From a virus (lineage: Duplodnaviria > Caudoviricetes): a DNA stretch of 52,337 nt. Each line of letters starts with the position of its first letter. Position 1 is the stretch's first letter. The stretch lies in IMG/VR virus record IMGVR_UViG_3300035199_000755, positions 1 through 52,337 of that record; one strand, 5' to 3'. A model generated the notes under the pieces. The model worked only from the letters and a program-made list of their open reading frames with translations. It did no database searches and had not been told where the DNA came from. Position numbers and translations under genes: made by a program. Below, in pieces: positions 1 to 52,337 of the stretch.

Positions 1-242
1 GTTACAGCGAAATCTGGAGCTTCATCTCCAACCGGAAGGCTGGCCTTTTCAAGTGCCTTTTCAATTTTTATCCACAGCCTGCTTTCACAGGTTGCCCTCC
101 CTTCTAGGTGAGACAGCACTGTGCTCAATGACTTCCCTTCACTTGGAAGCATAATACCAAATAAGTCTCTTAAGTGCACAAGCTCAGTGTTAGTAAGCTT
201 TAACACATTCAATTTCATACGTTTTGTTTTTTTCTCAGGCAT
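1..242 (-). CDS. hypothetical protein, runs off the left edge (partial)
   Basis: Not in the ORF track; manual translation from ATG at 242 gives an open frame MPEKKTKRMKLNVLKLTNTELVHLRDLFGIMLPSEGKSLSTVLSHLEGRATCESRLWIKIEKALEKASLPVGDEAPDFAV...; promoter-like element directly upstream. Confidence 0.75.
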   Translation of the reverse strand, partial: MPEKKTKRMKLNVLKLTNTELVHLRDLFGIMLPSEGKSLSTVLSHLEGRATCESRLWIKIEKALEKASLPVGDEAPDFAV

Positions 243-247
243 GAATC

Positions 248-276
248 ATTGTAACGAAATATTAAAAATATGTTCA
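248..276 (-). promoter_or_regulatory. sigma70-like promoter TGAACA-N17-TACAAT
   Basis: Hexamers at 271-276 and 248-253, 17 nt spacing, 5 nt before ATG at 242 (probably leaderless). Confidence 0.5.
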
Positions 277-277
277 A

Positions 278-844
278 TTAAGATATCATCAATCGTTTTT
301 TTGCAGCCTCAGTTTGAGGTTCTCCAACCTTAATGGGGGGAGTTTCATCAGTTTCACTCTCGGGTGATTCTAAGGGCTCCGTAGATTTCTTGGTAGGTTC
401 CATGGTAATATCATCTGATGGGTCATCTGCAATGGCTGCAGGCTCTCCTGCAACCATAATATCTTTTAACCCCTCTAAAAATCCTATCAGCGCAGTTCTT
501 GCGGGGGGTTTTAGATTATTAAAGTAAGCAACGAACTCTTTCTTGATATTGACGTTCTTCACTGATTTTCCGCTTCTTATATCATTAAGCAGTGACATCG
601 CCATGTCAGAAGATATCTTTACAGACTTTTTAGCCTGTGGTTCTATTGGCTCTTGTTCTTTCGGTTCAGTTTGCTGGGGGGATGGCTCTTTTTTCCCTGG
701 TTGTTCTGGGTCATCTTCCTCTAAAAGCTTTTGGTTCGGATAATGATAGCCGGCAACACCGTACTCTGATAACAACTGACTTATCGAAGAATCTACTATT
801 TTTTTAAGCTCTTGTTCTTGGATCAAGTGTGTAAAATCACCCAT
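278..844 (-). CDS. hypothetical phage protein (acidic, Pro/Glu-rich linkers)
   Basis: 188 aa ORF coupled to the upstream gene; no recognisable catalytic motif. Confidence 0.75.
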   Translation of the reverse strand: MGDFTHLIQEQELKKIVDSSISQLLSEYGVAGYHYPNQKLLEEDDPEQPGKKEPSPQQTEPKEQEPIEPQAKKSVKISSDMAMSLLNDIRSGKSVKNVNIKKEFVAYFNNLKPPARTALIGFLEGLKDIMVAGEPAAIADDPSDDITMEPTKKSTEPLESPESETDETPPIKVGEPQTEAAKKRLMIS

Positions 845-1019
845 TATACGTTACCCTGTTTCTCCAGTCTTCCCTATACTTCTTGTCTAGCTTACGTGCA
901 AAGGTTTCATCTTCATCAGGATCGTCAGAAACCTTTGGCTTCTTCTCATCCAAACCTTTTAAAAATTTATCAAAATTTAATTTATCTTCGATGTGCGTTT
1001 CTTCATTACTATGCCACAT
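837..1019 (-). CDS. hypothetical protein
   Basis: 60 aa, abuts neighbours, GGAGG SD upstream. Confidence 0.65.
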   Translation of the reverse strand: MWHSNEETHIEDKLNFDKFLKGLDEKKPKVSDDPDEDETFARKLDKKYREDWRNRVTYNG

Positions 1020-1358
1020 TTATTCCTCCGTGATAAACTCAAAATCGTTTAAGCTTTTAAGCTTTTCGCCCTTTCTAATTGTGCTCCTACTATACATATG
1101 GTGTCCGGATGGAAAACCCCGTTGGCTCTTTCCTGGAGGCGATCTATAATGACGTTTTATTCTTGTTCCGGCGTAGGGTGCGGCCTCTCTGGCAATCCTC
1201 AAAGGAAAATCATTTGTTATAATGTACCTAACACCAGGCACCAATAAAACATTGTTATCGTTACCCTGTATCCATATTAATCGCTTCGGTGTAATTATTC
1301 TTCCTGCTAATCCACCGCGGCCTAATGTAGACCGTATATATTCGCGTAGTATATCCAC
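1020..1358 (-). CDS. hypothetical basic protein
   Basis: 112 aa, N-terminal LREYIRSTL amphipathic motif, GAGG SD. Confidence 0.65.
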   Translation of the reverse strand: MDILREYIRSTLGRGGLAGRIITPKRLIWIQGNDNNVLLVPGVRYIITNDFPLRIAREAAPYAGTRIKRHYRSPPGKSQRGFPSGHHMYSRSTIRKGEKLKSLNDFEFITEE

Positions 1359-1361
1359 GTA

Positions 1362-1769
1362 TTAAACCTCTAAATAGGCATGAACGACTACTCTATCATT
1401 GGTTATTTCGCCTATATCTACAACAATCGATTGCTCATTAATCGACATAATTTCGTGTATAACTTTGTTTCCACCCCGTTGCAATAACACACTAACGTTA
1501 TTATCACATTGTACTATTTCCTGAATACTGTTTATGCTGGTGCTAAACTCTATTGACCGTAGTTGTCGAACTCGGCTGCCACGGAGATTTCTGAGAATGA
1601 ACTGCATTGAAAGTAATTCGACACCAGAAATCTCGTTTCCGTCGATGCTCAACTGAAAGCCTGTTTTGGATTCGAATATGTCGCTTGATAAATCTATTCT
1701 ATCCTTCAGGGATTCGCTTAAATATACTCTATCTTCTGACATACGAAACCTGATTATAGATTTGGTCAC
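1362..1769 (-). CDS. hypothetical protein
   Basis: 135 aa ORF in the tight minus-strand array; the real start may be the internal Met (MSEDRV). Confidence 0.65.
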   Translation of the reverse strand: MTKSIIRFRMSEDRVYLSESLKDRIDLSSDIFESKTGFQLSIDGNEISGVELLSMQFILRNLRGSRVRQLRSIEFSTSINSIQEIVQCDNNVSVLLQRGGNKVIHEIMSINEQSIVVDIGEITNDRVVVHAYLEV

Positions 1770-2136
1770 TCACTTTTGCATAATTTAAATCACGTTTTGT
1801 TACGTCATTAATATCATGGGTATATACCGTGATTGCAACATTCAGATCACGTATGACCTGCAATCCGTGGTGGCCAGAGGCTTGCTGATATCGTAATAAC
1901 TCGCCTAAAAATCCGACAAGGGATTCAGCGTTTTGAAACTCGTACTGTCTTTGTAGTTCGTTTCTGCCACCTATATTAACCTGCTTCCACTTAAACGATT
2001 TTACTGTTACAGGAAGATCATCATTCGATTTATTAATCGGAAGATCCATCACTTTTTCTAGCGAATTTTTATATAGCATTTGCTCACTATGAACATTTTT
2101 ATTCAGTGTAGTCATATGTTCAAGCAACGATTCCAT
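1729..2136 (-). CDS. pterin-4-alpha-carbinolamine dehydratase (PCD/PhhB) family protein
   Basis: LQRQYEF...GFL...ASGHHG...V.ITVYTHD..DVT.RDLNYA..SD matches the PCD pattern (HH and TH histidines). Confidence 0.75.
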   Translation of the reverse strand: MESLLEHMTTLNKNVHSEQMLYKNSLEKVMDLPINKSNDDLPVTVKSFKWKQVNIGGRNELQRQYEFQNAESLVGFLGELLRYQQASGHHGLQVIRDLNVAITVYTHDINDVTKRDLNYAKVSDQIYNQVSYVRR

Positions 2137-2137
2137 A

Positions 2138-3547
2138 TTACGCTATCTCAATTTTTTCGCCAGTACGAATGGCGGCAACCACGTCAAGGGGAGCTTTTGC
2201 CAGCTTATCCGCCTGTTGCATAAAGGGCTCAAGCTTCTTTTGAAAAGAAGGTAATTCTGCCACCATCGATGGACTCACGTCTTCAAGTGCAGATCTCAGT
2301 TCGCTTCTTGGTAAATCCATAACGACATTTACTAACCCATTAATATAGTTCATTCCAGTTTTTTGATTATGTCTACTTTCGACGCTCTTAATGCGGCTAT
2401 GAATATCGACTATTTTATCTTGAGCAATATCTAATCTTGCCTCTGCATCGGGTACGCCTAGCGCAATCTCCTCGAAATTTGCTGCGTTGGGATCGCTGGT
2501 TTCATATTCTTTTCTCGCGCTGTCAAGACTAATTTCTGCATCAGCCTTCGCACCCTGAGCTTTCTTGAGTTCAGCTTCTAGTTTATCCAACTCAGTCTGT
2601 GTGTCCCTGCTCGCTTTATGGACGGCCACAACTTCCTTCTCGTAATCTTCAAGATCATCCGGATCAGCATGCACAAGAGACACGACTGCGCTTGATGCTA
2701 AATCTTCTGCTATATCTTCAAAAAGATCAGAGAAGGCCGTTACCATCTCCGCTGTGGCTGGTTCCATTTTATCGACCACACTACGATCAACAGCCAAACC
2801 ATACGCTAAAATGAGCGATAGGTTTTTTTCGTCTATTAAACCCTTAACAACGTCTTCATACGTAGATTGTAATAACTCATTGTATTTATCAAGAAACCCA
2901 TTCGCAGTCTCTTTATACTTTCTCAACTTTGCGAGTACTTTATCAACCTTAACCCTGGTATCAAGCGCTCTAATGTGATCCTTTGCTACGCCCAACTGTT
3001 GTGATAGCTCTTTAACATCGATACCTGGAGTTTCTTCAAGCGCATTAAGAATCTTTTCTGCTGATGCTTCGACCTCTGATACGAGCGCATCAAACTTATT
3101 ATTCTCCACAGCCCTATTTAATACCATCTTTGCCAGACCCTGAGCCTGCAATTTATGAACTCCGCCGTATGATAGCCCTAATAGCTCTCCCACATCAGCA
3201 ATCTTTTTATGACCCCTAAGGTGAGCTTTCGTTTGTTGCTCAAGTAAAATTTGATTAATTTTTTTTCTTAACGCTTCGCGTGCCATTCTGTTTGAATCTG
3301 TGGTAGACAATTTTTCCTCCTCAACCATACTTTTAAATCGTGCATAAAAATCTATGGTGTCTACATTCGGTATTTGGCCTAACAGTGTTACCATAGCATC
3401 TTTAAGCTCATCCCAGCTCGTTGGACTATAATCTTCCTGTTCGACGGGTGGGGAAGGTCGTGCAACCTGTACGTCGGTGAGCGGATCTGGATTAATGGGT
3501 TGTTGTTCAACAGGTTCGCTTACAGAGATAACTGACGATTGTGACAT
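2138..3547 (-). CDS. hypothetical protein with sigma70 region-4-like HTH and long coiled coil
   Basis: KIADVGELLGLSYGGVHKLQAQGLAKM resembles region 4.2 (TLEEIGxxLGVSRERVRQIEAKALRKL); heptad-rich C-terminal half. Confidence 0.6.
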   Translation of the reverse strand: MSQSSVISVSEPVEQQPINPDPLTDVQVARPSPPVEQEDYSPTSWDELKDAMVTLLGQIPNVDTIDFYARFKSMVEEEKLSTTDSNRMAREALRKKINQILLEQQTKAHLRGHKKIADVGELLGLSYGGVHKLQAQGLAKMVLNRAVENNKFDALVSEVEASAEKILNALEETPGIDVKELSQQLGVAKDHIRALDTRVKVDKVLAKLRKYKETANGFLDKYNELLQSTYEDVVKGLIDEKNLSLILAYGLAVDRSVVDKMEPATAEMVTAFSDLFEDIAEDLASSAVVSLVHADPDDLEDYEKEVVAVHKASRDTQTELDKLEAELKKAQGAKADAEISLDSARKEYETSDPNAANFEEIALGVPDAEARLDIAQDKIVDIHSRIKSVESRHNQKTGMNYINGLVNVVMDLPRSELRSALEDVSPSMVAELPSFQKKLEPFMQQADKLAKAPLDVVAAIRTGEKIEIA

Positions 3548-3579
3548 ACGATTTTTTCCTTCTGTATCTATAGTATATA

Positions 3580-4068
3580 TTAATTTCTAGCGTCAACTGC
3601 ATATACTATTGCAATCGTAAGCCCTATTCCCGCTAAGATACCCCCAGCGAACCACAGCGTAGAATAATCGTTCGTACCAGAAGCAATATCGCTCAATCGC
3701 TTAATTTCATCATCTTTTATCTGGATTATCGATGTGTATTTTTGATTTAGGGACTCCATTGAAACCCTTGACGATTCTAAAAGAAGGTTCATTCTTGCAG
3801 TTTCTAGATCAACGTTGTACTTTATTCTAAGATCACATTCCTCCGTAGAAAAATTCTTATCGGTAAAAATCCTTGCGGCAGCGAGTGGATTTAATAAAAC
3901 ACCGGAGAAAGGAGCTGGTTGACCTTCTCTTATTCCCATAATTCTTGGACTTGGTGAAGATAAAGTTCCTGATGACGGTTGAGAATCATCTGGAGTTGGA
4001 GGGTCTGCATATAGACTAGCGGGAAATACTAAAGTAAAAATTAAAATATAGCTTATAAAAAACTTCAT
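3580..4068 (-). CDS. membrane-anchored coiled-coil protein, possible spanin-like component
   Basis: N-terminal signal peptide (ASLYA|D), central coiled coil, C-terminal TM helix LWFAGGILAGIGLTIAIVYAV. Confidence 0.5.
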   Translation of the reverse strand: MKFFISYILIFTLVFPASLYADPPTPDDSQPSSGTLSSPSPRIMGIREGQPAPFSGVLLNPLAAARIFTDKNFSTEECDLRIKYNVDLETARMNLLLESSRVSMESLNQKYTSIIQIKDDEIKRLSDIASGTNDYSTLWFAGGILAGIGLTIAIVYAVDARN

Positions 4069-4475
4069 TATTCATTCACGTATTCGAATCCGTATTTCTC
4101 AGCTAGTTTCATAGCCAACCCATCTGGATCATCGCTGTATTCTTCAACGATTCGTTTGATGTCCCTCTTTTTCTTATTATCCAACTCTAGGGTATCATTT
4201 GTGTATTTTTTTTGTAACTGATCTATAACGTTCTTGTATGTCTGTAAAATTTCATCGCGCTTTTTAATTTCTTGATCGTGGGCATCATTAATTGCATCTA
4301 ACTGTTTTCTATAGCTGTCATTTTGAATTTCGAGCACCTTTGTTACAGAGTCTTTCCGTCTAAATACGACAGCAAGGACTAACGTATACAAAACCAAAAA
4401 AGGAACCTGCCAATACTTTCTTAAGAAGGTCCAAGATTTTTTAAGAAACTTTTTAATAGCCAACCATGTTAACAT
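4068..4475 (-). CDS. N-terminally anchored coiled-coil protein, i-spanin-like
   Basis: Basic N-terminus, one TM (YWQVPFLVLYTLVLAVVF), coiled-coil remainder; TAATG overlap with next gene; follows holin-like gene. Confidence 0.5.
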   Translation of the reverse strand: MLTWLAIKKFLKKSWTFLRKYWQVPFLVLYTLVLAVVFRRKDSVTKVLEIQNDSYRKQLDAINDAHDQEIKKRDEILQTYKNVIDQLQKKYTNDTLELDNKKKRDIKRIVEEYSDDPDGLAMKLAEKYGFEYVNE

Positions 4476-4494
4476 ATAATATCACTTTATACAG

Positions 4495-4698
4495 TTATTG
4501 TGTAGGACCGTGTCTCCACCGAGTAGCAATATCTGCCAGACCTTCGAGTCCTATGTACGCCAATGAAATTGCAACCCAGTCTGAGGATTCTAATGGAACG
4601 GTATCCAGTAGCATAAAACCAGTCGCGGTGATCCATACCATCAATTTTCTTGATAATATCTTGCTTAAACTTTTATCCAATAATTGTCGCATATACAA
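4495..4698 (-). CDS. putative holin
   Basis: 67 aa, ILSRKL + two TM segments + AYIGLEGLAD, typical of small SRK-type phage holins. Confidence 0.6.
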   Translation of the reverse strand: MYMRQLLDKSLSKILSRKLMVWITATGFMLLDTVPLESSDWVAISLAYIGLEGLADIATRWRHGPTQ

Positions 4699-4732
4699 TC
4701 CTTTGTTAAACGATGAGGAGAGTCCAGACTAC

Positions 4733-4969
4733 CTATTGGTTATTCTTGTTGCCAAGAATACTTAACAGAACCCAGGCAGCCACGAGGCCTACGAGACCTT
4801 CACTACCTAGGGATTTAGTAACACTTACAACGCTGCCGACAACATCGACAGGAAAGAAAGGTGTTGCAGGTCCAAAAAGCACCTGCAAGACTACGGCCAA
4901 CGCAAGAATTGCGACCGCCGTTTCGGTTAAACTTTTTATCCACTCAGTGGCTTGCTTAATATAGTCCAT
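4733..4969 (-). CDS. small two-TM membrane protein
   Basis: 78 aa, two hydrophobic helices, strong AAGGAGG SD. Confidence 0.7.
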   Translation of the reverse strand: MDYIKQATEWIKSLTETAVAILALAVVLQVLFGPATPFFPVDVVGSVVSVTKSLGSEGLVGLVAAWVLLSILGNKNNQ

Positions 4970-4986
4970 AATTTTCCTCCTTATTG

Positions 4987-5250
4987 CTAAAAGGGACTCT
5001 CCTCATCGATCAAATTAAAAATAGAATCAGCGTCAGTTTTGCTGAATTTCTGTATTTCTCTGTTCCTCTTTGCCTCTACAAGGGTTCCCAACATCTTATC
5101 CAAATAGGGATCTTTCTGTATAACCCGTCTGGCAAATTCCTCTATCATCTCCGTCATAGATAGTCCATATTCAAAAGATTTAATCTTAAATCCTGCGTGA
5201 GTCTCCTTTAAAAGAGCAACATGAATACTTTTTTTCATACAATCTACCAT
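4987..5250 (-). CDS. putative ribbon-helix-helix DNA-binding protein
   Basis: KKSIHVAL (strand)-KETHAGFKIKS (helix)-GLSMTEMIEEFARR (helix). Confidence 0.55.
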   Translation of the reverse strand: MVDCMKKSIHVALLKETHAGFKIKSFEYGLSMTEMIEEFARRVIQKDPYLDKMLGTLVEAKRNREIQKFSKTDADSIFNLIDEESPF

Positions 5251-5255
5251 AACAT

Positions 5256-5804
5256 CTACGCTGGTAATTTACCGGCACCGACAGCTAAGGGAGATAGGGG
5301 CTCTGGAGTATAGTTGCCAGTGGGGCTAACATTATACTGGGACTCTAATAAGTCTCTTAAGCTCTCTGACGAAGATTCATCATAGTTTTCTTTTATGTAA
5401 TTTAATGCCCGTGTTATTATAACCGTTCTTACATCTAGAAGGTTCTCGTGATTGTCAACGAGACGAGCAACATTCGCAGCAAATTCATTCAAATTCAACG
5501 GAGCCTTATCGGGTTTAGTAGGTTCAGATACATCAACGTCTTCAGATCCTTCCGTGTTAGCATCTGGTTTATCTGTTTCATCGGTGGAAGCTTCTTCGGT
5601 GGAAGCTTCTTCAGCCTCTTGTTCGAATAAAAATTGTAATGATGAAATAAGCGAATATTTTTCTTGTACAACAGTAGATTCAGATTCAAAGTTAATTAAA
5701 ATAGAATCAATTTGATCGTCAACGGATACCGTTGATAGTCTTTGACTCGTTTCCGTCAATACGTTTTGTATTAATGATCTTAGGTATTGCTTTGTTAAAA
5801 TCAT
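5256..5804 (-). CDS. hypothetical acidic protein (possible virion-internal protein)
   Basis: 182 aa, N-terminal MILTKQYLRSLIQNVLTE motif, acidic linker. Confidence 0.7.
   Translation of the reverse strand: MILTKQYLRSLIQNVLTETSQRLSTVSVDDQIDSILINFESESTVVQEKYSLISSLQFLFEQEAEEASTEEASTDETDKPDANTEGSEDVDVSEPTKPDKAPLNLNEFAANVARLVDNHENLLDVRTVIITRALNYIKENYDESSSESLRDLLESQYNVSPTGNYTPEPLSPLAVGAGKLPA
5581..5610. repeat. 15-bp tandem duplication TCGGTGGAAGCTTCT x2 (EEAST x2)
   Basis: Read directly; in frame within the acidic linker. Confidence 0.9.
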
Positions 5805-6439
5805 TTTAGCGCCTTTACCATATTCTCAGTTTTTACGAAACGTTTTTCTATAATACGCCAATTTAATTCCCGCATCATATTAGTAATGTACGCTTTTCTA
5901 TTATTGAGATAGTCTTTGCCGTACACTCTAGGCGATACATTTATAACGATTATAGGATGACAGCCGACGGGAACACCTTCACTATCACCATCGAGAGTTA
6001 CATTGATATAGCGTTGTAGAAAACTGCTAAAAATTGTGGCACCCCAGCCAGCGCGAGAGGCCATACAAGCAGCTATAAAATCCTTTTGCCAATCATCAAA
6101 AGTTCCGAAATCTCGAGTAAGTCTTAAATACGATAACGAATCCATGGATAGCTGAGAATTTGGGTCGGCTATATTAGAGAAATATAATTGACTAAGATAT
6201 ATTCCGTTCATGTTATTTATGAAATCTAAACTTAGGTCTCTGTACTCGCCACCCAGTGGCGTTGCGTTCATCCTATCTGCCACGTCTAGTTTGGCACTTG
6301 TCGTATTGAACATGTCTATTTGTGCCTCATAGCACTGTAACATAACTGTTTTTTGTTGAGCAGACAATAACTCTGTGGAAAGACTATACTGTTTCGGGCT
6401 TGCAACGAAGGATTCTTTAAGGTTTTTTTCTTGTGGCAT
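5801..6439 (-). CDS. Fe/Mn superoxide dismutase-fold protein with metal ligands substituted
   Basis: DFGTFDDWQKDFIA...GW...PIIVINVSPRVY..DY.NNRKAYI....LNW matches the SOD C-domain; DVWEHAY is replaced by NVSPRVY. Confidence 0.8.
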   Translation of the reverse strand: MPQEKNLKESFVASPKQYSLSTELLSAQQKTVMLQCYEAQIDMFNTTSAKLDVADRMNATPLGGEYRDLSLDFINNMNGIYLSQLYFSNIADPNSQLSMDSLSYLRLTRDFGTFDDWQKDFIAACMASRAGWGATIFSSFLQRYINVTLDGDSEGVPVGCHPIIVINVSPRVYGKDYLNNRKAYITNMMRELNWRIIEKRFVKTENMVKALK

Positions 6440-6767
6440 GTTTTATCCGCTCCTCTCTACTACGTTTTTTTGCAGGTATTTCAAATTCAAAATCGTGTAG
6501 TAGTTGATCAAAGTCTATCTTTTCTGATCGACCTGCTGGATCAGCAAGCACAATTTCATCGCTTTCAATATCGACATCTGTCAAAACATAATCCAATTGA
6601 TCCTCGACATCGTTAGTTGCCCTAACAAGCCGGAGACCTTCGGCATCTTCGAGATATTTTTCATCAGATTTTTTTAGATGAACCTTCTTCTTCTTTGTGA
6701 CTTCACCTAACATCTTCTTATATTCACGAAGAATGATTTTTCTAAATTGTTTTTTGGTAAGAATCAT
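6417..6767 (-). CDS. hypothetical protein
   Basis: Track start is 6830; ATG at 6767 (MILTKKQFRKIILRE; or 6773) is more likely, with CAGGT SD-like site and ATAATTA element upstream. Confidence 0.65.
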   Translation of the reverse strand: MILTKKQFRKIILREYKKMLGEVTKKKKVHLKKSDEKYLEDAEGLRLVRATNDVEDQLDYVLTDVDIESDEIVLADPAGRSEKIDFDQLLHDFEFEIPAKKRSREERIKHATRKKP

Positions 6768-6804
6768 AAGCATCAACCTGTTATAATTATGAACCTGATA
6801 GCGA

Positions 6805-7245
6805 TTATGACACAAGTTGACTAACATCAACCGCTGCCGTCCTTAATACATCAAGACCTGTATGGTCTCTATAATCGTCTAAATAAATAACCCTATTTAT
6901 CCCAGAGTTCACTATGCACTTTGCACAATGTTCGCATGGAAGTGTCGTAACATACATAATTTTTTCTTTCTGGATATTATAATCAAGTTTCAATAACGCA
7001 TTTATTTCAGCGTGAATAAATCCACTTTCGCCGGGTTTTATGGACTGAACCTTGTTTTTTCCCCCTTTATAGTTACCGTTATATCCTAACGCAAGTACTT
7101 GTGTATTATCAAAAGTAACAATTACTGCGCCTACCTTTCTCCTGGGGTCTACAGACCTATTGGCTATAAGAAGTGCCATTGACATCCATATATCGTCCCA
7201 CAAAGGTCTACCATTTTCATCTCTACGCAGTTGCATTTTATTCAT
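6805..7245 (-). CDS. dCMP deaminase
   Basis: KVGAVIV, GYNG, HAEINAL and PCEHC zinc motifs. Confidence 0.93.
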   Translation of the reverse strand: MNKMQLRRDENGRPLWDDIWMSMALLIANRSVDPRRKVGAVIVTFDNTQVLALGYNGNYKGGKNKVQSIKPGESGFIHAEINALLKLDYNIQKEKIMYVTTLPCEHCAKCIVNSGINRVIYLDDYRDHTGLDVLRTAAVDVSQLVS

Positions 7246-7798
7246 AATCTACTTTATTCATCAACGGATGGTGTTTCCAGCACCTTGGTTCGTATTTATC
7301 AGAGCCACCTATAGATATAATATTTCCATCTTCAACTTTTTTATACGTATACTGAGCATCTGATCCGCAGACTGTACAGACGGCATTACATTTTTTAACA
7401 ATGGTAGCGTATGGTAACATCGATGATATCTCTTCAAACGGCTCGCATCCGGAAGATAAATCTAGTGTACTAACGACAATATCTTTACCGTGTTTATACA
7501 AGAAAATTAATGATTCGGCTATTCCATCGACCATAAACGCTTCGTCAACAGCAACAACGTCTATACTGGATTTAGCGTCTATCAAATGTTCTATAATATC
7601 ATTCCCATTAACAATTGTCTTACACGGAACTGCTGTTCCCGAATGCGTTACAATTTCTTTATGGGCATATCGTGCATCAATTTCTGGTTTAAATACCGCG
7701 GTGGTTTTTCCCTGGTAATGACATCTATCAAGATAATTTAAAAATCGTGTGGTTTTTCCGCTAAACATTGGACCACAATATACAATAAATCCAGCCAT
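7238..7798 (-). CDS. tdk: thymidine kinase (TK1 type)
   Basis: GPMFSGKT P-loop, VDEA, C-x2-C zinc site, IGG.DKYEPRC. Confidence 0.95.
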   Translation of the reverse strand: MAGFIVYCGPMFSGKTTRFLNYLDRCHYQGKTTAVFKPEIDARYAHKEIVTHSGTAVPCKTIVNGNDIIEHLIDAKSSIDVVAVDEAFMVDGIAESLIFLYKHGKDIVVSTLDLSSGCEPFEEISSMLPYATIVKKCNAVCTVCGSDAQYTYKKVEDGNIISIGGSDKYEPRCWKHHPLMNKVDYE

Positions 7799-8832
7799 TA
7801 TGCTCCCAATAAAATGTGGGTGGAACTCTCTGTTTGTCCAGCCGTTGTTTGTCTAATAAACTTTGCGCGAGTTTGGAGCTCTGTGATATTTCGAGTACCC
7901 GAATATGATAAACCAGATACTAAACCATTGCGTAAATCCCTTAAAATATTTTCTACTGGCCCTTTATAGTTTATAAACGTCGAAATTCCTTCATTCGATG
8001 AGTATTTTCCCCGCCATTCCACTTGAGCTTTTTTACTCGCCATTCCACGATATTCTTTTTTAACGCCGTGTTTTGTAGTTACTTTTTCACCGGGAGACTC
8101 GTCTGTTCCCGCAAGTAAAGATCCTAACATAACAAAATCTGCTCCGGCTGCGAGGGCTTTTACGATATCGCCGCTTGTACGGATTCCTCCATCGGCGATG
8201 ACCCTTGCATCGCGATCTGATTTAGCACAGTCAAATATTGTCTGTAGGCCTGGTACACCATGACCCGTCTGAACCCTCGTAGAACATATCGATCCCCCTC
8301 CTATATTACATCGAACGCTATCGGCACCCCAATCAGATAATTCATTAAATCCTGTGAGCGTCGCAACGTTTCCTGCCATAATATGCACATCGAAACCTAA
8401 CTCTCGTCTAATGGCAGAGATGGCATCTTTAACCAGCGCATGATGGCCATGGGCAACATCAACGCAGATAACCCTCGCGCCTGCTTTAAACACACTTACT
8501 GCACGCTCTAAATAATTGGTAGTTACTCCTATCGCAGCCCCTATAAGACCATTTCCAGACGCCCGGACGGCATCAGATACAAGAGTTACCTGTTGTTCGA
8601 TGGTGTTATACCTATGAATAATTCCTAACCCACCCATTTTAGACATTTCCACAGCCATTGAAGTACCGGTAACAGTATCCATAGGGGCTGACACAATAGG
8701 TAAGCTTAATTCGTGATTATTATCCAACGCATTACCAACGTAAACCTCGTTTCGACTTTTTATGTCTGAATACTGGGGTACTAGTAATACATCACTATAC
8801 GTTAACGCAATTTCGATATTTTTATATTCCAT
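7798..8832 (-). CDS. IMP dehydrogenase / GMP reductase family, no CBS domains (GMP reductase favoured)
   Basis: [23 protein letters not shown] catalytic Cys, [20 protein letters not shown]; flap has KY instead of the IMPDH RY dyad. Confidence 0.9.
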
Positions 8833-8838
8833 AATATC

Positions 8839-9117
8839 TCATTTATCTTCCAAAAATATTTTTGAGCGGTTGCTTATTTTAATTGTATCCAGTTTTTGTG
8901 ACCTTGTCATTTTTTTAAACGATATTTCAGCAATCTGTGCGGCTGATCTATCAGTAAATTTGACAGTGTATATAACCTTTACTGGCCTACGAGATCTAGT
9001 ATACTTAGCGCCTTTCGAAGATGTATTGTGTTCATTTATCCTTCTATTTATATCCGTTGTTATTCCCGTATATAAAGTATCATCACTGCACTGCAACACA
9101 TAAAGACACCAGGACAT
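8839..9117 (-). CDS. GIY-YIG nuclease (short YhbQ-like)
   Basis: LYVLQCSDDTLYTGITTDINRRINEHN...GAKYTRSRRPV. Confidence 0.92.
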   Translation of the reverse strand: MSWCLYVLQCSDDTLYTGITTDINRRINEHNTSSKGAKYTRSRRPVKVIYTVKFTDRSAAQIAEISFKKMTRSQKLDTIKISNRSKIFLEDK

Positions 9118-9122
9118 ATTAA

Positions 9123-10109
9123 TTACCTCTTAAAAACATGGTATCCGTTAAATGACGTGGATCGTACCAGCGATTTACATAAATCCTTATATCCCAGCTT
9201 CGCAGCTCTGTGGGATGCAAGAATTAATGCCCAGTCTTTCCAGTACCCATCCGGAGAATAGGTGGTCACCAAAGCTTTTATTTTATTCACATCAGATGTG
9301 TTTCTTAAAGCCTCCTGAAATACATCTAAATGCTCGAACCTGGAAAACACGCACTTGGGCATTTTCGGCATTGGATCCCATACGCTCTTATTGTTCGATT
9401 TACCATTTAAAATTTTATTGCACATACTAAAATGTCTCTTATATACGTGCAAACTATTACTCATGTGTGTATATGAACCAAGACCAACATCAAGTTCCTG
9501 CGCAAGCTTTTCCTGAAACAATGTAAATGCTGGCACGTCATACGTTAAGCCGAATATGAGATCAGATGACCTCATGTTTACGATCATATGTAACTTATTT
9601 TCTCTGATAAAAAACTGAAGTGTCAAAGTACAAGGAACGTCTTTTTTATCTAAGTTATCACGTGGCGATTTCACGTGAACCACAGCTCTCCTAGAATCTG
9701 GATCCCTAGAAAGTTCATTCAACACAAATTGCCACTGGGAATTATCGCCTACTTTTAGTGTATCGTACATTGATGTTCTTGGATGAGGCTTAAAAATTCT
9801 TGCGCCGTATGCTGAATTTGCAGTTACACCGTCATCAGAAATATCAGACCAGAATGACGAATAGTTAGAAATCCAATCAGTCTTATTATCTCCAATAAAG
9901 TACCATACAGCTTCAGCTATTGTATACCCCAGCGAAGTATTTCTTTCTGGAACATATAATAGTCTATTTCTCGGGTTCGTTATACGAAATGATACGCCAA
10001 GAGATTCTTTGACCAGCATCCCACGTGGACTTGATACATATTCCGGTGATGTATATACACGATCTATTAAGTCATAAAAGCACTCTGTAAATGATTCGTA
10101 TGTTTTCAT
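9123..10109 (-). CDS. thymidylate-synthase-fold dCMP hydroxymethylase-like (cytosine-modifying) enzyme
   Basis: AYGARI, DPDSRRAV, DVPCT (catalytic Cys), MRSSDLIFGLTYD with Asp at the ThyA N177 position, SLHVY; ATG at 10109 overlaps the upstream stop (TAATG). Confidence 0.85.
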   Translation of the reverse strand: MKTYESFTECFYDLIDRVYTSPEYVSSPRGMLVKESLGVSFRITNPRNRLLYVPERNTSLGYTIAEAVWYFIGDNKTDWISNYSSFWSDISDDGVTANSAYGARIFKPHPRTSMYDTLKVGDNSQWQFVLNELSRDPDSRRAVVHVKSPRDNLDKKDVPCTLTLQFFIRENKLHMIVNMRSSDLIFGLTYDVPAFTLFQEKLAQELDVGLGSYTHMSNSLHVYKRHFSMCNKILNGKSNNKSVWDPMPKMPKCVFSRFEHLDVFQEALRNTSDVNKIKALVTTYSPDGYWKDWALILASHRAAKLGYKDLCKSLVRSTSFNGYHVFKR

Positions 10110-11035
10110 TAAAGTCCCCACCAATCAAACGTCATTTTTAATCCTGTTTCAAAATTTACGATCGGCTTATACCCTAGTTCATCGCTTATTTTTTTAACGT
10201 CTGCCAATGTGTGCATTACATCTCCTTCTCGCGCTGGAGCACTACGAACATCAATATCGTTAAATCTTTGTTCAAAATACGATAAAATTTCATTGTTTGA
10301 TACGCTGGTACCCGTTCCGACGTTATAACACGCACCTTCGAATGTTTTCTTATGGTTTGCAGCTAAAATATTTGCGTAAACTACGTTATCAACATGGACC
10401 ATATCCCTTGTCTGTTCACCGGTGCCATCAGACCTCAAATATCGACCATCGGCAATGGCATTACACCAAGCAGAAATCGCTGTACTGTATGGTGAATTTC
10501 CGTATTGATTACCACCAAAAACGTTAAAATATCGTAAACAAACCGCATCGAAATCATAAAGCTTACAAAATAACTGTATAAATTGTTCACAACATGACTT
10601 TTGTAACGCGTATGGAGATTCTGGACTATGAATATTGAGTTCTGGTGTTGGTAAATTACTGGCATCACCGTAAACAGAGCTGCTAGAAGCAAAAATAAGC
10701 CTATCGATATTCCCTCTACAGGCTTCCAGTAACTTAACGGTCTTCATAACATTATCGTCAGTCGTTTGGGCAGGATTTTTAACTGAATATGCTACACGTG
10801 GATTCGCGGCATGATGAAACACGATATCGAATTTTCCCTGCCTAACAAGACTGAGGACACGTTCTGACGCAAAACAAACCCAGATCTTCTTTATATCACA
10901 ATTTTCAACAAAACTTTTATGACCGTTTGATAAATCATCGACACACGTAACGTCCCATCCATCTTTTACAAGCTGTAACACCAAGTTCGATCCTATGAAT
11001 CCAGCACCACCTGTAACAAGAGCCCTTCTTTTCAT
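10109..11035 (-). CDS. NAD-dependent nucleotide-sugar 4-epimerase (extended SDR; candidate UDP-xylose 4-epimerase)
   Basis: TGGAGFIGS, ASSSSVYG, SPYALQK (YxxxK), LRYFNVFG, QTRD.VHV. Confidence 0.88.
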   Translation of the reverse strand: MKRRALVTGGAGFIGSNLVLQLVKDGWDVTCVDDLSNGHKSFVENCDIKKIWVCFASERVLSLVRQGKFDIVFHHAANPRVAYSVKNPAQTTDDNVMKTVKLLEACRGNIDRLIFASSSSVYGDASNLPTPELNIHSPESPYALQKSCCEQFIQLFCKLYDFDAVCLRYFNVFGGNQYGNSPYSTAISAWCNAIADGRYLRSDGTGEQTRDMVHVDNVVYANILAANHKKTFEGACYNVGTGTSVSNNEILSYFEQRFNDIDVRSAPAREGDVMHTLADVKKISDELGYKPIVNFETGLKMTFDWWGL

Positions 11036-11044
11036 TATATACTC

Positions 11045-12106
11045 CTATAAATTTAAAAATGCTTCTCGACCTGTTTTAGCAACATCTTCCAAAAAACTAG
11101 CTGCAAATTCAACACTAAAATCGTATTTTGACATGAGCGCCATCTTTTGTTCCTGAATTATTTCACTACGTTGCTCAAACGTAAGTTTCGATAACTTAAC
11201 GACGTTAGAAATAACGTCAACTTCTGAGGATACACACCACTTTTTTCCAAGAATGTCGTTCACCAAAAACTCTTCAGGAACCATACCGGGTGTGCCTACA
11301 ACAATGTTTTCAAAATATCTCGCAGTTACAAACCCCTGGTGCGAGTATCTATCTTTTGTAATATGCGTTGTGCAAATAAATTTGCTTAACTTTACCATAG
11401 ATTCATAGAAAGATACCCTGTCACAGAATGATACAAACTTGCTGTTTTTTATTAATTCCTCTGGAGGTGGCCGCTCTGGGGAACGTTGTAGCCAGTTTCC
11501 CCATACTTTCGATTGTATTCCACGATGACGTAATCCCTTTGCAACGTTGGAATAATACTTCGAAAACTGATATTCTCTCTCATAATTGTTTCCAACGTAA
11601 CCATATTCTGGTAGAACATAATCTGGTTTTATAAGTTGTTTAAAGTCGGTCCAGAACATGAACGAACGACGGGGTAACGTAAATTCGCAAGGCTTAAATG
11701 TCGGTTCTACGATAAGCATTTCTGGCCACTGCTTTTCATCATTAGATGTAATTTTTAAATCGGCATCCCAAACAATAACCGGTATTTTACCGTGATAATA
11801 ATTTAGTAACTCAAGCTGTCTATCATAATCTGGTTCAAATTTCGCTGGACCATAATTTTTATAAGTTGGCCAACGCCATTCAATAAACAACAAATCTAAA
11901 TCTGGGAAACGACTATCCGCGTATATCAATCCTGGGTATGCAATTTGCTCCCTCTTTTTTTGCATAGAGTATACAACGTGATTTCTATCTAAAAGTTCCT
12001 GCACCAATAGGGGCCTACCGTACCTATGACCGTCAGGTGTATTGGCAGTTTTACATTGATCGAACGATTCACAAAATCCCCAATAACTGATACCGATATT
12101 AGACAT
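11045..12106 (-). CDS. GT-B glycosyltransferase resembling T4 DNA beta-glucosyltransferase
   Basis: WDADLKI, YGYVGNNYERE, VWGNW and FVTARYFE...GMVPEEF align by eye with T4 BGT FTDIRL, IYGGSFRSGQRE, FFGNA and FITLRVWE...MLIDEEF. Confidence 0.75.
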   Translation of the reverse strand: MSNIGISYWGFCESFDQCKTANTPDGHRYGRPLLVQELLDRNHVVYSMQKKREQIAYPGLIYADSRFPDLDLLFIEWRWPTYKNYGPAKFEPDYDRQLELLNYYHGKIPVIVWDADLKITSNDEKQWPEMLIVEPTFKPCEFTLPRRSFMFWTDFKQLIKPDYVLPEYGYVGNNYEREYQFSKYYSNVAKGLRHRGIQSKVWGNWLQRSPERPPPEELIKNSKFVSFCDRVSFYESMVKLSKFICTTHITKDRYSHQGFVTARYFENIVVGTPGMVPEEFLVNDILGKKWCVSSEVDVISNVVKLSKLTFEQRSEIIQEQKMALMSKYDFSVEFAASFLEDVAKTGREAFLNL

Positions 12107-12634
12107 TTATTTTTCCTCCACAAAATCTAAAATTTCAGTTAATTCTCTATCTAAATTTTCATCATCGACATTTAACGATAAAACGTCGCACGAAGTCCAA
12201 CTTTTAAAATTTTCATAACCGTTATGAACGCTATTTAAAAATGACTCATCAATAATATCAAATTGGTCAATAACGTTATTATAAAAACTCCTGTGTAAAA
12301 GTACTATCTTTACAGACATTTGCTTACACATCGTATCAATAGATTTTAATACATTAAAATCTGTTTCTCGACCGCACATGGGGCCGTACACATACTCTGA
12401 CGGATATGCCCTGTCGAGTATAACGGACGTATTAGTTTGTTGAATAAACTCAAGTAGATAGGGTAACGAGTATTTTGTGGTATTTAAAAACCATGTACCT
12501 TCATCAAGTTCTTCAAAATGTTTCCATTCACCAGCGCTTTTAAACACCGGTATCGATAATTTTTTACTCAGGGCATTTGCGATATTCGTTTTACCACACC
12601 CATCTGGTCCTTCAAGTATTATAACTGTCGTCAT
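12107..12634 (-). CDS. dNMP kinase (thymidylate-kinase-like; candidate modified-dCMP kinase)
   Basis: IILEGPDGCGKT P-loop, ILDRAYPSEYVYG. Confidence 0.85.
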   Translation of the reverse strand: MTTVIILEGPDGCGKTNIANALSKKLSIPVFKSAGEWKHFEELDEGTWFLNTTKYSLPYLLEFIQQTNTSVILDRAYPSEYVYGPMCGRETDFNVLKSIDTMCKQMSVKIVLLHRSFYNNVIDQFDIIDESFLNSVHNGYENFKSWTSCDVLSLNVDDENLDRELTEILDFVEEK

Positions 12635-13728
12635 TATTCTAACTCCGTAGATACTCTTTTTAAGGATGAAGCAATTACTTGATCCATGTCATAATACTTG
12701 TAATCAGCTAGTCGACCACCAAAGACATAGTTTGAAAGTTTATCCGCTTCATTTTTGTATAGCTTAAACAACTCATTGTTTCGTTTATCGTTTATGGGAT
12801 AATACGGCGTTTTACTTCGTGTATATTCGACCGGTGTCTCAGTTGTTACGACCGTCTTCTTTGACTTTACCCCGTCAAAAAACTTATGTTCGATTGTTCT
12901 TGTGTGGGGTACATCAATAGAAGTATGATTGATTGTTACGACGCCTTGAAAATTCTCGGTGTCGTGGATCTTATGATCGAACCTCAATGCTCTATACTCT
13001 AAATCGCCATATTCATAACCAAAAAATTCATCCAATTTACCCGTATAGACAACCTTGGTAGCAATACTCTCGAAATACTTACGATCAGAAAAAAAATCCA
13101 CATCGAACTCAATCGGAATACCATCAAGCAGCTTATCAAATATTTTTGTATAGCCCCCAATTGGAATACCACAAAATTTATCGTTATAATAATTTGCGTC
13201 GAATGTTAACCTAAATGGTAGGCGCTTAATAATAAAACTAGGTAGCTCACTTGGATGTTTCATCCAGTGTTTTTCTGTATATCCACAAATTAACTTTTCA
13301 TAGACGTCCTTTCCTAACGCCGACAAAGCAAATTCTTCGAGGTTTTTTGGATTATCAAAATGAACCCTCGTTTCTTCTATTTTTTGAAGAGCCTCCGCTG
13401 GAGTTTTTACACCCCACAACTGATGAAACGTCCACATATTAAATGGTAAAGAATAAAATTCATCGTGATATTTCGCAATCGGAGAATAAATAAATTGCTT
13501 AAATTCTACTAGGTTATTTACATATTTCCATATTTTATCGCTGCTGGTGTGAAATATATGGGGACCATATACATGAACGTTTACCCCTTCAACGTTTTTT
13601 GTGTATGCATTCCCACCAATGTGAGGACGTTTTTCTAATACTAAACATTTTTTTCCATTTTTACTTGCCTCGTGAGCAAAAACTGACCCAAAAAATCCTG
13701 CGCCAACGATTACGTAATCATACATCAT
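12634..13728 (-). CDS. glf: UDP-galactopyranose mutase family flavoenzyme
   Basis: IVGAGFFG FAD motif, HIGGNAY, YGPHIFHT, YSLPFN, RTIEHK, PYYP, GRLADYKYYDMDQ. Confidence 0.95.
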   Translation of the reverse strand: MMYDYVIVGAGFFGSVFAHEASKNGKKCLVLEKRPHIGGNAYTKNVEGVNVHVYGPHIFHTSSDKIWKYVNNLVEFKQFIYSPIAKYHDEFYSLPFNMWTFHQLWGVKTPAEALQKIEETRVHFDNPKNLEEFALSALGKDVYEKLICGYTEKHWMKHPSELPSFIIKRLPFRLTFDANYYNDKFCGIPIGGYTKIFDKLLDGIPIEFDVDFFSDRKYFESIATKVVYTGKLDEFFGYEYGDLEYRALRFDHKIHDTENFQGVVTINHTSIDVPHTRTIEHKFFDGVKSKKTVVTTETPVEYTRSKTPYYPINDKRNNELFKLYKNEADKLSNYVFGGRLADYKYYDMDQVIASSLKRVSTELE

Positions 13729-14710
13729 TACCTAATATACCCTTAAAATATTTTATTGTTTTAACTAATCCCGCCTCTAAGTCTATTTTAGGATACCACT
13801 CAAGATATTTCACAGCTTTATCTATATTCGGCCTTCTTTGTGTTGGATCATCAACGGGTAAGGGTTTGTAGGTTATCTCTGACGTCGATCCCATCAATTT
13901 CTTTATCATCGCTGCAAGCTCGATCATCGTATGCTCAGTCGGATTGCCGATATTAATAGGGGTTGAGCAAGAAACATTCGTTAAGTTCATTAATGAAATA
14001 AGGCCGCGGATTTGATCATCTACATAGCAAAAACTACGTGTTTGTTTTCCGTCGCCGAACATCGTTATATTTTTATTGCGAAAACATTGATATATTAAAT
14101 TACTAACGACTCTGCCATCATCTGGATCCATATAAGGACCGTATGTGTTAAAGATTCTTGCGACTCGAATATCCAACCCTTCTGTCCTAGCATAATCATA
14201 GCATAACGATTCAGCCGCCCTCTTTCCCTCATCATAACATGCTCGAGGACCTATGGAATTCACATTCCCACGATATTCTTCTCTTTGTGGATGCAATAAT
14301 GGATCACCGTATATTTCCGACGTAGAAGTAAAAAGCAATCGAGCGTTATACCTCAAAGCAAGTTTACATACGTTATTTGTTCCAACAACCGATGTTAACA
14401 TTGTCTTTATTGGATCCTGCTGATACTTTGGGGGAGATGCAGGACAGGCAAGGTGATATATCTGGTCAACTCCGTCAGGAAAGTGGCGTTTAACAAGTAT
14501 ACTATTAGAAATCTGAGGTGATGTTACATCATCGCTAAAGTACCTAAAGCGATGATCCGTAAGGGCCAATTGTTTAACTTCATTATATCGATTATTGGTT
14601 GAAAAATTATCTATGCAGACGACCTTATTAACTGGTCCCTCTAATAATTTTTTACATAAATTCCACCCTAAAAAACCTGCTCCACCTGTTACAATAACAT
14701 TAATTCCCAT
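13718..14710 (-). CDS. uxs: UDP-glucuronate decarboxylase (UDP-xylose synthase)
   Basis: YHLACPASP, TSTSEIYGDP..HPQ.E.Y.GNVN.IGPRACYDEGKR, DDGRVVSN, QTRSFCYVDD, DDP..RRP. Confidence 0.93.
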   Translation of the reverse strand: MGINVIVTGGAGFLGWNLCKKLLEGPVNKVVCIDNFSTNNRYNEVKQLALTDHRFRYFSDDVTSPQISNSILVKRHFPDGVDQIYHLACPASPPKYQQDPIKTMLTSVVGTNNVCKLALRYNARLLFTSTSEIYGDPLLHPQREEYRGNVNSIGPRACYDEGKRAAESLCYDYARTEGLDIRVARIFNTYGPYMDPDDGRVVSNLIYQCFRNKNITMFGDGKQTRSFCYVDDQIRGLISLMNLTNVSCSTPINIGNPTEHTMIELAAMIKKLMGSTSEITYKPLPVDDPTQRRPNIDKAVKYLEWYPKIDLEAGLVKTIKYFKGILGNDV

Positions 14711-14716
14711 AACATT

Positions 14717-14745
14717 ATTATAATTCAGGAGGCCGCTTTAGTACA
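14717..14745 (-). promoter_or_regulatory. sigma70-like promoter TGTACT-N17-TATAAT driving the uxs operon
   Basis: Consensus -10 at 14717-14722, 6 nt before the ATG; no SD, so probably leaderless. Confidence 0.6.
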
Positions 14746-14759
14746 ACCGAATCTCTATG

Positions 14760-15833
14760 TTAATTCATTCCACCGAACAACGTAAGCGCTATAAGGCCCG
14801 GTGCTTTATCATTGATATAGATTCCAGAAAACAGCGTCTGAGTTCTACCACCTACATAAGACATAGCAGATTCTAATCGCTTACTAACGTCTGGATTTGA
14901 TGCCATATCAGATGTAACAAGCAATAACAACACACCCGTCTCAGGATTGTTTGTGGGTGCAAGACACGGAGATCCTCTTAAACACCCCTGGAATACAATC
15001 GAGCCTAAGTCTAATGATGATGGATCCTTTACTACGGTGCTACCCAGGAACATACGTCCGTTGGTGCTTAAGCACCTTTCAAGATCCTTTGAATCAAATG
15101 TTTGAATTTCTGAGCTCTGAGCTGCGAATTTTAGCACCTGCCAGAATAGCTTCGCAAATGTCATGTTTGCGGCAGGATACATGTTTAACATTCCGACTTT
15201 ACCCCTAAGCAACTGTAACTGCTTCTCGTTATCAACAATGATGTGGGGATGGTTTCTAACATCGTTTAACACATTAGCGTAATTATTTCCGATAGTCGGA
15301 TTTAACAGTTCCTGCGCTGATGGTTTACTGACGATATACACAACTTTACCTGCGGCTCCAGACGATTCCATAAACCGCGACATACAACCATGAAGTGCAT
15401 GGGATGCGCTTCCTGTACCGCCGCCACCGCCGGCGAGGACGAATAACCAATCGACTTTTCCAAACCTCGCCCTTAAAGCGTCCTCAACCATAGCGCTATT
15501 TTCGCTTAAAATCTTCTTTCCCAGCTGAACATCTTTACCAACACCATCGGCGCCTGGTAACAGTAAGAAGTGCGCAGGATCCAAGCCACCTGGTTGATCC
15601 TTGGTTGTTGTATTTACCAAAAAAGTTTTTGTAAAACCTAAATCAAGAAATGCTTTGGCGAGCTTTCCGCCGCCTCCTCCGACGCCTAGAAAACCGCAAT
15701 TAATTGCTGATTGAGCTGAATTTTCCGGTAACATGCGTTCATCTTGGGCTGTCGGTTCATCATCATAATTTCCTAAGAAATCAAAATCATCATCGACTGG
15801 ATTAATATACGCATCATCATTGCCTGTACTCAT
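14760..15833 (-). CDS. tubulin/FtsZ-family GTPase (PhuZ-like)
   Basis: GVGGGGGK, VNTT..D, GVGKD..LG, GGGGGTGS signature, VDN, FDSKD T7-like loop; AGGAG SD. Confidence 0.85.
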   Translation of the reverse strand: MSTGNDDAYINPVDDDFDFLGNYDDEPTAQDERMLPENSAQSAINCGFLGVGGGGGKLAKAFLDLGFTKTFLVNTTTKDQPGGLDPAHFLLLPGADGVGKDVQLGKKILSENSAMVEDALRARFGKVDWLFVLAGGGGGTGSASHALHGCMSRFMESSGAAGKVVYIVSKPSAQELLNPTIGNNYANVLNDVRNHPHIIVDNEKQLQLLRGKVGMLNMYPAANMTFAKLFWQVLKFAAQSSEIQTFDSKDLERCLSTNGRMFLGSTVVKDPSSLDLGSIVFQGCLRGSPCLAPTNNPETGVLLLLVTSDMASNPDVSKRLESAMSYVGGRTQTLFSGIYINDKAPGLIALTLFGGMN

Positions 15834-15910
15834 TATAAACTCTCCTATAAACCACGATTATATTATTAGTCATTCATAAATATACGTAAAACAAACTAAC
15901 GTATCTATTA

Positions 15911-16978
15911 CTAATAGGTTTCAAATTCCCAGACCGACACTAGATCAACATCGTTTGGGTTGTTAGTTGGATTAAGACTTAAGCCCACGATATTACCCTC
16001 AGAAAAAGACGCGTCGTGATCAAATTCAAATTCGTATGATGTATTCGCAGACGCCATATCCACGGTCACTGTTGCGGTTGCGCTCGTATCAAGGTTTGCA
16101 TTTCCATCCGTGTTTTTATGTAGGGCAATTGCAGTAGAGCCGGCTGCGTTGGTTGATCTAGCAATGACTTTAATTAGCACTCCGTCATACGGCACAACAA
16201 ATTTATTGTTTACGCCGGGCGATGCATTTTGTCCGGTCTGATTAAACCTTATATACGCTTGGCCTGTACCTGCAGAATCATATTTGTGGGTATGGATGTG
16301 TTTTTGTTTTGCCCAAAGACTACCAGATATAACAACGTCGCCGCCGAATACCGAGGTTCCCCTTGTAACACTGTTCCTTGAGTCTATTGTTCCTGAAACG
16401 AAGAATGCGGTGTCACCTCCCGGCTCAACATTTTCCGTACCTGCTTTACTGCTGAGGATTATTAAATCGGCATTCGCTTCTAGTAGAGTGGTTTCAGCTT
16501 CAGAATCATACCCACCATATAACACACCAGACACGACCAAGTCTCCACCAAAAACAGAGGTGCCTTTTGTTCCCGAGTCCTTTGATTCTATTGCTCCTGA
16601 AACGAAGAATAGGGTGTCACTTGCCGGTTCAGCATTATGGGAACCTTCCTGACTACTGACAACAATCTGGTCGGCATTAAACTCTAGAAATGTTCCGTTG
16701 GCTTCATTGTCAAATCCACCATATAATACGCCAGATATGACTAAATCACCACCAAAGACGGAAGTACCTGTATAATCCTTACCCTCGTCTTGGCCTTCGC
16801 CCGTGGTGCTGCCTGATACGTAGAATACACTGTCGATACCAACATCGGTGGGAATTCTAGGAAAATCCCCTGAGTCTGATACGTTCGCAATAATTATGCT
16901 TCCAGTAAGACCTATTTCAGAACCGTGTTCACCGTCCTGATCTATTGATCCTGATATTTGACTTGAAACTAAACCCAA
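15911..16978 (-). CDS. tail fibre / virion appendage protein
   Basis: Three F.VSG...VFGGD.V.SG repeats, C-terminal beta-sandwich; TTG start with GGGG SD. Confidence 0.7.
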   Translation of the reverse strand: MGLVSSQISGSIDQDGEHGSEIGLTGSIIIANVSDSGDFPRIPTDVGIDSVFYVSGSTTGEGQDEGKDYTGTSVFGGDLVISGVLYGGFDNEANGTFLEFNADQIVVSSQEGSHNAEPASDTLFFVSGAIESKDSGTKGTSVFGGDLVVSGVLYGGYDSEAETTLLEANADLIILSSKAGTENVEPGGDTAFFVSGTIDSRNSVTRGTSVFGGDVVISGSLWAKQKHIHTHKYDSAGTGQAYIRFNQTGQNASPGVNNKFVVPYDGVLIKVIARSTNAAGSTAIALHKNTDGNANLDTSATATVTVDMASANTSYEFEFDHDASFSEGNIVGLSLNPTNNPNDVDLVSVWEFETY

Positions 16979-17002
16979 AGTTCATTTCCCCTATTAATAA
17001 GA

Positions 17003-17028
17003 TGTGGGGAGGGAGACCCCTCCCCGCA
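17003..17028 (-). terminator. GC-rich hairpin, likely terminator or mRNA stabiliser
   Basis: TGTGGGGAGGG-AGAC-CCCTCCCCGCA inverted repeat in the 58-bp gap, followed on the minus strand by TCTTATT. Confidence 0.55.
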
Positions 17029-17036
17029 CCAAATAA

Positions 17037-18710
17037 TTATAGCTCTCCGTTAGCACCTGGACCGTAGGTACCACCTGGCAGCTCTTCCATGAGCAACTTA
17101 TATCGTTTACCTGTATCATTATTTCTAAGTGATAGGAAGGTTGGTTCCTCAATCATAGTCCAGTTACCTCGATCATTCTGTAAGTGAAGGTCGCCCGTAT
17201 ATACGTTTTCCCATCGCTTAGATGCAGATCCTAAATCCTGACTGTTATCTGCAGCTGGAAGTAGTCCGCCACCGGTAACTGTAACATTTTTACTGGAATT
17301 ACACTGTAATGTGATACCACCGGCATCAGATAGAAGCTTAATCGACGCGTCGCCATTTCCTTGATCTGCATGGAGAACGATTGTCTCGCTTGTACCACCG
17401 TCTGCAGTTAAAAGAATCGCATTTGCTCCATCAAGTCCTGACTTGATGTTAATACCACCATCATCAGAAAGCAGTTGAATCGATGCTGCTCCTTCCGTTG
17501 CAGCTGTACCTTGATTGGCATGGATAACGATGTTTTCGCTCGTACCACCATTCGCCTCAATGCGAATTGCATTAACTGCATCTAACTTAGACAGTAGACC
17601 AATACCACCGGCATCAGACTCCAGCTGAACTGAGGCATCGGATTCCGTTGCAGCGGAAGCACCAGTACCTTGATCGGAGTGGATGTTAATTGTCTCACTC
17701 GTCCCAGCATCTGCATGGATATAAATGCACGAATCAACATCCTCACCTGCAGTAATAATAATTGAACCGGCTGCATTTGTGATGTCAATATCTTCACCAG
17801 CAGCACCAGCTGCCTTGAACTCCATACCACCTGCCGAAGCCAATAACTGTACCGCATGCTTGTGATTCAACGATGAAGTTAAAGCTAGATGACCAGTTGT
17901 CGTCGTGTTATATCCGGTCGTACCGCAATCAATGTCTATACCACCAGCAGAATTGGCACATACTAGTTTAATTGCATCTTCTGCAGTACCGTCTGAAGAT
18001 ATTTGAAGATCACCATCGGACGGAGAGTTAATGAATATTCCTGAATCTCTGATCTGCAACTTTGTTGTTGCTGATGCACCGAGCAAGAAGTTTGTATCAT
18101 CCCAGGTGAGCTTTGCCAGTCCACCCATCGATCCTCCGTTGTTGTACTGCAACTGCGTATCACTTCCAGCCGGTCCGCCGCCAGCGATGGAATCACCATC
18201 ACCATCGTACAGTGTACCAGAAATAACAACATTACCGCCAAAGACTGCTACTGCACCGTTTTCATTGTTTTTATTCGACGCAGAACCAGAGACGTACCAG
18301 TGAATATCCTCACCAGTAATTGCATGGTTTTGCTCATCACCGTCAAAGAAACCCACGGTGTCCTCTGAGGCATCTATTTTGAGTATACCGCCCTTGTTAA
18401 CTGAGTTAACAATAACGCTCTTATTATCCTGTGAGTCTGCTTCCTGTGCAGTAACTTGATCACCGATGCGTAGAGCACCTGAAATCATTACATCACCGCC
18501 AAAAACGGCTGAGCCCCATCCATCATCTTCATTTAGTGTGCCCTGTGTACCTGAGACATAGAACACTGTATCAGTACCCACGACTGACGTAAAGTCAATG
18601 TCCTGAGTACTATTCTTTATTATTAAACTTCCGGTTAAACCTATCGTTGAGTGACCATCGCCTATCACGTCAGTCGATCCCGATATGTTACCGACAACTA
18701 AACCTGCCAT
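17037..18710 (-). CDS. tail fibre protein
   Basis: Two VSG/FGG repeats, tandem ADGGTSETIV.HA.QG..ASI.L.SD.GGI units, C-terminal LGS.SKRW.NVYTGDLHL.N.RGNWT domain. Confidence 0.75.
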   Translation of the reverse strand: MAGLVVGNISGSTDVIGDGHSTIGLTGSLIIKNSTQDIDFTSVVGTDTVFYVSGTQGTLNEDDGWGSAVFGGDVMISGALRIGDQVTAQEADSQDNKSVIVNSVNKGGILKIDASEDTVGFFDGDEQNHAITGEDIHWYVSGSASNKNNENGAVAVFGGNVVISGTLYDGDGDSIAGGGPAGSDTQLQYNNGGSMGGLAKLTWDDTNFLLGASATTKLQIRDSGIFINSPSDGDLQISSDGTAEDAIKLVCANSAGGIDIDCGTTGYNTTTTGHLALTSSLNHKHAVQLLASAGGMEFKAAGAAGEDIDITNAAGSIIITAGEDVDSCIYIHADAGTSETINIHSDQGTGASAATESDASVQLESDAGGIGLLSKLDAVNAIRIEANGGTSENIVIHANQGTAATEGAASIQLLSDDGGINIKSGLDGANAILLTADGGTSETIVLHADQGNGDASIKLLSDAGGITLQCNSSKNVTVTGGGLLPAADNSQDLGSASKRWENVYTGDLHLQNDRGNWTMIEEPTFLSLRNNDTGKRYKLLMEELPGGTYGPGANGEL

Positions 18711-18746
18711 TTTAAAATCCTCCTATTATAAACGAGAATACGATGA

Positions 18747-21700
18747 TCACTCGTCAATGGGACGAAGCAGCATCTCGTATTTTCTCCCTGTGATATTATT
18801 TATCACGCACAGGTAATCTCTTTCCTCAACAATTGTCCAATTTCCTCGTTCATTTCGAAGATGTAGGTCTCCTGTGTATATATTGGCAAATCTTTTATCA
18901 ATAGATCCTAAATTATATGTTACGTCTGCGGCCGGTAGGATATGATTTTCTACGTAGGTCGAGCCGCTAATAAATAAATCACCACCAAAAACAGCAGTTC
19001 CGCGTGTGGATGTATCTTTAGATCCGATAGTACCCGAAACGTAAAAGTTTACATCAGATTTACTAGCTTCATCCGCTGATGCTGCGGCACCACCCGAAAG
19101 AATTAGAACCTGGTCTGTACCACCGTTAGCAAAGATGGCGTGGGTTTTCCCGTTGGTCTCGACCCTAAAGTCTACATCGGCACTGGCCTCGTTAAAGACA
19201 ACTTCATCTCCGGCTTCGGCCTCAATAGTAATTTTACCGGCTGCGTCCAGATTGATGTCACCGTCTGCGGTCACCGTGAAATTCGCCGCGCTAGCGCCCT
19301 GGTCGCTGGTGGTCAGGGTGGTCGTACCGGACTCTCCAACTGAGATCTTGAAATGATCGAGTAGATTATCGGGCGAGCGAGCTATAAAATGAGTCGAGTC
19401 GTTGGGTGATGTAACATCAATCCCGATGTTGGTGTCCGCACCGGTCAGGTTGATGGCTAACCCCTTCAACGCTTGAACACCCGATGTCCCACCGGTCATT
19501 CGAATATCAGCACCGGTAGCATTGACTGTACCTACATGGGTAGGAGCATCTTGGTTGTAATGGACAGCGATCGCATCATGATAGGCTGTCTGACCGGATG
19601 CAACTATGCCAGTCACATCGTAATCAACCGTCAATCCGGTCGCGTCGGTACCACCTGAGGCCAAGCTGCCCACGTCTGTGGTTCCTGTGTAATTCTTATC
19701 TATCTTTATGGCCGGGTGAGCGCCATCGTCGCTCCGATCTGCAGTGAGTGTTCCTGATACGACTGTGTCACCACCGAAAACAGTTGTTCCTTTCACTGCA
19801 GAATCTTTAGATCCAACAGTACCTGATACAAAGAAGTTAATATCTGTTGATTGTTTGGGTTGCATTGAACTAGCAGCAACGGCTGAACCAGATAGTAATA
19901 TTACTTGTCTATTACTAGATCCCCAATAAGAACCCAGTCTTAGAATTTCCTCTGTTGATGATCCGTTGTGCGTCTTAAACACTAGGTCATTTGAAGAGCT
20001 TAAGTGCATCATCGCTCCGATTGCACCTGCAGACCCTGCAAACTCTATCGATGAATTATTTGCGTTGTTACTTCTCTGTATTCTTACTGTTGGAGAAGAA
20101 TCTTTAACGTGAACTGTCGTGGCAGGGGAAGCACCGGTCGAGCCTATTCCAAGCCGATCATTTCCGGCATCGACAAAAAGCATATGTGTGTTATTGACTG
20201 ATTCAACTCTGAAATCTACATCTGCGGCTTGTTCATTGAACGTTGCGGCACCATCAGAGCCCAGAACTATATCAGCATTTGCAACTGCTGTGGCACCTAT
20301 GATTACTGTTTCAACGCCAGAACTATCAGACGGATACAAGAACGAGCCGCCGTCAGTCCACTCGCTAGATCCACCGCCACCAGAGGATGTAATAGTAACC
20401 TGACCGTTTGAAGCAGATGTGATTGTAACGTTAGAACCCGCGACAAGATACGGGAGACCACCCGATGTATGATGAATCGATCCCGAAATTGTTCCGCCCT
20501 GCTCGTAAAGCCCCTCGCCGACGATAAGAGAGCCACTAACAACCACATCGCCCATAAACACGGACGACGCTTCACCTTGTCCGTCAGACTCTCCAGTACC
20601 CTGGTGTCCTATCGCACCACTAACAACAAATTTGATTCCGCTGGCAACGTTTTCTGGAGATCCAAAATCGACCTGCCAGTGACTGCTTCCATCATCCTCT
20701 GATGGACCCACAACCAAGGCTCCTGACACGACGGTATCTCCACCTAAGAGAATGGCTCCGTTACCGCCAAGGCCTACGCCGTCGCCTTGGAGACCCACAC
20801 CATTAACACCTGATATGAACGTATGTACGTTCGTTCCTACTTTGTCTCCCAACGGTGAACCAAGATAAACAGTTCCGCTAACCACTACGTCTCCACCAAA
20901 AAGCGCTGCTCCCCGAGTGCCTTGGCCTTGGCCGCCAATCGTACCGGAAACGTAGAGCGCAATATCAGCCCCTGTTGCTTCATTCGTTGATGACGCAGCA
21001 CCGCCTGAGAGTATCAAGACTTGATCTTGGTCACCATCGACAAAGATGGCAGCCTTATTATTAGAATTAACAGTAAAGTCCCAACCTTGACTGGAGTAGT
21101 CGAATATTACGTTACCCTTAGTCCTAATTTCTCCCTGGGGTGTGTATAGAGAGAGAGCATTGGCACTTTGGTCCCATAAGACATAATTGTTCGTCGTTTC
21201 TCCGTAGACCTGGAAATCTACACCGGCTTTGTCCTCGCCTAATGTTAACTTGCCTCGTTCATTGGCATCAGCGTCCCAATGAAAAACAGCTCCTTCACCA
21301 CCGGCGTCAGTTTGCGTGTTGTAAAGTTTAACATCCTGCCCGGAGCCTGAAACCCCTACTTCAAGACCACCGCTAAGAACCAAATCACCGCCGAAAACAG
21401 CTGTTCCTCTTGTACTTGAATCTTTAGAACCTATAGTTCCTGACACGTACAGGTTTACATCAGAGCCGTTGTAATCAGATACCCTCTCGGTACCGATCAT
21501 CGATAGGTAAGTTGTTCCAGTAACGACTAGGTCACCCTCAATTACCGCTGTGTTCTTACTCGAACCCGCAAGCTTCGATCCCGCGGTTCCCGATACGTGA
21601 AAGAAAACATCATTCGATGCAATACCCACGTTTGGGCCTGCGTTCGAAGAACTTTTGCCTACCCTGTCACCAAGATAAACAAACGATGCGGTAACTATTG

Positions 21701-24269
21701 TTCCCATATTCTGGTCAGCTTCGATGGTTATACCACCGCCGAGTTCCCCTGCCTTAACGGCTTCAAGGTAGATCGACTTCGGATTTCCACCAGAACCACC
21801 ACCGGTGGTGCTATATCCGTCTGATGATATTGTTACCTGACCATCAGCCTCAATCGTTATACCACCGTCATCAGACTGGAGCTCTATTGAATTACTGACC
21901 TCTGAGTCCTGAACACGGACAAAGAACGTTGGGTTCGTCGAAACAGTGCCCTGAATATCGTAATCCACACCTCGGACACCTACATTGAAATCAACACCTT
22001 CAGCATTCTGCGTTAGCATACCATTTGGGGTGTGGAGCTGAATTCCCGTGTCTGCTGCGGAACCTGCTACCTTATCGGCCTGAATTAAGACCATTGGATT
22101 ATTGGTACCATCGTCGCCGGCCGACACTATCTTTATTCTTCCGACGCTGTCTGCTGAAATTGTGCCGACGCTACTTGAAGCATAAAAAGCGCCGCTGGTA
22201 ACCATGTCACCACCGAAAACAGCCACACCTTTGGTGCTGGTGTCTTTTGACCCTATCGTTCCTGAAACGAAGAAAGCTAGATCAGAATAATTACCTTCTG
22301 TGGGGGAGCCTGGATTACCGCCTGACATGATCAAAACTTGATCATACTTGTGGGCGGCGGTGCCGCTACCTCCTAAAAGAATAACATCTGTACTGCTTTC
22401 CTGAATTGTTAAGCCGCTTTTACCACCGGCTTGTAGTTGAATTTTATCGTCTTCGAAATAAAGAAATGTGTCACCATCGCCTAGGTGAGCTAACCATCTT
22501 TCTGTTTCCAAGCCATCAGATTCGCTAATATTGACTAATTCGTTATTATTGGAGAAAAACTGAAAATGGCCGTTGGCAGCATCGTCGCCAATTTTCACGT
22601 AGGTATCTGAATCTCCGTCCTTGTTGCTTCTTATTTCGTTGGTATAAAGTGTTCCTGATACGACTGTGTCGCCACCGAAAACAGACACACCTTTGGTGCT
22701 GGAGTCTTTTGAACCAATTGTTCCTGAAACAAAGAAAGCCAGGTCAGGATAATCTGATTCATCGATGGAAGAGGCTGCACCACCGGAAAGAACAAGAACC
22801 TGATCTGTACCTGCATTGACAAATATCGCATGGGACCTGTTATCTGTCTCTACCCTAAAGTCGACGTTGGCGTGGCCAGGATCATTAAAAACAGCACCAG
22901 TACCATCTATTCTTAATATTTCACCCCAACCCTGGTTGACAATAAAATCTACGTCTGCGTCTCCAGCGTTAAACTCTATAAGGTCCTGAGAACCGTCTTC
23001 TGTTATTTTTATAAAGTCAACGCCGCCGGCTTGAATATTAATATCGTCATCTTGAAAACGAATGTATGTGTCTGTATCACCGATGTGCTTGATATATTCT
23101 GCGGTAAGAAGGTCACCTGAAACCGTTAGATCATCAGTAACCGCTATATCTTCTGGGTATAACGTACCGGAAACTACAACATCACCACCGAATAGCGCAA
23201 CACCCTTGGTACTGGAATCCTTTGATCCTATTGTTCCTGAAACGAAGAATGCTAGGTCTGAAAATCCACTTTCTTTAGGGGATGCTGCGGCACCACCAGA
23301 CAGGATCAGGACTTGATCATACTTGTGGGCTGCGGCAGTCCAGCCGCCCAGGTGGACTATGCTATTTGCACCTTCATTAAGTGATAAGCCCATTTGGCCG
23401 CCTGCGAGAATACCGACATTATCATCCCCAAAAGTTATATACGTGTCACCGTCACCTAAGTGAGCCACAAAGTCAGCGACCTCAAGACCGTCGGTCGAGC
23501 TAATATTAACTTTCTCTGAACCGCCAGCGTAAAATTTGATATGGTTCGCAGAAGAACCGATATCAATATAGTTGTCTGAATCTGATATGCTCTTTACAGT
23601 GTCGGTATAAAGTGTTCCCGATACAACAGTGTCACCACCAAAGACGGATACACCTTTGGTGCTGGAGTCTTTTGAACCTATTGTTCCTGAAACAAAGAAT
23701 GCCAGGTCAGGATAATCTGATTCATCGATCGATGTACCGCTGCCGCCTGAAAGGATAAAGATCTGATCATTTGTGCTGTTGGCGAATAATGCATGATCTC
23801 TATTTGCCGTCTTTACCTGGAAATCATCTTCTGTCGAACCAGCGCCTAGTGAATTTACAGTAAGACCTTGTCGAATCTCTGCGCTTTGGGATACGAAGAA
23901 GGTACCAGAAACAGATAACGAGCCAGTGGTCGTTGTATTTACTTCGATTACTTGGCTTTCAGCGTATAGAGTACCACTAACAACGACATCGCCATCGAAT
24001 AAAGACACGCCACGCCTTGACGATTGGCGATCATTAACGCTACCAGATACATAGAAAAACACATCTGAGCCTGCAAGTGCTGGCATTTCATCAGAAAATT
24101 CAGCGCTGGCAGAGCCCATTTTAACATAGCTCGCTGATATTACGAGGTAATCAGTTCCACCCGTACTCGAGCCACTAACTTTACCGACGGCAAGGCGTTC
24201 GGCAGCCAGCCTGGCGTCATCAGTTATTTTTGGATTAAATCCACCGCCGATAACCTTAGTATTACTCAC
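18747..24269 (-). CDS. long tail fibre protein (1840 aa)
   Basis: About 12 copies of F.VSGTIGSKD...FGGD.VVSG, DVDFRVE modules, same C-terminal GDLHL/GNWT domain as the neighbour. Confidence 0.8.
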   Translation of the reverse strand: MSNTKVIGGGFNPKITDDARLAAERLAVGKVSGSSTGGTDYLVISASYVKMGSASAEFSDEMPALAGSDVFFYVSGSVNDRQSSRRGVSLFDGDVVVSGTLYAESQVIEVNTTTTGSLSVSGTFFVSQSAEIRQGLTVNSLGAGSTEDDFQVKTANRDHALFANSTNDQIFILSGGSGTSIDESDYPDLAFFVSGTIGSKDSSTKGVSVFGGDTVVSGTLYTDTVKSISDSDNYIDIGSSANHIKFYAGGSEKVNISSTDGLEVADFVAHLGDGDTYITFGDDNVGILAGGQMGLSLNEGANSIVHLGGWTAAAHKYDQVLILSGGAAASPKESGFSDLAFFVSGTIGSKDSSTKGVALFGGDVVVSGTLYPEDIAVTDDLTVSGDLLTAEYIKHIGDTDTYIRFQDDDINIQAGGVDFIKITEDGSQDLIEFNAGDADVDFIVNQGWGEILRIDGTGAVFNDPGHANVDFRVETDNRSHAIFVNAGTDQVLVLSGGAASSIDESDYPDLAFFVSGTIGSKDSSTKGVSVFGGDTVVSGTLYTNEIRSNKDGDSDTYVKIGDDAANGHFQFFSNNNELVNISESDGLETERWLAHLGDGDTFLYFEDDKIQLQAGGKSGLTIQESSTDVILLGGSGTAAHKYDQVLIMSGGNPGSPTEGNYSDLAFFVSGTIGSKDTSTKGVAVFGGDMVTSGAFYASSSVGTISADSVGRIKIVSAGDDGTNNPMVLIQADKVAGSAADTGIQLHTPNGMLTQNAEGVDFNVGVRGVDYDIQGTVSTNPTFFVRVQDSEVSNSIELQSDDGGITIEADGQVTISSDGYSTTGGGSGGNPKSIYLEAVKAGELGGGITIEADQNMGTIVTASFVYLGDRVGKSSSNAGPNVGIASNDVFFHVSGTAGSKLAGSSKNTAVIEGDLVVTGTTYLSMIGTERVSDYNGSDVNLYVSGTIGSKDSSTRGTAVFGGDLVLSGGLEVGVSGSGQDVKLYNTQTDAGGEGAVFHWDADANERGKLTLGEDKAGVDFQVYGETTNNYVLWDQSANALSLYTPQGEIRTKGNVIFDYSSQGWDFTVNSNNKAAIFVDGDQDQVLILSGGAASSTNEATGADIALYVSGTIGGQGQGTRGAALFGGDVVVSGTVYLGSPLGDKVGTNVHTFISGVNGVGLQGDGVGLGGNGAILLGGDTVVSGALVVGPSEDDGSSHWQVDFGSPENVASGIKFVVSGAIGHQGTGESDGQGEASSVFMGDVVVSGSLIVGEGLYEQGGTISGSIHHTSGGLPYLVAGSNVTITSASNGQVTITSSGGGGSSEWTDGGSFLYPSDSSGVETVIIGATAVANADIVLGSDGAATFNEQAADVDFRVESVNNTHMLFVDAGNDRLGIGSTGASPATTVHVKDSSPTVRIQRSNNANNSSIEFAGSAGAIGAMMHLSSSNDLVFKTHNGSSTEEILRLGSYWGSSNRQVILLSGSAVAASSMQPKQSTDINFFVSGTVGSKDSAVKGTTVFGGDTVVSGTLTADRSDDGAHPAIKIDKNYTGTTDVGSLASGGTDATGLTVDYDVTGIVASGQTAYHDAIAVHYNQDAPTHVGTVNATGADIRMTGGTSGVQALKGLAINLTGADTNIGIDVTSPNDSTHFIARSPDNLLDHFKISVGESGTTTLTTSDQGASAANFTVTADGDINLDAAGKITIEAEAGDEVVFNEASADVDFRVETNGKTHAIFANGGTDQVLILSGGAAASADEASKSDVNFYVSGTIGSKDTSTRGTAVFGGDLFISGSTYVENHILPAADVTYNLGSIDKRFANIYTGDLHLRNERGNWTIVEERDYLCVINNITGRKYEMLLRPIDE
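22641..22766. repeat. about 125-bp intragenic direct repeat, copy 1
   Basis: Near-identical to 23604-23729; the differences seen are synonymous. Confidence 0.85.
23604..23729. repeat. about 125-bp intragenic direct repeat, copy 2
   Basis: Encodes IDESDYPDLAFFVSGTIGSKDSSTKGVSVFGGDTVVSGTLYT, identical in protein to copy 1. Confidence 0.85.
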
Positions 24270-24285
24270 TCGCAGCTCCCCCTAG

Positions 24286-24591
24286 TTATGATACTGTCCA
24301 CTGATACACATCAACTGATAGATCGCCGTTATTACCTTCATAGCTAACTCTCAAATATGGAAATAACCCCTCAAGAAATATAGAACTCTCAGTTGTATCA
24401 ATCACCGTTGAGCAATCAGCCCAATTACTATTATCAATCGACCATTGCATCTTAACTTCTGCCTGAGCAGACATTGTTATCAGCACTTGGTGATGCTCGT
24501 AATCAGTCGATGTCGCGATTGTCGCGTTTCCGCTAGCCGTTGAACTTGAAACATCTACAACGTTATTTTGCGTGTTCGTACTAAATGCCAT
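24286..24591 (-). CDS. small beta-rich virion protein
   Basis: 101 aa, paralog of 24618..25028, ATATTTA element and GGAG SD upstream. Confidence 0.7.
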   Translation of the reverse strand: MAFSTNTQNNVVDVSSSTASGNATIATSTDYEHHQVLITMSAQAEVKMQWSIDNSNWADCSTVIDTTESSIFLEGLFPYLRVSYEGNNGDLSVDVYQWTVS

Positions 24592-24617
24592 ATGCGATCT
24601 CCACTTTACATAAATAT

Positions 24618-25028
24618 TTATTTATTAGGGAACCTACGAGACCTATAAACTCGTACATACCTTCCACTATTCTTACCTAGTTCCAAATCAGACTCGTAAA
24701 CTTTTCTAAATTTAGGACCGCCGATACGATCTTCCTCAAAATCAAGTGCAATATAACTAACCCCGACAATTCCAGTATTGCCATTCCACTCAACATTTAA
24801 TATAGGACTTACACCGGTATAATAAATCGTTCCCGTATTAGTTAAAACATCAGATGCTATACCCATTCTCGTAACGAAATCAGTAACGAGACCCCACCTG
24901 AGATACACGTTTGCTTCTTCGCTAATGGTAACATGAAAAATCCACGAGCTTGCACTTAAAGAGCCGGGAACTGTAAGTTGGCCGCTGGATTCTTGCGATG
25001 ATATGAAATCTGTATTGGTAAATGCCAT
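24618..25028 (-). CDS. small beta-rich virion protein
   Basis: 136 aa, paralog of 24286..24591 plus a basic C-terminal tail. Confidence 0.7.
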   Translation of the reverse strand: MAFTNTDFISSQESSGQLTVPGSLSASSWIFHVTISEEANVYLRWGLVTDFVTRMGIASDVLTNTGTIYYTGVSPILNVEWNGNTGIVGVSYIALDFEEDRIGGPKFRKVYESDLELGKNSGRYVRVYRSRRFPNK

Positions 25029-25106
25029 GTGATACTCTTCTATTAAATATTACGCATGTATTCCAGCTTAATTAGGAAAGTAAAAGAGTATTGAATTACA
25101 TGGGAA

Positions 25107-28100
25107 TCAGTCTATCATACGAATGTCCCATGTTCTTGTACTAAATCCGAAGTCTCCATTATCGACTTTGGCAATACATACCCTATTTGCACGTAGGTTT
25201 ATTTGGTGGGTATCTTTTAGACCCCAGCAAAACATACGCTTCTTTTCCCCATTCTCTCCAAGAATGCTTAATAATAAATACGGTTTATTTTTTCTTGTTC
25301 GTTTGACATGTATATCATCTATAATAAACCAATGTATGGGTAACTCTGGATTATATTTGTTAATCGGTGGTACTTCACGTTTATCTAGCTCCTGACGTAA
25401 TTTGGAAGACACTATCAGCGAAATATCTACATGCCCAACGAGCGTTTTAAGCATTTCAATTTTTTCTGACCTAGTCCAATCTTCTATTTCCCGCGTATCA
25501 GAAATTAAACAATGAAAATCATCAATCGTAAATTTCTTCTTTTTAAGAAGTAAGTTGTTTTCAACAACGATATGGTGCATATGCCTATACGATGAAAATA
25601 ATTTATCTTCGCCAACGACATCAAGCGAATTAAATGCTCCCACCTTGATAAGGTTCTCTAACGAGCGCTTATTGAACTTGCCATGTTTCCACGCCCCATC
25701 ATCGTTCCATAATAAATCGTGTATATTATTATAAGGTCTATTGTTCGTAATTTCTTCCACCGCGGATAATCCCACACCCTTGACCGTTAAAAAGGACGGC
25801 ATGAATTTTTTATCAGGCATAATTGTCCACTTGTCAGATGCATAATTTATATCGATATTTACTATGTCATACCCACGTGACTTAATTTCAGAAAGAGCTC
25901 TAGAACGCTTGCGAGGATCTTCAGCCTGGGTCTCCATGTAAGCACACAGCCATTCTGCCTCGTAATATGTCATTAACCATGCACAGTAGTATGAATCAAT
26001 TGCATATGATACAGCGTGGCTTTTATTAAATCCGTACCCACTAAAAAAGAGTATTTTTTCGTACAGGTCATCAGCCACCGCTGGATCGATACCATTTTTC
26101 TTAGCACCACTGACGAATTGTTGCTTAAGTTCACGAACCTGTTTTGCTTGAGCGTCTTTTTTACTTGCTGATCGCTTCATAATCAATCTACGAATCATAT
26201 CACAATCTTCCTGGGGAAAGCCTGCGACAACATTGCATAGCTCCATAACTTGCTCCTGAAAAATAATTGCGCCGAATGTAGGTTCAAGAACTTGCTTGAT
26301 TAGCGGGTGTTTATAGTCTATACTTTCAGGATTAGATTTTGATTTCATGTATATCTTATGAACATTTGCCGATAGTGGCCCTGGACGATAAATAGACGTT
26401 AGCGTTGCTATATCTATAATACTTCTCGGCTCAGATTGCATAAACAATTTTTGTGCTCCACGTTGGGTTGCCTGGAAAATGCCGCCCCATTTTCCCGAAT
26501 GGTAAATATTCTCATACACATTCTGATCGTTCATATCCATTACCTTTGGATCCATATGCTCATTGAACCAATTCTTAACATTATCAAAACTGGGATTTGG
26601 TGTACCTTCATGACGTTTAAGTATTAATTCGATGCAACGTTGAATTATTCGTAACGTTTCAAGACCGAGGAGGTCGAACTTGATCCAGCCAAATTCCTCG
26701 AGGTGCTTATAGTGTATTCCTTCTACCCAGGGGGTTTGTGCTTCACCTCTGGCAGTAATGACAGGCATTCGTTCTAAAACATTTTCGCTAATAATAACAC
26801 CACCAGCGTGGCGACCTAGTGCCTTATTCTGCTTGAAAAGTACGCTAATGGGTTCTGCTATATGGGGATATTTTTCAATAAAATCCTTAAACGACTTGCT
26901 ATATTTTATAGCATCATCATACAGAAGCGTAAATAGGTTTTTATCCATTCCCTTTTTAAAAGTTGCCGCCTTTACGTCATTTTCAACAGGCGACATGGCT
27001 GCATTCACTTCTTCGAACGGAATTCCGTAAAATCTAGCGATATCTTTTACAAGCGATTTTAATTTAAACGTATTATAGTTAGAGATTGGTAAAATATTTT
27101 GAGCTCCGAACTGTTCCCTAAGTAACTCTAACAATAAATCGCGGTCTGCAACATCAGTATCAATGTCGGGGGCACCCTGACGATGGGTGCTAAGAAACCG
27201 CTCGAACAACAACCCATATTCTATGGGATCAACGTTTGTTAAACCAAGAACATACGCGACCAGTGAACCAGCGGCAGAACCCCTACCAGGACCTATAAGC
27301 ATGCGTTTACGAGCAACATCAAGAATCGCTTTCATGGTAAGAAAATACTTTGAAAACTTCTTTTGCTTAATAACCTTAAGTTCGGTAATAAGTCTGTTAA
27401 CGTATTGTTTGTCAGTCAATCCGCACTTTCGTAATCCCTCTTTACACATTTGAACGAGCGCTTCATCATCTGTTTTACCCTTTGGAACAACATAACTGGG
27501 GAGCTTTACTGACTTGTCTGCAACTATGTTATCAATCTCATGATGAACAATATCGCTTGTTCTTTCTATCGCATCCAATACTATGTCGTTGTTGTAGAAA
27601 CTATATTCTTCAGTCGTTTCAAAATAAGATTCCCATGTTTGCTCAGCATTTTTTGGATACAGTTCGCATTTTAACTCGTCTCTGCTCTTGGGTAATTTAC
27701 TCGGATCAAACTCCTTATAATTTAACCAGCCTAGCTTTTTATACAACTCACGTTCTTTCCAGTGATCTGGGTGGGCATAGTGGGAATCGCATGTCACAAC
27801 AAGGTTATCATTCAAACCTTTATCATCTGCAAATTGAAGAATTGCTCTGTTTACTAGATGTTGCGCAGGTAATTTATTAAACTGCAATTCTAACTTAACA
27901 TTTTCATCACCTGCGACATCAGATAACGCATCGAACACATTACCGATACCCGTCTGAACCTTTGTCATAAGACTCGTATCGTTTAATAGGCTAGCATGAA
28001 GATTATCAAATTCTACCTGTTGTAAGTGTTTAAATACCTCGTATGCCATTGGACCACCGAGGCATGCAGTTGATATAAGAAGATGACCGCCTTTGGCGGC

Positions 28101-28706
28101 TTCCTTTAACATTTTATAATCCACCCTAGGAAATCTATAGTATCCCTCTAGATACCCACGAGAAACGAGATGAAAAAGTCTCTGTAGACCCACGGACGTC
28201 TTTGGTAAAACAACGAGGTGGTGGCGTCTTTTCACTGGATCATAAAATTTTCCGCTCTTTGTTTCTTCTTCGTTCTCAACAGTTAAAGATGATCCATCAC
28301 CGATTTCTATGTTCGTTGTTTCGTCATTGCCGTCGACTATCGCCGTCAGTGGCGTTACGATTTGCTCACGTTGATCCAACAGTGTTTTAATAGCCTCAGG
28401 GTCGCCCTTCTTTCTTGCCTTGTTCAATTCATAGTCAACACGCCACATATCCAAATCAGGATGAACGTACATTTCGCAACCCGGAACGAACTTAAACGGT
28501 ACTCCCGCTTTATTCATTTTTTCAGCGTGAAGATAGGCATGGGCAAAACTATTCATATGGCCATGGTTTGTTAGGCACCAGGCATCCATTCCGTTTTCTT
28601 TAACAAAATCAATATGTTCTTGTGGATAGCCGAGGCCATCAAATGTTGAAAATCCATCATGGCTATGGAGGGAAGTGAATCTGTTTGGTTTATTTTTATT
28701 CCGCAT
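25107..28706 (-). CDS. dnaE: DNA polymerase III alpha subunit (family C)
   Basis: PHP motifs LHSH, TNHG, GCEMY, DSHY; GPGRGSAAGSLVAY, PDIDTD, HAGG, KFDLLGL, YGFNKSHAVSY; C-terminal OB-like region. Confidence 0.96.
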   Translation of the reverse strand: MRNKNKPNRFTSLHSHDGFSTFDGLGYPQEHIDFVKENGMDAWCLTNHGHMNSFAHAYLHAEKMNKAGVPFKFVPGCEMYVHPDLDMWRVDYELNKARKKGDPEAIKTLLDQREQIVTPLTAIVDGNDETTNIEIGDGSSLTVENEEETKSGKFYDPVKRRHHLVVLPKTSVGLQRLFHLVSRGYLEGYYRFPRVDYKMLKEAAKGGHLLISTACLGGPMAYEVFKHLQQVEFDNLHASLLNDTSLMTKVQTGIGNVFDALSDVAGDENVKLELQFNKLPAQHLVNRAILQFADDKGLNDNLVVTCDSHYAHPDHWKERELYKKLGWLNYKEFDPSKLPKSRDELKCELYPKNAEQTWESYFETTEEYSFYNNDIVLDAIERTSDIVHHEIDNIVADKSVKLPSYVVPKGKTDDEALVQMCKEGLRKCGLTDKQYVNRLITELKVIKQKKFSKYFLTMKAILDVARKRMLIGPGRGSAAGSLVAYVLGLTNVDPIEYGLLFERFLSTHRQGAPDIDTDVADRDLLLELLREQFGAQNILPISNYNTFKLKSLVKDIARFYGIPFEEVNAAMSPVENDVKAATFKKGMDKNLFTLLYDDAIKYSKSFKDFIEKYPHIAEPISVLFKQNKALGRHAGGVIISENVLERMPVITARGEAQTPWVEGIHYKHLEEFGWIKFDLLGLETLRIIQRCIELILKRHEGTPNPSFDNVKNWFNEHMDPKVMDMNDQNVYENIYHSGKWGGIFQATQRGAQKLFMQSEPRSIIDIATLTSIYRPGPLSANVHKIYMKSKSNPESIDYKHPLIKQVLEPTFGAIIFQEQVMELCNVVAGFPQEDCDMIRRLIMKRSASKKDAQAKQVRELKQQFVSGAKKNGIDPAVADDLYEKILFFSGYGFNKSHAVSYAIDSYYCAWLMTYYEAEWLCAYMETQAEDPRKRSRALSEIKSRGYDIVNIDINYASDKWTIMPDKKFMPSFLTVKGVGLSAVEEITNNRPYNNIHDLLWNDDGAWKHGKFNKRSLENLIKVGAFNSLDVVGEDKLFSSYRHMHHIVVENNLLLKKKKFTIDDFHCLISDTREIEDWTRSEKIEMLKTLVGHVDISLIVSSKLRQELDKREVPPINKYNPELPIHWFIIDDIHVKRTRKNKPYLLLSILGENGEKKRMFCWGLKDTHQINLRANRVCIAKVDNGDFGFSTRTWDIRMID

Positions 28707-28774
28707 AACTATATTATCTCACATTATGTGAATTTTTTCATAAAATAATCTATAATAGTATAGAAACCAGCGAA

Positions 28775-28781
28775 ATACTTA
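28775..28781 (+). promoter_or_regulatory. ATACTTA putative late-promoter element
   Basis: 7 nt before ATG at 28789; the same ATA(C/T/A)TTA occurs upstream of six minus-strand genes. Confidence 0.45.
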
Positions 28782-28788
28782 ATTTATA

Positions 28789-30282
28789 ATGAAACATGAA
28801 TTAATTCGAAAATTTATTAGATCACATATACACCGGATGAATGAAGGAAAAGCGGCGGCAGTGACCCTGCTTCCGCAGTTCGATGATCCAAACCTTACAT
28901 ACGCACCCTTCACCAGGGATATAATCGATAAATTTCTACCCAGAACATACGATAAATTTCCAGGTAGTGGAGACAATACGGTGGTTGGTCGCTTATTATA
29001 TTCTCTTGCAAAAGCTGGATTAGTTAACTCAGAAAGACCACCCAAATTTCAATTTGGTTCAAGTAGACTGGCAGCATATTCAAAATATGCGTCAGAAAAA
29101 CTCCTATTTCCGGGAGAAGATCCAGAAATAGCTAGCGCAGCAAAGTCCATGAAGCAAAAATTTGGAGATCTTGATATTGATGTACAGTTTGCACAAGGAA
29201 TAAAGACAAAAGATATAGCCAGCTTTATTACACAAAAATTTCCGTTTATAAAAGCATTACCGAAAGCAGAAGCGCATCTTGCCGTTCGATATGGTAACCA
29301 CGTATACCAAGTAGACCTAATAAACGTCCAAAAAGAGCATGAGTCAACGGAGCTTGTTTTTCAGTTTAGTTCGTTTAAAGACCTCGCAAGCGAAGTTAAA
29401 GGAGCGTTTCAAACGGAGCTGTTAAAAGCTGTAGCTGCTATGAGAGATTCAAACGTTGAATTACAAGAGATGGATAAATTTTCGATAGATAATCCTGCCC
29501 ATGAATTTTCAATACAATACAAGAAATTCATTGATTGTGGATATATACCCTCGAACCTAAGATATAAGGTGGCAAAGCTAGCTAAGGGAATTCAACTGGT
29601 TGTTGATTTTAAAAACCCTTCTTTCAAACGAGGGAAATCACTCGCATGTCCCCTAACAAATGTACTATCTTATGACGATCTTGATCAAATTGCAAAATTT
29701 CTGCTAGATGATGATTCTGTAACAGGCGCGATAATTTTATCAGCCGTCGATTTAGCAAAATATGTCGGTGATAACTTCTCACCGTCAAAAAAACAAATAA
29801 TTGCAACAATCATACAGGACAATAGAGCGATAAATAGACTGGACGAAGAAGATCGAAAAAAAGGACTTAACATAATTTTACAGCTTTTAAAATTAAACAG
29901 TGGTATATCTGAACAGCATTGGATGCAATTTATGTTGCCTCGTACAACTACAAGTTTCTTTAAAGATAAAAAACTTGCATATAAACAACAAAAATTAAAT
30001 GACAATAAAACGCTTACAAAGATATTACGTAAACTTCAAATAAAAGACAGTTTATCAGAAAAAGAAAAATCGATAATAAATTCGACCTTAGAAGAAGTTG
30101 GTAGTGGAGATCCCATATTTGCAATACAACAAAAAATCTTTATGAATCAGCAGGCGGCGCGAGCCATTAGAGATACGGATTTCGATTTTCTCAATAACCG
30201 TTCTTCAACCTATCTAAATTCACGCGATTTTTCTTACAGTATGCCTGGTAAAGCTCGTCGGAAGTTACCCCGCACAGAATAA
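28789..30282 (+). CDS. hypothetical protein with Pol-beta-type nucleotidyltransferase motifs
   Basis: FGSS...KFGDLDIDV...YQVDL; the only credible plus-strand gene. Confidence 0.6.
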   Translation: MKHELIRKFIRSHIHRMNEGKAAAVTLLPQFDDPNLTYAPFTRDIIDKFLPRTYDKFPGSGDNTVVGRLLYSLAKAGLVNSERPPKFQFGSSRLAAYSKYASEKLLFPGEDPEIASAAKSMKQKFGDLDIDVQFAQGIKTKDIASFITQKFPFIKALPKAEAHLAVRYGNHVYQVDLINVQKEHESTELVFQFSSFKDLASEVKGAFQTELLKAVAAMRDSNVELQEMDKFSIDNPAHEFSIQYKKFIDCGYIPSNLRYKVAKLAKGIQLVVDFKNPSFKRGKSLACPLTNVLSYDDLDQIAKFLLDDDSVTGAIILSAVDLAKYVGDNFSPSKKQIIATIIQDNRAINRLDEEDRKKGLNIILQLLKLNSGISEQHWMQFMLPRTTTSFFKDKKLAYKQQKLNDNKTLTKILRKLQIKDSLSEKEKSIINSTLEEVGSGDPIFAIQQKIFMNQQAARAIRDTDFDFLNNRSSTYLNSRDFSYSMPGKARRKLPRTE

Positions 30283-30589
30283 GTAACTCCAGCGTATAAT
30301 GCAGGGACTCAACAAGCTCTTCTAAAAATTCGCTTCGATCGAATTCTTTGTTTTCGGTCTTACGATGCTTTTTCCAGTTTTTCAAATGAGCAAGTGCCTC
30401 GAACATTTCTTCTACAGAACGCAAGGTAATATCACGACAAAACCTTTGATCGTATTTATCAGTTAAATCAACTGGCCAAGACGGTAGATCGTCTGATTTT
30501 GTTCTCTTATACTCTTGCATTAATTTTTCCTGAAGGTTAAACATGCTTTCAAGTCGATTAGATAACAATTTTTTCTTCTCCTCGCCCAT
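30191..30589 (-). CDS. all-alpha dUTPase / dCTP pyrophosphatase (MazG superfamily, T4 gp56-like)
   Basis: EEMFE, NWKKH.K, EELVESLHY, Y.KKN.VN..R.KNGY. Confidence 0.85.
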   Translation of the reverse strand: MGEEKKKLLSNRLESMFNLQEKLMQEYKRTKSDDLPSWPVDLTDKYDQRFCRDITLRSVEEMFEALAHLKNWKKHRKTENKEFDRSEFLEELVESLHYTLELLILCGVTSDELYQAYCKKNRVNLDRLKNGY

Positions 30590-30782
30590 CGCGTCTTCTA
30601 TTTACGAACTCAAGAAGCGCGTCATTTAATGCGTGACTAAATGAAACATCATCCCACTCAGACCAGCCCATCTTTTCCATATAGTATTCCTGAAACTCTG
30701 GGGGGATTTCGATGTCTGCGTCAAAAAATCCGTCTTCGGTTTCACGGACGTTGGTTATCTTTATGCCCGAACCAGGTAACAT
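30558..30782 (-). CDS. hypothetical acidic protein
   Basis: 74 aa, GGAGG SD, TAATG coupling. Confidence 0.65.
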   Translation of the reverse strand: MLPGSGIKITNVRETEDGFFDADIEIPPEFQEYYMEKMGWSEWDDVSFSHALNDALLEFVNRRRDGRGEEKIVI

Positions 30783-31018
30783 TATACCTCCGAAGATTGT
30801 TTGGGCGCAACGGTTTCAATAAAGGATTGCATCTTATCTAACCGTGAAGTGGCTGCCTCAAGATATTCGTCAGTTAAATCCAGTTGACCCGCTTCATTTA
30901 CTGTCACCTCTAACTGTCTAAGGTTATCAACAACGTCAGTGCCTGTCAACAATCCAATCTGAACAAGTTTCGCTATTTCAGATATAACATTATCGTGTAA
31001 ATTATAAGTCGTTTTCAT
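30782..31018 (-). CDS. hypothetical protein
   Basis: Start moved from 31084 to ATG 31018 (MKTTYNL) because of AAGGAG SD and a promoter-like element upstream. Confidence 0.7.
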   Translation of the reverse strand: MKTTYNLHDNVISEIAKLVQIGLLTGTDVVDNLRQLEVTVNEAGQLDLTDEYLEAATSRLDKMQSFIETVAPKQSSEV

Positions 31019-31107
31019 TATTTCTCCTTTGTAATGATAATATAGCGATTTTCCTAAATGTGTAAAACTATAATAAAAATACAAACAAAACTAATAATTG
31101 TTAACGA

Positions 31108-31599
31108 TTAATGGGAACGGTTAAGCATGACGGGTTGGATAACATTTTTTGAATTATAAAACCTCTGCGACTTTAAAAAAGATAACCTTTCAAAGTCTTG
31201 GCGAATTTTATACAGGTGATTTGATTCCTCTTTTCCGAGTACATGTTCCATGCATGTCCTTGTGTCTTGTATCTCACATTGCATTTTAATAAGTGCAAGG
31301 TTATGAGAGAAGAACAAAAAATTAGAAACCTTATCCCTCTGTAGTCTATTGCAATCTTTATTAAAAAGTTGCATTGATGGTCCGGCTGGTGTAGTGCAAT
31401 CAACCATGTACAGGGCACCCGCATTATTATCTCCTAGGTTACCAAAAACATACGAAAATGCAAGCATTTCATACGGATCGGTTCCTATTGTTCGCGATAT
31501 AGATTGAATAAATTCAATATTTTCCCTCTGCACTTTTGTCAAATTAGAAGGAACTAGTACATGCATTGCGGCCATAATAAAAACTGTTTTTAGTACCAT
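31108..31599 (-). CDS. secreted hypothetical protein, possibly a degenerate lysozyme/SLT fold
   Basis: Signal-peptide-like N-terminus; TIGTDPYEMLAFSYV...GALYMV resembles SLT but lacks the ES catalytic Glu. Confidence 0.5.
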   Translation of the reverse strand: MVLKTVFIMAAMHVLVPSNLTKVQRENIEFIQSISRTIGTDPYEMLAFSYVFGNLGDNNAGALYMVDCTTPAGPSMQLFNKDCNRLQRDKVSNFLFFSHNLALIKMQCEIQDTRTCMEHVLGKEESNHLYKIRQDFERLSFLKSQRFYNSKNVIQPVMLNRSH

Positions 31600-31659
31600 G
31601 TATTAACCTCTTAATACCATTATAATTAAGTATTATATATAGCTTTTAAATTCTAATGA

Positions 31660-32640
31660 TTAACATTTAATTGAAGCTGTAAGTTGTTTTAGTAATGTAC
31701 GTTGCTCAGCAGTTAAGTTTTTTGGTATCGTTGGCTTAATAACAACGCAATGATTTCCTTTACGGCTATCTTGTCCAGCGTTGATTCCATGCGATTTAAT
31801 TTTAAGAATATCTTCTGGTTGGGTACCCGCAGGAACGTCAACGATAACAGCACCATGAATTGTATCAACAGATATATTTCCACCGAGTATTAGTGTAAAA
31901 ACAGAACATTCACATTGCGATACTATATCTAAACCTTCTCGTTTAAATCTCTTAGAACCAGCTACGCTCAACAATATAATCAAATCACCGAGTTCACCAT
32001 GGCTTATTTTTAATTTTGTACCATGCTCAACCCCAGGTGGTATCTTGATGCCAAAGGGAATATTGCGAGAGCTTTCACCAGAACCTCGACATAGGTCACA
32101 TCGTCTCTTAACGAATTTACCGTTACCGGAACATGTAGGACAGACTAAAGTTACGGATAAAAACCCCTGGTCGTGCTGTACTTTACCGGATCCACTACAT
32201 ACGGTACAATAATCAAATCCAGCATTGGGATCTGCACCGGTGCCAGAGCAGCCTCTACACGGATTAGACAGGCTTACAACCAGGTCCTTATCGCACCCAT
32301 GAACAGACTCTAAAAAACTTAGCTGCACCCTAAGTTGATGACCACGAGATTGACGGCGATGATTACCACCAAAAAATGTATCAAAAATAGAACCAAAATT
32401 ATCAAACACAGAATCGAAACCCATAGATGACATTGCGGGATTATCATAGTGCTTTCGCTTGTCGGCGTCACCGAGCGTTTCATATGCCTCTGATATCCGT
32501 TTAAATTTCTCCTCTGAGGTAGGATTATCTTTGTTTTTATCTGGGTGGTATTTTTTTGCTAAATTTCTGTATGCCTTCTTTATGTCTGCTTGAGAGGCGT
32601 CTTTACTAACACCAAGAACCCTGTAATAATCTATGCTCAT
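31660..32640 (-). CDS. dnaJ: DnaJ (class A) co-chaperone
   Basis: DYYRVLGV...YHPDKN J domain, four CxxCxGxG motifs; ATG at 32640 with GGAG SD. Confidence 0.95.
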
Positions 32641-32699
32641 GCTGCTCCGTTGCACATTCTATAAAATAATAAAAATAAATAGATTGTGAGTAAATGTAT

Positions 32700-33284
32700 T
32701 TAACAACCACACCCCGTATGCTCAGCCATTCGTTGCCATCGCCGCAATAATCTATAGTGACGAGGAAGTTCTCTACAACGTCCACCCCTGCGAGGCGCCC
32801 TTATAGCATGTACCCAGGCAGCAACGAATTGTCTAACAGCGGTTCGGTGATGGCAGCGTTGTCGTACTCGAGGAAGTTGTTTGATAATATGCGCAAACCA
32901 GACTCGAGCAGATGCCCTGTGGTCTGTTCTTAATATACCATAACCACGTCTCGAATTTGACCACCACGGCCATAACTGTAATATCCCGATGGCTCGGGGG
33001 TAACGATGGCCGCGGACTGTTTTAAAATCACCTCGAGCCATCGGATTAAACCCACTCTCAGAACAGGCTGCGGCCAGAATCATACCTCTCAGTTTTTCTG
33101 GAATATTATATCGTGTAAAATATTCATCTTCAACTGCTATTAAATCATTCACAACCGTCATATTAATATCTTCATAGCGTTTGTTTGGGCAATTATTAAC
33201 TGCTACATTGACTATATCATCATACACGTATGACGGTGGAGATACAGATATTAACGTGGCGACCAAGGTAATGATGGCTTCCAT
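32700..33284 (-). CDS. lytic transglycosylase (SLT-like)
   Basis: AAACSESGFNPMARGD...AIGILQL; hydrophobic N-terminus, very basic C-terminus. Confidence 0.7.
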   Translation of the reverse strand: MEAIITLVATLISVSPPSYVYDDIVNVAVNNCPNKRYEDINMTVVNDLIAVEDEYFTRYNIPEKLRGMILAAACSESGFNPMARGDFKTVRGHRYPRAIGILQLWPWWSNSRRGYGILRTDHRASARVWFAHIIKQLPRVRQRCHHRTAVRQFVAAWVHAIRAPRRGGRCRELPRHYRLLRRWQRMAEHTGCGC

Positions 33285-33329
33285 AATTCTTCCTTTCTAT
33301 ACAATGATTACAAAAATGCTACTGTGATA

Positions 33330-35198
33330 TCATGCTGCTTCTTCATCAACGATATCAACATCGACAGTACTAGTGTCAGTGGCATTAGGGTCTGGTTGTT
33401 GCGAAGCTACTTGCTCGTACATTGCCTTGGTAACATCGTGAACGACAGTTTCCAAAGACTTAAGGGCTGTATCTAATAACTGAATGTCGTCGGTTTCCAA
33501 CGCCTCTTTGGCTTCAGTTATTATAGGCATTACTTTATCGCTATCGAATGTACCAACGCCCTTTAACTGTTCCAAACTAGATTCAACTTGGTATATCATT
33601 GTGCTCAAAGAGTTCTTTGTTTCAACCATTTTTTTTGCCTGAGCATCTTCATCAGCATGTTTTTCTGCGTCCTGAATCATTTGTTGTATTTCTTCATCTG
33701 ATAAACCACCGGTATTTGTAATAGTAATTGATTGATCCTTTTCGGTGGCTTTATCTATAGCGGATACCTTTAAAATACCATTAGCATCGATATCAAATAC
33801 AACTTCCACTTGCGGAACACCACGCGGGGCGGGTGGAATACCGTCAAGGTTAAAACGACCTAGTGTCCTGTTATGAGACGCCATGTCTCGTTCACCTTGT
33901 AGGACATGTATCTCTACGCTAGGTTGGTTGTTGGCAGCGGTGGAAAAAATCTCCGTCTTTTTAGCTGGTATCGTTGTATTTTTTGTAATTAGTTTAGTAA
34001 AAACACCACCCATAGTTTCTATTCCTAAACTTAGGGGTGTTACATCAAGAAGCAACACGTCCTTTACGTCGCCTGCTAAAACGCCACCCTGGACAGCTGC
34101 ACCCATTGCAACAACTTCATCGGGGTTTACGCCACGGTGCGGGGATTGAGCGAAAAAACTTTCGACATGTTCAAGAACTAACGGAATACGTGTAGATCCT
34201 CCGACTAAAACGACTGAATTGATGTCTCCTGGCTTTTTATCTGCATCCTTCAGAGCAGTTTTACATGCATCGAATGTTTTCTTTACGATTGGTCCTATTA
34301 ATTGATTAAACTTAGACCTCGTAATTTTCATGTTAAAATGTTTTGGACCTGACGAATCTGCAGTAAGAAACGGTAAATTAATATCAGTTTCCACGGTGGA
34401 ACTTAATTCGATTTTCGATTTCTCTGCTGCTTCTCGAAGTCGTTGAACAACCATGGGATCATCGGTAACATCAATTCCACTCTCTTTTTTAAACCCTTCA
34501 ATAAAGTAATCTATAAGCTTTTCGTCGATATTATCGCCACCTAGCTGTGTATCACCAGACGTAGATAACACTTCTATAACGCCTTCACCGACCTCTAGGA
34601 TTGAAATATCAAATGTTCCACCACCAAAGTCGTATACCACTATTAGTTCTTCAGACTTTTTATCAAGCCCATAAGCTAAGGCGGCGGCGGTTGGCTCATT
34701 AATAATACGCTTTACATCAAGCCCAGCAACTTTTCCTGCGTCTTTTGTAGCTTGTCGTTGGGAATCATTAAAGTAAGCTGGAACAGTAATAACCGCTTCT
34801 GTCACATCTTCTCCCAAGTAATTTTCGGCCGACTGCTTGAGCTTCTGAAGTACCTTTGCACTAATTTCTTGGGGGGCGTATGTTTTATCATCGACAGAAA
34901 ATTCTACATATCCAGATTTTGATTTCTTAACCGTATATGGAACCTTCTTCACATTACTTTTAACTTCATTAAATCTTGATCCGATAAACCTTTTGGCTGA
35001 ATACACCGTATTTTTTGCATTTACAACCGCCTGTCTTTTTGCGGATACACCGACGAGAGTTTTATTATCGTCAAATGCGACAATTGATGGTGTGGTTCTA
35101 GCACCCTCTTCGTTAACGACAACAACTGGACTACCAGCTTCCATTACTGCAACGCATGAATTCGTTGTCCCTAAATCGATTCCTATAATTTTTGACAC
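33330..35198 (-). CDS. dnaK: DnaK / Hsp70
   Basis: [55 protein letters not shown]. Confidence 0.98.
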
Positions 35199-35239
35199 AA
35201 TATTCTCCTTAATTTACTTTCACGTTTGTATTTTGATTG

Positions 35240-35671
35240 TTATAATATTTTAATTTCTACTGGTTGGGTTTCAGGACGTTGCGGTACTGTAATCGTCAAT
35301 AATCCATTACTAAATGATGCATTTGCGCTTGTAAGATCTAAATTATTATCGTAGTTTACAAATGTTTTCGTAAATGACCGTTTGGCGATCCTTCTATTGG
35401 ATACAGCGTCTATACCCGACGTCGAATTAGCAGCGACCGTAATACTTCTTGTGTCTGGTTTAACATCTATCGTTAGGTCATCCCTAGAAAATCCTGCCAG
35501 TGCAAATTCCATCACGGTGTTTCCATCATCGTCCCTAAAGATATCTGCAACAGGATAGCCCTGAGTTGATTGTTTTAAGTGACGTGGAAAATCAATAAAA
35601 AAATTATCAAAAACGTTATCTAGAACGTTTCGACCGACCAATCCTGGTCGATAAGTGGTAATAGTAGTCAT
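35240..35671 (-). CDS. small heat-shock protein (Hsp20)
   Basis: YPVADI, FALAGF, RRIAKRSF, ASFSNGLLTITVP. Confidence 0.92.
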   Translation of the reverse strand: MTTITTYRPGLVGRNVLDNVFDNFFIDFPRHLKQSTQGYPVADIFRDDDGNTVMEFALAGFSRDDLTIDVKPDTRSITVAANSTSGIDAVSNRRIAKRSFTKTFVNYDNNLDLTSANASFSNGLLTITVPQRPETQPVEIKIL

Positions 35672-35790
35672 ATATTTCTCCTTTAAAAAGCAAGTTAAAT
35701 ACTGAACATTCTAAAAGCAACATTCAATATCAGTCAAAATATAAGCACTTTCTTATAGATGTACACAGTAAAAATGCACTTTTTATAAAC

Positions 35791-36186
35791 TTACGGCCTA
35801 TAATCCTTCACGCCTTTACCCTTCCATCTTGCATTCCACCCCCTTGTGTCATAATGAACAAAGCTGGTATAAAGACCGACTCCGCCTGTTTTGATCTTTC
35901 CTTCTTTAATAAGATTGATAATAACTTCCCTTAATTCTTTTGGGGTCATACCTTTCACACGAAGATCGGCAGCTTTTGCTTTCATATGTTGAGATTTTTT
36001 TGCGCCGCCGATTTTTCTATTATATTTTGGTGTTCTGTAACCAGATATAACGTGTATGGGTCGATCAATATGGTCACGAATAACCTGTAAGTTCTTTACC
36101 AGCTCTCTTACGCTATCCATTAAGTCGTCAGGAACGTCTGTACCATCCCTGCATCTAAATTCGCTTAATTTAAAGTTCTTAGTCAA
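35791..36186 (-). CDS. peptidase M15A (D-Ala-D-Ala zinc peptidase), probable endolysin
   Basis: NFKLSEF.C.DG, ISGYR...YN..IGGA..SQH..AAD, FVHYDTR. Confidence 0.9.
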   Translation of the reverse strand: MTKNFKLSEFRCRDGTDVPDDLMDSVRELVKNLQVIRDHIDRPIHVISGYRTPKYNRKIGGAKKSQHMKAKAADLRVKGMTPKELREVIINLIKEGKIKTGGVGLYTSFVHYDTRGWNARWKGKGVKDYRP

Positions 36187-36218
36187 CTGACTCGTATCTT
36201 TTTCTCACATGAAATTGC

Positions 36219-37211
36219 TCATCTTGCTTCTCCTTCGCCGCAGCCTGATTCTTCTGGGATATAAACCCATTTAAATGTTTGATCCCCGATTCCTGAATGG
36301 GATATTTTTCTGTCAATAATAACATGCATAATGTTTGTTGGTATTTTTCTAATCTTTTTTAAGAATCTTTTCGTGTGTCTATACGGTTTATCCCATTTCC
36401 TTGTTAGCAATATAAACCTTGTATAATATCGATCAGTTTTTGATTTAAAATATTTCCACGTAATATCCGTCCAGTATCCATACCCAGCATCGGAAAAAAT
36501 AACTTTTACCAAAGGTTGGGGGGATCTGTCGTAAAGCCAGTCCATACCACCAGACCTAGATATTGACATTAGTGCACTTCCGCCTGCACTGTGACCTATC
36601 AATATAAAGTCTCCGAAATTAAATTTACAATGACCATATTCAGCGCACTGATTTCTTCTTACGGGAGATGGGTCAAAAAGTGTAACTATAATTTTCACAA
36701 CTGAACTTATGAAAGTAGAAAACTGGTGCTTTCCAGTAAACACACGGCCTTGCCTAGATTTTGGAGTCGATGTATGCTTAGACCATGGCATCTCTGGAAT
36801 CACAATAATAAAATTTTTGTCCTGTTCTTTGAAACTTTTTGTGTGCCTCAAGACTCTTGTACGGAAATCCCTCTCCTTAAATCCTCCTAGACCGTGAAAA
36901 TAAAGTATCAAATCAATAGGCTTATCAAAGCTTGTATTTTCTGGAACGAAAATAATGGTATCCCTTGCTTTGTTTTTATGTTTAGGATCTTTATAACCAT
37001 TTCCCATAATTGGTGCGATAAATGTCGCACCCCTAACCGTAGTGTTGTTTTTTGTTAGTTCATAATAAACCGTTTTCCATGTTGAAACCGTTTTATGGTA
37101 TGAACCGCTCTCTGTTACGAGGATTTCTTTAACGTTTACATTATCCGCTGCGGTGGCTGGACTGTATAAAAGTAAGCATAAAACAAATATATTAACTGTT
37201 TTTTTCACCAT
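36219..37211 (-). CDS. secreted alpha/beta-hydrolase-fold protein
   Basis: Signal peptide, LYFHG oxyanion motif, GHSAGG nucleophile elbow, SD and SH candidate triad residues. Confidence 0.7.
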   Translation of the reverse strand: MVKKTVNIFVLCLLLYSPATAADNVNVKEILVTESGSYHKTVSTWKTVYYELTKNNTTVRGATFIAPIMGNGYKDPKHKNKARDTIIFVPENTSFDKPIDLILYFHGLGGFKERDFRTRVLRHTKSFKEQDKNFIIVIPEMPWSKHTSTPKSRQGRVFTGKHQFSTFISSVVKIIVTLFDPSPVRRNQCAEYGHCKFNFGDFILIGHSAGGSALMSISRSGGMDWLYDRSPQPLVKVIFSDAGYGYWTDITWKYFKSKTDRYYTRFILLTRKWDKPYRHTKRFLKKIRKIPTNIMHVIIDRKISHSGIGDQTFKWVYIPEESGCGEGEAR

Positions 37212-37908
37212 TTTTAATTTCTATATAAGATTTAACCGTCTCTGGAAATAATTTCTGCGCAATTTCCAAACAAGCTTTTGCGACCTGCTGTATTTCCCAT
37301 TGTGCTCCTTCGTGACTACGGAGATCTATAAATTTAAGCAAGTTATTTAGATTGCATGTTCCGTAATACTCCGTATAAAGATTTTGAGGTAGCGCACCTC
37401 TTGCCTGTTCTCTACAAACACCCAGCTCCAAAAGTTTTTCATAAACGTAAAGAGAAGCGTCGTGGTGTTGCTGTAGAAATTCAGAGGCACGGATCGGAGC
37501 TTTTGCTACCTCTAGCTCAGGGTCGAACCATTCATCGATACTGGCTTGACGATTAGATTCACTTTGCTTCCTAAACTTTATGGGTTTATAAAATTCTAAA
37601 TTAAAATTTGTATAACGTCTGCTAATCTCATTGTACGACCAGGTTCTATGACGATGGTGCTGCGATCTTATGAACAACGGAACCTTAAACCTAAATGTTA
37701 CTGCACAGTGCTCTAGTGTGGATGTATGTCTATGATTTATTAAATAGCGAATAAGTCGTTTATCAGCGTCCGAGAGACTTGATACGTGCTTACCAAAACT
37801 GACACGAGCACTATTAACAACTGTAACGTCAGAACCCATATGGGAAACATACTCAACAAAACCAATGTTGTCTGAATATATGTCAATTTTTTTCTCCAGC
37901 TTTTCCAT
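37192..37908 (-). CDS. thyX: flavin-dependent thymidylate synthase
   Basis: VNSARVSF, H.S.LEH, RHRTWSYNEISRRY, REQARG.LP, HAQWEI-like GAQWEI. Confidence 0.96.
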   Translation of the reverse strand: MEKLEKKIDIYSDNIGFVEYVSHMGSDVTVVNSARVSFGKHVSSLSDADKRLIRYLINHRHTSTLEHCAVTFRFKVPLFIRSQHHRHRTWSYNEISRRYTNFNLEFYKPIKFRKQSESNRQASIDEWFDPELEVAKAPIRASEFLQQHHDASLYVYEKLLELGVCREQARGALPQNLYTEYYGTCNLNNLLKFIDLRSHEGAQWEIQQVAKACLEIAQKLFPETVKSYIEIKNGEKNS

Positions 37909-37920
37909 TTTTATTCTATT

Positions 37921-38205
37921 TTAATATACCCTACGAATCACTCTTCTCTTTAGTCTACCATTTTTGTAATGTCGGTGTACCGTTACACGACGTGGGCGGT
38001 GCTTAACACGTACAACATGCAAGCCCATACGATTACCTCGTCGATGGTTATAGACGTGATGGGAATGTGGCTGATAACAAGAAGTTGTATGGCAGTGATG
38101 CGGTCTATGAACTACCCTCTCATATCCTAGGTGGGCATGGCAGCCCGACATAAAAAATATGGAGCCACAAAATAAAATAAAAATAACGCTCTTTTTCATA
38201 ATCAT
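37921..38205 (-). CDS. His/Arg-rich putative lipoprotein
   Basis: MKK + hydrophobic core + MSGC lipobox-like site. Confidence 0.55.
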   Translation of the reverse strand: MIMKKSVIFILFCGSIFFMSGCHAHLGYERVVHRPHHCHTTSCYQPHSHHVYNHRRGNRMGLHVVRVKHRPRRVTVHRHYKNGRLKRRVIRRVY

Positions 38206-38591
38206 TCGTCCTCTTCATCGGTGTCTTCCGGCTCTGGCCTTATTTGAATAGGGACACTCGGCCAATTCCTGCACCGTGCTCTGTTAGTTACAACAACGGT
38301 AAAGTCTTCCAAACACATTGTTGTACAAACGCATGTTGCCCACCTTTCTATAAAAGATTCACCACAGTCTATGTATCTTACGTCGCCTTGATAGTCAGCA
38401 CCGGCACCACAAATTGGCTCTTTACACGTTGTTTCACAAAGAGTAAGTTTTTTTTGTAATTGTTTGTTCTGTTCAACTAAAAGGTCTACACTCTCTTTTA
38501 ACTGTAAACCTTCTTTTTTATGTTGTAAATAAAGTGTGATAGTGATAGAAATGATAGCAAAAACTACAACTGCTATGACCCTATTATTCAC
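38202..38591 (-). CDS. membrane-anchored Cys-rich coiled-coil protein
   Basis: N-terminal TM, coiled coil, multiple Cys; ATGA overlaps on both sides. Confidence 0.65.
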   Translation of the reverse strand: MNNRVIAVVVFAIISITITLYLQHKKEGLQLKESVDLLVEQNKQLQKKLTLCETTCKEPICGAGADYQGDVRYIDCGESFIERWATCVCTTMCLEDFTVVVTNRARCRNWPSVPIQIRPEPEDTDEEDE

Positions 38592-38815
38592 GCTATATAC
38601 ATCAAATCATCCGTATGAACGATATAATCCTCAAGGCTGTTTATAAAACGAACGGTTGCTGAATTGTTCTTAAACTTTAATACGATGCCATATTGACCAA
38701 AAAGATCGTTGTCGTAAAATGGGGCGTAGTATTTTATAGACTCCCGTGAAATCTGATTAAATATTGCTTGCTCTGATAACGTTCTTACCATATCGCCGGG
38801 ATTATACTGTACCAT
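38588..38815 (-). CDS. hypothetical protein (KOW/SH3-like)
   Basis: YNPGDMVR...YGIV...ATVRF; likely start MVQYN just after the RNR stop. Confidence 0.55.
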   Translation of the reverse strand: MVQYNPGDMVRTLSEQAIFNQISRESIKYYAPFYDNDLFGQYGIVLKFKNNSATVRFINSLEDYIVHTDDLMYIA

Positions 38816-38816
38816 T

Positions 38817-41255
38817 TTATGAACACTTACTCCATCCACACTTTAAACAAGAAACACAGCCGTCCATATACACAAGCTCCTCCTCACCGCAAGAAGAACA
38901 CATCTTATCAGAACACACAGCTTCTCCGTCTATAATATAACTTTTAAGTATTCTAGCGATACACTTAGCAAAACTAAACATATCACTGTCTCTATCTTTC
39001 TGTAGCTGTTCAACAAGAAAGCTGGGTTTGGCTCCGTGGCGTAACGCTAAAGAGATTAGGCGTGTAAACGCTGAATTATTGGGGTTATCAAATACTTTAA
39101 CAACGTCCTTGATTACGATTGTATCTCCGTTATATCCGAAGGATAGATCATAACGATTATTTTTGGTTTTAAACTGGTGTTTCGTTAAGCGACCCTTGAC
39201 GTATTTTTTCGGTATCTCTATCAGGTTTGCCTCGCCACCCAAGACTTCATATGGTTTTTCGCCCATCAAACCAACGAGAATGATCCATTTTTCTCCCTTT
39301 ATGGTGGTATGATGAATATCACACTTTAAATCCTGAGGGCGCGTAGGAGAAGTTGTTTGAGGAAAGCTTTCCTTTTTCCTCTCTGTTACTAGTACGCCTG
39401 TTCTTGAACCATCAACGTAGATCGTAACACCTTTTAACCCCAGCTTCCATCCCAACATATAAAGCTCTCCAACAACACTGGGTTCCGTACCGGCAGGAAG
39501 ATTAATCGTTGAACTTATGGCATGATCAATGTGCTTCTGAATCGTCGCCTGGATTTCTACTCTTCGCTTCCAGTCTATCTGATCGCTTGTAATAAAAAAA
39601 TCAGGAAGCTGAACATTACCATGGATATCAATCCAGTCTTGCACGTTGTGGTGATGAACAGTATACTCTACCCAACCGTCGCCAAGGTCATCAATAAAAT
39701 CAGGTACTACACCCGTTTCATTGTGATTTAACTTACGTCGACGAATGTAGCTGTTTCTAAATACCGGCTCAAGACCTGAGCTTGTCTGTGACATTATCGA
39801 CACAGATCCTGTTGGAGCGTTTGTCAAGATGGAGATATTTCTTCTTCCGTATACCTTCATCATATCACGTAATTTCTTGGGAAGACTATTAATAAAATTA
39901 TTGTCTTTCTCCTTGCTCCAATCAAAACACTCAAATGTCCCTCGCTCTCTGGCGAGTGCAACACTTTCTTCATACGCACTAATCTTTAGAGTCTCGTATA
40001 TCCTATCAATAACTTCCATCGCCGCATCTGAATCATATGCTAATTGCATGCACGCCAGGGTATCGGCGAGACCGTGAGTTCCCAGGCCGGTTCTGCGACC
40101 TTTTTTTGCTGCTACGAATAAATTCTTCCATAATGCTTGTTCATCTCGTGTGTCCGTTATCCTACAGATGCTTTCAAGTTTTTCAAGCTCAAGCTCAACA
40201 AGATCATCAGATAGTCTCATGGCTTTTTTAACAACGCTTTCGAACAACTGGAAATCAAAAGATGCCGTAGATTGGAAACGATCGTTAACAAAATTTTTAA
40301 GATTAATTGATATTAAACGACAACTATCATACGCTGACAACGGAATCTCGGCGCAGGGATTTGTTGAAACGGTTTTGAATCCGTCATCGATATAGCACTC
40401 AGCTGGTAAATTTTGAATTACATTATCCCACATTAAAATACCAGGTTCCGCCGTTTTTGTGGCTGAATCGACAATCAACGACCAAAGTTCATTTGCGTCG
40501 ATGACTTTTATAAACGTCGCTTCTGATTCATCAGCATCAACTGGAAACTTTAAAGTAAATGATTGCTTATTTTCAACCGCAGACATGAAACTATCATTTA
40601 TTTTTACAGATACATTTGCACCTGTGACTTTCGTTAAGTCATTCTTCATCGTAACGAATCTTTCTATGTCTGGATGACGAATATCCATCGTTATCATAAG
40701 AGCGCCTCGGCGGCCGTTTTGACCTATCATGCGACACACGTAGGAATAAAAATCTGCGAATGACCAGGCTCCTGTTGTTGTACCAGCAGAATTGCTAACA
40801 GGAGTATTGTCTGGTCGTAACGTTGAAATGTCCAGTCCGACACCACAGCGTCGTTTAAAAAGATTTGCAAGGTGTTTACCAGTATTCACAATCGAAGAAA
40901 TATTATCATCAGGAGATTCAACAACGACACAATTCGATAATGATACATTTACATAGTCATTACCTATTCCCATCATCGGAGAGCCTTGGGGAACTACATA
41001 TTTAAATTCTTTTAATAGATTAAAGATCTCTTCGTACTGTAAAGAGGAAGAACTATTGAAGTTACTGTCAAATTTTTTCTCTATTCTGGCAAACTCTTTG
41101 GCGAGTCGTTGATGCATTTCATGTGGGGTTTGCTCTACATATTCACCCGTTTTTTGTTTTAACGCATACTTGGTCACAAATACATTCGCTGCCAAGTCAT
41201 CACCATTAAAATATTTTATTGATTCATCATTAACTTGTTCCATTGTATAGACCAT
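38817..41255 (-). CDS. nrdJ: class II (adenosylcobalamin-dependent) ribonucleotide reductase
   Basis: SLSNC, GVGLDISTLRP, GRRGALM, TNPCAEIPL, APTGSVS, AISSTINLP, LKGVTIY, C-terminal TSCPD-like and CxxC zinc ribbon; no beta subunit adjacent. Confidence 0.9.
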   Translation of the reverse strand: MVYTMEQVNDESIKYFNGDDLAANVFVTKYALKQKTGEYVEQTPHEMHQRLAKEFARIEKKFDSNFNSSSSLQYEEIFNLLKEFKYVVPQGSPMMGIGNDYVNVSLSNCVVVESPDDNISSIVNTGKHLANLFKRRCGVGLDISTLRPDNTPVSNSAGTTTGAWSFADFYSYVCRMIGQNGRRGALMITMDIRHPDIERFVTMKNDLTKVTGANVSVKINDSFMSAVENKQSFTLKFPVDADESEATFIKVIDANELWSLIVDSATKTAEPGILMWDNVIQNLPAECYIDDGFKTVSTNPCAEIPLSAYDSCRLISINLKNFVNDRFQSTASFDFQLFESVVKKAMRLSDDLVELELEKLESICRITDTRDEQALWKNLFVAAKKGRRTGLGTHGLADTLACMQLAYDSDAAMEVIDRIYETLKISAYEESVALARERGTFECFDWSKEKDNNFINSLPKKLRDMMKVYGRRNISILTNAPTGSVSIMSQTSSGLEPVFRNSYIRRRKLNHNETGVVPDFIDDLGDGWVEYTVHHHNVQDWIDIHGNVQLPDFFITSDQIDWKRRVEIQATIQKHIDHAISSTINLPAGTEPSVVGELYMLGWKLGLKGVTIYVDGSRTGVLVTERKKESFPQTTSPTRPQDLKCDIHHTTIKGEKWIILVGLMGEKPYEVLGGEANLIEIPKKYVKGRLTKHQFKTKNNRYDLSFGYNGDTIVIKDVVKVFDNPNNSAFTRLISLALRHGAKPSFLVEQLQKDRDSDMFSFAKCIARILKSYIIDGEAVCSDKMCSSCGEEELVYMDGCVSCLKCGWSKCS

Positions 41256-41289
41256 ATTAAGCTCCTAGCGTACTTAAAAATTATGTTGC

Positions 41290-42699
41290 TTATCCAGCTT
41301 TTTCCTCAACTATACGAAGCAAATTTAAGTCTTTGTCTTTTCCCACTTGTTCCCACTTCGCTTTAAGTACTTGTTTTAAATCTTCATTTTGGCGGTTGCT
41401 TGATTCCTGTAGTGTCATTTCAGTATCTGTAACAAAAAATTTTGATTTCGATGTATCAATCCGCATATTAAAAACCAGACCGTCTCTTCCCGCTCGATTT
41501 TTTGCAATAAACAGACGAGCTGTACCAGATGCCTTTTCTACTGGTTTCCTGGATAAAGATAGAACGACGTCGGCGACCATGGCTTTTGCGTAAGCTTCAC
41601 TCATATTCTCCAGACCCACAATATCAGCAGATGATGCAGTTCTATTAGCCTGGGATGCACTCCAGATGGGGACATCAAGCTCCATCGCGAGATTACGGAG
41701 CTCTTCATAAATTAACTTCAGCTCGTGACGAAGAGAATCGTATCGTCTCGTTGATCGCATAATATCTGCGTAGTCTATGATTATTACATCTGGTATAAAT
41801 CCTTTCAATAACAACTTATCTATATGACCCTTTATCGTCATAATCGTGGCAGAGTTTGTGGGATATTCCTTTATAAACAATCTACCAAGCTGCATATTCT
41901 CATATTTTGCTTTTACAATATTTTTTGAATCAACAACGTCTGTACTGGAAATATCGCACAGGTTTGAATCGTATCTAATGCCCACAGACATCTCTGATAA
42001 CTCAAAAGTATAATGCAACACATTTTTACCCATTTTTAATGCATGGGCGCCCAAAGCAACCAGGAAATGACTCTTTCCGACACCCGTCGGTGCAGTAATT
42101 ATACCAATTTCACCGCGGCCTAAGCCACCGTTCAAAATGCTTCTATCATCTAATTTTCCTATCCCCGTAGGCACGGAATTCCTATTAATCTTAAGAAATC
42201 TAGCATCTATATCTTCCATGAAATCATGGCCCACCGATGCCACAGTACCCACCGTAAGAGCTTCTTTTATAACGCCTAATACATTATCCAACTTGTCGGT
42301 TGCGATAAGCTCTACGGCATTTTCTAGGGCATCCTTCAACGCTTGCTTCCTACAAAAGTCTAGACTTTTATCCTTAACATAATCTAAATCCCCCATATCG
42401 GGGTTTGTTTTAATTCTTGTCAGGTACTCAACTATTTGATCTCTTAATATAATATCATTTCCATCTCTTAAAGAATCACGAACAATTGTAACAAGTAATT
42501 GCATAGTAGGAAATGTATGGTATTTCTGATAATAAGAAAAATATTTCTCTGCAAGAAACTGAATATATTTTAGTTCAAAGAATTCTTTCCTTGCTACTTC
42601 TTGCATCTGGGCGGCCCACTTTTTATCGCATAAAAGAGCCTGCATAATTTTTTCTTGAAATGACTTTCCATATTCGGCGAATGTTGCTAACTCACTCAT
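41290..42699 (-). CDS. DnaB-like replicative helicase (T4 gp41 type)
   Basis: APTGVGKS Walker A, FELSE, IIIDYADIM, WSASQANR, AKNRAG. Confidence 0.93.
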   Translation of the reverse strand: MSELATFAEYGKSFQEKIMQALLCDKKWAAQMQEVARKEFFELKYIQFLAEKYFSYYQKYHTFPTMQLLVTIVRDSLRDGNDIILRDQIVEYLTRIKTNPDMGDLDYVKDKSLDFCRKQALKDALENAVELIATDKLDNVLGVIKEALTVGTVASVGHDFMEDIDARFLKINRNSVPTGIGKLDDRSILNGGLGRGEIGIITAPTGVGKSHFLVALGAHALKMGKNVLHYTFELSEMSVGIRYDSNLCDISSTDVVDSKNIVKAKYENMQLGRLFIKEYPTNSATIMTIKGHIDKLLLKGFIPDVIIIDYADIMRSTRRYDSLRHELKLIYEELRNLAMELDVPIWSASQANRTASSADIVGLENMSEAYAKAMVADVVLSLSRKPVEKASGTARLFIAKNRAGRDGLVFNMRIDTSKSKFFVTDTEMTLQESSNRQNEDLKQVLKAKWEQVGKDKDLNLLRIVEEKAG

Positions 42700-42703
42700 G
42701 AAT

Positions 42704-43648
42704 CTATCTGTTCTCCATGTGTATCATACTATAGAATAAAGAATCGACATTAACGTTTTGTATACCCAAGCTTATTAATTCTCGGATTACACCTACTTTA
42801 TTTTTTACGACGCTTGATTCATCCAAAACATAATCAATCTTTTTTATTTGTTCAGCCGAAAGAGGTTCTGTGTCTAAATACATCAAGCGCCAATTTCGTT
42901 TGATGATATCAATATTATCACAAACTTTTTTGTACAGCAGAATTTTACTTTTTTGACGCATGTCGGTAGCATGCGCAACCATCTCATCAATAGTTACGTC
43001 TCTATTTTCCACCAACATTGGAAATCGTTTCACTACAGTTTTAGGACCGGCTCCCTTTATCCCCGAAATATTATCGCTTGCATCACCACAAAATGTACGC
43101 AAAAGGCATACATTTCTGGGGGGTACTCCCATTTCTTTCTCCACGGCGGATTCTCCAATGATTATTTTACGATTTGGAGAAAACATCGAAACGTTATCAC
43201 ATACCAACTGATAAAAATCCCTGTCACTGCTTGCGATTACGCATTCATCACGCTGTAATCGATACTTTGTTAAGTAGGCTATCACATCATCTGCTTCACA
43301 GTTTGTAATGTATACTTGCCTAACGGGTAAAAGTTTTAGCACGTTTATCAACGATTGGATTTGCCATGATCTGTTTTCCATTGTATCTGGGATTTCATCG
43401 TAATACCTGTTGGGCTTTGGAGGTTTTCTACCTTTTTTATAATCTGGATAAATAGACCTACGGTAATTTGACCCCTGACTTTCCCATACTACTATTATTC
43501 TGTCTGGACAAAACTTACCTACAAGTGATCTTAGTTGATTTAAAAACCCGGTTACCCCGCCACACAAATCACCGTTAGTTGTCATTGATGGATTGGCAAT
43601 ATAGTTTCTGATAAAAAGATTTAATGCATCAATAATGACATATTTCAT
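42704..43648 (-). CDS. 5'-3' exonuclease / flap endonuclease (T4 RNase H-like)
   Basis: IIDALN, YPDYKKGR, EADDVIAY, SSDRDFYQL, GDASDNISGIKGAGPKT. Confidence 0.93.
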   Translation of the reverse strand: MKYVIIDALNLFIRNYIANPSMTTNGDLCGGVTGFLNQLRSLVGKFCPDRIIVVWESQGSNYRRSIYPDYKKGRKPPKPNRYYDEIPDTMENRSWQIQSLINVLKLLPVRQVYITNCEADDVIAYLTKYRLQRDECVIASSDRDFYQLVCDNVSMFSPNRKIIIGESAVEKEMGVPPRNVCLLRTFCGDASDNISGIKGAGPKTVVKRFPMLVENRDVTIDEMVAHATDMRQKSKILLYKKVCDNIDIIKRNWRLMYLDTEPLSAEQIKKIDYVLDESSVVKNKVGVIRELISLGIQNVNVDSLFYSMIHMENR

Positions 43649-44832
43649 CCACCTAACTCTTGCGTAGCTTCATTAATACTGTCACTCAGCGATCTAACAT
43701 CTTCATACGATTCAGGATCTATATCTGGCTCGGAAGCAAATTTCTTGATCATCATATCATCTATCAGTAGATTAATATAATTCGCATTGTTTGCATCATC
43801 TAAAATTGTATCGAAATCTGCTTTATAAAATTTCTTTTCTATAATAAGTTCGCCGGTTGTACTATCAACTACGGTAAATTTTTTCCATGCACCAGTACCT
43901 GAAACCTCTATAAGTTTGCCTGTTTGTTCTATTTCACCATGTTTTCTAAGCATGTCGAAAAGCTGTTCGTGTTCTTTGATTCCAACACCAAAGTGAATTT
44001 CAAAATCAACCTTTCTAAATGGTGGTGCAACTTTATTTTTGATCGTCTTGGCCCACACATTAATTCCGATAACATCACCGTCTTTGTTTTTAATAGGTTG
44101 CCCGGCCCCTAGTTTTAGTCTAACTGATGAATGAAAGGGGATTGCCTTACCACCCGGAGTTGTATCTGGATCCCCAAACATCACACCAATTTTAGTACGA
44201 ACTTGATTTAATATAAGAAAAAGTGTATTGGTATCACCGATAACCTGCGTAATTTTTCTCATACCCTTTGAAATAGCTCGAGCTTGTAAGCCTATACTAT
44301 CCTTGTCATAGTCCCCTAATAATTCAGCCTTCGGAGATGACGCGGCCACGCTATCCCATATTATCGTAATAGGAACATCCTTATTTAAAGCCTTTGCTTT
44401 TAAAATTGTTGACTGGGCAAATTTAAACACGTCCTCTGTACATGACGTCTCTATAAAAACAAACCTACTGCTAATATCAATCCCTAAAGCCTCTAAGTTT
44501 TCTACGCTTGTTGCATTTTCAGTATCGATATAAACAACAATACCACCCATCAACTGGGTCGATCTTGCAACCTGAATAGCTAAATGGGACTTTCCTATGC
44601 TAGGAGGACCAAAAATTTCTACGATTCTTCCCTCTGGAAGTCCACCGTGACTTCTATTGGACACAATGTAGTCTATTAATTTAGATCCTGTCGATATCCA
44701 GCGCTTTACATGCGTTGGCGAAGTATCTGTCGCAAGATTATACGCTATACGACTTCCGTGCTCTTTATTCAGGGCTGTAATTAAGTCAGAGGCAAAACAA
44801 TCTGCTTTGACTTTACCTTCGCTATTTTTCAT
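43645..44832 (-). CDS. recA: RecA/UvsX recombinase
   Basis: ISTGS, GRIVEIFGPPSIGKS, IDTENA, WDSVAA, NQVRTKIGVMFGDP.TTPGGKA, KNKVAPPFR. Confidence 0.95.
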   Translation of the reverse strand: MKNSEGKVKADCFASDLITALNKEHGSRIAYNLATDTSPTHVKRWISTGSKLIDYIVSNRSHGGLPEGRIVEIFGPPSIGKSHLAIQVARSTQLMGGIVVYIDTENATSVENLEALGIDISSRFVFIETSCTEDVFKFAQSTILKAKALNKDVPITIIWDSVAASSPKAELLGDYDKDSIGLQARAISKGMRKITQVIGDTNTLFLILNQVRTKIGVMFGDPDTTPGGKAIPFHSSVRLKLGAGQPIKNKDGDVIGINVWAKTIKNKVAPPFRKVDFEIHFGVGIKEHEQLFDMLRKHGEIEQTGKLIEVSGTGAWKKFTVVDSTTGELIIEKKFYKADFDTILDDANNANYINLLIDDMMIKKFASEPDIDPESYEDVRSLSDSINEATQELGG

Positions 44833-44842
44833 TTGTTGTCCG

Positions 44843-45613
44843 TTAACTTAACAAATCAGAAAAAGCCGAGTCAAGATCATCGTATGTCTTACCAGAAGTA
44901 TTACCTTCTTCACTCGTGGGTTGTTTTAATGCCTGCGTGTGTTCGGTGCCGTCATTATCAGATGCACCATTCAACCAGTCGTTTACGATTTTTTCAATTT
45001 CGTCATACGACTTTAATTTATAGATGTCATTAAGGTCTGGAACACCATCTATGTATTCCTTAATGGTATCTGGAGTTGATGCCAGCTGAGTTGCCTTGGG
45101 CTTTGGCATGACTTCCGTGGTTGGAAATGATCTATTCGGTAACTTTTGCATTGTTACAGTTAAATCATGGCCTTCGAGGGGGTCTGAAATGTCACCGTAA
45201 TCTGCATCGAGCAGAATATTTAACAAGCTTTGATACACCATTTTACCAAAGCCCCACCATCGTACACCCTTATCTTCTTCTCCACGTACAATTACACCTG
45301 CGTATGCTCGCATTTTAGGGTATAGCTTCTTAGCCGTTTCACGTGCAGTTGGAGTACCTTCCTCATGCAGTTTATTAATTAATTCCTGCACGGGGTCCGG
45401 TTTTCCAAACTGGTGGGGGGCTAAAATACCTGGATTATTTCCAATATTATAATAGAAATATCGTTCCTCGAAAGGTGTTCCATTAGCCGTGTTCAGTGGT
45501 AAAAGGCGAACGACGCTCTTACCAAGTGGGGGTTTCCAAAGGGAACTCGCTGAACGAGCTTTTCCCGATAGTTGATTTAATTTATTTTTAATTGCGTTAA
45601 GATCTAGTGCCAT
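44843..45613 (-). CDS. single-stranded DNA-binding protein (T4 gp32-like)
   Basis: WKP...VRLLP...PF, DPV, WGFGK.VY..L, YGDISDP.EG.D, acidic tail DDLDSAFSDLLS. Confidence 0.85.
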   Translation of the reverse strand: MALDLNAIKNKLNQLSGKARSASSLWKPPLGKSVVRLLPLNTANGTPFEERYFYYNIGNNPGILAPHQFGKPDPVQELINKLHEEGTPTARETAKKLYPKMRAYAGVIVRGEEDKGVRWWGFGKMVYQSLLNILLDADYGDISDPLEGHDLTVTMQKLPNRSFPTTEVMPKPKATQLASTPDTIKEYIDGVPDLNDIYKLKSYDEIEKIVNDWLNGASDNDGTEHTQALKQPTSEEGNTSGKTYDDLDSAFSDLLS

Positions 45614-45643
45614 TTTTCGGTCTCCTATTTAAAAGGTCATACA

Positions 45644-45672
45644 AATTTAACCCCTAAAATGAAGACTGTATA
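45644..45672 (-). promoter_or_regulatory. sigma70-like promoter TATACA-N17-TAAATT upstream of SSB
   Basis: Hexamers at 45667-45672 and 45644-45649. Confidence 0.4.
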
Positions 45673-45674
45673 AG

Positions 45675-46916
45675 CTAGATCTCATATACTGGCTTTGCGC
45701 CACCGAAAAACTTTGCCTGTGTTCTATAAAACTCTGGTGTTCTTGCTCGACCCATACCAAGGGGTAGCGAATATCCAGCGACGCTTCCCGCGACCGATTG
45801 CTCATCAACATCATCAAAGCTAGATTTTTTACTTGCTTTTTTCTTTTTCTTCTTTTTCTTTGATGATGCCTCAAGTTTAATGCTTGCCCTTACATAGTCT
45901 CGTAATGTGTGGGTATCAACACTTTCGTTTAAACCGTTTAACGACATAGCTTTATCATATGAATCTATCCTAATATTCGATAATAGTTTAAGGTAACCAT
46001 TACGACGTAAAACTTTGAATGCCAGGTTTTCCACAGAGTATTCTCCCCCTGCCTCCAAACCAGCTTTACGCATGCTACGTATACGATCTCTTAATTTCTC
46101 AGCCTGTTTATTAACATGCAGGTATCTTTTTTTATCATACGCCGACTTCAGTCTATCGATTCTTAACATAGTATCGATAGCTTTTTTCCTTATGCCCGTT
46201 TTATCGATAACAGGCTGATCACTTGACGGACTGTTTAACCACTTATCACGCTTAACGGAATACACCCCCGTACTGTGGTGGGGCTCTGACATATCTTGCA
46301 CATAGATTTCTACAGGATGATTCTTAATTAAAATACCGTGTGTCTGATTCCAATTCGAGCTTACCGCCTGAAAATAGGTTCTAAGAAGTTCTTTATCAAT
46401 ATCAATATCGTTAAAATCAATTAGAACGTGAAGATCAACATCACTATGGCTTGACCAGTTATAGTTTGCCAATGAGCCTGTTAGGGTAATATCGCGAACT
46501 TTACTTGCTGGAATTTCCAGCTTGGCTATAAAATCACCGACTATCTTCATTAGGCGTGCCCTAATAGAACTGTGCAATTCCTGCTTAGCTGTCCATATAT
46601 CGGAATGTAGTTCATCATGGAATCTCATACCGCTAATCGTTATATCGGAATCTTCCTCCGTCTCAGAAAGCTCTCCGAAAAGATCGGGGGCTAGTAAATG
46701 AGGATTTTTTAGAAAGCGGTTCGTTAACTTTTTATCCAGGACCTTCGCAGCTATTTTCATATCATCTGATACGACTTGCGACATTCGCCTAGAACCGTGG
46801 GAACCAACATTCGAAAATAAACTAGGAAACCCACCAATTCCCTGGTACTTAATCTTGTCCCCAAAGCTAACGGCTATATTTTTTGAAAACGGGGATCGGT
46901 TAGGGGCGTTATTCAT
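45675..46916 (-). CDS. Pol-beta-superfamily nucleotidyltransferase with N- and C-terminal extensions
   Basis: LTGSLANYNWS..SDVDLH...VEIYVQD...GVYS...ENLAFKVLRRNG; start probably ATG 46916. Confidence 0.8.
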   Translation of the reverse strand: MNNAPNRSPFSKNIAVSFGDKIKYQGIGGFPSLFSNVGSHGSRRMSQVVSDDMKIAAKVLDKKLTNRFLKNPHLLAPDLFGELSETEEDSDITISGMRFHDELHSDIWTAKQELHSSIRARLMKIVGDFIAKLEIPASKVRDITLTGSLANYNWSSHSDVDLHVLIDFNDIDIDKELLRTYFQAVSSNWNQTHGILIKNHPVEIYVQDMSEPHHSTGVYSVKRDKWLNSPSSDQPVIDKTGIRKKAIDTMLRIDRLKSAYDKKRYLHVNKQAEKLRDRIRSMRKAGLEAGGEYSVENLAFKVLRRNGYLKLLSNIRIDSYDKAMSLNGLNESVDTHTLRDYVRASIKLEASSKKKKKKKKASKKSSFDDVDEQSVAGSVAGYSLPLGMGRARTPEFYRTQAKFFGGAKPVYEI

Positions 46917-46952
46917 GATACTAAATATCACATAAGAAAGGTATTTACCCCG

Positions 46953-47543
46953 TCAACTACCCTTCTCCTGTTGACAAGCCATTCTATCAGCGTGATGGAC
47001 TAGGACGGCTAGCGTTGGCTCCTTCATCCTATAGGGTTTATTATCGTCGATGTACATACCGTCGTTTAAAAGAATGGACAAAAACTCATCCTCTGTTAAG
47101 TAAACACCGAAATGTTGAAAAAGAAACAATGCCCTGTGCGAAGTTGTCATATACTGCATAGACCTATTATGGGTATACATCATACCACGATCCCTATGCC
47201 AGTCACTCTGCTGATCAAGATAAAGATCCTCATCTACGGAACCAATCTTACCCCAGTCATGAAACAAGCCTGCTATTATCATAGACTCCTTAGAAATCTT
47301 ATCTTCGAAACCGTATGCTTTTACAAGTTTATTTAAGTTTGATAGAACACGAAGACTGTGGTCTATTAACCCACCTGGATGCGAGTTATGATATTCTGTA
47401 CGAGAAGAGGCGGGTGTCAATGCGGCTCTCTGCTCAAAATGGTCGAGCATTTTATTTACACCGTCCGTCCTATCTCCAAGCCTATTACAAAGTTGTCTAA
47501 ACCTATTCCAGTTTCCCTCTATTTTTTTTGCTTCATCATCCAT
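46953..47543 (-). CDS. HD-domain phosphohydrolase
   Basis: H...PGGLIDHSLRV, LFHDWGKIG, HHAD. Confidence 0.88.
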   Translation of the reverse strand: MDDEAKKIEGNWNRFRQLCNRLGDRTDGVNKMLDHFEQRAALTPASSRTEYHNSHPGGLIDHSLRVLSNLNKLVKAYGFEDKISKESMIIAGLFHDWGKIGSVDEDLYLDQQSDWHRDRGMMYTHNRSMQYMTTSHRALFLFQHFGVYLTEDEFLSILLNDGMYIDDNKPYRMKEPTLAVLVHHADRMACQQEKGS

Positions 47544-48714
47544 GTTTTATCTCCACATAAAATTCGTTCTTAAACCCTGGTATACTACACAATTCATGAC
47601 GGTACTTGCTCACATCAAAATCCGGAGCACAATCAAGAACGATACAATCATGAATCACAAATAATGGTATACACTGCTCGCTATATTGTTCAAGAGAACT
47701 AAACATTGAAGCGAACCCTAGCAGCGCTGCATCAGCAGCCGTAGATTGAACATAGTGATTGTATAAAATTGCAGGTGATTTTTTATCTGCAAAAATTGGT
47801 CGTCCAAAATAGTTTCTCATGCATCCATCTACGACGGCATCTGTAACCTTTTTTACAATTCTCTTAACACAAAAAAGTTCCTTTAAGCTAGATGATAACT
47901 TATACGCGTTTGACTTTGGTAAACCCGTTAGTTCCGACACCTTTTTTGTTCCAGCACCATACAATATGGAAAGCACAGCACGCTTAATAATATCTCGCGA
48001 TAGTCCGAGATTAAGATCTTGTTCAATTTGCGTGTATATATCACGCTCCGGAGTGCCGCCCGCTACCGCTAAAGCGATCCGCGGCTCTAATGAAACATAG
48101 TCGATAAATACAATTTTGCCGGACGGGAAGCGGCTCTTTATAATACCCCTTGCCGTTTTTGGTAGTGTCAGAATCCTTGGACCGGATGCGACAGTAAGTC
48201 GACCGGTCGCAGTCTTAAAACGATCATAGCATACTCTCTCGGCAAAACCAGAGGCATTGGCCTCAAAGGAATCTAACGTGGACGTATCGCCGTGTGTGGA
48301 ACGGCATAGTCTATTTAACTTTGGCACGTCGATTGATGCGTGTCCGAGGGAATCCAGAAGTGTCTGTTGGGCTCGAAAAGTATTTACCACATAGTTCCAT
48401 GTTTGCCCACTTAGAATGTCATCAGCAGTGGTTAGAAGAGACGATACGTATTCACGGAACCTACCCGTAGGAAGTAACTTACTCCAGCGGGGGGAATCGG
48501 GATCGATGCCGATGCAGGATACAACACTGCGGTACGCTTCTGGAACGGTCGGTCGATCCAGGCGTTGGAGTCGGAGGGCGGTATCTAGATCTCCGTTCGA
48601 GCCGTTAAAACTGGGCTGGGTCTCCACGTCTGTCCATCTAAATTCCCTTGGTTCGGTTTTTACCCGCAGGTGGGAATGGGTACCAAGTAACTCCTTTGAT
48701 AAAACAAAATCCAT
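47536..48714 (-). CDS. minimal family A DNA polymerase (polymerase core only)
   Basis: TATGRL, motif A IDYVSLEPR, motif B R.IIK...LSILYG, N..VQSTAAD, motif C IHD. Confidence 0.85.
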   Translation of the reverse strand: MDFVLSKELLGTHSHLRVKTEPREFRWTDVETQPSFNGSNGDLDTALRLQRLDRPTVPEAYRSVVSCIGIDPDSPRWSKLLPTGRFREYVSSLLTTADDILSGQTWNYVVNTFRAQQTLLDSLGHASIDVPKLNRLCRSTHGDTSTLDSFEANASGFAERVCYDRFKTATGRLTVASGPRILTLPKTARGIIKSRFPSGKIVFIDYVSLEPRIALAVAGGTPERDIYTQIEQDLNLGLSRDIIKRAVLSILYGAGTKKVSELTGLPKSNAYKLSSSLKELFCVKRIVKKVTDAVVDGCMRNYFGRPIFADKKSPAILYNHYVQSTAADAALLGFASMFSSLEQYSEQCIPLFVIHDCIVLDCAPDFDVSKYRHELCSIPGFKNEFYVEIKHG

Positions 48715-48719
48715 GCATT

Positions 48720-48749
48720 ATTATACATCACGGCAAGGTGGGTTGTACA
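48720..48749 (-). promoter_or_regulatory. sigma70-like promoter TGTACA-N18-TATAAT
   Basis: Extended TG-TATAAT, 5 nt before the PolA ATG. Confidence 0.55.
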
Positions 48750-48762
48750 GAGTTAAATCCAA

Positions 48763-51516
48763 CTATGATGAAGGGGATTGTTTGGCAGAAACGGCAGCGA
48801 TGCCCTGTTGGACTGTCGCCTGCATCGATGCAAACGTTCCATATGAGTAGATAGACATTGCTGTAAAGTTTGATGTAAAGCTGCCGGGGGCAAAAGTATG
48901 GCTTAGCTTTGAAATCATGTATATGTTATCTGCATTTGTTCCAGTGTCAAAATCTATATAAAGCTGTTGCCCGAAGCTTAAAAAAGGACAACCGAGTATG
49001 GAGAAACTTACCTGCGTTGGTAGTATTTCCTGCGGCATGTTTCCCGTCGTGCCGCCGGTTGGACTGCCGGCACCAGCCGGGGTGGAAGAAAGACGAGCAG
49101 AAAGCAAACCAGAGTGTGTAAGACTACTAAGACCAGCAGCCTTTATGACTGAGGCGGATGTTCCATACCTGATGGCTGGAGCCAGCTTTGGCATTACTTC
49201 CGCCACCTTGCTCGATATCGGATGGAGGGAGACTGTAGCATTTCCAGCCAGTACCGCCGCGATCTGGGCGGCGGCGTCGCCTGCGGCGGATGTCGAAATC
49301 AATCCTTTGCTTAAGAGTTGCTGCAGCTGCGCACCGAAAAGGGTGCCGTCAAATTCGCCGAAGTCAGTGCGATTGAAAGACTGTGCTGCGCCCACATCAC
49401 CAAGAAGAAGAGCCTTGGCTGCCGTGTAGGGAGTGGAATTCATATCAAAGATGTGTATTCGAACAATGTTCATATCCCCAGTCAATGATGCTGGTTCCCC
49501 ATCGTCCGCCATTGTCGATGTGGTGGACATGTATATCGTGACATGGGGTCGTTGAAATGTTCCGCCGTAGGTATTGGCGCTGCGGCCTTTTGATCGGACC
49601 TGTCGAGGACCGCTGCCGCCCTTCGCGCCGACAAGATCGACGTTGCTTAATCCGTACGCCGGTGAGTCGTCCTTCTTTACAAAATCCGACTGAATTATAT
49701 TAAACATCGCCTGTAGGGGTAGGTTTGCCCTCCGGTTATCTTGAAAATACTTTGTTAAGCGCGCATAGAGGGGAGCTTTCTTTATTGGAAACGACGCAAC
49801 AGAGCGGCTTCGCATCCTGGCGGCATTGGCGTTGAACGGATAGTATATGAACTGAAACTCTTTAATACTACCCCCACCAAAGGCCAGGATTGACTGTCCG
49901 TGGAGCGTTGCAACCAGTTTTCCAAGGGAAATCCACTGCTTCGTTGAGAAATTCCCCTCGTTCGGGAGCCATGGATCCTTTCCTGTGGCGAAGGCCTTGT
50001 CCAGCTTGGATTTTGTGGCACCAAGTCGTTGTCGGCCAGTATCATTGTTTTTGTTCGTAAGGGCCCTAGCCAGTTCTTCGAGCTTTGACTTTATGCTCGA
50101 TATACCTGCAGCTAAACATGCTTCGATTTGCGCCTTGACCTCGTTGGTATATGTTCTATCATTGAGACCCTCCATAACAAAAGCTGGAAGGACTTGTCCA
50201 CGTTGGGCGAGGGCACCGGTGGACTGGTTTTGCTGGACCAGCGTTGCAATGTGTTCCCTTAAGGCCCGGATGTTCTGTCCTTCCGAAAGGGAGCCATGGG
50301 TCGAGCCTGTATCAAGAAACTCAAAGTGTTGGGATCCCTCCGTTGCTATCGATATGTTTATGTCGAAACCACCCGTTTGGGAAAGGACATAGCTTGTATT
50401 GTATACCCTATACACCTCGGTCGTTCGCATTTGGTTTAACACCCGAGCAAAAATGTTTCCAGCTGGATTTGGAACCCGATACCCCGACGTAATTACAAGA
50501 TACGTGCTACCCATAAACCTGGGAGATACCAACTCAGACAGCTCGTCCAATCGACTACGATCATGGAGGCGGAGCTGGAGGTTACCGTTCTTGTAGTATT
50601 GAAGACCACCGGCCGAGGTGACATTAAGTGATAGCGATTTTATCGATGCCAGGGGTTGGAATGGGTCGATTATCTTTGATCGACGACCTGCGGCGACGCC
50701 AGATAACCTAGAGCGACTGTCTGTTGACACAAGCGTCTGGGGTGATAGAAATATCTCACTTCCCGCTACGCCAAAACCCTTTAGGTGGCCGGCATTGCCC
50801 TGGTTAGACTCAGTGAACCTCTTTGGTTGGGCCTTTACGATTGAGGATGTTTCGTCTACATTCTTTGCACCCTCTAGATAAAAATACAGGCTACCCTTCG
50901 GAATTGACGGTTTGACCGTCCCACCGGCTTTAGCATACAGGTCTCCGCTTCTGTCGGTAATGACATCGATCCGTAGGTAGGGAGTTGCCATGCTGAGCAC
51001 TGTCGATGGCATCGCATTAAAAAACAACTCGACAATCCTAGTGTTAAACGTCGCTGGAGAAACGACAGTAGAGTTTATACAGACATTTGTAATCTTTGCC
51101 CCGCTCGATGCTGCGTACGTGAGACCGGTTATCTGCTTAAAGCTATGAGCGGTTTTGTCCTTGACCTTAAGACCACTTGCCACGTGGCCGGGCTTATCGT
51201 GCATGTAGACTGATACCATGTTTTTTAGGGTTGCGGATGCTGGACCCTTGAGTGCTGCTAAAAGTTTTTCTCCGGATATGCCGCCAGAGGCACCCTCGAT
51301 GAGACCTGCGATGACCCTGCGATCAGCCTTATTGTTTCTAGACATTAGACCGCCGAGGCTCTGTCCGTTGCTAGCACCACTGTCACTTTTATTGGAGCCA
51401 ATGGAGAGCAGGCCCATGAACGTTGCAAGCTCCTCTATAAGTTCATGTACCTTCTCAGTGGTTGGTTGCTCGTCTTGTACAGGAGCTGACGTGGCTGATG
51501 TTGGCGGCGTTGACAC
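48763..51516 (-). CDS. baseplate hub / tail structural protein
   Basis: 917 aa; C-terminal SILGCPFLSFGQQLYIDF.TGT..DNIY.I.KLSH.F.PG.FTS is typical of gp27/gpD-like hubs; follows a LysM-type gene. Confidence 0.65.
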   Translation of the reverse strand: MSTPPTSATSAPVQDEQPTTEKVHELIEELATFMGLLSIGSNKSDSGASNGQSLGGLMSRNNKADRRVIAGLIEGASGGISGEKLLAALKGPASATLKNMVSVYMHDKPGHVASGLKVKDKTAHSFKQITGLTYAASSGAKITNVCINSTVVSPATFNTRIVELFFNAMPSTVLSMATPYLRIDVITDRSGDLYAKAGGTVKPSIPKGSLYFYLEGAKNVDETSSIVKAQPKRFTESNQGNAGHLKGFGVAGSEIFLSPQTLVSTDSRSRLSGVAAGRRSKIIDPFQPLASIKSLSLNVTSAGGLQYYKNGNLQLRLHDRSRLDELSELVSPRFMGSTYLVITSGYRVPNPAGNIFARVLNQMRTTEVYRVYNTSYVLSQTGGFDINISIATEGSQHFEFLDTGSTHGSLSEGQNIRALREHIATLVQQNQSTGALAQRGQVLPAFVMEGLNDRTYTNEVKAQIEACLAAGISSIKSKLEELARALTNKNNDTGRQRLGATKSKLDKAFATGKDPWLPNEGNFSTKQWISLGKLVATLHGQSILAFGGGSIKEFQFIYYPFNANAARMRSRSVASFPIKKAPLYARLTKYFQDNRRANLPLQAMFNIIQSDFVKKDDSPAYGLSNVDLVGAKGGSGPRQVRSKGRSANTYGGTFQRPHVTIYMSTTSTMADDGEPASLTGDMNIVRIHIFDMNSTPYTAAKALLLGDVGAAQSFNRTDFGEFDGTLFGAQLQQLLSKGLISTSAAGDAAAQIAAVLAGNATVSLHPISSKVAEVMPKLAPAIRYGTSASVIKAAGLSSLTHSGLLSARLSSTPAGAGSPTGGTTGNMPQEILPTQVSFSILGCPFLSFGQQLYIDFDTGTNADNIYMISKLSHTFAPGSFTSNFTAMSIYSYGTFASMQATVQQGIAAVSAKQSPSS

Positions 51517-51526
51517 TTAATTCTCC

Positions 51527-51835
51527 CTATCCGATGATATCCGTTATGCTTGATAGGTCTGTCGGTATGAGTAGCTGTGTACCACCCTGGATCTGTAGCC
51601 CCCACCCAATATTTGATGTAGCGGCAATGATCCACCATAGTTTACTATCTCCCCAGATTCGACCTGCAACGATGTCCAATCGATCAGTCGTTACAGCCGT
51701 GTACCCATAGACAATTATCGAACCGTTTGATACACCTTCACGGATGGCGCGAACATATTCTGGCGTCGCATACAGCGCATCACCCTGCTCATTCCTTAGT
51801 ATTCCCGTCCTATCGTATCTATTGATTGTGGCCAC
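51527..51835 (-). CDS. LysM / tail protein X (gp53-like baseplate) protein
   Basis: DRLDIVAGRIWGDSKLWWIIAA...GTQLLIP. Confidence 0.85.
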   Translation of the reverse strand: MATINRYDRTGILRNEQGDALYATPEYVRAIREGVSNGSIIVYGYTAVTTDRLDIVAGRIWGDSKLWWIIAATSNIGWGLQIQGGTQLLIPTDLSSITDIIG

Positions 51836-51852
51836 TTTTTATCGCTATCCCC

Positions 51853-52337
51853 CTAGGAAGTCGTATTGTTCTTTGTTGTGTTGGTGCTATTGACCTGATC
51901 GCCTGTCCACTTCTGTATATCCTTGACCCTGGCCTCACCGTGGTCGCCGTTATTCATGTGGGCATCGCCGCCGATAAGACCCATCGACGCCTCGCCGACA
52001 CCGTAGACCGGAGAACGATTAACGCCCATCGAATCCAGACCGGGAACGATATCGTGAACGACCTGAAAGTCCATACTGATTCGACACGCATTCGGGGCCC
52101 TACGACCGATGATACCCTTTGCATCACCGACATTCCACATAAAATTATCCATCCAGTTAAAGTTCATATTTGTACACACACCCGCGAGGCCACGGCCGGG
52201 AGAGCCCTCGGAGAAGCTTCTGATTATCGGATTCGCCGTAGAGGTGGAAGTGCCCGCTTCGGTGGTGGCGGCGAAGAGCTTCTGGGGATTATTGGATATG
52301 TCAGCCGCCGCATCAAGAGCGGCCTTTAGTGCAGCGG
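51853..52337 (-). CDS. tail tube initiator / baseplate protein, C-terminal part (gene starts beyond the right edge)
   Basis: Frame stays open to the window end (…NPIIRSFSEGSPGRGLAGVCTNMNFNW…RAP.ACRISMDF.VVHD); precedes the LysM and hub genes. Confidence 0.55.
   Translation of the reverse strand, partial: AALKAALDAAADISNNPQKLFAATTEAGTSTSTANPIIRSFSEGSPGRGLAGVCTNMNFNWMDNFMWNVGDAKGIIGRRAPNACRISMDFQVVHDIVPGLDSMGVNRSPVYGVGEASMGLIGGDAHMNNGDHGEARVKDIQKWTGDQVNSTNTTKNNTTS

Follow-up and report, generated by a model that had tools for sequence, protein, structure and literature searches.

A jumbo-phage gene cassette predicted to glycosylate 5-hydroxymethylcytosine with a phage-tailored sugar donor

Several phage systems that glycosylate cytosine have been described. 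In T4 the pathway has a pre-replicative and then a post-replicative stage, relies on the hydroxymethylase gp42, the kinase gp1 and the beta-glucosyltransferase (BGT), whose gene (b-gt) lies near gene 42, and draws on UDP-glucose from the host. RB69, DLP3 and their relatives make arabinosyl-5-hydroxycytosine (5hoC) and Rhizobium phage RL38J1 makes galactosyl/glucosyl-5hoC, from clusters with the order kinase, glycosyltransferase (GT), thymidylate synthase (TS) homolog and with their own genes for NDP-sugar synthesis; among those of RL38J1 is a UDP-galactopyranose mutase, proposed to form UDP-Galf for glycosylated cytosine (accessible portion of PMC13326640, including its Table 1). The C5-methyltransferase/TET phage clusters combine a 5hmC DNA GT with an epimerase supplying its donor; 5hmC is formed on the DNA, with Hex, HexNAc and HexA demonstrated as products; xylose, arabinose, furanose, mutase and decarboxylase are words that occur 0 times in the accessible text (bioRxiv 10.1101/2023.12.21.572611). 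Outside phages, a route to UDP-L-Araf through a UDP-GlcA decarboxylase, a C4 epimerase and an FADH2-dependent mutase, in that order, has been proven in Campylobacter jejuni HS:15, a bacterium which has its own UDP-Glc dehydrogenase and feeds the sugar to its capsule (PMC10615251, accessible portion).

We analysed a stretch of 52,337 nucleotides (the window), which represents about a fifth (~20%) of the genome of a jumbo phage that is uncultured, encodes a DnaE-type polymerase and is unrelated to T4. The cassette of interest consists of six minus-strand genes spanning 9123-14710, all in the same orientation and joined by junctions of -11, -1, 0, +9 and -16 bp, in that order; the first is the overlap of uxs and glf, and the last is due to the TTG start of the TS homolog, lying within the epimerase gene. 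Base composition (GC and GC3) is uniform throughout the cassette, the UXS gene included. The tight packing of six co-oriented genes given in a preliminary description was thus found as stated. The tight array does not end at 9123, however: it continues for seven further genes, namely GIY-YIG, an IMPDH-like gene, thymidine kinase (TK), dCMP deaminase and three other ORFs, whose successive gaps are +5, +6, -1, -8, -26, -23 and -4. Nor could we recover the single promoter that had been proposed. A promoter scan returned 26 sites, where chance alone predicts 26.1, with none on the minus strand within the 49-bp gap that precedes uxs, a TATAAT hexamer ~8 nt before the uxs ATG being the sole promoter-like element visible.

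Table 1. Genes of the cassette and other genes of the window that bear on its reading.
Predicted product	Position	Strand	Basis
UDP-glucuronate decarboxylase (UDP-xylose synthase, UXS)	13718..14710	-	human UXS1 structures
UDP-galactopyranose mutase family enzyme (Glf/UGM), FAD-dependent	12634..13728	-	TIGR00031, PF03275
Small P-loop Tmk-like nucleotide kinase; putative hmdCMP kinase	12107..12634	-	phrog_761
GT-B glycosyltransferase, T4 beta-glucosyltransferase homolog; putative DNA (5hmC) GT	11045..12106	-	profile-profile
GalE-like NAD-dependent nucleotide-sugar 4-epimerase	10109..11035	-	PF01370
TS-fold dCMP hydroxymethylase, predicted 5hmdCMP synthase	9123..10124	-	PF00303, active-site signature
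Thymidine kinase, conserved module companion	7238..7798	-	PF00265 7.5e-40
dCMP deaminase, conserved module companion	6805..7245	-	PF00383 4.9e-21
ThyX flavin-dependent thymidylate synthase	37192..37908	-	PF02511 6.2e-49

The TS homolog matches PF00303 at 91.9 bits. Unlike T4 gp42, it has the long, MilA-like form (333 aa), and MilA is its best solved relative (E 2e-43). Residues W80, R126, D143, C146, S167, D169, G173 and D177 are those of gp42, an identical active-site signature that was also present in 11/11 relatives examined. According to the accessible portion of PMC13326640, N177D and L143D/E mark cytosine use and non-methyl products and D169N is diagnostic for 5hoC synthases, a diagnostic that depends on the set of enzymes tested in that single paper. 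Because the gp42 signature is present and the D169N mark absent, the TS homolog is predicted to make 5-hydroxymethyl-dCMP (hmdCMP). Moreover, the window encodes a separate ThyX to cover dTMP, leaving the TS-fold homolog free of that task. Alternatively, the base could be 5-hydroxycytosine, the one made by RB69, DLP3 and RL38J1, or the enzyme could act on dUMP or CMP rather than dCMP. Indeed, MilA is the best structural match of the 5hoC synthases too (PMC13326640, Table 1, in the part accessible), and the kinase-GT-TS order is theirs. However, the 5hoC synthase RB69 gp48 differs from the window's enzyme by D169N, W80A and G173V, uracil specificity is excluded by D177, and R126/S167 are of the deoxyribose type, unlike K133/A176 of MilA (PMC5175136, accessible part). 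We consider such a base or substrate very improbable, and the 5-hydroxy-C alternative of the preliminary description is disfavoured because D169 is retained.

The adjacent kinase matches phrog_761 ('thymidylate kinase') at 1.2e-16, its Pfam dNK and Thymidylate_kin matches falling under the cut-off. It is weakly similar to RB69 gp45 (24% identity, E 8e-7) and, being Tmk-like, differs from the T4 kinase gp1. In RB69 and DLP3, the 5hodCMP kinase is a gp1-type dNMP kinase and not the Tmk-like gene of the cluster (PMC13326640, accessible portion), a precedent that counts against assigning hmdCMP to the window's Tmk-like kinase.

The GT, called BGT at the outset, has no match of its own sequence in Pfam, PHROG, NCBIfam or PDB; both PF09198 and PF13524 missed it, although PF13524 was matched by 17/35 close and 39/78 distant relatives. 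The homology to T4 BGT appears at the level of profiles: hhalign of a 78-sequence GT profile against an 8-sequence BGT family gave 98.6%, E 7.2e-16 over 309 columns. In this alignment R78, R177, R263 and E266 pair with BGT R102, R195, R269 and E272, so that (near-)invariant Arg/Glu residues occupy the UDP-binding positions of BGT. BGT Asp100 is aligned with Glu76, which is retained in just 41/78 of the wider relatives. The window GT is, as judged from these profiles, a full-length homolog of T4 BGT that has diverged beyond detection by PF09198 or tblastn, and its gene lies close to the TS homolog, as b-gt does to gene 42. Members of the family come almost exclusively from phages (1 fragment among 185,579 species genomes). 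The family HMM matches the b-gt ORF of VPE25 at 7e-18, and similarity to the RB69 GT pieces gp46 and gp47 was not detected. From homology and invariant synteny, we infer that this enzyme is a DNA (5hmC) glycosyltransferase.

The three sugar enzymes could be assigned with differing precision. UXS aligns with human UXS1 structures over residues 5-324 (E 9e-96, 324 bits, the next-best family reaching just 121 bits) and shares with human UXS1 the motifs STSE.YGD and YDEGKR; its closest non-self homolog, at 81% identity, lies on a 228,420-base contig. Glf scores 383 bits against TIGR00031, above the equivalog cut-off of 303.75, and matches PF03275 at 4.6e-67 and structure 1i8t at E 5e-131. The epimerase matches PF01370 at 2.2e-48 and retains the S124/Y149/K153 triad, with Thr at the E. 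coli Y299 position; at 180 bits it stays under the 262 cut-off of TIGR01179 galE. Its best structural relatives are 6dnt, WbgU and WbpP, which we take to be UDP-HexNAc epimerases. Family and structure matches thus uphold the identities first proposed for UXS, Glf, the Tmk-like kinase, the GalE-like SDR and the TS-fold homolog.

We compared 91 loci encoding GT relatives, 32 of them well flanked (4 kb on both sides of the GT). In the latter the GT is accompanied by the kinase, which adjoins it, in 32/32, by the TS homolog in 32/32, by dCMP deaminase in 31/32, the epimerase in 28/32 and TK in 26/32. UXS and Glf are each found in 3/32, and they occur together in 0/91. These counts point to a conserved core with swappable sugar genes: kinase, GT, hydroxymethylase and 4-epimerase form a conserved, putative hmC-glycosylation core of uncultured jumbo phages, found in many aquatic phage contigs, to which the window's lineage has added UXS and Glf as accessory 'donor-tailoring' genes. 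The expectation that the sugar genes accompany the TS homolog and GT therefore had a mixed outcome, holding for the epimerase but in only a few relatives for UXS or Glf. Among deposited phages, Bacillus phage G has the closest TS homolog (gp319, 36% identity, matching signature), which lies near sugar-nucleotide genes, a dCMP deaminase and an annotated alpha-glucosyltransferase. In Enterococcus phage VPE25 a TS homolog bearing the hydroxymethylation signature is accompanied by a dUTPase, TK and an annotated b-gt. Both differ from the window: neither locus has UXS, Glf or epimerase, and the GTs come from different families or subfamilies.

Relatives that lack UXS still have the epimerase as part of the core, so UDP-xylose was not the substrate for which it evolved; together with the kinship to 6dnt, WbgU and WbpP, this makes a hexose or a HexNAc no less natural a substrate than UDP-xylose. 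The hmC module may accordingly add a hexofuranose, with host UDP-Glc converted to UDP-Galp by the epimerase and to UDP-Galf by Glf to yield Galf-5hmC, xylose then serving an unseen second GT or another glycan. Consistent with this, three loci (L011, L012 and L147) have Glf and the epimerase without UXS, the entire L012 record has no UXS ortholog, Glf clears the cut-off for UDP-Galp mutases, and RL38J1 offers a published parallel. The 11-bp overlap of UXS and glf within one array of uniform composition speaks against it, as does the failure to find a second GT within 52 kb. Moreover, UXS recurs with the window's own GT subgroup (L077, L080, L084 and L088, with an 86%-identical relative as a likely further case) in relatives devoid of Glf, which argues for a UDP-xylose-derived donor in these GTs. 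A galactofuranosyl product thus appears unlikely.

Glf joins the TS homolog and a member of the GT family in three separate lineages (the window; L011/L012/L147; L064/L066). UXS, Glf and possibly the epimerase could also remodel a host or virion glycan, in which case the GT would, like that of T4, glycosylate hmC from an ordinary UDP-sugar of the host. Viral contigs widely carry UXS or Glf away from any TS homolog or GT: the TS homolog is next door in 0/24 UXS loci and only 2/30 Glf loci, and a GT relative was present in 0/5 Glf-bearing virus records. On the other hand, the sugar genes overlap inside a nucleotide-metabolism array, the threefold joining of Glf with the TS homolog and GT and the recurrence of UXS by the kinase-GT pair tie them to the module, and published phage DNA GTs need a partner epimerase (bioRxiv 10.1101/2023.12.21.572611, accessible text). 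We regard this glycan-remodelling role as quite improbable.

We therefore prefer to read the cassette as a T-even-type pre- and post-replicative cytosine hypermodification pathway with sugar supplied by UXS, epimerase and Glf, a reading to which, taken as a whole, we give a probability of roughly 0.55. The hypermodification module first proposed is supported by the TS signature, the BGT homology and the 32/32 co-occurrence. As suggested by its active-site signature, the TS-fold enzyme would convert dCMP to 5-hydroxymethyl-dCMP, the adjacent Tmk-like kinase may phosphorylate hmdCMP towards the triphosphate, and the phage polymerase would build hmC into DNA, whereupon the BGT-homologous GT would move the sugar from a UDP-sugar to the hydroxymethyl group; in this phage, 5hmC would be made as a nucleotide and not, as in the methyltransferase/TET clusters, on the DNA. 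The donor would derive from host UDP-GlcA, passing through UDP-Xyl (UXS) and UDP-L-Arap (epimerase) to UDP-L-Araf (mutase), a route that employs all three enzymes most economically and has its precedent in the same three activities of C. jejuni HS:15 (PMC10615251, accessible portion). The phage differs from that bacterium in that the window has no ugd, DNA is the putative acceptor and the enzyme specificities are predicted. Within the fifth of the genome that the window covers, neither dCTPase/MazG nor a further GT turned up either, and these absences, with that of ugd, count against the reading.

For the sugar on hmC, we somewhat favour a pentose of some kind. L-arabinofuranosyl-5hmC is the leading guess for the DNA product, a purely inferred and tentative one; the presence of the epimerase core without UXS, the lack of any UXS and Glf pair in the 91 relatives, the FAD oxidoreductase and short SDR that take the Glf slot in UXS-bearing relatives, and a quick tree in which the window GT did not group with the GTs of Glf-bearing loci all count against it. 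RB69 and DLP3 obtain D-Ara from ribulose-5-phosphate via arabinose-5-phosphate isomerase, a kinase/uridylyltransferase and a phosphatase, none of which is in the window; for the window phage the predicted pentose is L-Ara, derived through UXS from UDP-GlcA and carried by predicted hmC instead of hoC. Independence from the isomerase route, as first claimed, is supported by the absence of SIS and NTP_transferase from the window. To call the system new was too strong, because kinase-GT-TS-homolog clusters with phage-encoded sugar-nucleotide genes, including the RL38J1 Glf, are in print (PMC13326640, accessible part). Where T4 draws on host UDP-glucose, this phage encodes enzymes that tailor the sugar nucleotide. 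By analogy, the modification likely shields the phage DNA from restriction and CRISPR nucleases, and if the reading is true, an unusual, probably five-carbon sugar on hmC would be a fresh take on a known anti-restriction strategy.

The cassette was searched for its gene boundaries, promoters and continuation. The six ORFs were found as a preliminary description had drawn them, with junctions of -11, -1, 0, +9 and -16 bp. The single promoter that it had placed ahead of them was not recovered: a scan for sigma-70-type promoters and for terminators did no better than shuffles, with 26 promoter sites where 26.1 were expected and none on the coding strand of the 49 bp that precede uxs. A TATAAT hexamer near the uxs ATG is the only promoter-like element visible. 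Nor does the compact array stop at the end coordinate of that description; it runs further downstream through genes for a GIY-YIG endonuclease, an IMPDH/GMP-reductase-like protein, thymidine kinase (TK) and dCMP deaminase and through another three ORFs, the gaps ranging from +5 to -26. At the DNA level, the cassette gave three short matches only (65-70%) in phages. Judged by composition, a foreign origin of uxs and glf was rejected, GC and GC3 being uniform across the cassette. CheckV rates the 52,337-base window, an entire IMG/VR virus record, as about 20% complete, thus the phage genome is probably larger than 200 kb. Almost all window genes are on the minus strand, and a tRNA scan found no tRNA genes in the window.

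Features of the window and of the related loci, with coordinates where available.
Feature	Locus	Position	Strand	Remark
uxs	window	13718-14710	minus	
glf	window	12634-13728	minus	
Kinase gene	window	12107-12634	minus	
Glycosyltransferase (GT) gene	window	11045-12106	minus	protein P0001
Epimerase gene	window	10109-11035	minus	
TS homolog (hm)	window	9123-10124	minus	
GIY-YIG endonuclease	window	8839-9117	minus	free-standing, between IMPDH-like and hydroxymethylase genes
IMPDH/GMP-reductase-like protein	window	7798-8832	minus	no CBS insert; PF00478 4e-104; kept at 48-54% identity in several relatives
TK and dCMP deaminase	window			
357-aa ORF	window	14760-15833	minus	directly upstream of uxs; weak tubulin/FtsZ similarity (Pfam Tubulin E 1.2e-3, under cut-off; TIGR00065 1.3e-5); may be a PhuZ-like jumbo-phage tubulin
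1840-aa ORF	window	18747-24269	minus	no PHROG match; in the stretch of highest GC (0.45-0.49; cassette about 0.38); the adjoining 557-aa and 355-aa ORFs likewise without family assignment
DnaE-type DNA polymerase	window	25107-28706		<30% identity to closest deposited phages
Ribonucleotide reductase	window			
DnaB-like helicase	window			
UvsX-like recombinase	window			
5'-3' exonuclease	window			
gp32-like protein	window			
HD phosphohydrolase	window			
ThyX	window			apart from the cassette
Auxiliary-looking genes	window	1729-2136; 5801-6439; 31660-32655; 35240-35671	minus	pterin-4a-carbinolamine dehydratase, Fe/Mn superoxide dismutase C-terminal domain protein, full DnaJ and Hsp20
Second GalE-like SDR and two ORFs	L008	11026-13722		commonest relative type; SDR at 140 bits to TIGR01179 (under cut-off); ORFs of 265 and 242 aa without family matches, between GT and core epimerase
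Oxidoreductase (364-370 aa) and SDR (214-219 aa)	L088; L080	7703-9471; 7722-9457		in the slot of the window's Glf
TS homolog with hm signature, Glf, 391-aa ORF, GT-family member	L064	9114-13385		distant viral lineage; same row in L066
DHH/DHHA1 phosphoesterase	L011; L088	13044-14454; 13669-14535		between module and dCMP deaminase; L011 additionally has an MT-A70 adenine methyltransferase; the window has neither gene at that place
gp319 region of phage G	L016	225436-242461		
BGT homolog (26% identical)	L157, uncultured phage LR756500 (462 kb)	141117-158181		TS homolog about 1.6 kb away, 38.6% identical to the window's; elsewhere in LR756500, a stretch 69.5% identical to window uxs DNA

The predicted glycosyltransferase, P0001 (353 residues), had been called BGT-like, and this was borne out by full-length homology at the profile level. 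Alone, P0001 found no match in Pfam, PHROGs or NCBIfam, and tblastn found none in 50,697 deposited phage records. Searches of PDB sequences with phmmer and a 35-sequence profile returned nothing useful; their TRAF6-like matches (E 0.36 and above) were dismissed as chance. PF09198 was matched neither by the protein, nor by the six-frame window at E<=10, nor by any of 78 relatives (0/78). A six-frame window search with PF13524 (Glyco_trans_1_2) gave no useful match; this family was matched by 17 of 35 close and 39 of 78 distant relatives. In a language-model atlas, clusters of both families were among the nearest neighbours of the protein, a lead only.

The homology became apparent when we compared P0001, by hhalign, with a family of eight BGT sequences (T4, AB1I1L, KMB26, Muldoon, STP4-a, CC31, VPE25 and LR756500). 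Against the single T4 sequence the result was 25% only, and the comparison carried conviction only once both partners were represented by family profiles. A 35-sequence GT profile aligned in its C-terminal half alone (93.6%), whereas the 78-sequence profile aligned over 309 columns (98.6%, E 7.2e-16), covering both Rossmann-like domains (residues 1-345 against BGT 1-351), and reached 99.5% in global mode. An HMM of the 78 sequences also matched the ORF annotated as b-gt in VPE25 (E 7e-18, the search space being small, at three loci). R102, R195, R269 and E272 of BGT correspond to R78, R177, R263 and E266 of P0001, which are kept in 78, 76, 78 and 77 of the 78 sequences, respectively; BGT R191 is aligned with Tyr175. 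We take Arg195, Arg269 and Glu272 to be UDP-binding residues of BGT and Asp100 to be catalytic. The latter is aligned with Glu76, present in 35/35 close and 41/78 wider relatives, and the nearly invariant Asp114 and Asp116 are alternatives to Glu76. No similarity was found between P0001 and the RB69 gp46 and gp47 pieces.

This protein has many metagenomic relatives: among 937 candidates, 189 clusters (90% identity) reached E<=1e-3, and an exhaustive profile search gave 403 clusters at 50% identity, 96 of them at <=1e-30. In metagenome contigs, 186 stretches were confirmed; a search of 185,579 species genomes gave one fragment only, at the contig end of a MAG.

We next consider the base. The TS homolog scored 91.9 bits to PF00303 (cut-off 24.3) and has the catalytic Cys at position 146 (E. 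coli ThyA numbering); among solved structures, the CMP hydroxymethylase MilA is its closest relative (E 2e-43). It was aligned with E. coli ThyA, T4 gp42, RB69 gp48, phage G gp319 and relatives. W80, R126, D143, C146, S167, D169, G173 and D177 are identical to T4 gp42, and D177 and D143 are found in the window and in 11/11 relatives. According to the excerpted text of PMC13326640, cytosine substrates are marked by N177D, replacing uracil, non-methyl products by L143D/E, through water access, and flavin-dependent 5-hydroxy-dCMP synthases by D169N, a tested diagnostic. At position 169 the window enzyme has Asp, whereas RB69 gp48 has Asn. The 5-hydroxycytosine that had been entertained as alternative base is thus disfavoured: a 5hodCMP synthase of the RB69 gp48 or DLP3 gp80 type is marked by D169N, and here Asp is kept. 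The ribo-CMP preference of MilA rests on Lys133 and Ala176, where deoxy-specific enzymes have Arg and Ser (PMC5175136, in excerpt); the window's Arg126 and Ser167 are the deoxyribonucleotide-type pair. Moreover, dTMP synthesis is covered by a separate ThyX. Because of D177, D143, D169, the Arg/Ser pair and this ThyX, the TS homolog is predicted to convert dCMP to 5hmdCMP.

The closest TS homolog in a deposited phage is gp319 of Bacillus phage G (36% identity). It has the hydroxymethylase/cytosine signature, and nearby lie genes for a dCMP deaminase, an annotated alpha-glucosyltransferase, a HAD phosphatase, a glucose-1-phosphate thymidylyltransferase and a DnaE-like polymerase, which together suggests that phage G DNA carries glycosylated hmC.

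The kinase, a P-loop protein of 175 residues, comes nearest to the phage 'thymidylate kinase' family phrog_761 and is weakly similar to RB69 gp45 (24% identity, E 8e-7). In the excerpts of PMC13326640, a gp45-type 'nucleotide kinase' adjoins the GT and the TS homolog in RB69, DLP3 and the Rhizobium phage RL38J1.

Gene order was compared in 91 loci with a GT relative (11 viral and 80 metagenomic; 83 distinct GT DNA sequences), and synteny was counted in the 32 whose GT is flanked by >=4 kb on each side. The kinase and the TS homolog are near the GT in all of them (32/32 each), dCMP deaminase in 31, the epimerase in 28, TK in 26, and UXS and Glf in three each, never together. This constant presence of the TS homolog is the sole pointer to the acceptor, and speaks for DNA as the substrate of the predicted glycosyltransferase. 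Among all 91 loci, UXS was found four times, Glf three times and both together in none. Thus, of the sugar genes proposed to accompany the TS homolog and the GT in relatives, the epimerase does so and the joint presence of UXS and Glf does not recur. The kinase, GT, hydroxymethylase and epimerase genes are a conserved core, which by its gene content is a predicted hmC-glycosylation module, and UXS and Glf are accessory donor-tailoring genes recruited independently by different lineages.

A typical order is DnaE polymerase, kinase, GT, hm, epimerase, TK and, further on, dCMP deaminase. In a second type, GT and epimerase are separated by an additional GalE-like SDR and two ORFs, which form another donor-tailoring cassette. 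In the Glf type (L011, L012 and L147) the order is hm, glf, GT, kinase, epimerase. In the UXS type (L077, L080, L084 and L088), UXS lies upstream of the kinase together with a FAD oxidoreductase of the DAO family and a short SDR; no specific family was found for the latter two, which as a pair could oxidise a UDP-pentose and reduce it again, epimerising it. Searches of whole virus records gave a UXS ortholog in 0/5 and Glf in 1/5 GT-bearing records, and a GT relative in 0/5 Glf-bearing records. A TS homolog was nearby in 0/24 viral UXS loci and 2/30 viral Glf loci; these two (L064 and L066) have a distant GT-family member two genes downstream.

Two contigs, 5,223 and 228,420 bases long, carry the nearest GT homologs (93% and 86% identical, respectively). 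A contig of 5,223 bases likewise carries the nearest Glf homolog (93%), and one of 228,420 bases the nearest UXS homolog (81%); among the best 120 Glf matches, none lies on a contig of the latter length. Equating contigs of the same base count, we infer that glf and GT are paired again in a near-identical phage; on the same equation, the 86% GT relative apparently has UXS and no close Glf. A GT tree of 70 rows was obtained by a quick maximum-likelihood search; 24 of the 91 loci stand outside it (HSP <900 nt, internal stop in the match, or translation identical to another row). The window's GT forms its own clade with P0002 and P0003, inside a weakly supported 30-row group (SH-aLRT 90) with all four UXS-bearing loci; GTs from the Glf-type loci group apart, in a long-branched clade of their own.

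As to the donor, gene 1 is, judged by sequence, a bona fide UXS-type decarboxylase. Its match to human UXS1 has 324 bits (E 9e-96), that to the next SDR family 121 bits, and it has in common with UXS1 the catalytic-region motifs STSE.YGD and YDEGKR; it reached no NCBIfam equivalog cut-off, the best models being other enzymes. The epimerase is GalE-like (TIGR01179, 180.4 bits, under the cut-off of 262.3) with the Ser/Tyr/Lys triad kept. In the window and four relatives it has Thr at the position of E. coli GalE Tyr299, which presumably plays a role in substrate size, and its best solved relatives, 6dnt, WbgU and WbpP, are enzymes that we take to be UDP-HexNAc epimerases. Glf exceeded the TIGR00031 equivalog cut-off (383.1 against 303.75 bits). 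To our knowledge, there is no sequence signature for the use of UDP-L-arabinopyranose by UDP-galactopyranose mutases. For such an activity of the window's Glf, the only precedent would be a homologous C. jejuni enzyme (PMC10615251, in excerpt). Three of the four families of the C. jejuni-type UDP-L-Araf pathway are in the window (UXS, 4-epimerase and mutase). In this window, about 20% of the genome, Ugd (PF03721) was not found at E<=1, nor were MazG, SIS or NTP_transferase; Ugd could be supplied by the host or by the remaining ~80% of the genome.

Several observations argue that UXS and Glf would serve the DNA pathway: in three lineages Glf is a neighbour of both a TS homolog and a GT-family member, UXS is found repeatedly next to the kinase-GT pair, and both genes overlap their neighbours in the window's single array. 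The only linear route employing all three sugar enzymes would be UDP-GlcA to UDP-Xyl to UDP-L-Arap to UDP-L-Araf, a route shown enzyme by enzyme with homologous families in C. jejuni HS:15 (excerpts of PMC10615251). An epimerase and Glf would by themselves specify a Galf route; since L-Ara is chemically to Gal as Xyl is to Glc, the addition of UXS would turn it into an L-Araf route. We consider Galf-hmC unlikely and a pentose of some kind on hmC somewhat more likely than not. The specific reading, to which we give a probability of about 0.35, is that the DNA sugar is L-Araf: cytosine would be replaced or decorated with L-arabinofuranosyl-5-hydroxymethylcytosine, through a UXS-epimerase-mutase route from host UDP-glucuronate and a phage-only branch of the BGT superfamily. 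Three facts argue for caution here: the epimerase is older than UXS in the family, the window GT lies outside the Glf-associated clade, and the partners of UXS differ in the UXS-bearing relatives.

Clusters of TS homolog, kinase and GT with phage-encoded sugar-nucleotide synthesis, and a phage mutase for glycosylated cytosine (RL38J1), are already in print (PMC13326640, in excerpt), as are GT and epimerase pairs acting on 5hmC (bioRxiv 10.1101/2023.12.21.572611, likewise in excerpt). The Thanatos work, on a T4-like phage, deals with a UDP-xylose pyrophosphorylase. Among the literature matches listed, none connects phage DNA with UDP-xylose synthase or L-arabinofuranose, and none beyond RL38J1 describes another mutase in phage DNA modification. 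The metaviromic TS homologs of PMC13326640 (Figs S10 and S11) could include relatives of the window's TS family. What appears new here is a previously unrecognised branch of the BGT superfamily, hmC rather than hoC as the predicted base in jumbo phages of a non-T4 lineage, and the putative donor route.

Glycosylated cytosines set which restriction, CRISPR and type IV systems can cut a phage, and these modified bases are also a source of enzymes for hmC mapping. The module adds an unannotated, predicted family of DNA glycosyltransferases, phage-only, with the 403 clusters found at 50% identity; it would also be the first case of a UDP-xylose synthase wired into a nucleobase pathway, and would extend T-even-style hmC chemistry to unrelated uncultured jumbo phages with DnaE polymerases. 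If the L-Araf reading is true, this would be the first L-pentofuranose on a nucleobase. As a part of that tentative reading, the module would belong to a large uncultured clade of aquatic jumbo phages in which the kinase-GT-hydroxymethylase core stays constant and the donor-tailoring cassette is exchanged; the core has been seen with no cassette, with a second SDR, with Glf, with UXS, FAD-oxidoreductase and SDR, and with UXS and Glf. These natural variants could reveal how donor specificity evolves in DNA glycosyltransferases, and the clade would then be a natural library of differently glycosylated DNAs.

Follow-up and report, generated by a model that had tools for sequence, protein, structure and literature searches.

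Whether a restriction, CRISPR or glycosylase defense succeeds against a phage depends on the sugar coat of its DNA. New DNA sugars have also yielded tools. The beta-glucosyltransferase of phage T4 (BGT; CAZy GT63), which moves glucose from UDP-glucose to 5-hydroxymethylcytosine (5hmC) in duplex DNA with inversion, has become the standard reagent with which 5hmC is tagged.

Other phages use other sugars and other bases. The DNA of RB69, DLP3 and RL38J1 contains arabinosyl- and galactosyl-5-hydroxycytosine (PMC13326640), and the RB69-type arabinose comes from ribulose-5-phosphate via an isomerase, a kinase/uridylyltransferase and a phosphatase (PMC13326640). The main text of a metavirome survey describes GT-B glycosyltransferases (GTs) that are built like BGT and use 5hmC DNA as acceptor. 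The survey mined roughly 25,000 contigs with GT genes, mostly from IMG/VR, with thymidylate synthase homologs accompanying about 28% of the GT-B enzymes (bioRxiv 10.1101/2023.12.21.572611). The words xylose, arabinose, galactofuranose and mutase are absent from that main text.

In Lactobacillus phage ATCCB (MK504445.1), genes 0045-0047 encode a thymidylate synthase homolog, a 'beta-glucosyltransferase' and a UDP-galactopyranose mutase side by side; the trio is annotated, and our literature searches returned no characterization of it. Outside phages, Campylobacter jejuni HS:15 makes UDP-beta-L-arabinofuranose (UDP-L-Araf) with Ugd, a UDP-glucuronate (UDP-GlcA) decarboxylase, a UDP-xylose 4-epimerase and an FADH2-dependent UDP-arabinopyranose mutase (PMC10615251). 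Here we describe a viral locus that combines features of these systems.

A large viral glycosyltransferase family

The gene of interest lies at 11045..12106 on the minus strand of the window, by which we mean the whole stretch of 52,337 nucleotides that was analyzed. The ORF listing holds a single ORF with exactly these coordinates, with an ATG start and 353 codons for amino acids. The product is a GT-B glycosyltransferase and a remote relative of T4 BGT, and we predict that it acts on DNA (5hmC). It has no match in Pfam (E up to 0.01, including PF13524, whose gathering cut-off is 25 bits), PHROGs or NCBIfam. Comparison with PDB sequences, by phmmer and with a 30-sequence profile, gave only noise (TbDC13, E 0.82; TRAF6, E 0.33), and tblastn against 50,697 phage records gave no match at E 1e-3. 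The protein is nevertheless modeled with high scores (pLDDT 93.5, pTM 0.91).

The family is large and nearly all viral. Its cellular occurrence amounts to one fragment of 51 residues at the end of a MAG contig, found with profile A1 and two peptide patterns in 185,579 species genomes. Median isoelectric points (6.39 and 6.35) do not distinguish the target family from the BGT family.

Relationship to T4 BGT

A sequence-only reading of this DNA had called the protein a divergent BGT-like enzyme on the strength of short motifs aligned by eye. These motifs are all found in the translation (FIEWRWPTY at residues 74-82, WDADLK at 113-118, FVTARYFE at 259-266 and EEF at 278-280), and the BGT strings set against them, FTDIRL (with D100), FITLRVWE (with R269 and E272) and EEF, all occur in the fetched T4 protein. 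Profile-profile comparison with negative controls confirms the proposed relationship. A profile of 53 target-family members (A3) aligned by hhalign with one of 25 T4 BGT-family proteins (A2) at 98.55% probability (E 1.4e-15, 313 columns; 98.1% in a local rerun), with reversed and cross-domain controls at 0.2-0.5%. Against the single T4 BGT sequence, A3 reached 91.9% (E 7e-7), and its HMM matched 43/43 BGT-family proteins at 21-53 bits. Tests with single sequences were weak (BLASTP E 0.009 in one comparison; 19% for profile A1 against T4 BGT). Feature neighbors of the target in the ESM Atlas include PF09198 clusters, at ranks 8 and 28. At profile level, these comparisons indicate a likeness to BGT that is more than chance.

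The homology signal sits in the UDP-binding C-terminal half. The C-terminal halves alone aligned at 98.6% (E 1.4e-15, 162 columns), the N-terminal halves at 14.9% (E 0.0018, 107 columns; controls 0.12-0.36). The Pfam model of BGT, PF09198, which describes the N-terminal domain on the acceptor side, is present in 42/42 BGT homologs and matches 0/53 family members and 0/73 distant representatives. Because the family instead matches the generic PF13524 (29/53 members at E up to 0.01 and 35/73 distant representatives; 39.2 bits in the homolog L025), a domain also found on many BGT homologs, the link to BGT could partly reflect a shared C-domain superfamily. Two other phage enzymes were rejected as relatives. 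The T4 alpha-glucosyltransferase scored 0.6% against A3. For RB69-type arabinosyltransferase 1, A1 gave 0.1-0.2% with the two RB69 p046:47 pieces, HMMER bit scores were negative, and A3 gave 0.2% with a control alignment of only 5 relatives that leaves out the full-length forms of about 300 aa.

The model superposes on T4 BGT (VIA-align against 1qkj: Z 22.1, rmsd 3.8, 311 residues aligned, 17% identity), but the structure does not single out BGT from polysaccharide and lipid GT4-type enzymes. 1qkj shares first place with the GT4-type tll1591, PimA and BshA, whose scores differ from its own by less than 1 Z unit; with the whole model, BGT ranks 7 by Foldseek and 5 in a wide search. When the N-domain model is used alone, PimA comes first (Z 10.2) and BGT falls to rank 15 (Z 8.0). 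Foldseek against BFVD returned generic viral GT-B proteins only. Judged from the model and the profiles, the N-terminal half is probably a generic GT-B domain that resembles BGT only weakly in sequence and in fold, which bears out the earlier suggestion that the N-terminal acceptor domain differs. Two invariant residues within its EWRW motif region, R78 and Q97, are peculiar to the target family in the 53-member alignment.

In BGT, we take D100 to be the catalytic aspartate and R191, R195, R269 and E272 to be residues that contact UDP. The title of PDB entry 1nzd implies a catalytic role for D100, which the main text of bioRxiv 10.1101/2023.12.21.572611 also names as the catalytic residue. For the C-terminal half, hhalign reproduces the pairs that had been proposed for the UDP-binding and EEF segments (R263-R269, E266-E272 and F280-F286, target first) and adds Y254-Y261, G203-G214 and R177-R195; BGT R191 falls in an alignment gap and has no partner. 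For the catalytic-base region, an aspartate counterpart is kept, but the register read by eye was off by one: hhalign pairs A115-D116-L117-K118 with T99-D100-I101-R102, so that D116, and neither A115 nor D114, faces D100. This pairing is tentative because the N-terminal half is only weakly BGT-like. Across the 53 members, R263 is conserved in 53, E266 and D116 in 52 each, R177 in 51 and D114 in 50.

Gene neighborhood in the window

The glycosyltransferase gene is part of a string of minus-strand genes. Its start abuts the stop codon of a gene for a P-loop nucleotide kinase resembling thymidylate kinases (12107..12634, 175 aa; phrog_761 thymidylate kinase, E 1.2e-16), which has weak dNK and Thymidylate_kin Pfam matches below cut-off and is 24% identical to the RB69 p045 kinase (BLASTP E 8e-7). 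We predict that this kinase phosphorylates 5-hydroxymethyl-dCMP. The kinase gene overlaps by 1 base with one encoding a UDP-galactopyranose mutase family flavoenzyme (12634..13728, 364 aa; PF03275 GLF, E 4.6e-67; TIGR00031 equivalog, 383.1 bits against a cut-off of 303.75), a predicted maker of a UDP-furanose, either UDP-L-Araf or UDP-galactofuranose (UDP-Galf). The mutase gene in turn overlaps by 11 bases with a gene for UDP-glucuronate decarboxylase (UDP-xylose synthase, UXS; 13718..14710, 330 aa), identified by phmmer against the PDB. Its best match is human UXS1 (4gll and 2b69, E about 9e-96 (8.8e-96), residues 5-324), with the next family at 5e-34.

On the other side of the glycosyltransferase gene lie an NAD-dependent UDP-sugar 4-epimerase of the SDR type (10109..11035, 308 aa; PF01370, E 2.2e-48) and a ThyA-family pyrimidine hydroxymethylase, predicted to act on dCMP (9123..10124, 333 aa; PF00303, E 4.9e-26). 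The epimerase is closest in the PDB to 6dnt (2.8e-53), WbgU (1.2e-48) and WbpP (5.2e-43), and scores 180 bits, below cut-off, with the GalE model. UXS, epimerase and mutase thus belong to one gene string with the glycosyltransferase, with overlaps of 1 to 16 bases. Further along the minus strand are a DnaE-like replicative DNA polymerase (25107..28706; phrog_405, E 6.6e-224), at most 30% identical to that of any isolate, and a MazG-like NTP pyrophosphohydrolase, a candidate dCTPase (30191..30589, 132 aa; phrog_12184, E 1.5e-19), which matches the RB69 gp56 dCTPase over 70 residues (BLASTP E 7e-8). ThyX, dCMP deaminase and thymidine kinase are also encoded. The sugar genes adjoin large, repeat-rich and probably structural proteins at 15911-24269.

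A scan of the window ORFs detected no UDP-glucose dehydrogenase; the window covers about 20% of the genome, and UDP-GlcA could also come from the host. The 52 kb window likewise holds no second glycosyltransferase, although the genome may encode one elsewhere. A promoter and terminator scan of 8700-16100 did not rise above chance (26 sites where 26.2 were expected, and 4 where 5.0 were expected), and no tRNA genes were found in the window. The phage is a giant aquatic one; its lineage is uncultured, measures about 200-280 kb and uses a DnaE-type polymerase.

A conserved module with variable sugar genes

We counted neighboring genes in 25 viral loci and 66 metagenome loci (about 90 in total; many of the latter are short contigs). 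The kinase is beside the glycosyltransferase in 25/25 viral and 59/66 metagenome loci. A ThyA homolog is present in 22/25 and 46/66, and in the three viral loci that lack it the DNA ends 0.6-2.9 kb past the glycosyltransferase. All 25 viral loci have a DnaE polymerase match, directly upstream of the kinase-glycosyltransferase pair in most relatives. An ortholog of the 4-epimerase, at least 44% identical, occurs in 19/25 viral loci.

The other sugar genes are rare. The mutase is found in 0/25 viral and 5/66 metagenome loci and UXS in 2/25 and 2/66; each occurs in one of five whole related records. Relatives must accordingly use different donors, and a pentose can be proposed for the clade of the window at most. 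A separate clade, 39-40% identical, has the mutase directly beside the glycosyltransferase (L078, L079, L080 and L092), as does an 87%-identical fragment (L090). Where relatives carry UXS but no mutase, the place of the mutase is occupied by a DAO-type flavoenzyme and a short SDR. Three cassette types were seen (mutase; UXS and mutase; UXS with the DAO-type flavoenzyme and short SDR). The slot around the kinase-glycosyltransferase pair may be a swappable sugar cassette, and related phages may carry different DNA glycans.

Proposed function and donor sugar

We propose, with a probability of about 0.7, that the protein is a 5hmC-DNA glycosyltransferase that acts on the phage's own DNA after replication. 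We infer its role in DNA mainly from context, namely the neighboring kinase, hydroxymethylase-type ThyA homolog and DNA polymerase. The MazG-like dCTPase and the ThyA homolog would convert the dCTP/dCMP pool to 5-hydroxymethyl-dCMP, the adjacent kinase would phosphorylate this product, and the DnaE-type polymerase would place the modified nucleotide into DNA. The glycosyltransferase would then attach a sugar, donated by a UDP-sugar, to the hydroxymethyl group. R177, R263 and E266 could hold UDP as R195, R269 and E272 do in T4 BGT, and the aspartate after strand 4 (D116, possibly with D114) could be the general base, which would imply an inverting mechanism.

Because the gene is packed between hydroxymethylcytosine genes and unusual-sugar genes, the phage DNA is probably coated with a sugar that is new to DNA. 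The suggestion that the neighbors favor a UDP-pentose or UDP-furanose donor over UDP-glucose is a fair one, given the UXS, 4-epimerase and mutase-equivalog matches. The co-transcribed neighbors would convert UDP-GlcA to UDP-Xyl (decarboxylase), UDP-Xyl to UDP-L-arabinopyranose (UDP-L-Arap; 4-epimerase) and UDP-L-Arap to UDP-L-Araf (mutase). The mutase genes beside the glycosyltransferase in the 39-40% identical clade and in L090, and beside the BGT gene of phage ATCCB, also count in favor of this donor reading. UDP-L-Araf is our leading candidate for the donor, although we put it somewhat short of even odds.

A strong competitor keeps the same 5hmC role and differs in the sugar, which would be galactofuranose or its N-acetyl form. 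UDP-Gal or UDP-GalNAc would come from the 4-epimerase and the mutase would contract the ring, while UXS would feed a second, unseen transferase or some other process. The epimerase is the sole sugar enzyme kept family-wide (in the 19 of 25 viral loci given above), and the proteins of solved structure closest to it (WbgU, WbpP, GalE) epimerize hexoses and N-acetylhexosamines at C4. The clade at 39-40% identity has mutase and epimerase beside the glycosyltransferase and no UXS, on contigs of up to 11.9 kb. The window mutase exceeds the cut-off for the UDP-galactopyranose mutase equivalog; phage ATCCB has a ThyA homolog, a BGT and a mutase with no UXS in the 10 kb shown, and RL38J1 is proposed to make UDP-Galf with a phage mutase (PMC13326640). 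However, the UXS gene of the window overlaps the mutase gene by 11 bases in the same string as the glycosyltransferase, there is no second glycosyltransferase in the 52 kb to receive its product, and UXS, epimerase and mutase together make up an unbroken linear pathway like that of C. jejuni. In addition, the flavoenzyme and short SDR that take the place of the mutase in UXS-bearing relatives suggest that the UXS product gets tailored. On balance we regard this alternative as unlikely, though a serious one, and give the same standing to UDP-Galf or its N-acetyl form as the donor. UDP-Xyl or UDP-L-Arap used directly would be distinctly less probable, and we rate a donor outside all of these at the same low level.

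With UDP-L-Araf as the donor, the full picture would be an abundant aquatic phage lineage in which 5hmC takes the place of cytosine and bears a coat of L-arabinofuranose, made from UDP-glucuronate by phage enzymes (decarboxylase, 4-epimerase and mutase) and attached by a BGT-derived enzyme, with the sugar genes held in a swappable cassette. We offer this only tentatively, as a combination that is rather improbable as a whole. If it is true, L-Araf-hmC would differ chemically from glucosyl-hmC as well as from D-arabinosyl-5-hydroxycytosine, the base of RB69.

The acceptor

The base is where the RB69-type phages offer another model. The acceptor could be a different modified base, either 5-hydroxycytosine, as in RB69, DLP3 and RL38J1, or 5-hydroxymethyluracil. 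The trio of kinase, first glycosyltransferase and ThyA homolog is laid out as in RB69 (p045, p046:47, p048), DLP3 and RL38J1. The best PDB match of the window ThyA homolog is the CMP 5-hydroxymethylase MilA (E 2.4e-43; T4 dCMP hydroxymethylase, 5.7e-14), which is also the top match reported for 5hodCMP synthases. At the diagnostic positions, however, the protein resembles T4 gp42. Its catalytic Cys is in place, and the positions of E. coli D169 and N177 are both occupied by Asp, as in gp42. The window protein shares this Asp pair with 14/14 relatives examined, whereas position 169 is Asn in RB69 p048. Asn at the D169 equivalent is the proposed signature of a 5hodCMP synthase, a correlation drawn from one paper (PMC13326640), and Asp at the N177 position indicates specificity for cytosine over uracil (PMC13326640, citing Hardy and Nalivaika 1992). 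With ThyX, dCMP deaminase and thymidine kinase all encoded, the phage retains a normal dTTP supply. The ThyA homolog thus carries a hydroxymethylase rather than a 5-hydroxycytosine signature, and from it we infer 5hmC as the base; another base is improbable.

A target other than DNA (a small molecule, a polysaccharide, a lipid carrier or a protein, with virion proteins or a host surface glycan as examples) would suit an N-domain that resembles PimA, WbnH and other GT4-type enzymes over BGT, the lipid, thiol and glycan transferases among the top whole-fold matches, and the probably structural repeat-rich proteins that adjoin the sugar genes at 15911-24269. It has little chance, however, given that BGT alone among the phage GT-B enzymes tested shows sequence homology to the target, that the gene is fixed beside kinase, ThyA homolog and polymerase in about 90 loci, that structural-looking genes are absent from the corresponding position in relatives, and that two peptide patterns found only the one fragment in 185,579 cellular species genomes.

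Significance

The general idea is not new, since large-scale mining has already recovered BGT-like GT-B genes beside ThyA homologs, and the annotation of ATCCB includes a ThyA-BGT-mutase trio. The value of this locus is in the specific pentose or furanose route and in the varying sugar cassettes. Our literature search found no paper that joins glucuronic acid decarboxylase with bacteriophage DNA modification; a search combining UDP-galactopyranose mutase, phage and hydroxymethylcytosine found nothing on the target family, and no title on arabinofuranosyl-hmC phage DNA was among the matches listed. The family is large, apparently confined to viruses, invisible to Pfam and PHROGs, and tied to a hydroxymethylase-kinase module; it therefore marks an environmental phage group as probable carriers of glycosylated hmC. 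We know of no DNA furanosyltransferase that acts on hmC. If the donor is UDP-L-Araf or UDP-Galf, the target would be such an enzyme and could provide an orthogonal label for 5hmC.

Comparison with known systems

Like T4 BGT, the target has a GT-B fold and a similar size (353 aa; 351 aa in BGT), and it conserves the UDP-binding Arg and Glu, the Tyr and Gly positions, and an Asp after strand 4 at D100. The gene contexts are also alike, as b-gt adjoins gene 42 and the target gene adjoins a ThyA homolog of the dCMP hydroxymethylase type. Unlike BGT, the target lacks PF09198, its N-terminal half is not specifically BGT-like, R191 is unmatched, and it has R78 and Q97 of its own. Its neighbors would make a UDP-pentose or UDP-furanose, whereas T4 relies on host UDP-glucose, and its phage is uncultured, about 200-280 kb in size and equipped with a DnaE-type polymerase.

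With RB69, DLP3 and RL38J1 the locus shares the module of kinase, first glycosyltransferase and ThyA homolog, the kinase being weakly homologous (E 8e-7 with RB69). It also shares phage-encoded sugar-nucleotide synthesis, for which RL38J1 carries a UDP-galactopyranose mutase (PMC13326640). The first glycosyltransferase of the RB69 type, in contrast, is unrelated in sequence to that of the window (0.2%), and the RB69-type ThyA homolog, which makes 5hodCMP, has Asn at the D169 position where the window has Asp. The sources of arabinose would also differ, as the RB69-type route uses ribulose-5-phosphate and the window route would start at UDP-glucuronate. The metavirome glycosyltransferases tested in the main text of bioRxiv 10.1101/2023.12.21.572611 sit with a methyltransferase and a TET-type dioxygenase, consistent with post-replicative formation of 5hmC, unlike the window.

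Phage ATCCB resembles the window in its ThyA homolog (39% identity) and mutase (46%), and both glycosyltransferases have Thr-Ala-Arg before the conserved Glu. The ATCCB enzyme is a true member of the BGT family (100%, E 6e-48 against A2) and only a remote relative of the window family (91.1%, E 1.1e-6, C-terminal half only). Also unlike the window, ATCCB has no UXS or 4-epimerase in the 10 kb shown.

For the sugar, the closest parallel is C. jejuni HS:15 (PMC10615251). There the product goes to capsular polysaccharide, and the route includes a UDP-glucose dehydrogenase step that is absent from the window. The window has one member each of the decarboxylase, 4-epimerase and mutase, matched by enzyme class. 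By that measure it would hold three of the four steps of the bacterial route to UDP-L-arabinofuranose.

A divergent glycosyltransferase of a large uncultured phage

The ORF at 11045-12106 (minus strand, ATG start in the ORF listing) encodes a predicted DNA glycosyltransferase (GT) of 353 aa. The strings quoted in a sequence-only reading of this ORF are all exact in the translation (FIEWRWPTY, 74-82; WDADLK, 113-118; FVTARYFE, 259-266; EEF, 278-280), and the T4 strings set beside them are found in the b-gt product of NC_000866. The record is ~20% complete (CheckV estimate) and related contigs span 145-278 kb; thus, the DNA comes from a large uncultured phage. The phage has a DnaE-like replicative polymerase, with at most 30% identity to that of any isolate. 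A second ORF (47536-48714, minus strand; 392 aa) in the same phage has a weak, below cut-off match to family-A DNA polymerases (E 8e-8).

The GT matched no family in Pfam, PHROGs or NCBIfam, no PDB sequence (as a single sequence or a 30-sequence profile), and nothing by tblastn among 50,697 phage records. Its relatives, 189 of 937 candidate proteins at E <=0.001, are almost all metagenomic; the nearest two are 93% and 86% identical and all others <=60%. An exhaustive search yielded 246 cluster representatives. Because a scan of 185,579 species genomes turned up only one fragment, 51 residues long and located at a MAG contig end, we consider the family essentially viral.

Relationship to T4 beta-glucosyltransferase

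AlphaFold2 with the family alignment predicts a two-Rossmann GT-B structure (pLDDT 93.5, pTM 0.91). Simple comparisons with T4 beta-glucosyltransferase (BGT) gave weak signals, with E 0.009 in one single-sequence BLASTP test and 19% probability for a profile of close relatives. The proposed relatedness was borne out when a 53-member family alignment (down to 22% identity) was compared with 25 BGT-family proteins by hhalign (98.55% probability, E 1.4e-15, 313 columns, spanning both proteins). The same family alignment scored 91.9% against T4 BGT alone, and controls scored 0.6% (T4 alpha-GT), 0.2% (relatives of the RB69-type arabinosyltransferase-1, five sequences only) and 0.2-0.5% (reversed or cross-domain pairs). 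The family HMM matched 43 of 43 BGT-family proteins at 21-53 bits, and both this and the BGT-family HMM gave negative bit scores on RB69-type proteins.

The BGT signal is located in the C-terminal, UDP-sugar-binding half: C-terminal halves alone gave 98.6% (E 1.4e-15) and N-terminal halves 14.9% (E 0.0018). The whole model superimposes on T4 BGT with Z 22.1, rmsd 3.8 and 17% identity over 311 residues, a match in which BGT ties with tll1591, PimA and BshA. The best match of the N-domain model (pLDDT 89.4) is PimA (Z 10.2); BGT ranks 15th (Z 8.0), in agreement with the earlier suggestion that the acceptor domain differs from that of BGT. The BGT-specific N-domain model PF09198 matched none of the 53 members or of 73 distant representatives; the generic C-domain PF13524, present also on many BGT homologs, matched 29 and 35 of them, respectively. 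We conclude that the GT belongs to a sister family of BGT in the donor-binding half, the only part that is securely BGT-like, and that its N-terminal half has diverged beyond secure recognition.

In the C-terminal half, hhalign pairs R263, E266, F280, Y254, G203 and R177 of the GT with R269, E272, F286, Y261, G214 and R195 of BGT, and BGT R191 lies opposite a gap. The UDP-binding pair R269/E272 in the sequence-only reading therefore stands. In the N-terminal half N84 pairs with N70 and D116 with D100, so the register given there for the catalytic Asp was off by one. Conservation among the 53 members is high (R263 53/53, E266 52/53, R177 51/53, D116 52/53, D114 50/53), and there is no variation at R78 and Q97, which belong to an EWRW region specific to this family. 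In the model, D114 and D116 come after strand 110-113, topologically where BGT has D100, a position consistent with a predicted inverting mechanism with an Asp base.

The two residues preceding the invariant UDP-binding Arg (GT 261-263, ~11318-11326) vary with the neighbouring genes. Thr-Ala-Arg occurs in the window, in L019 (a related locus whose whole record has a mutase gene) and in the BGT of phage ATCCB (L097:4162-5241), beside a mutase; Thr-Gly-Arg occurs in three mutase-adjacent loci (L078-L080). Ser-Pro-Arg was found in 56 of the 78 loci read, none with a mutase within the flank. There are exceptions, in which Pro-Ala-Arg or Ala-Ala-Arg occurs with no mutase close by. This tripeptide might mark donor specificity, and we regard it as a lead rather than a result.

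Genomic context and the predicted DNA acceptor

The prediction that DNA is the acceptor rests on context, chiefly gene order. Six minus-strand genes follow one another head to tail, overlapping or separated by a few bases, in the order UDP-glucuronate decarboxylase (UXS), mutase, thymidylate-kinase-like kinase (12107-12634), GT, 4-epimerase and ThyA homolog (9123-10124). Across 25 related IMG/VR loci the kinase is always beside the GT and a polymerase match always within the locus; 22 have the ThyA homolog, and the three that lack it end 0.6-2.9 kb past the GT. Among 66 metagenome loci, many of them short contigs and a few drawn from contigs already in the IMG/VR set, 59 have the kinase and 46 the ThyA homolog.

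The nearest match to the ThyA homolog is the CMP hydroxymethylase MilA (E 2.4e-43), with T4 dCMP hydroxymethylase as a further match. Like T4 gp42, it and 14 of 14 relatives align Asp residues with E. coli D169 and N177, pointing to 5hm-dCMP as the predicted product; RB69 p048 has Asn at position 169. N177 is proposed as a uracil/cytosine switch and D169N as a mark of 5-hydroxy-dCMP synthases (PMC13326640). The window also encodes a MazG-like pyrophosphohydrolase (30191-30589) similar to the RB69 gp56 dCTPase, a dCMP deaminase, a thymidine kinase and ThyX.

Directly upstream of the sugar genes, a 357-aa protein (14760-15833, minus strand) with weak, below cut-off likeness to tubulin/FtsZ (Pfam Tubulin E 0.0012, TIGR00065 ftsZ E 1.3e-5) may represent a phage tubulin like those known in large phages. 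Three large ORFs without a family match (15911-24269, minus strand; 355, 557 and 1840 aa), the first two sharing repeated Gly-rich SVFGGDLV(I/V)SG-like segments, separate the polymerase from the kinase-GT pair; in most relatives polymerase and pair are neighbours. The three ORFs are probably insertions here that encode structural or fibre proteins. A 92-aa stand-alone GIY-YIG ORF (8839-9117, minus strand), between a GMP-reductase/IMPDH-family gene and the ThyA homolog, had no hit in either set of loci searched with it (25 viral, 66 metagenome) and may be a small homing-endonuclease-like insert. Also on the minus strand are a chaperone set (31660-35671) of DnaJ (three Pfam domains), Hsp70/DnaK (E 8e-248) and Hsp20, a Fe/Mn superoxide dismutase C-terminal domain protein (5801-6439) that many relatives also keep downstream of the module, and a pterin-4a-carbinolamine dehydratase-like ORF (1729-2136).

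Sugar genes and the predicted donor

The UXS (13718-14710, minus strand) matches human UXS1 at E 8.8e-96, the mutase (12634-13728, minus strand) is a UDP-galactopyranose-mutase equivalog (383 bits, cut-off 304), and the 4-epimerase-class SDR (10109-11035, minus strand) is nearest to 6dnt, WbgU and WbpP. In Campylobacter jejuni HS:15, a decarboxylase, a 4-epimerase and a flavin mutase in series make UDP-beta-L-arabinofuranose (PMC10615251). The matching enzyme series in the window leads to a pentofuranose reading, with L-Araf as the leading candidate donor, at a probability of roughly 40%. The earlier proposal of a UDP-pentose or furanose donor, drawn from these neighbours, thus gains support as a prediction, and the sequence observations on the ORF are confirmed.

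The sugar genes are not a trait of the GT family. The mutase occurs in 0/25 viral and 5/66 metagenome loci, a true UXS in two of each set, and each in one of five whole related records; the epimerase is the common partner (19/25 viral loci). A separate clade, whose GTs are 39-40% identical to that of the window, has the mutase directly beside the GT with no UXS nearby, favouring galactofuranose in that clade. For the window, Galf or its N-acetyl form is a possible but somewhat less probable donor, and a pentose is one of two live options; Xyl or L-Arap is unlikely, and any other sugar equally so.

In UXS-bearing relatives without a mutase, its slot is taken by a flavoenzyme of DAO type together with a short SDR, which may form another UDP-pentose tailoring route. 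In L033:3722-5457 and L016:4709-6459 the two genes are found immediately upstream of the kinase-GT pair and encode a DAO-family FAD oxidoreductase of 362-364 aa and a short-chain dehydrogenase of 214-221 aa. Many relatives have a second SDR with RmlD-like matches after the GT (L003:8028-9017, L012:8050-9042), and in L003 a 260-aa ORF with no Pfam match comes next; this too is a sign of varying sugar cassettes at the site. Since these neighbours differ, donors seem to differ from phage to phage within the family.

Comparison with known systems

T4 BGT is the closest characterised enzyme, and in T4 b-gt adjoins gene 42. RB69, DLP3 and RL38J1 share the window's layout of kinase, GT and ThyA homolog, whereas their GTs have no sequence relation to the window GT. 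Cultured Lactobacillus phage ATCCB carries consecutive annotated genes for a ThyA homolog, a 'beta-glucosyltransferase' and a UDP-galactopyranose mutase, and its GT belongs to the BGT family proper (100%, E 6e-48); UDP-galactopyranose-mutase genes occur in 86 phage records. A 2023 preprint (bioRxiv 10.1101/2023.12.21.572611) mined ~25,000 GT contigs, demonstrated metavirome GT-B, BGT-like DNA glycosyltransferases and noted that GT-B genes are frequently close to thymidylate synthase homologs; xylose, arabinose, galactofuranose and mutase are not mentioned in its main text. A 2026 survey of T4-type GTs used PSI-BLAST on isolates only. Our literature searches found no paper on a Pfam-invisible BGT sister family together with a UDP-GlcA-derived pentose/furanose route. 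Given T4 BGT, the ATCCB trio and the metavirome GT-B precedents, the kind of system is already known; what marks this variant is that an uncultured aquatic phage lineage joins a BGT sister family undetected by Pfam to a predicted UDP-GlcA-derived pentose/furanose route.
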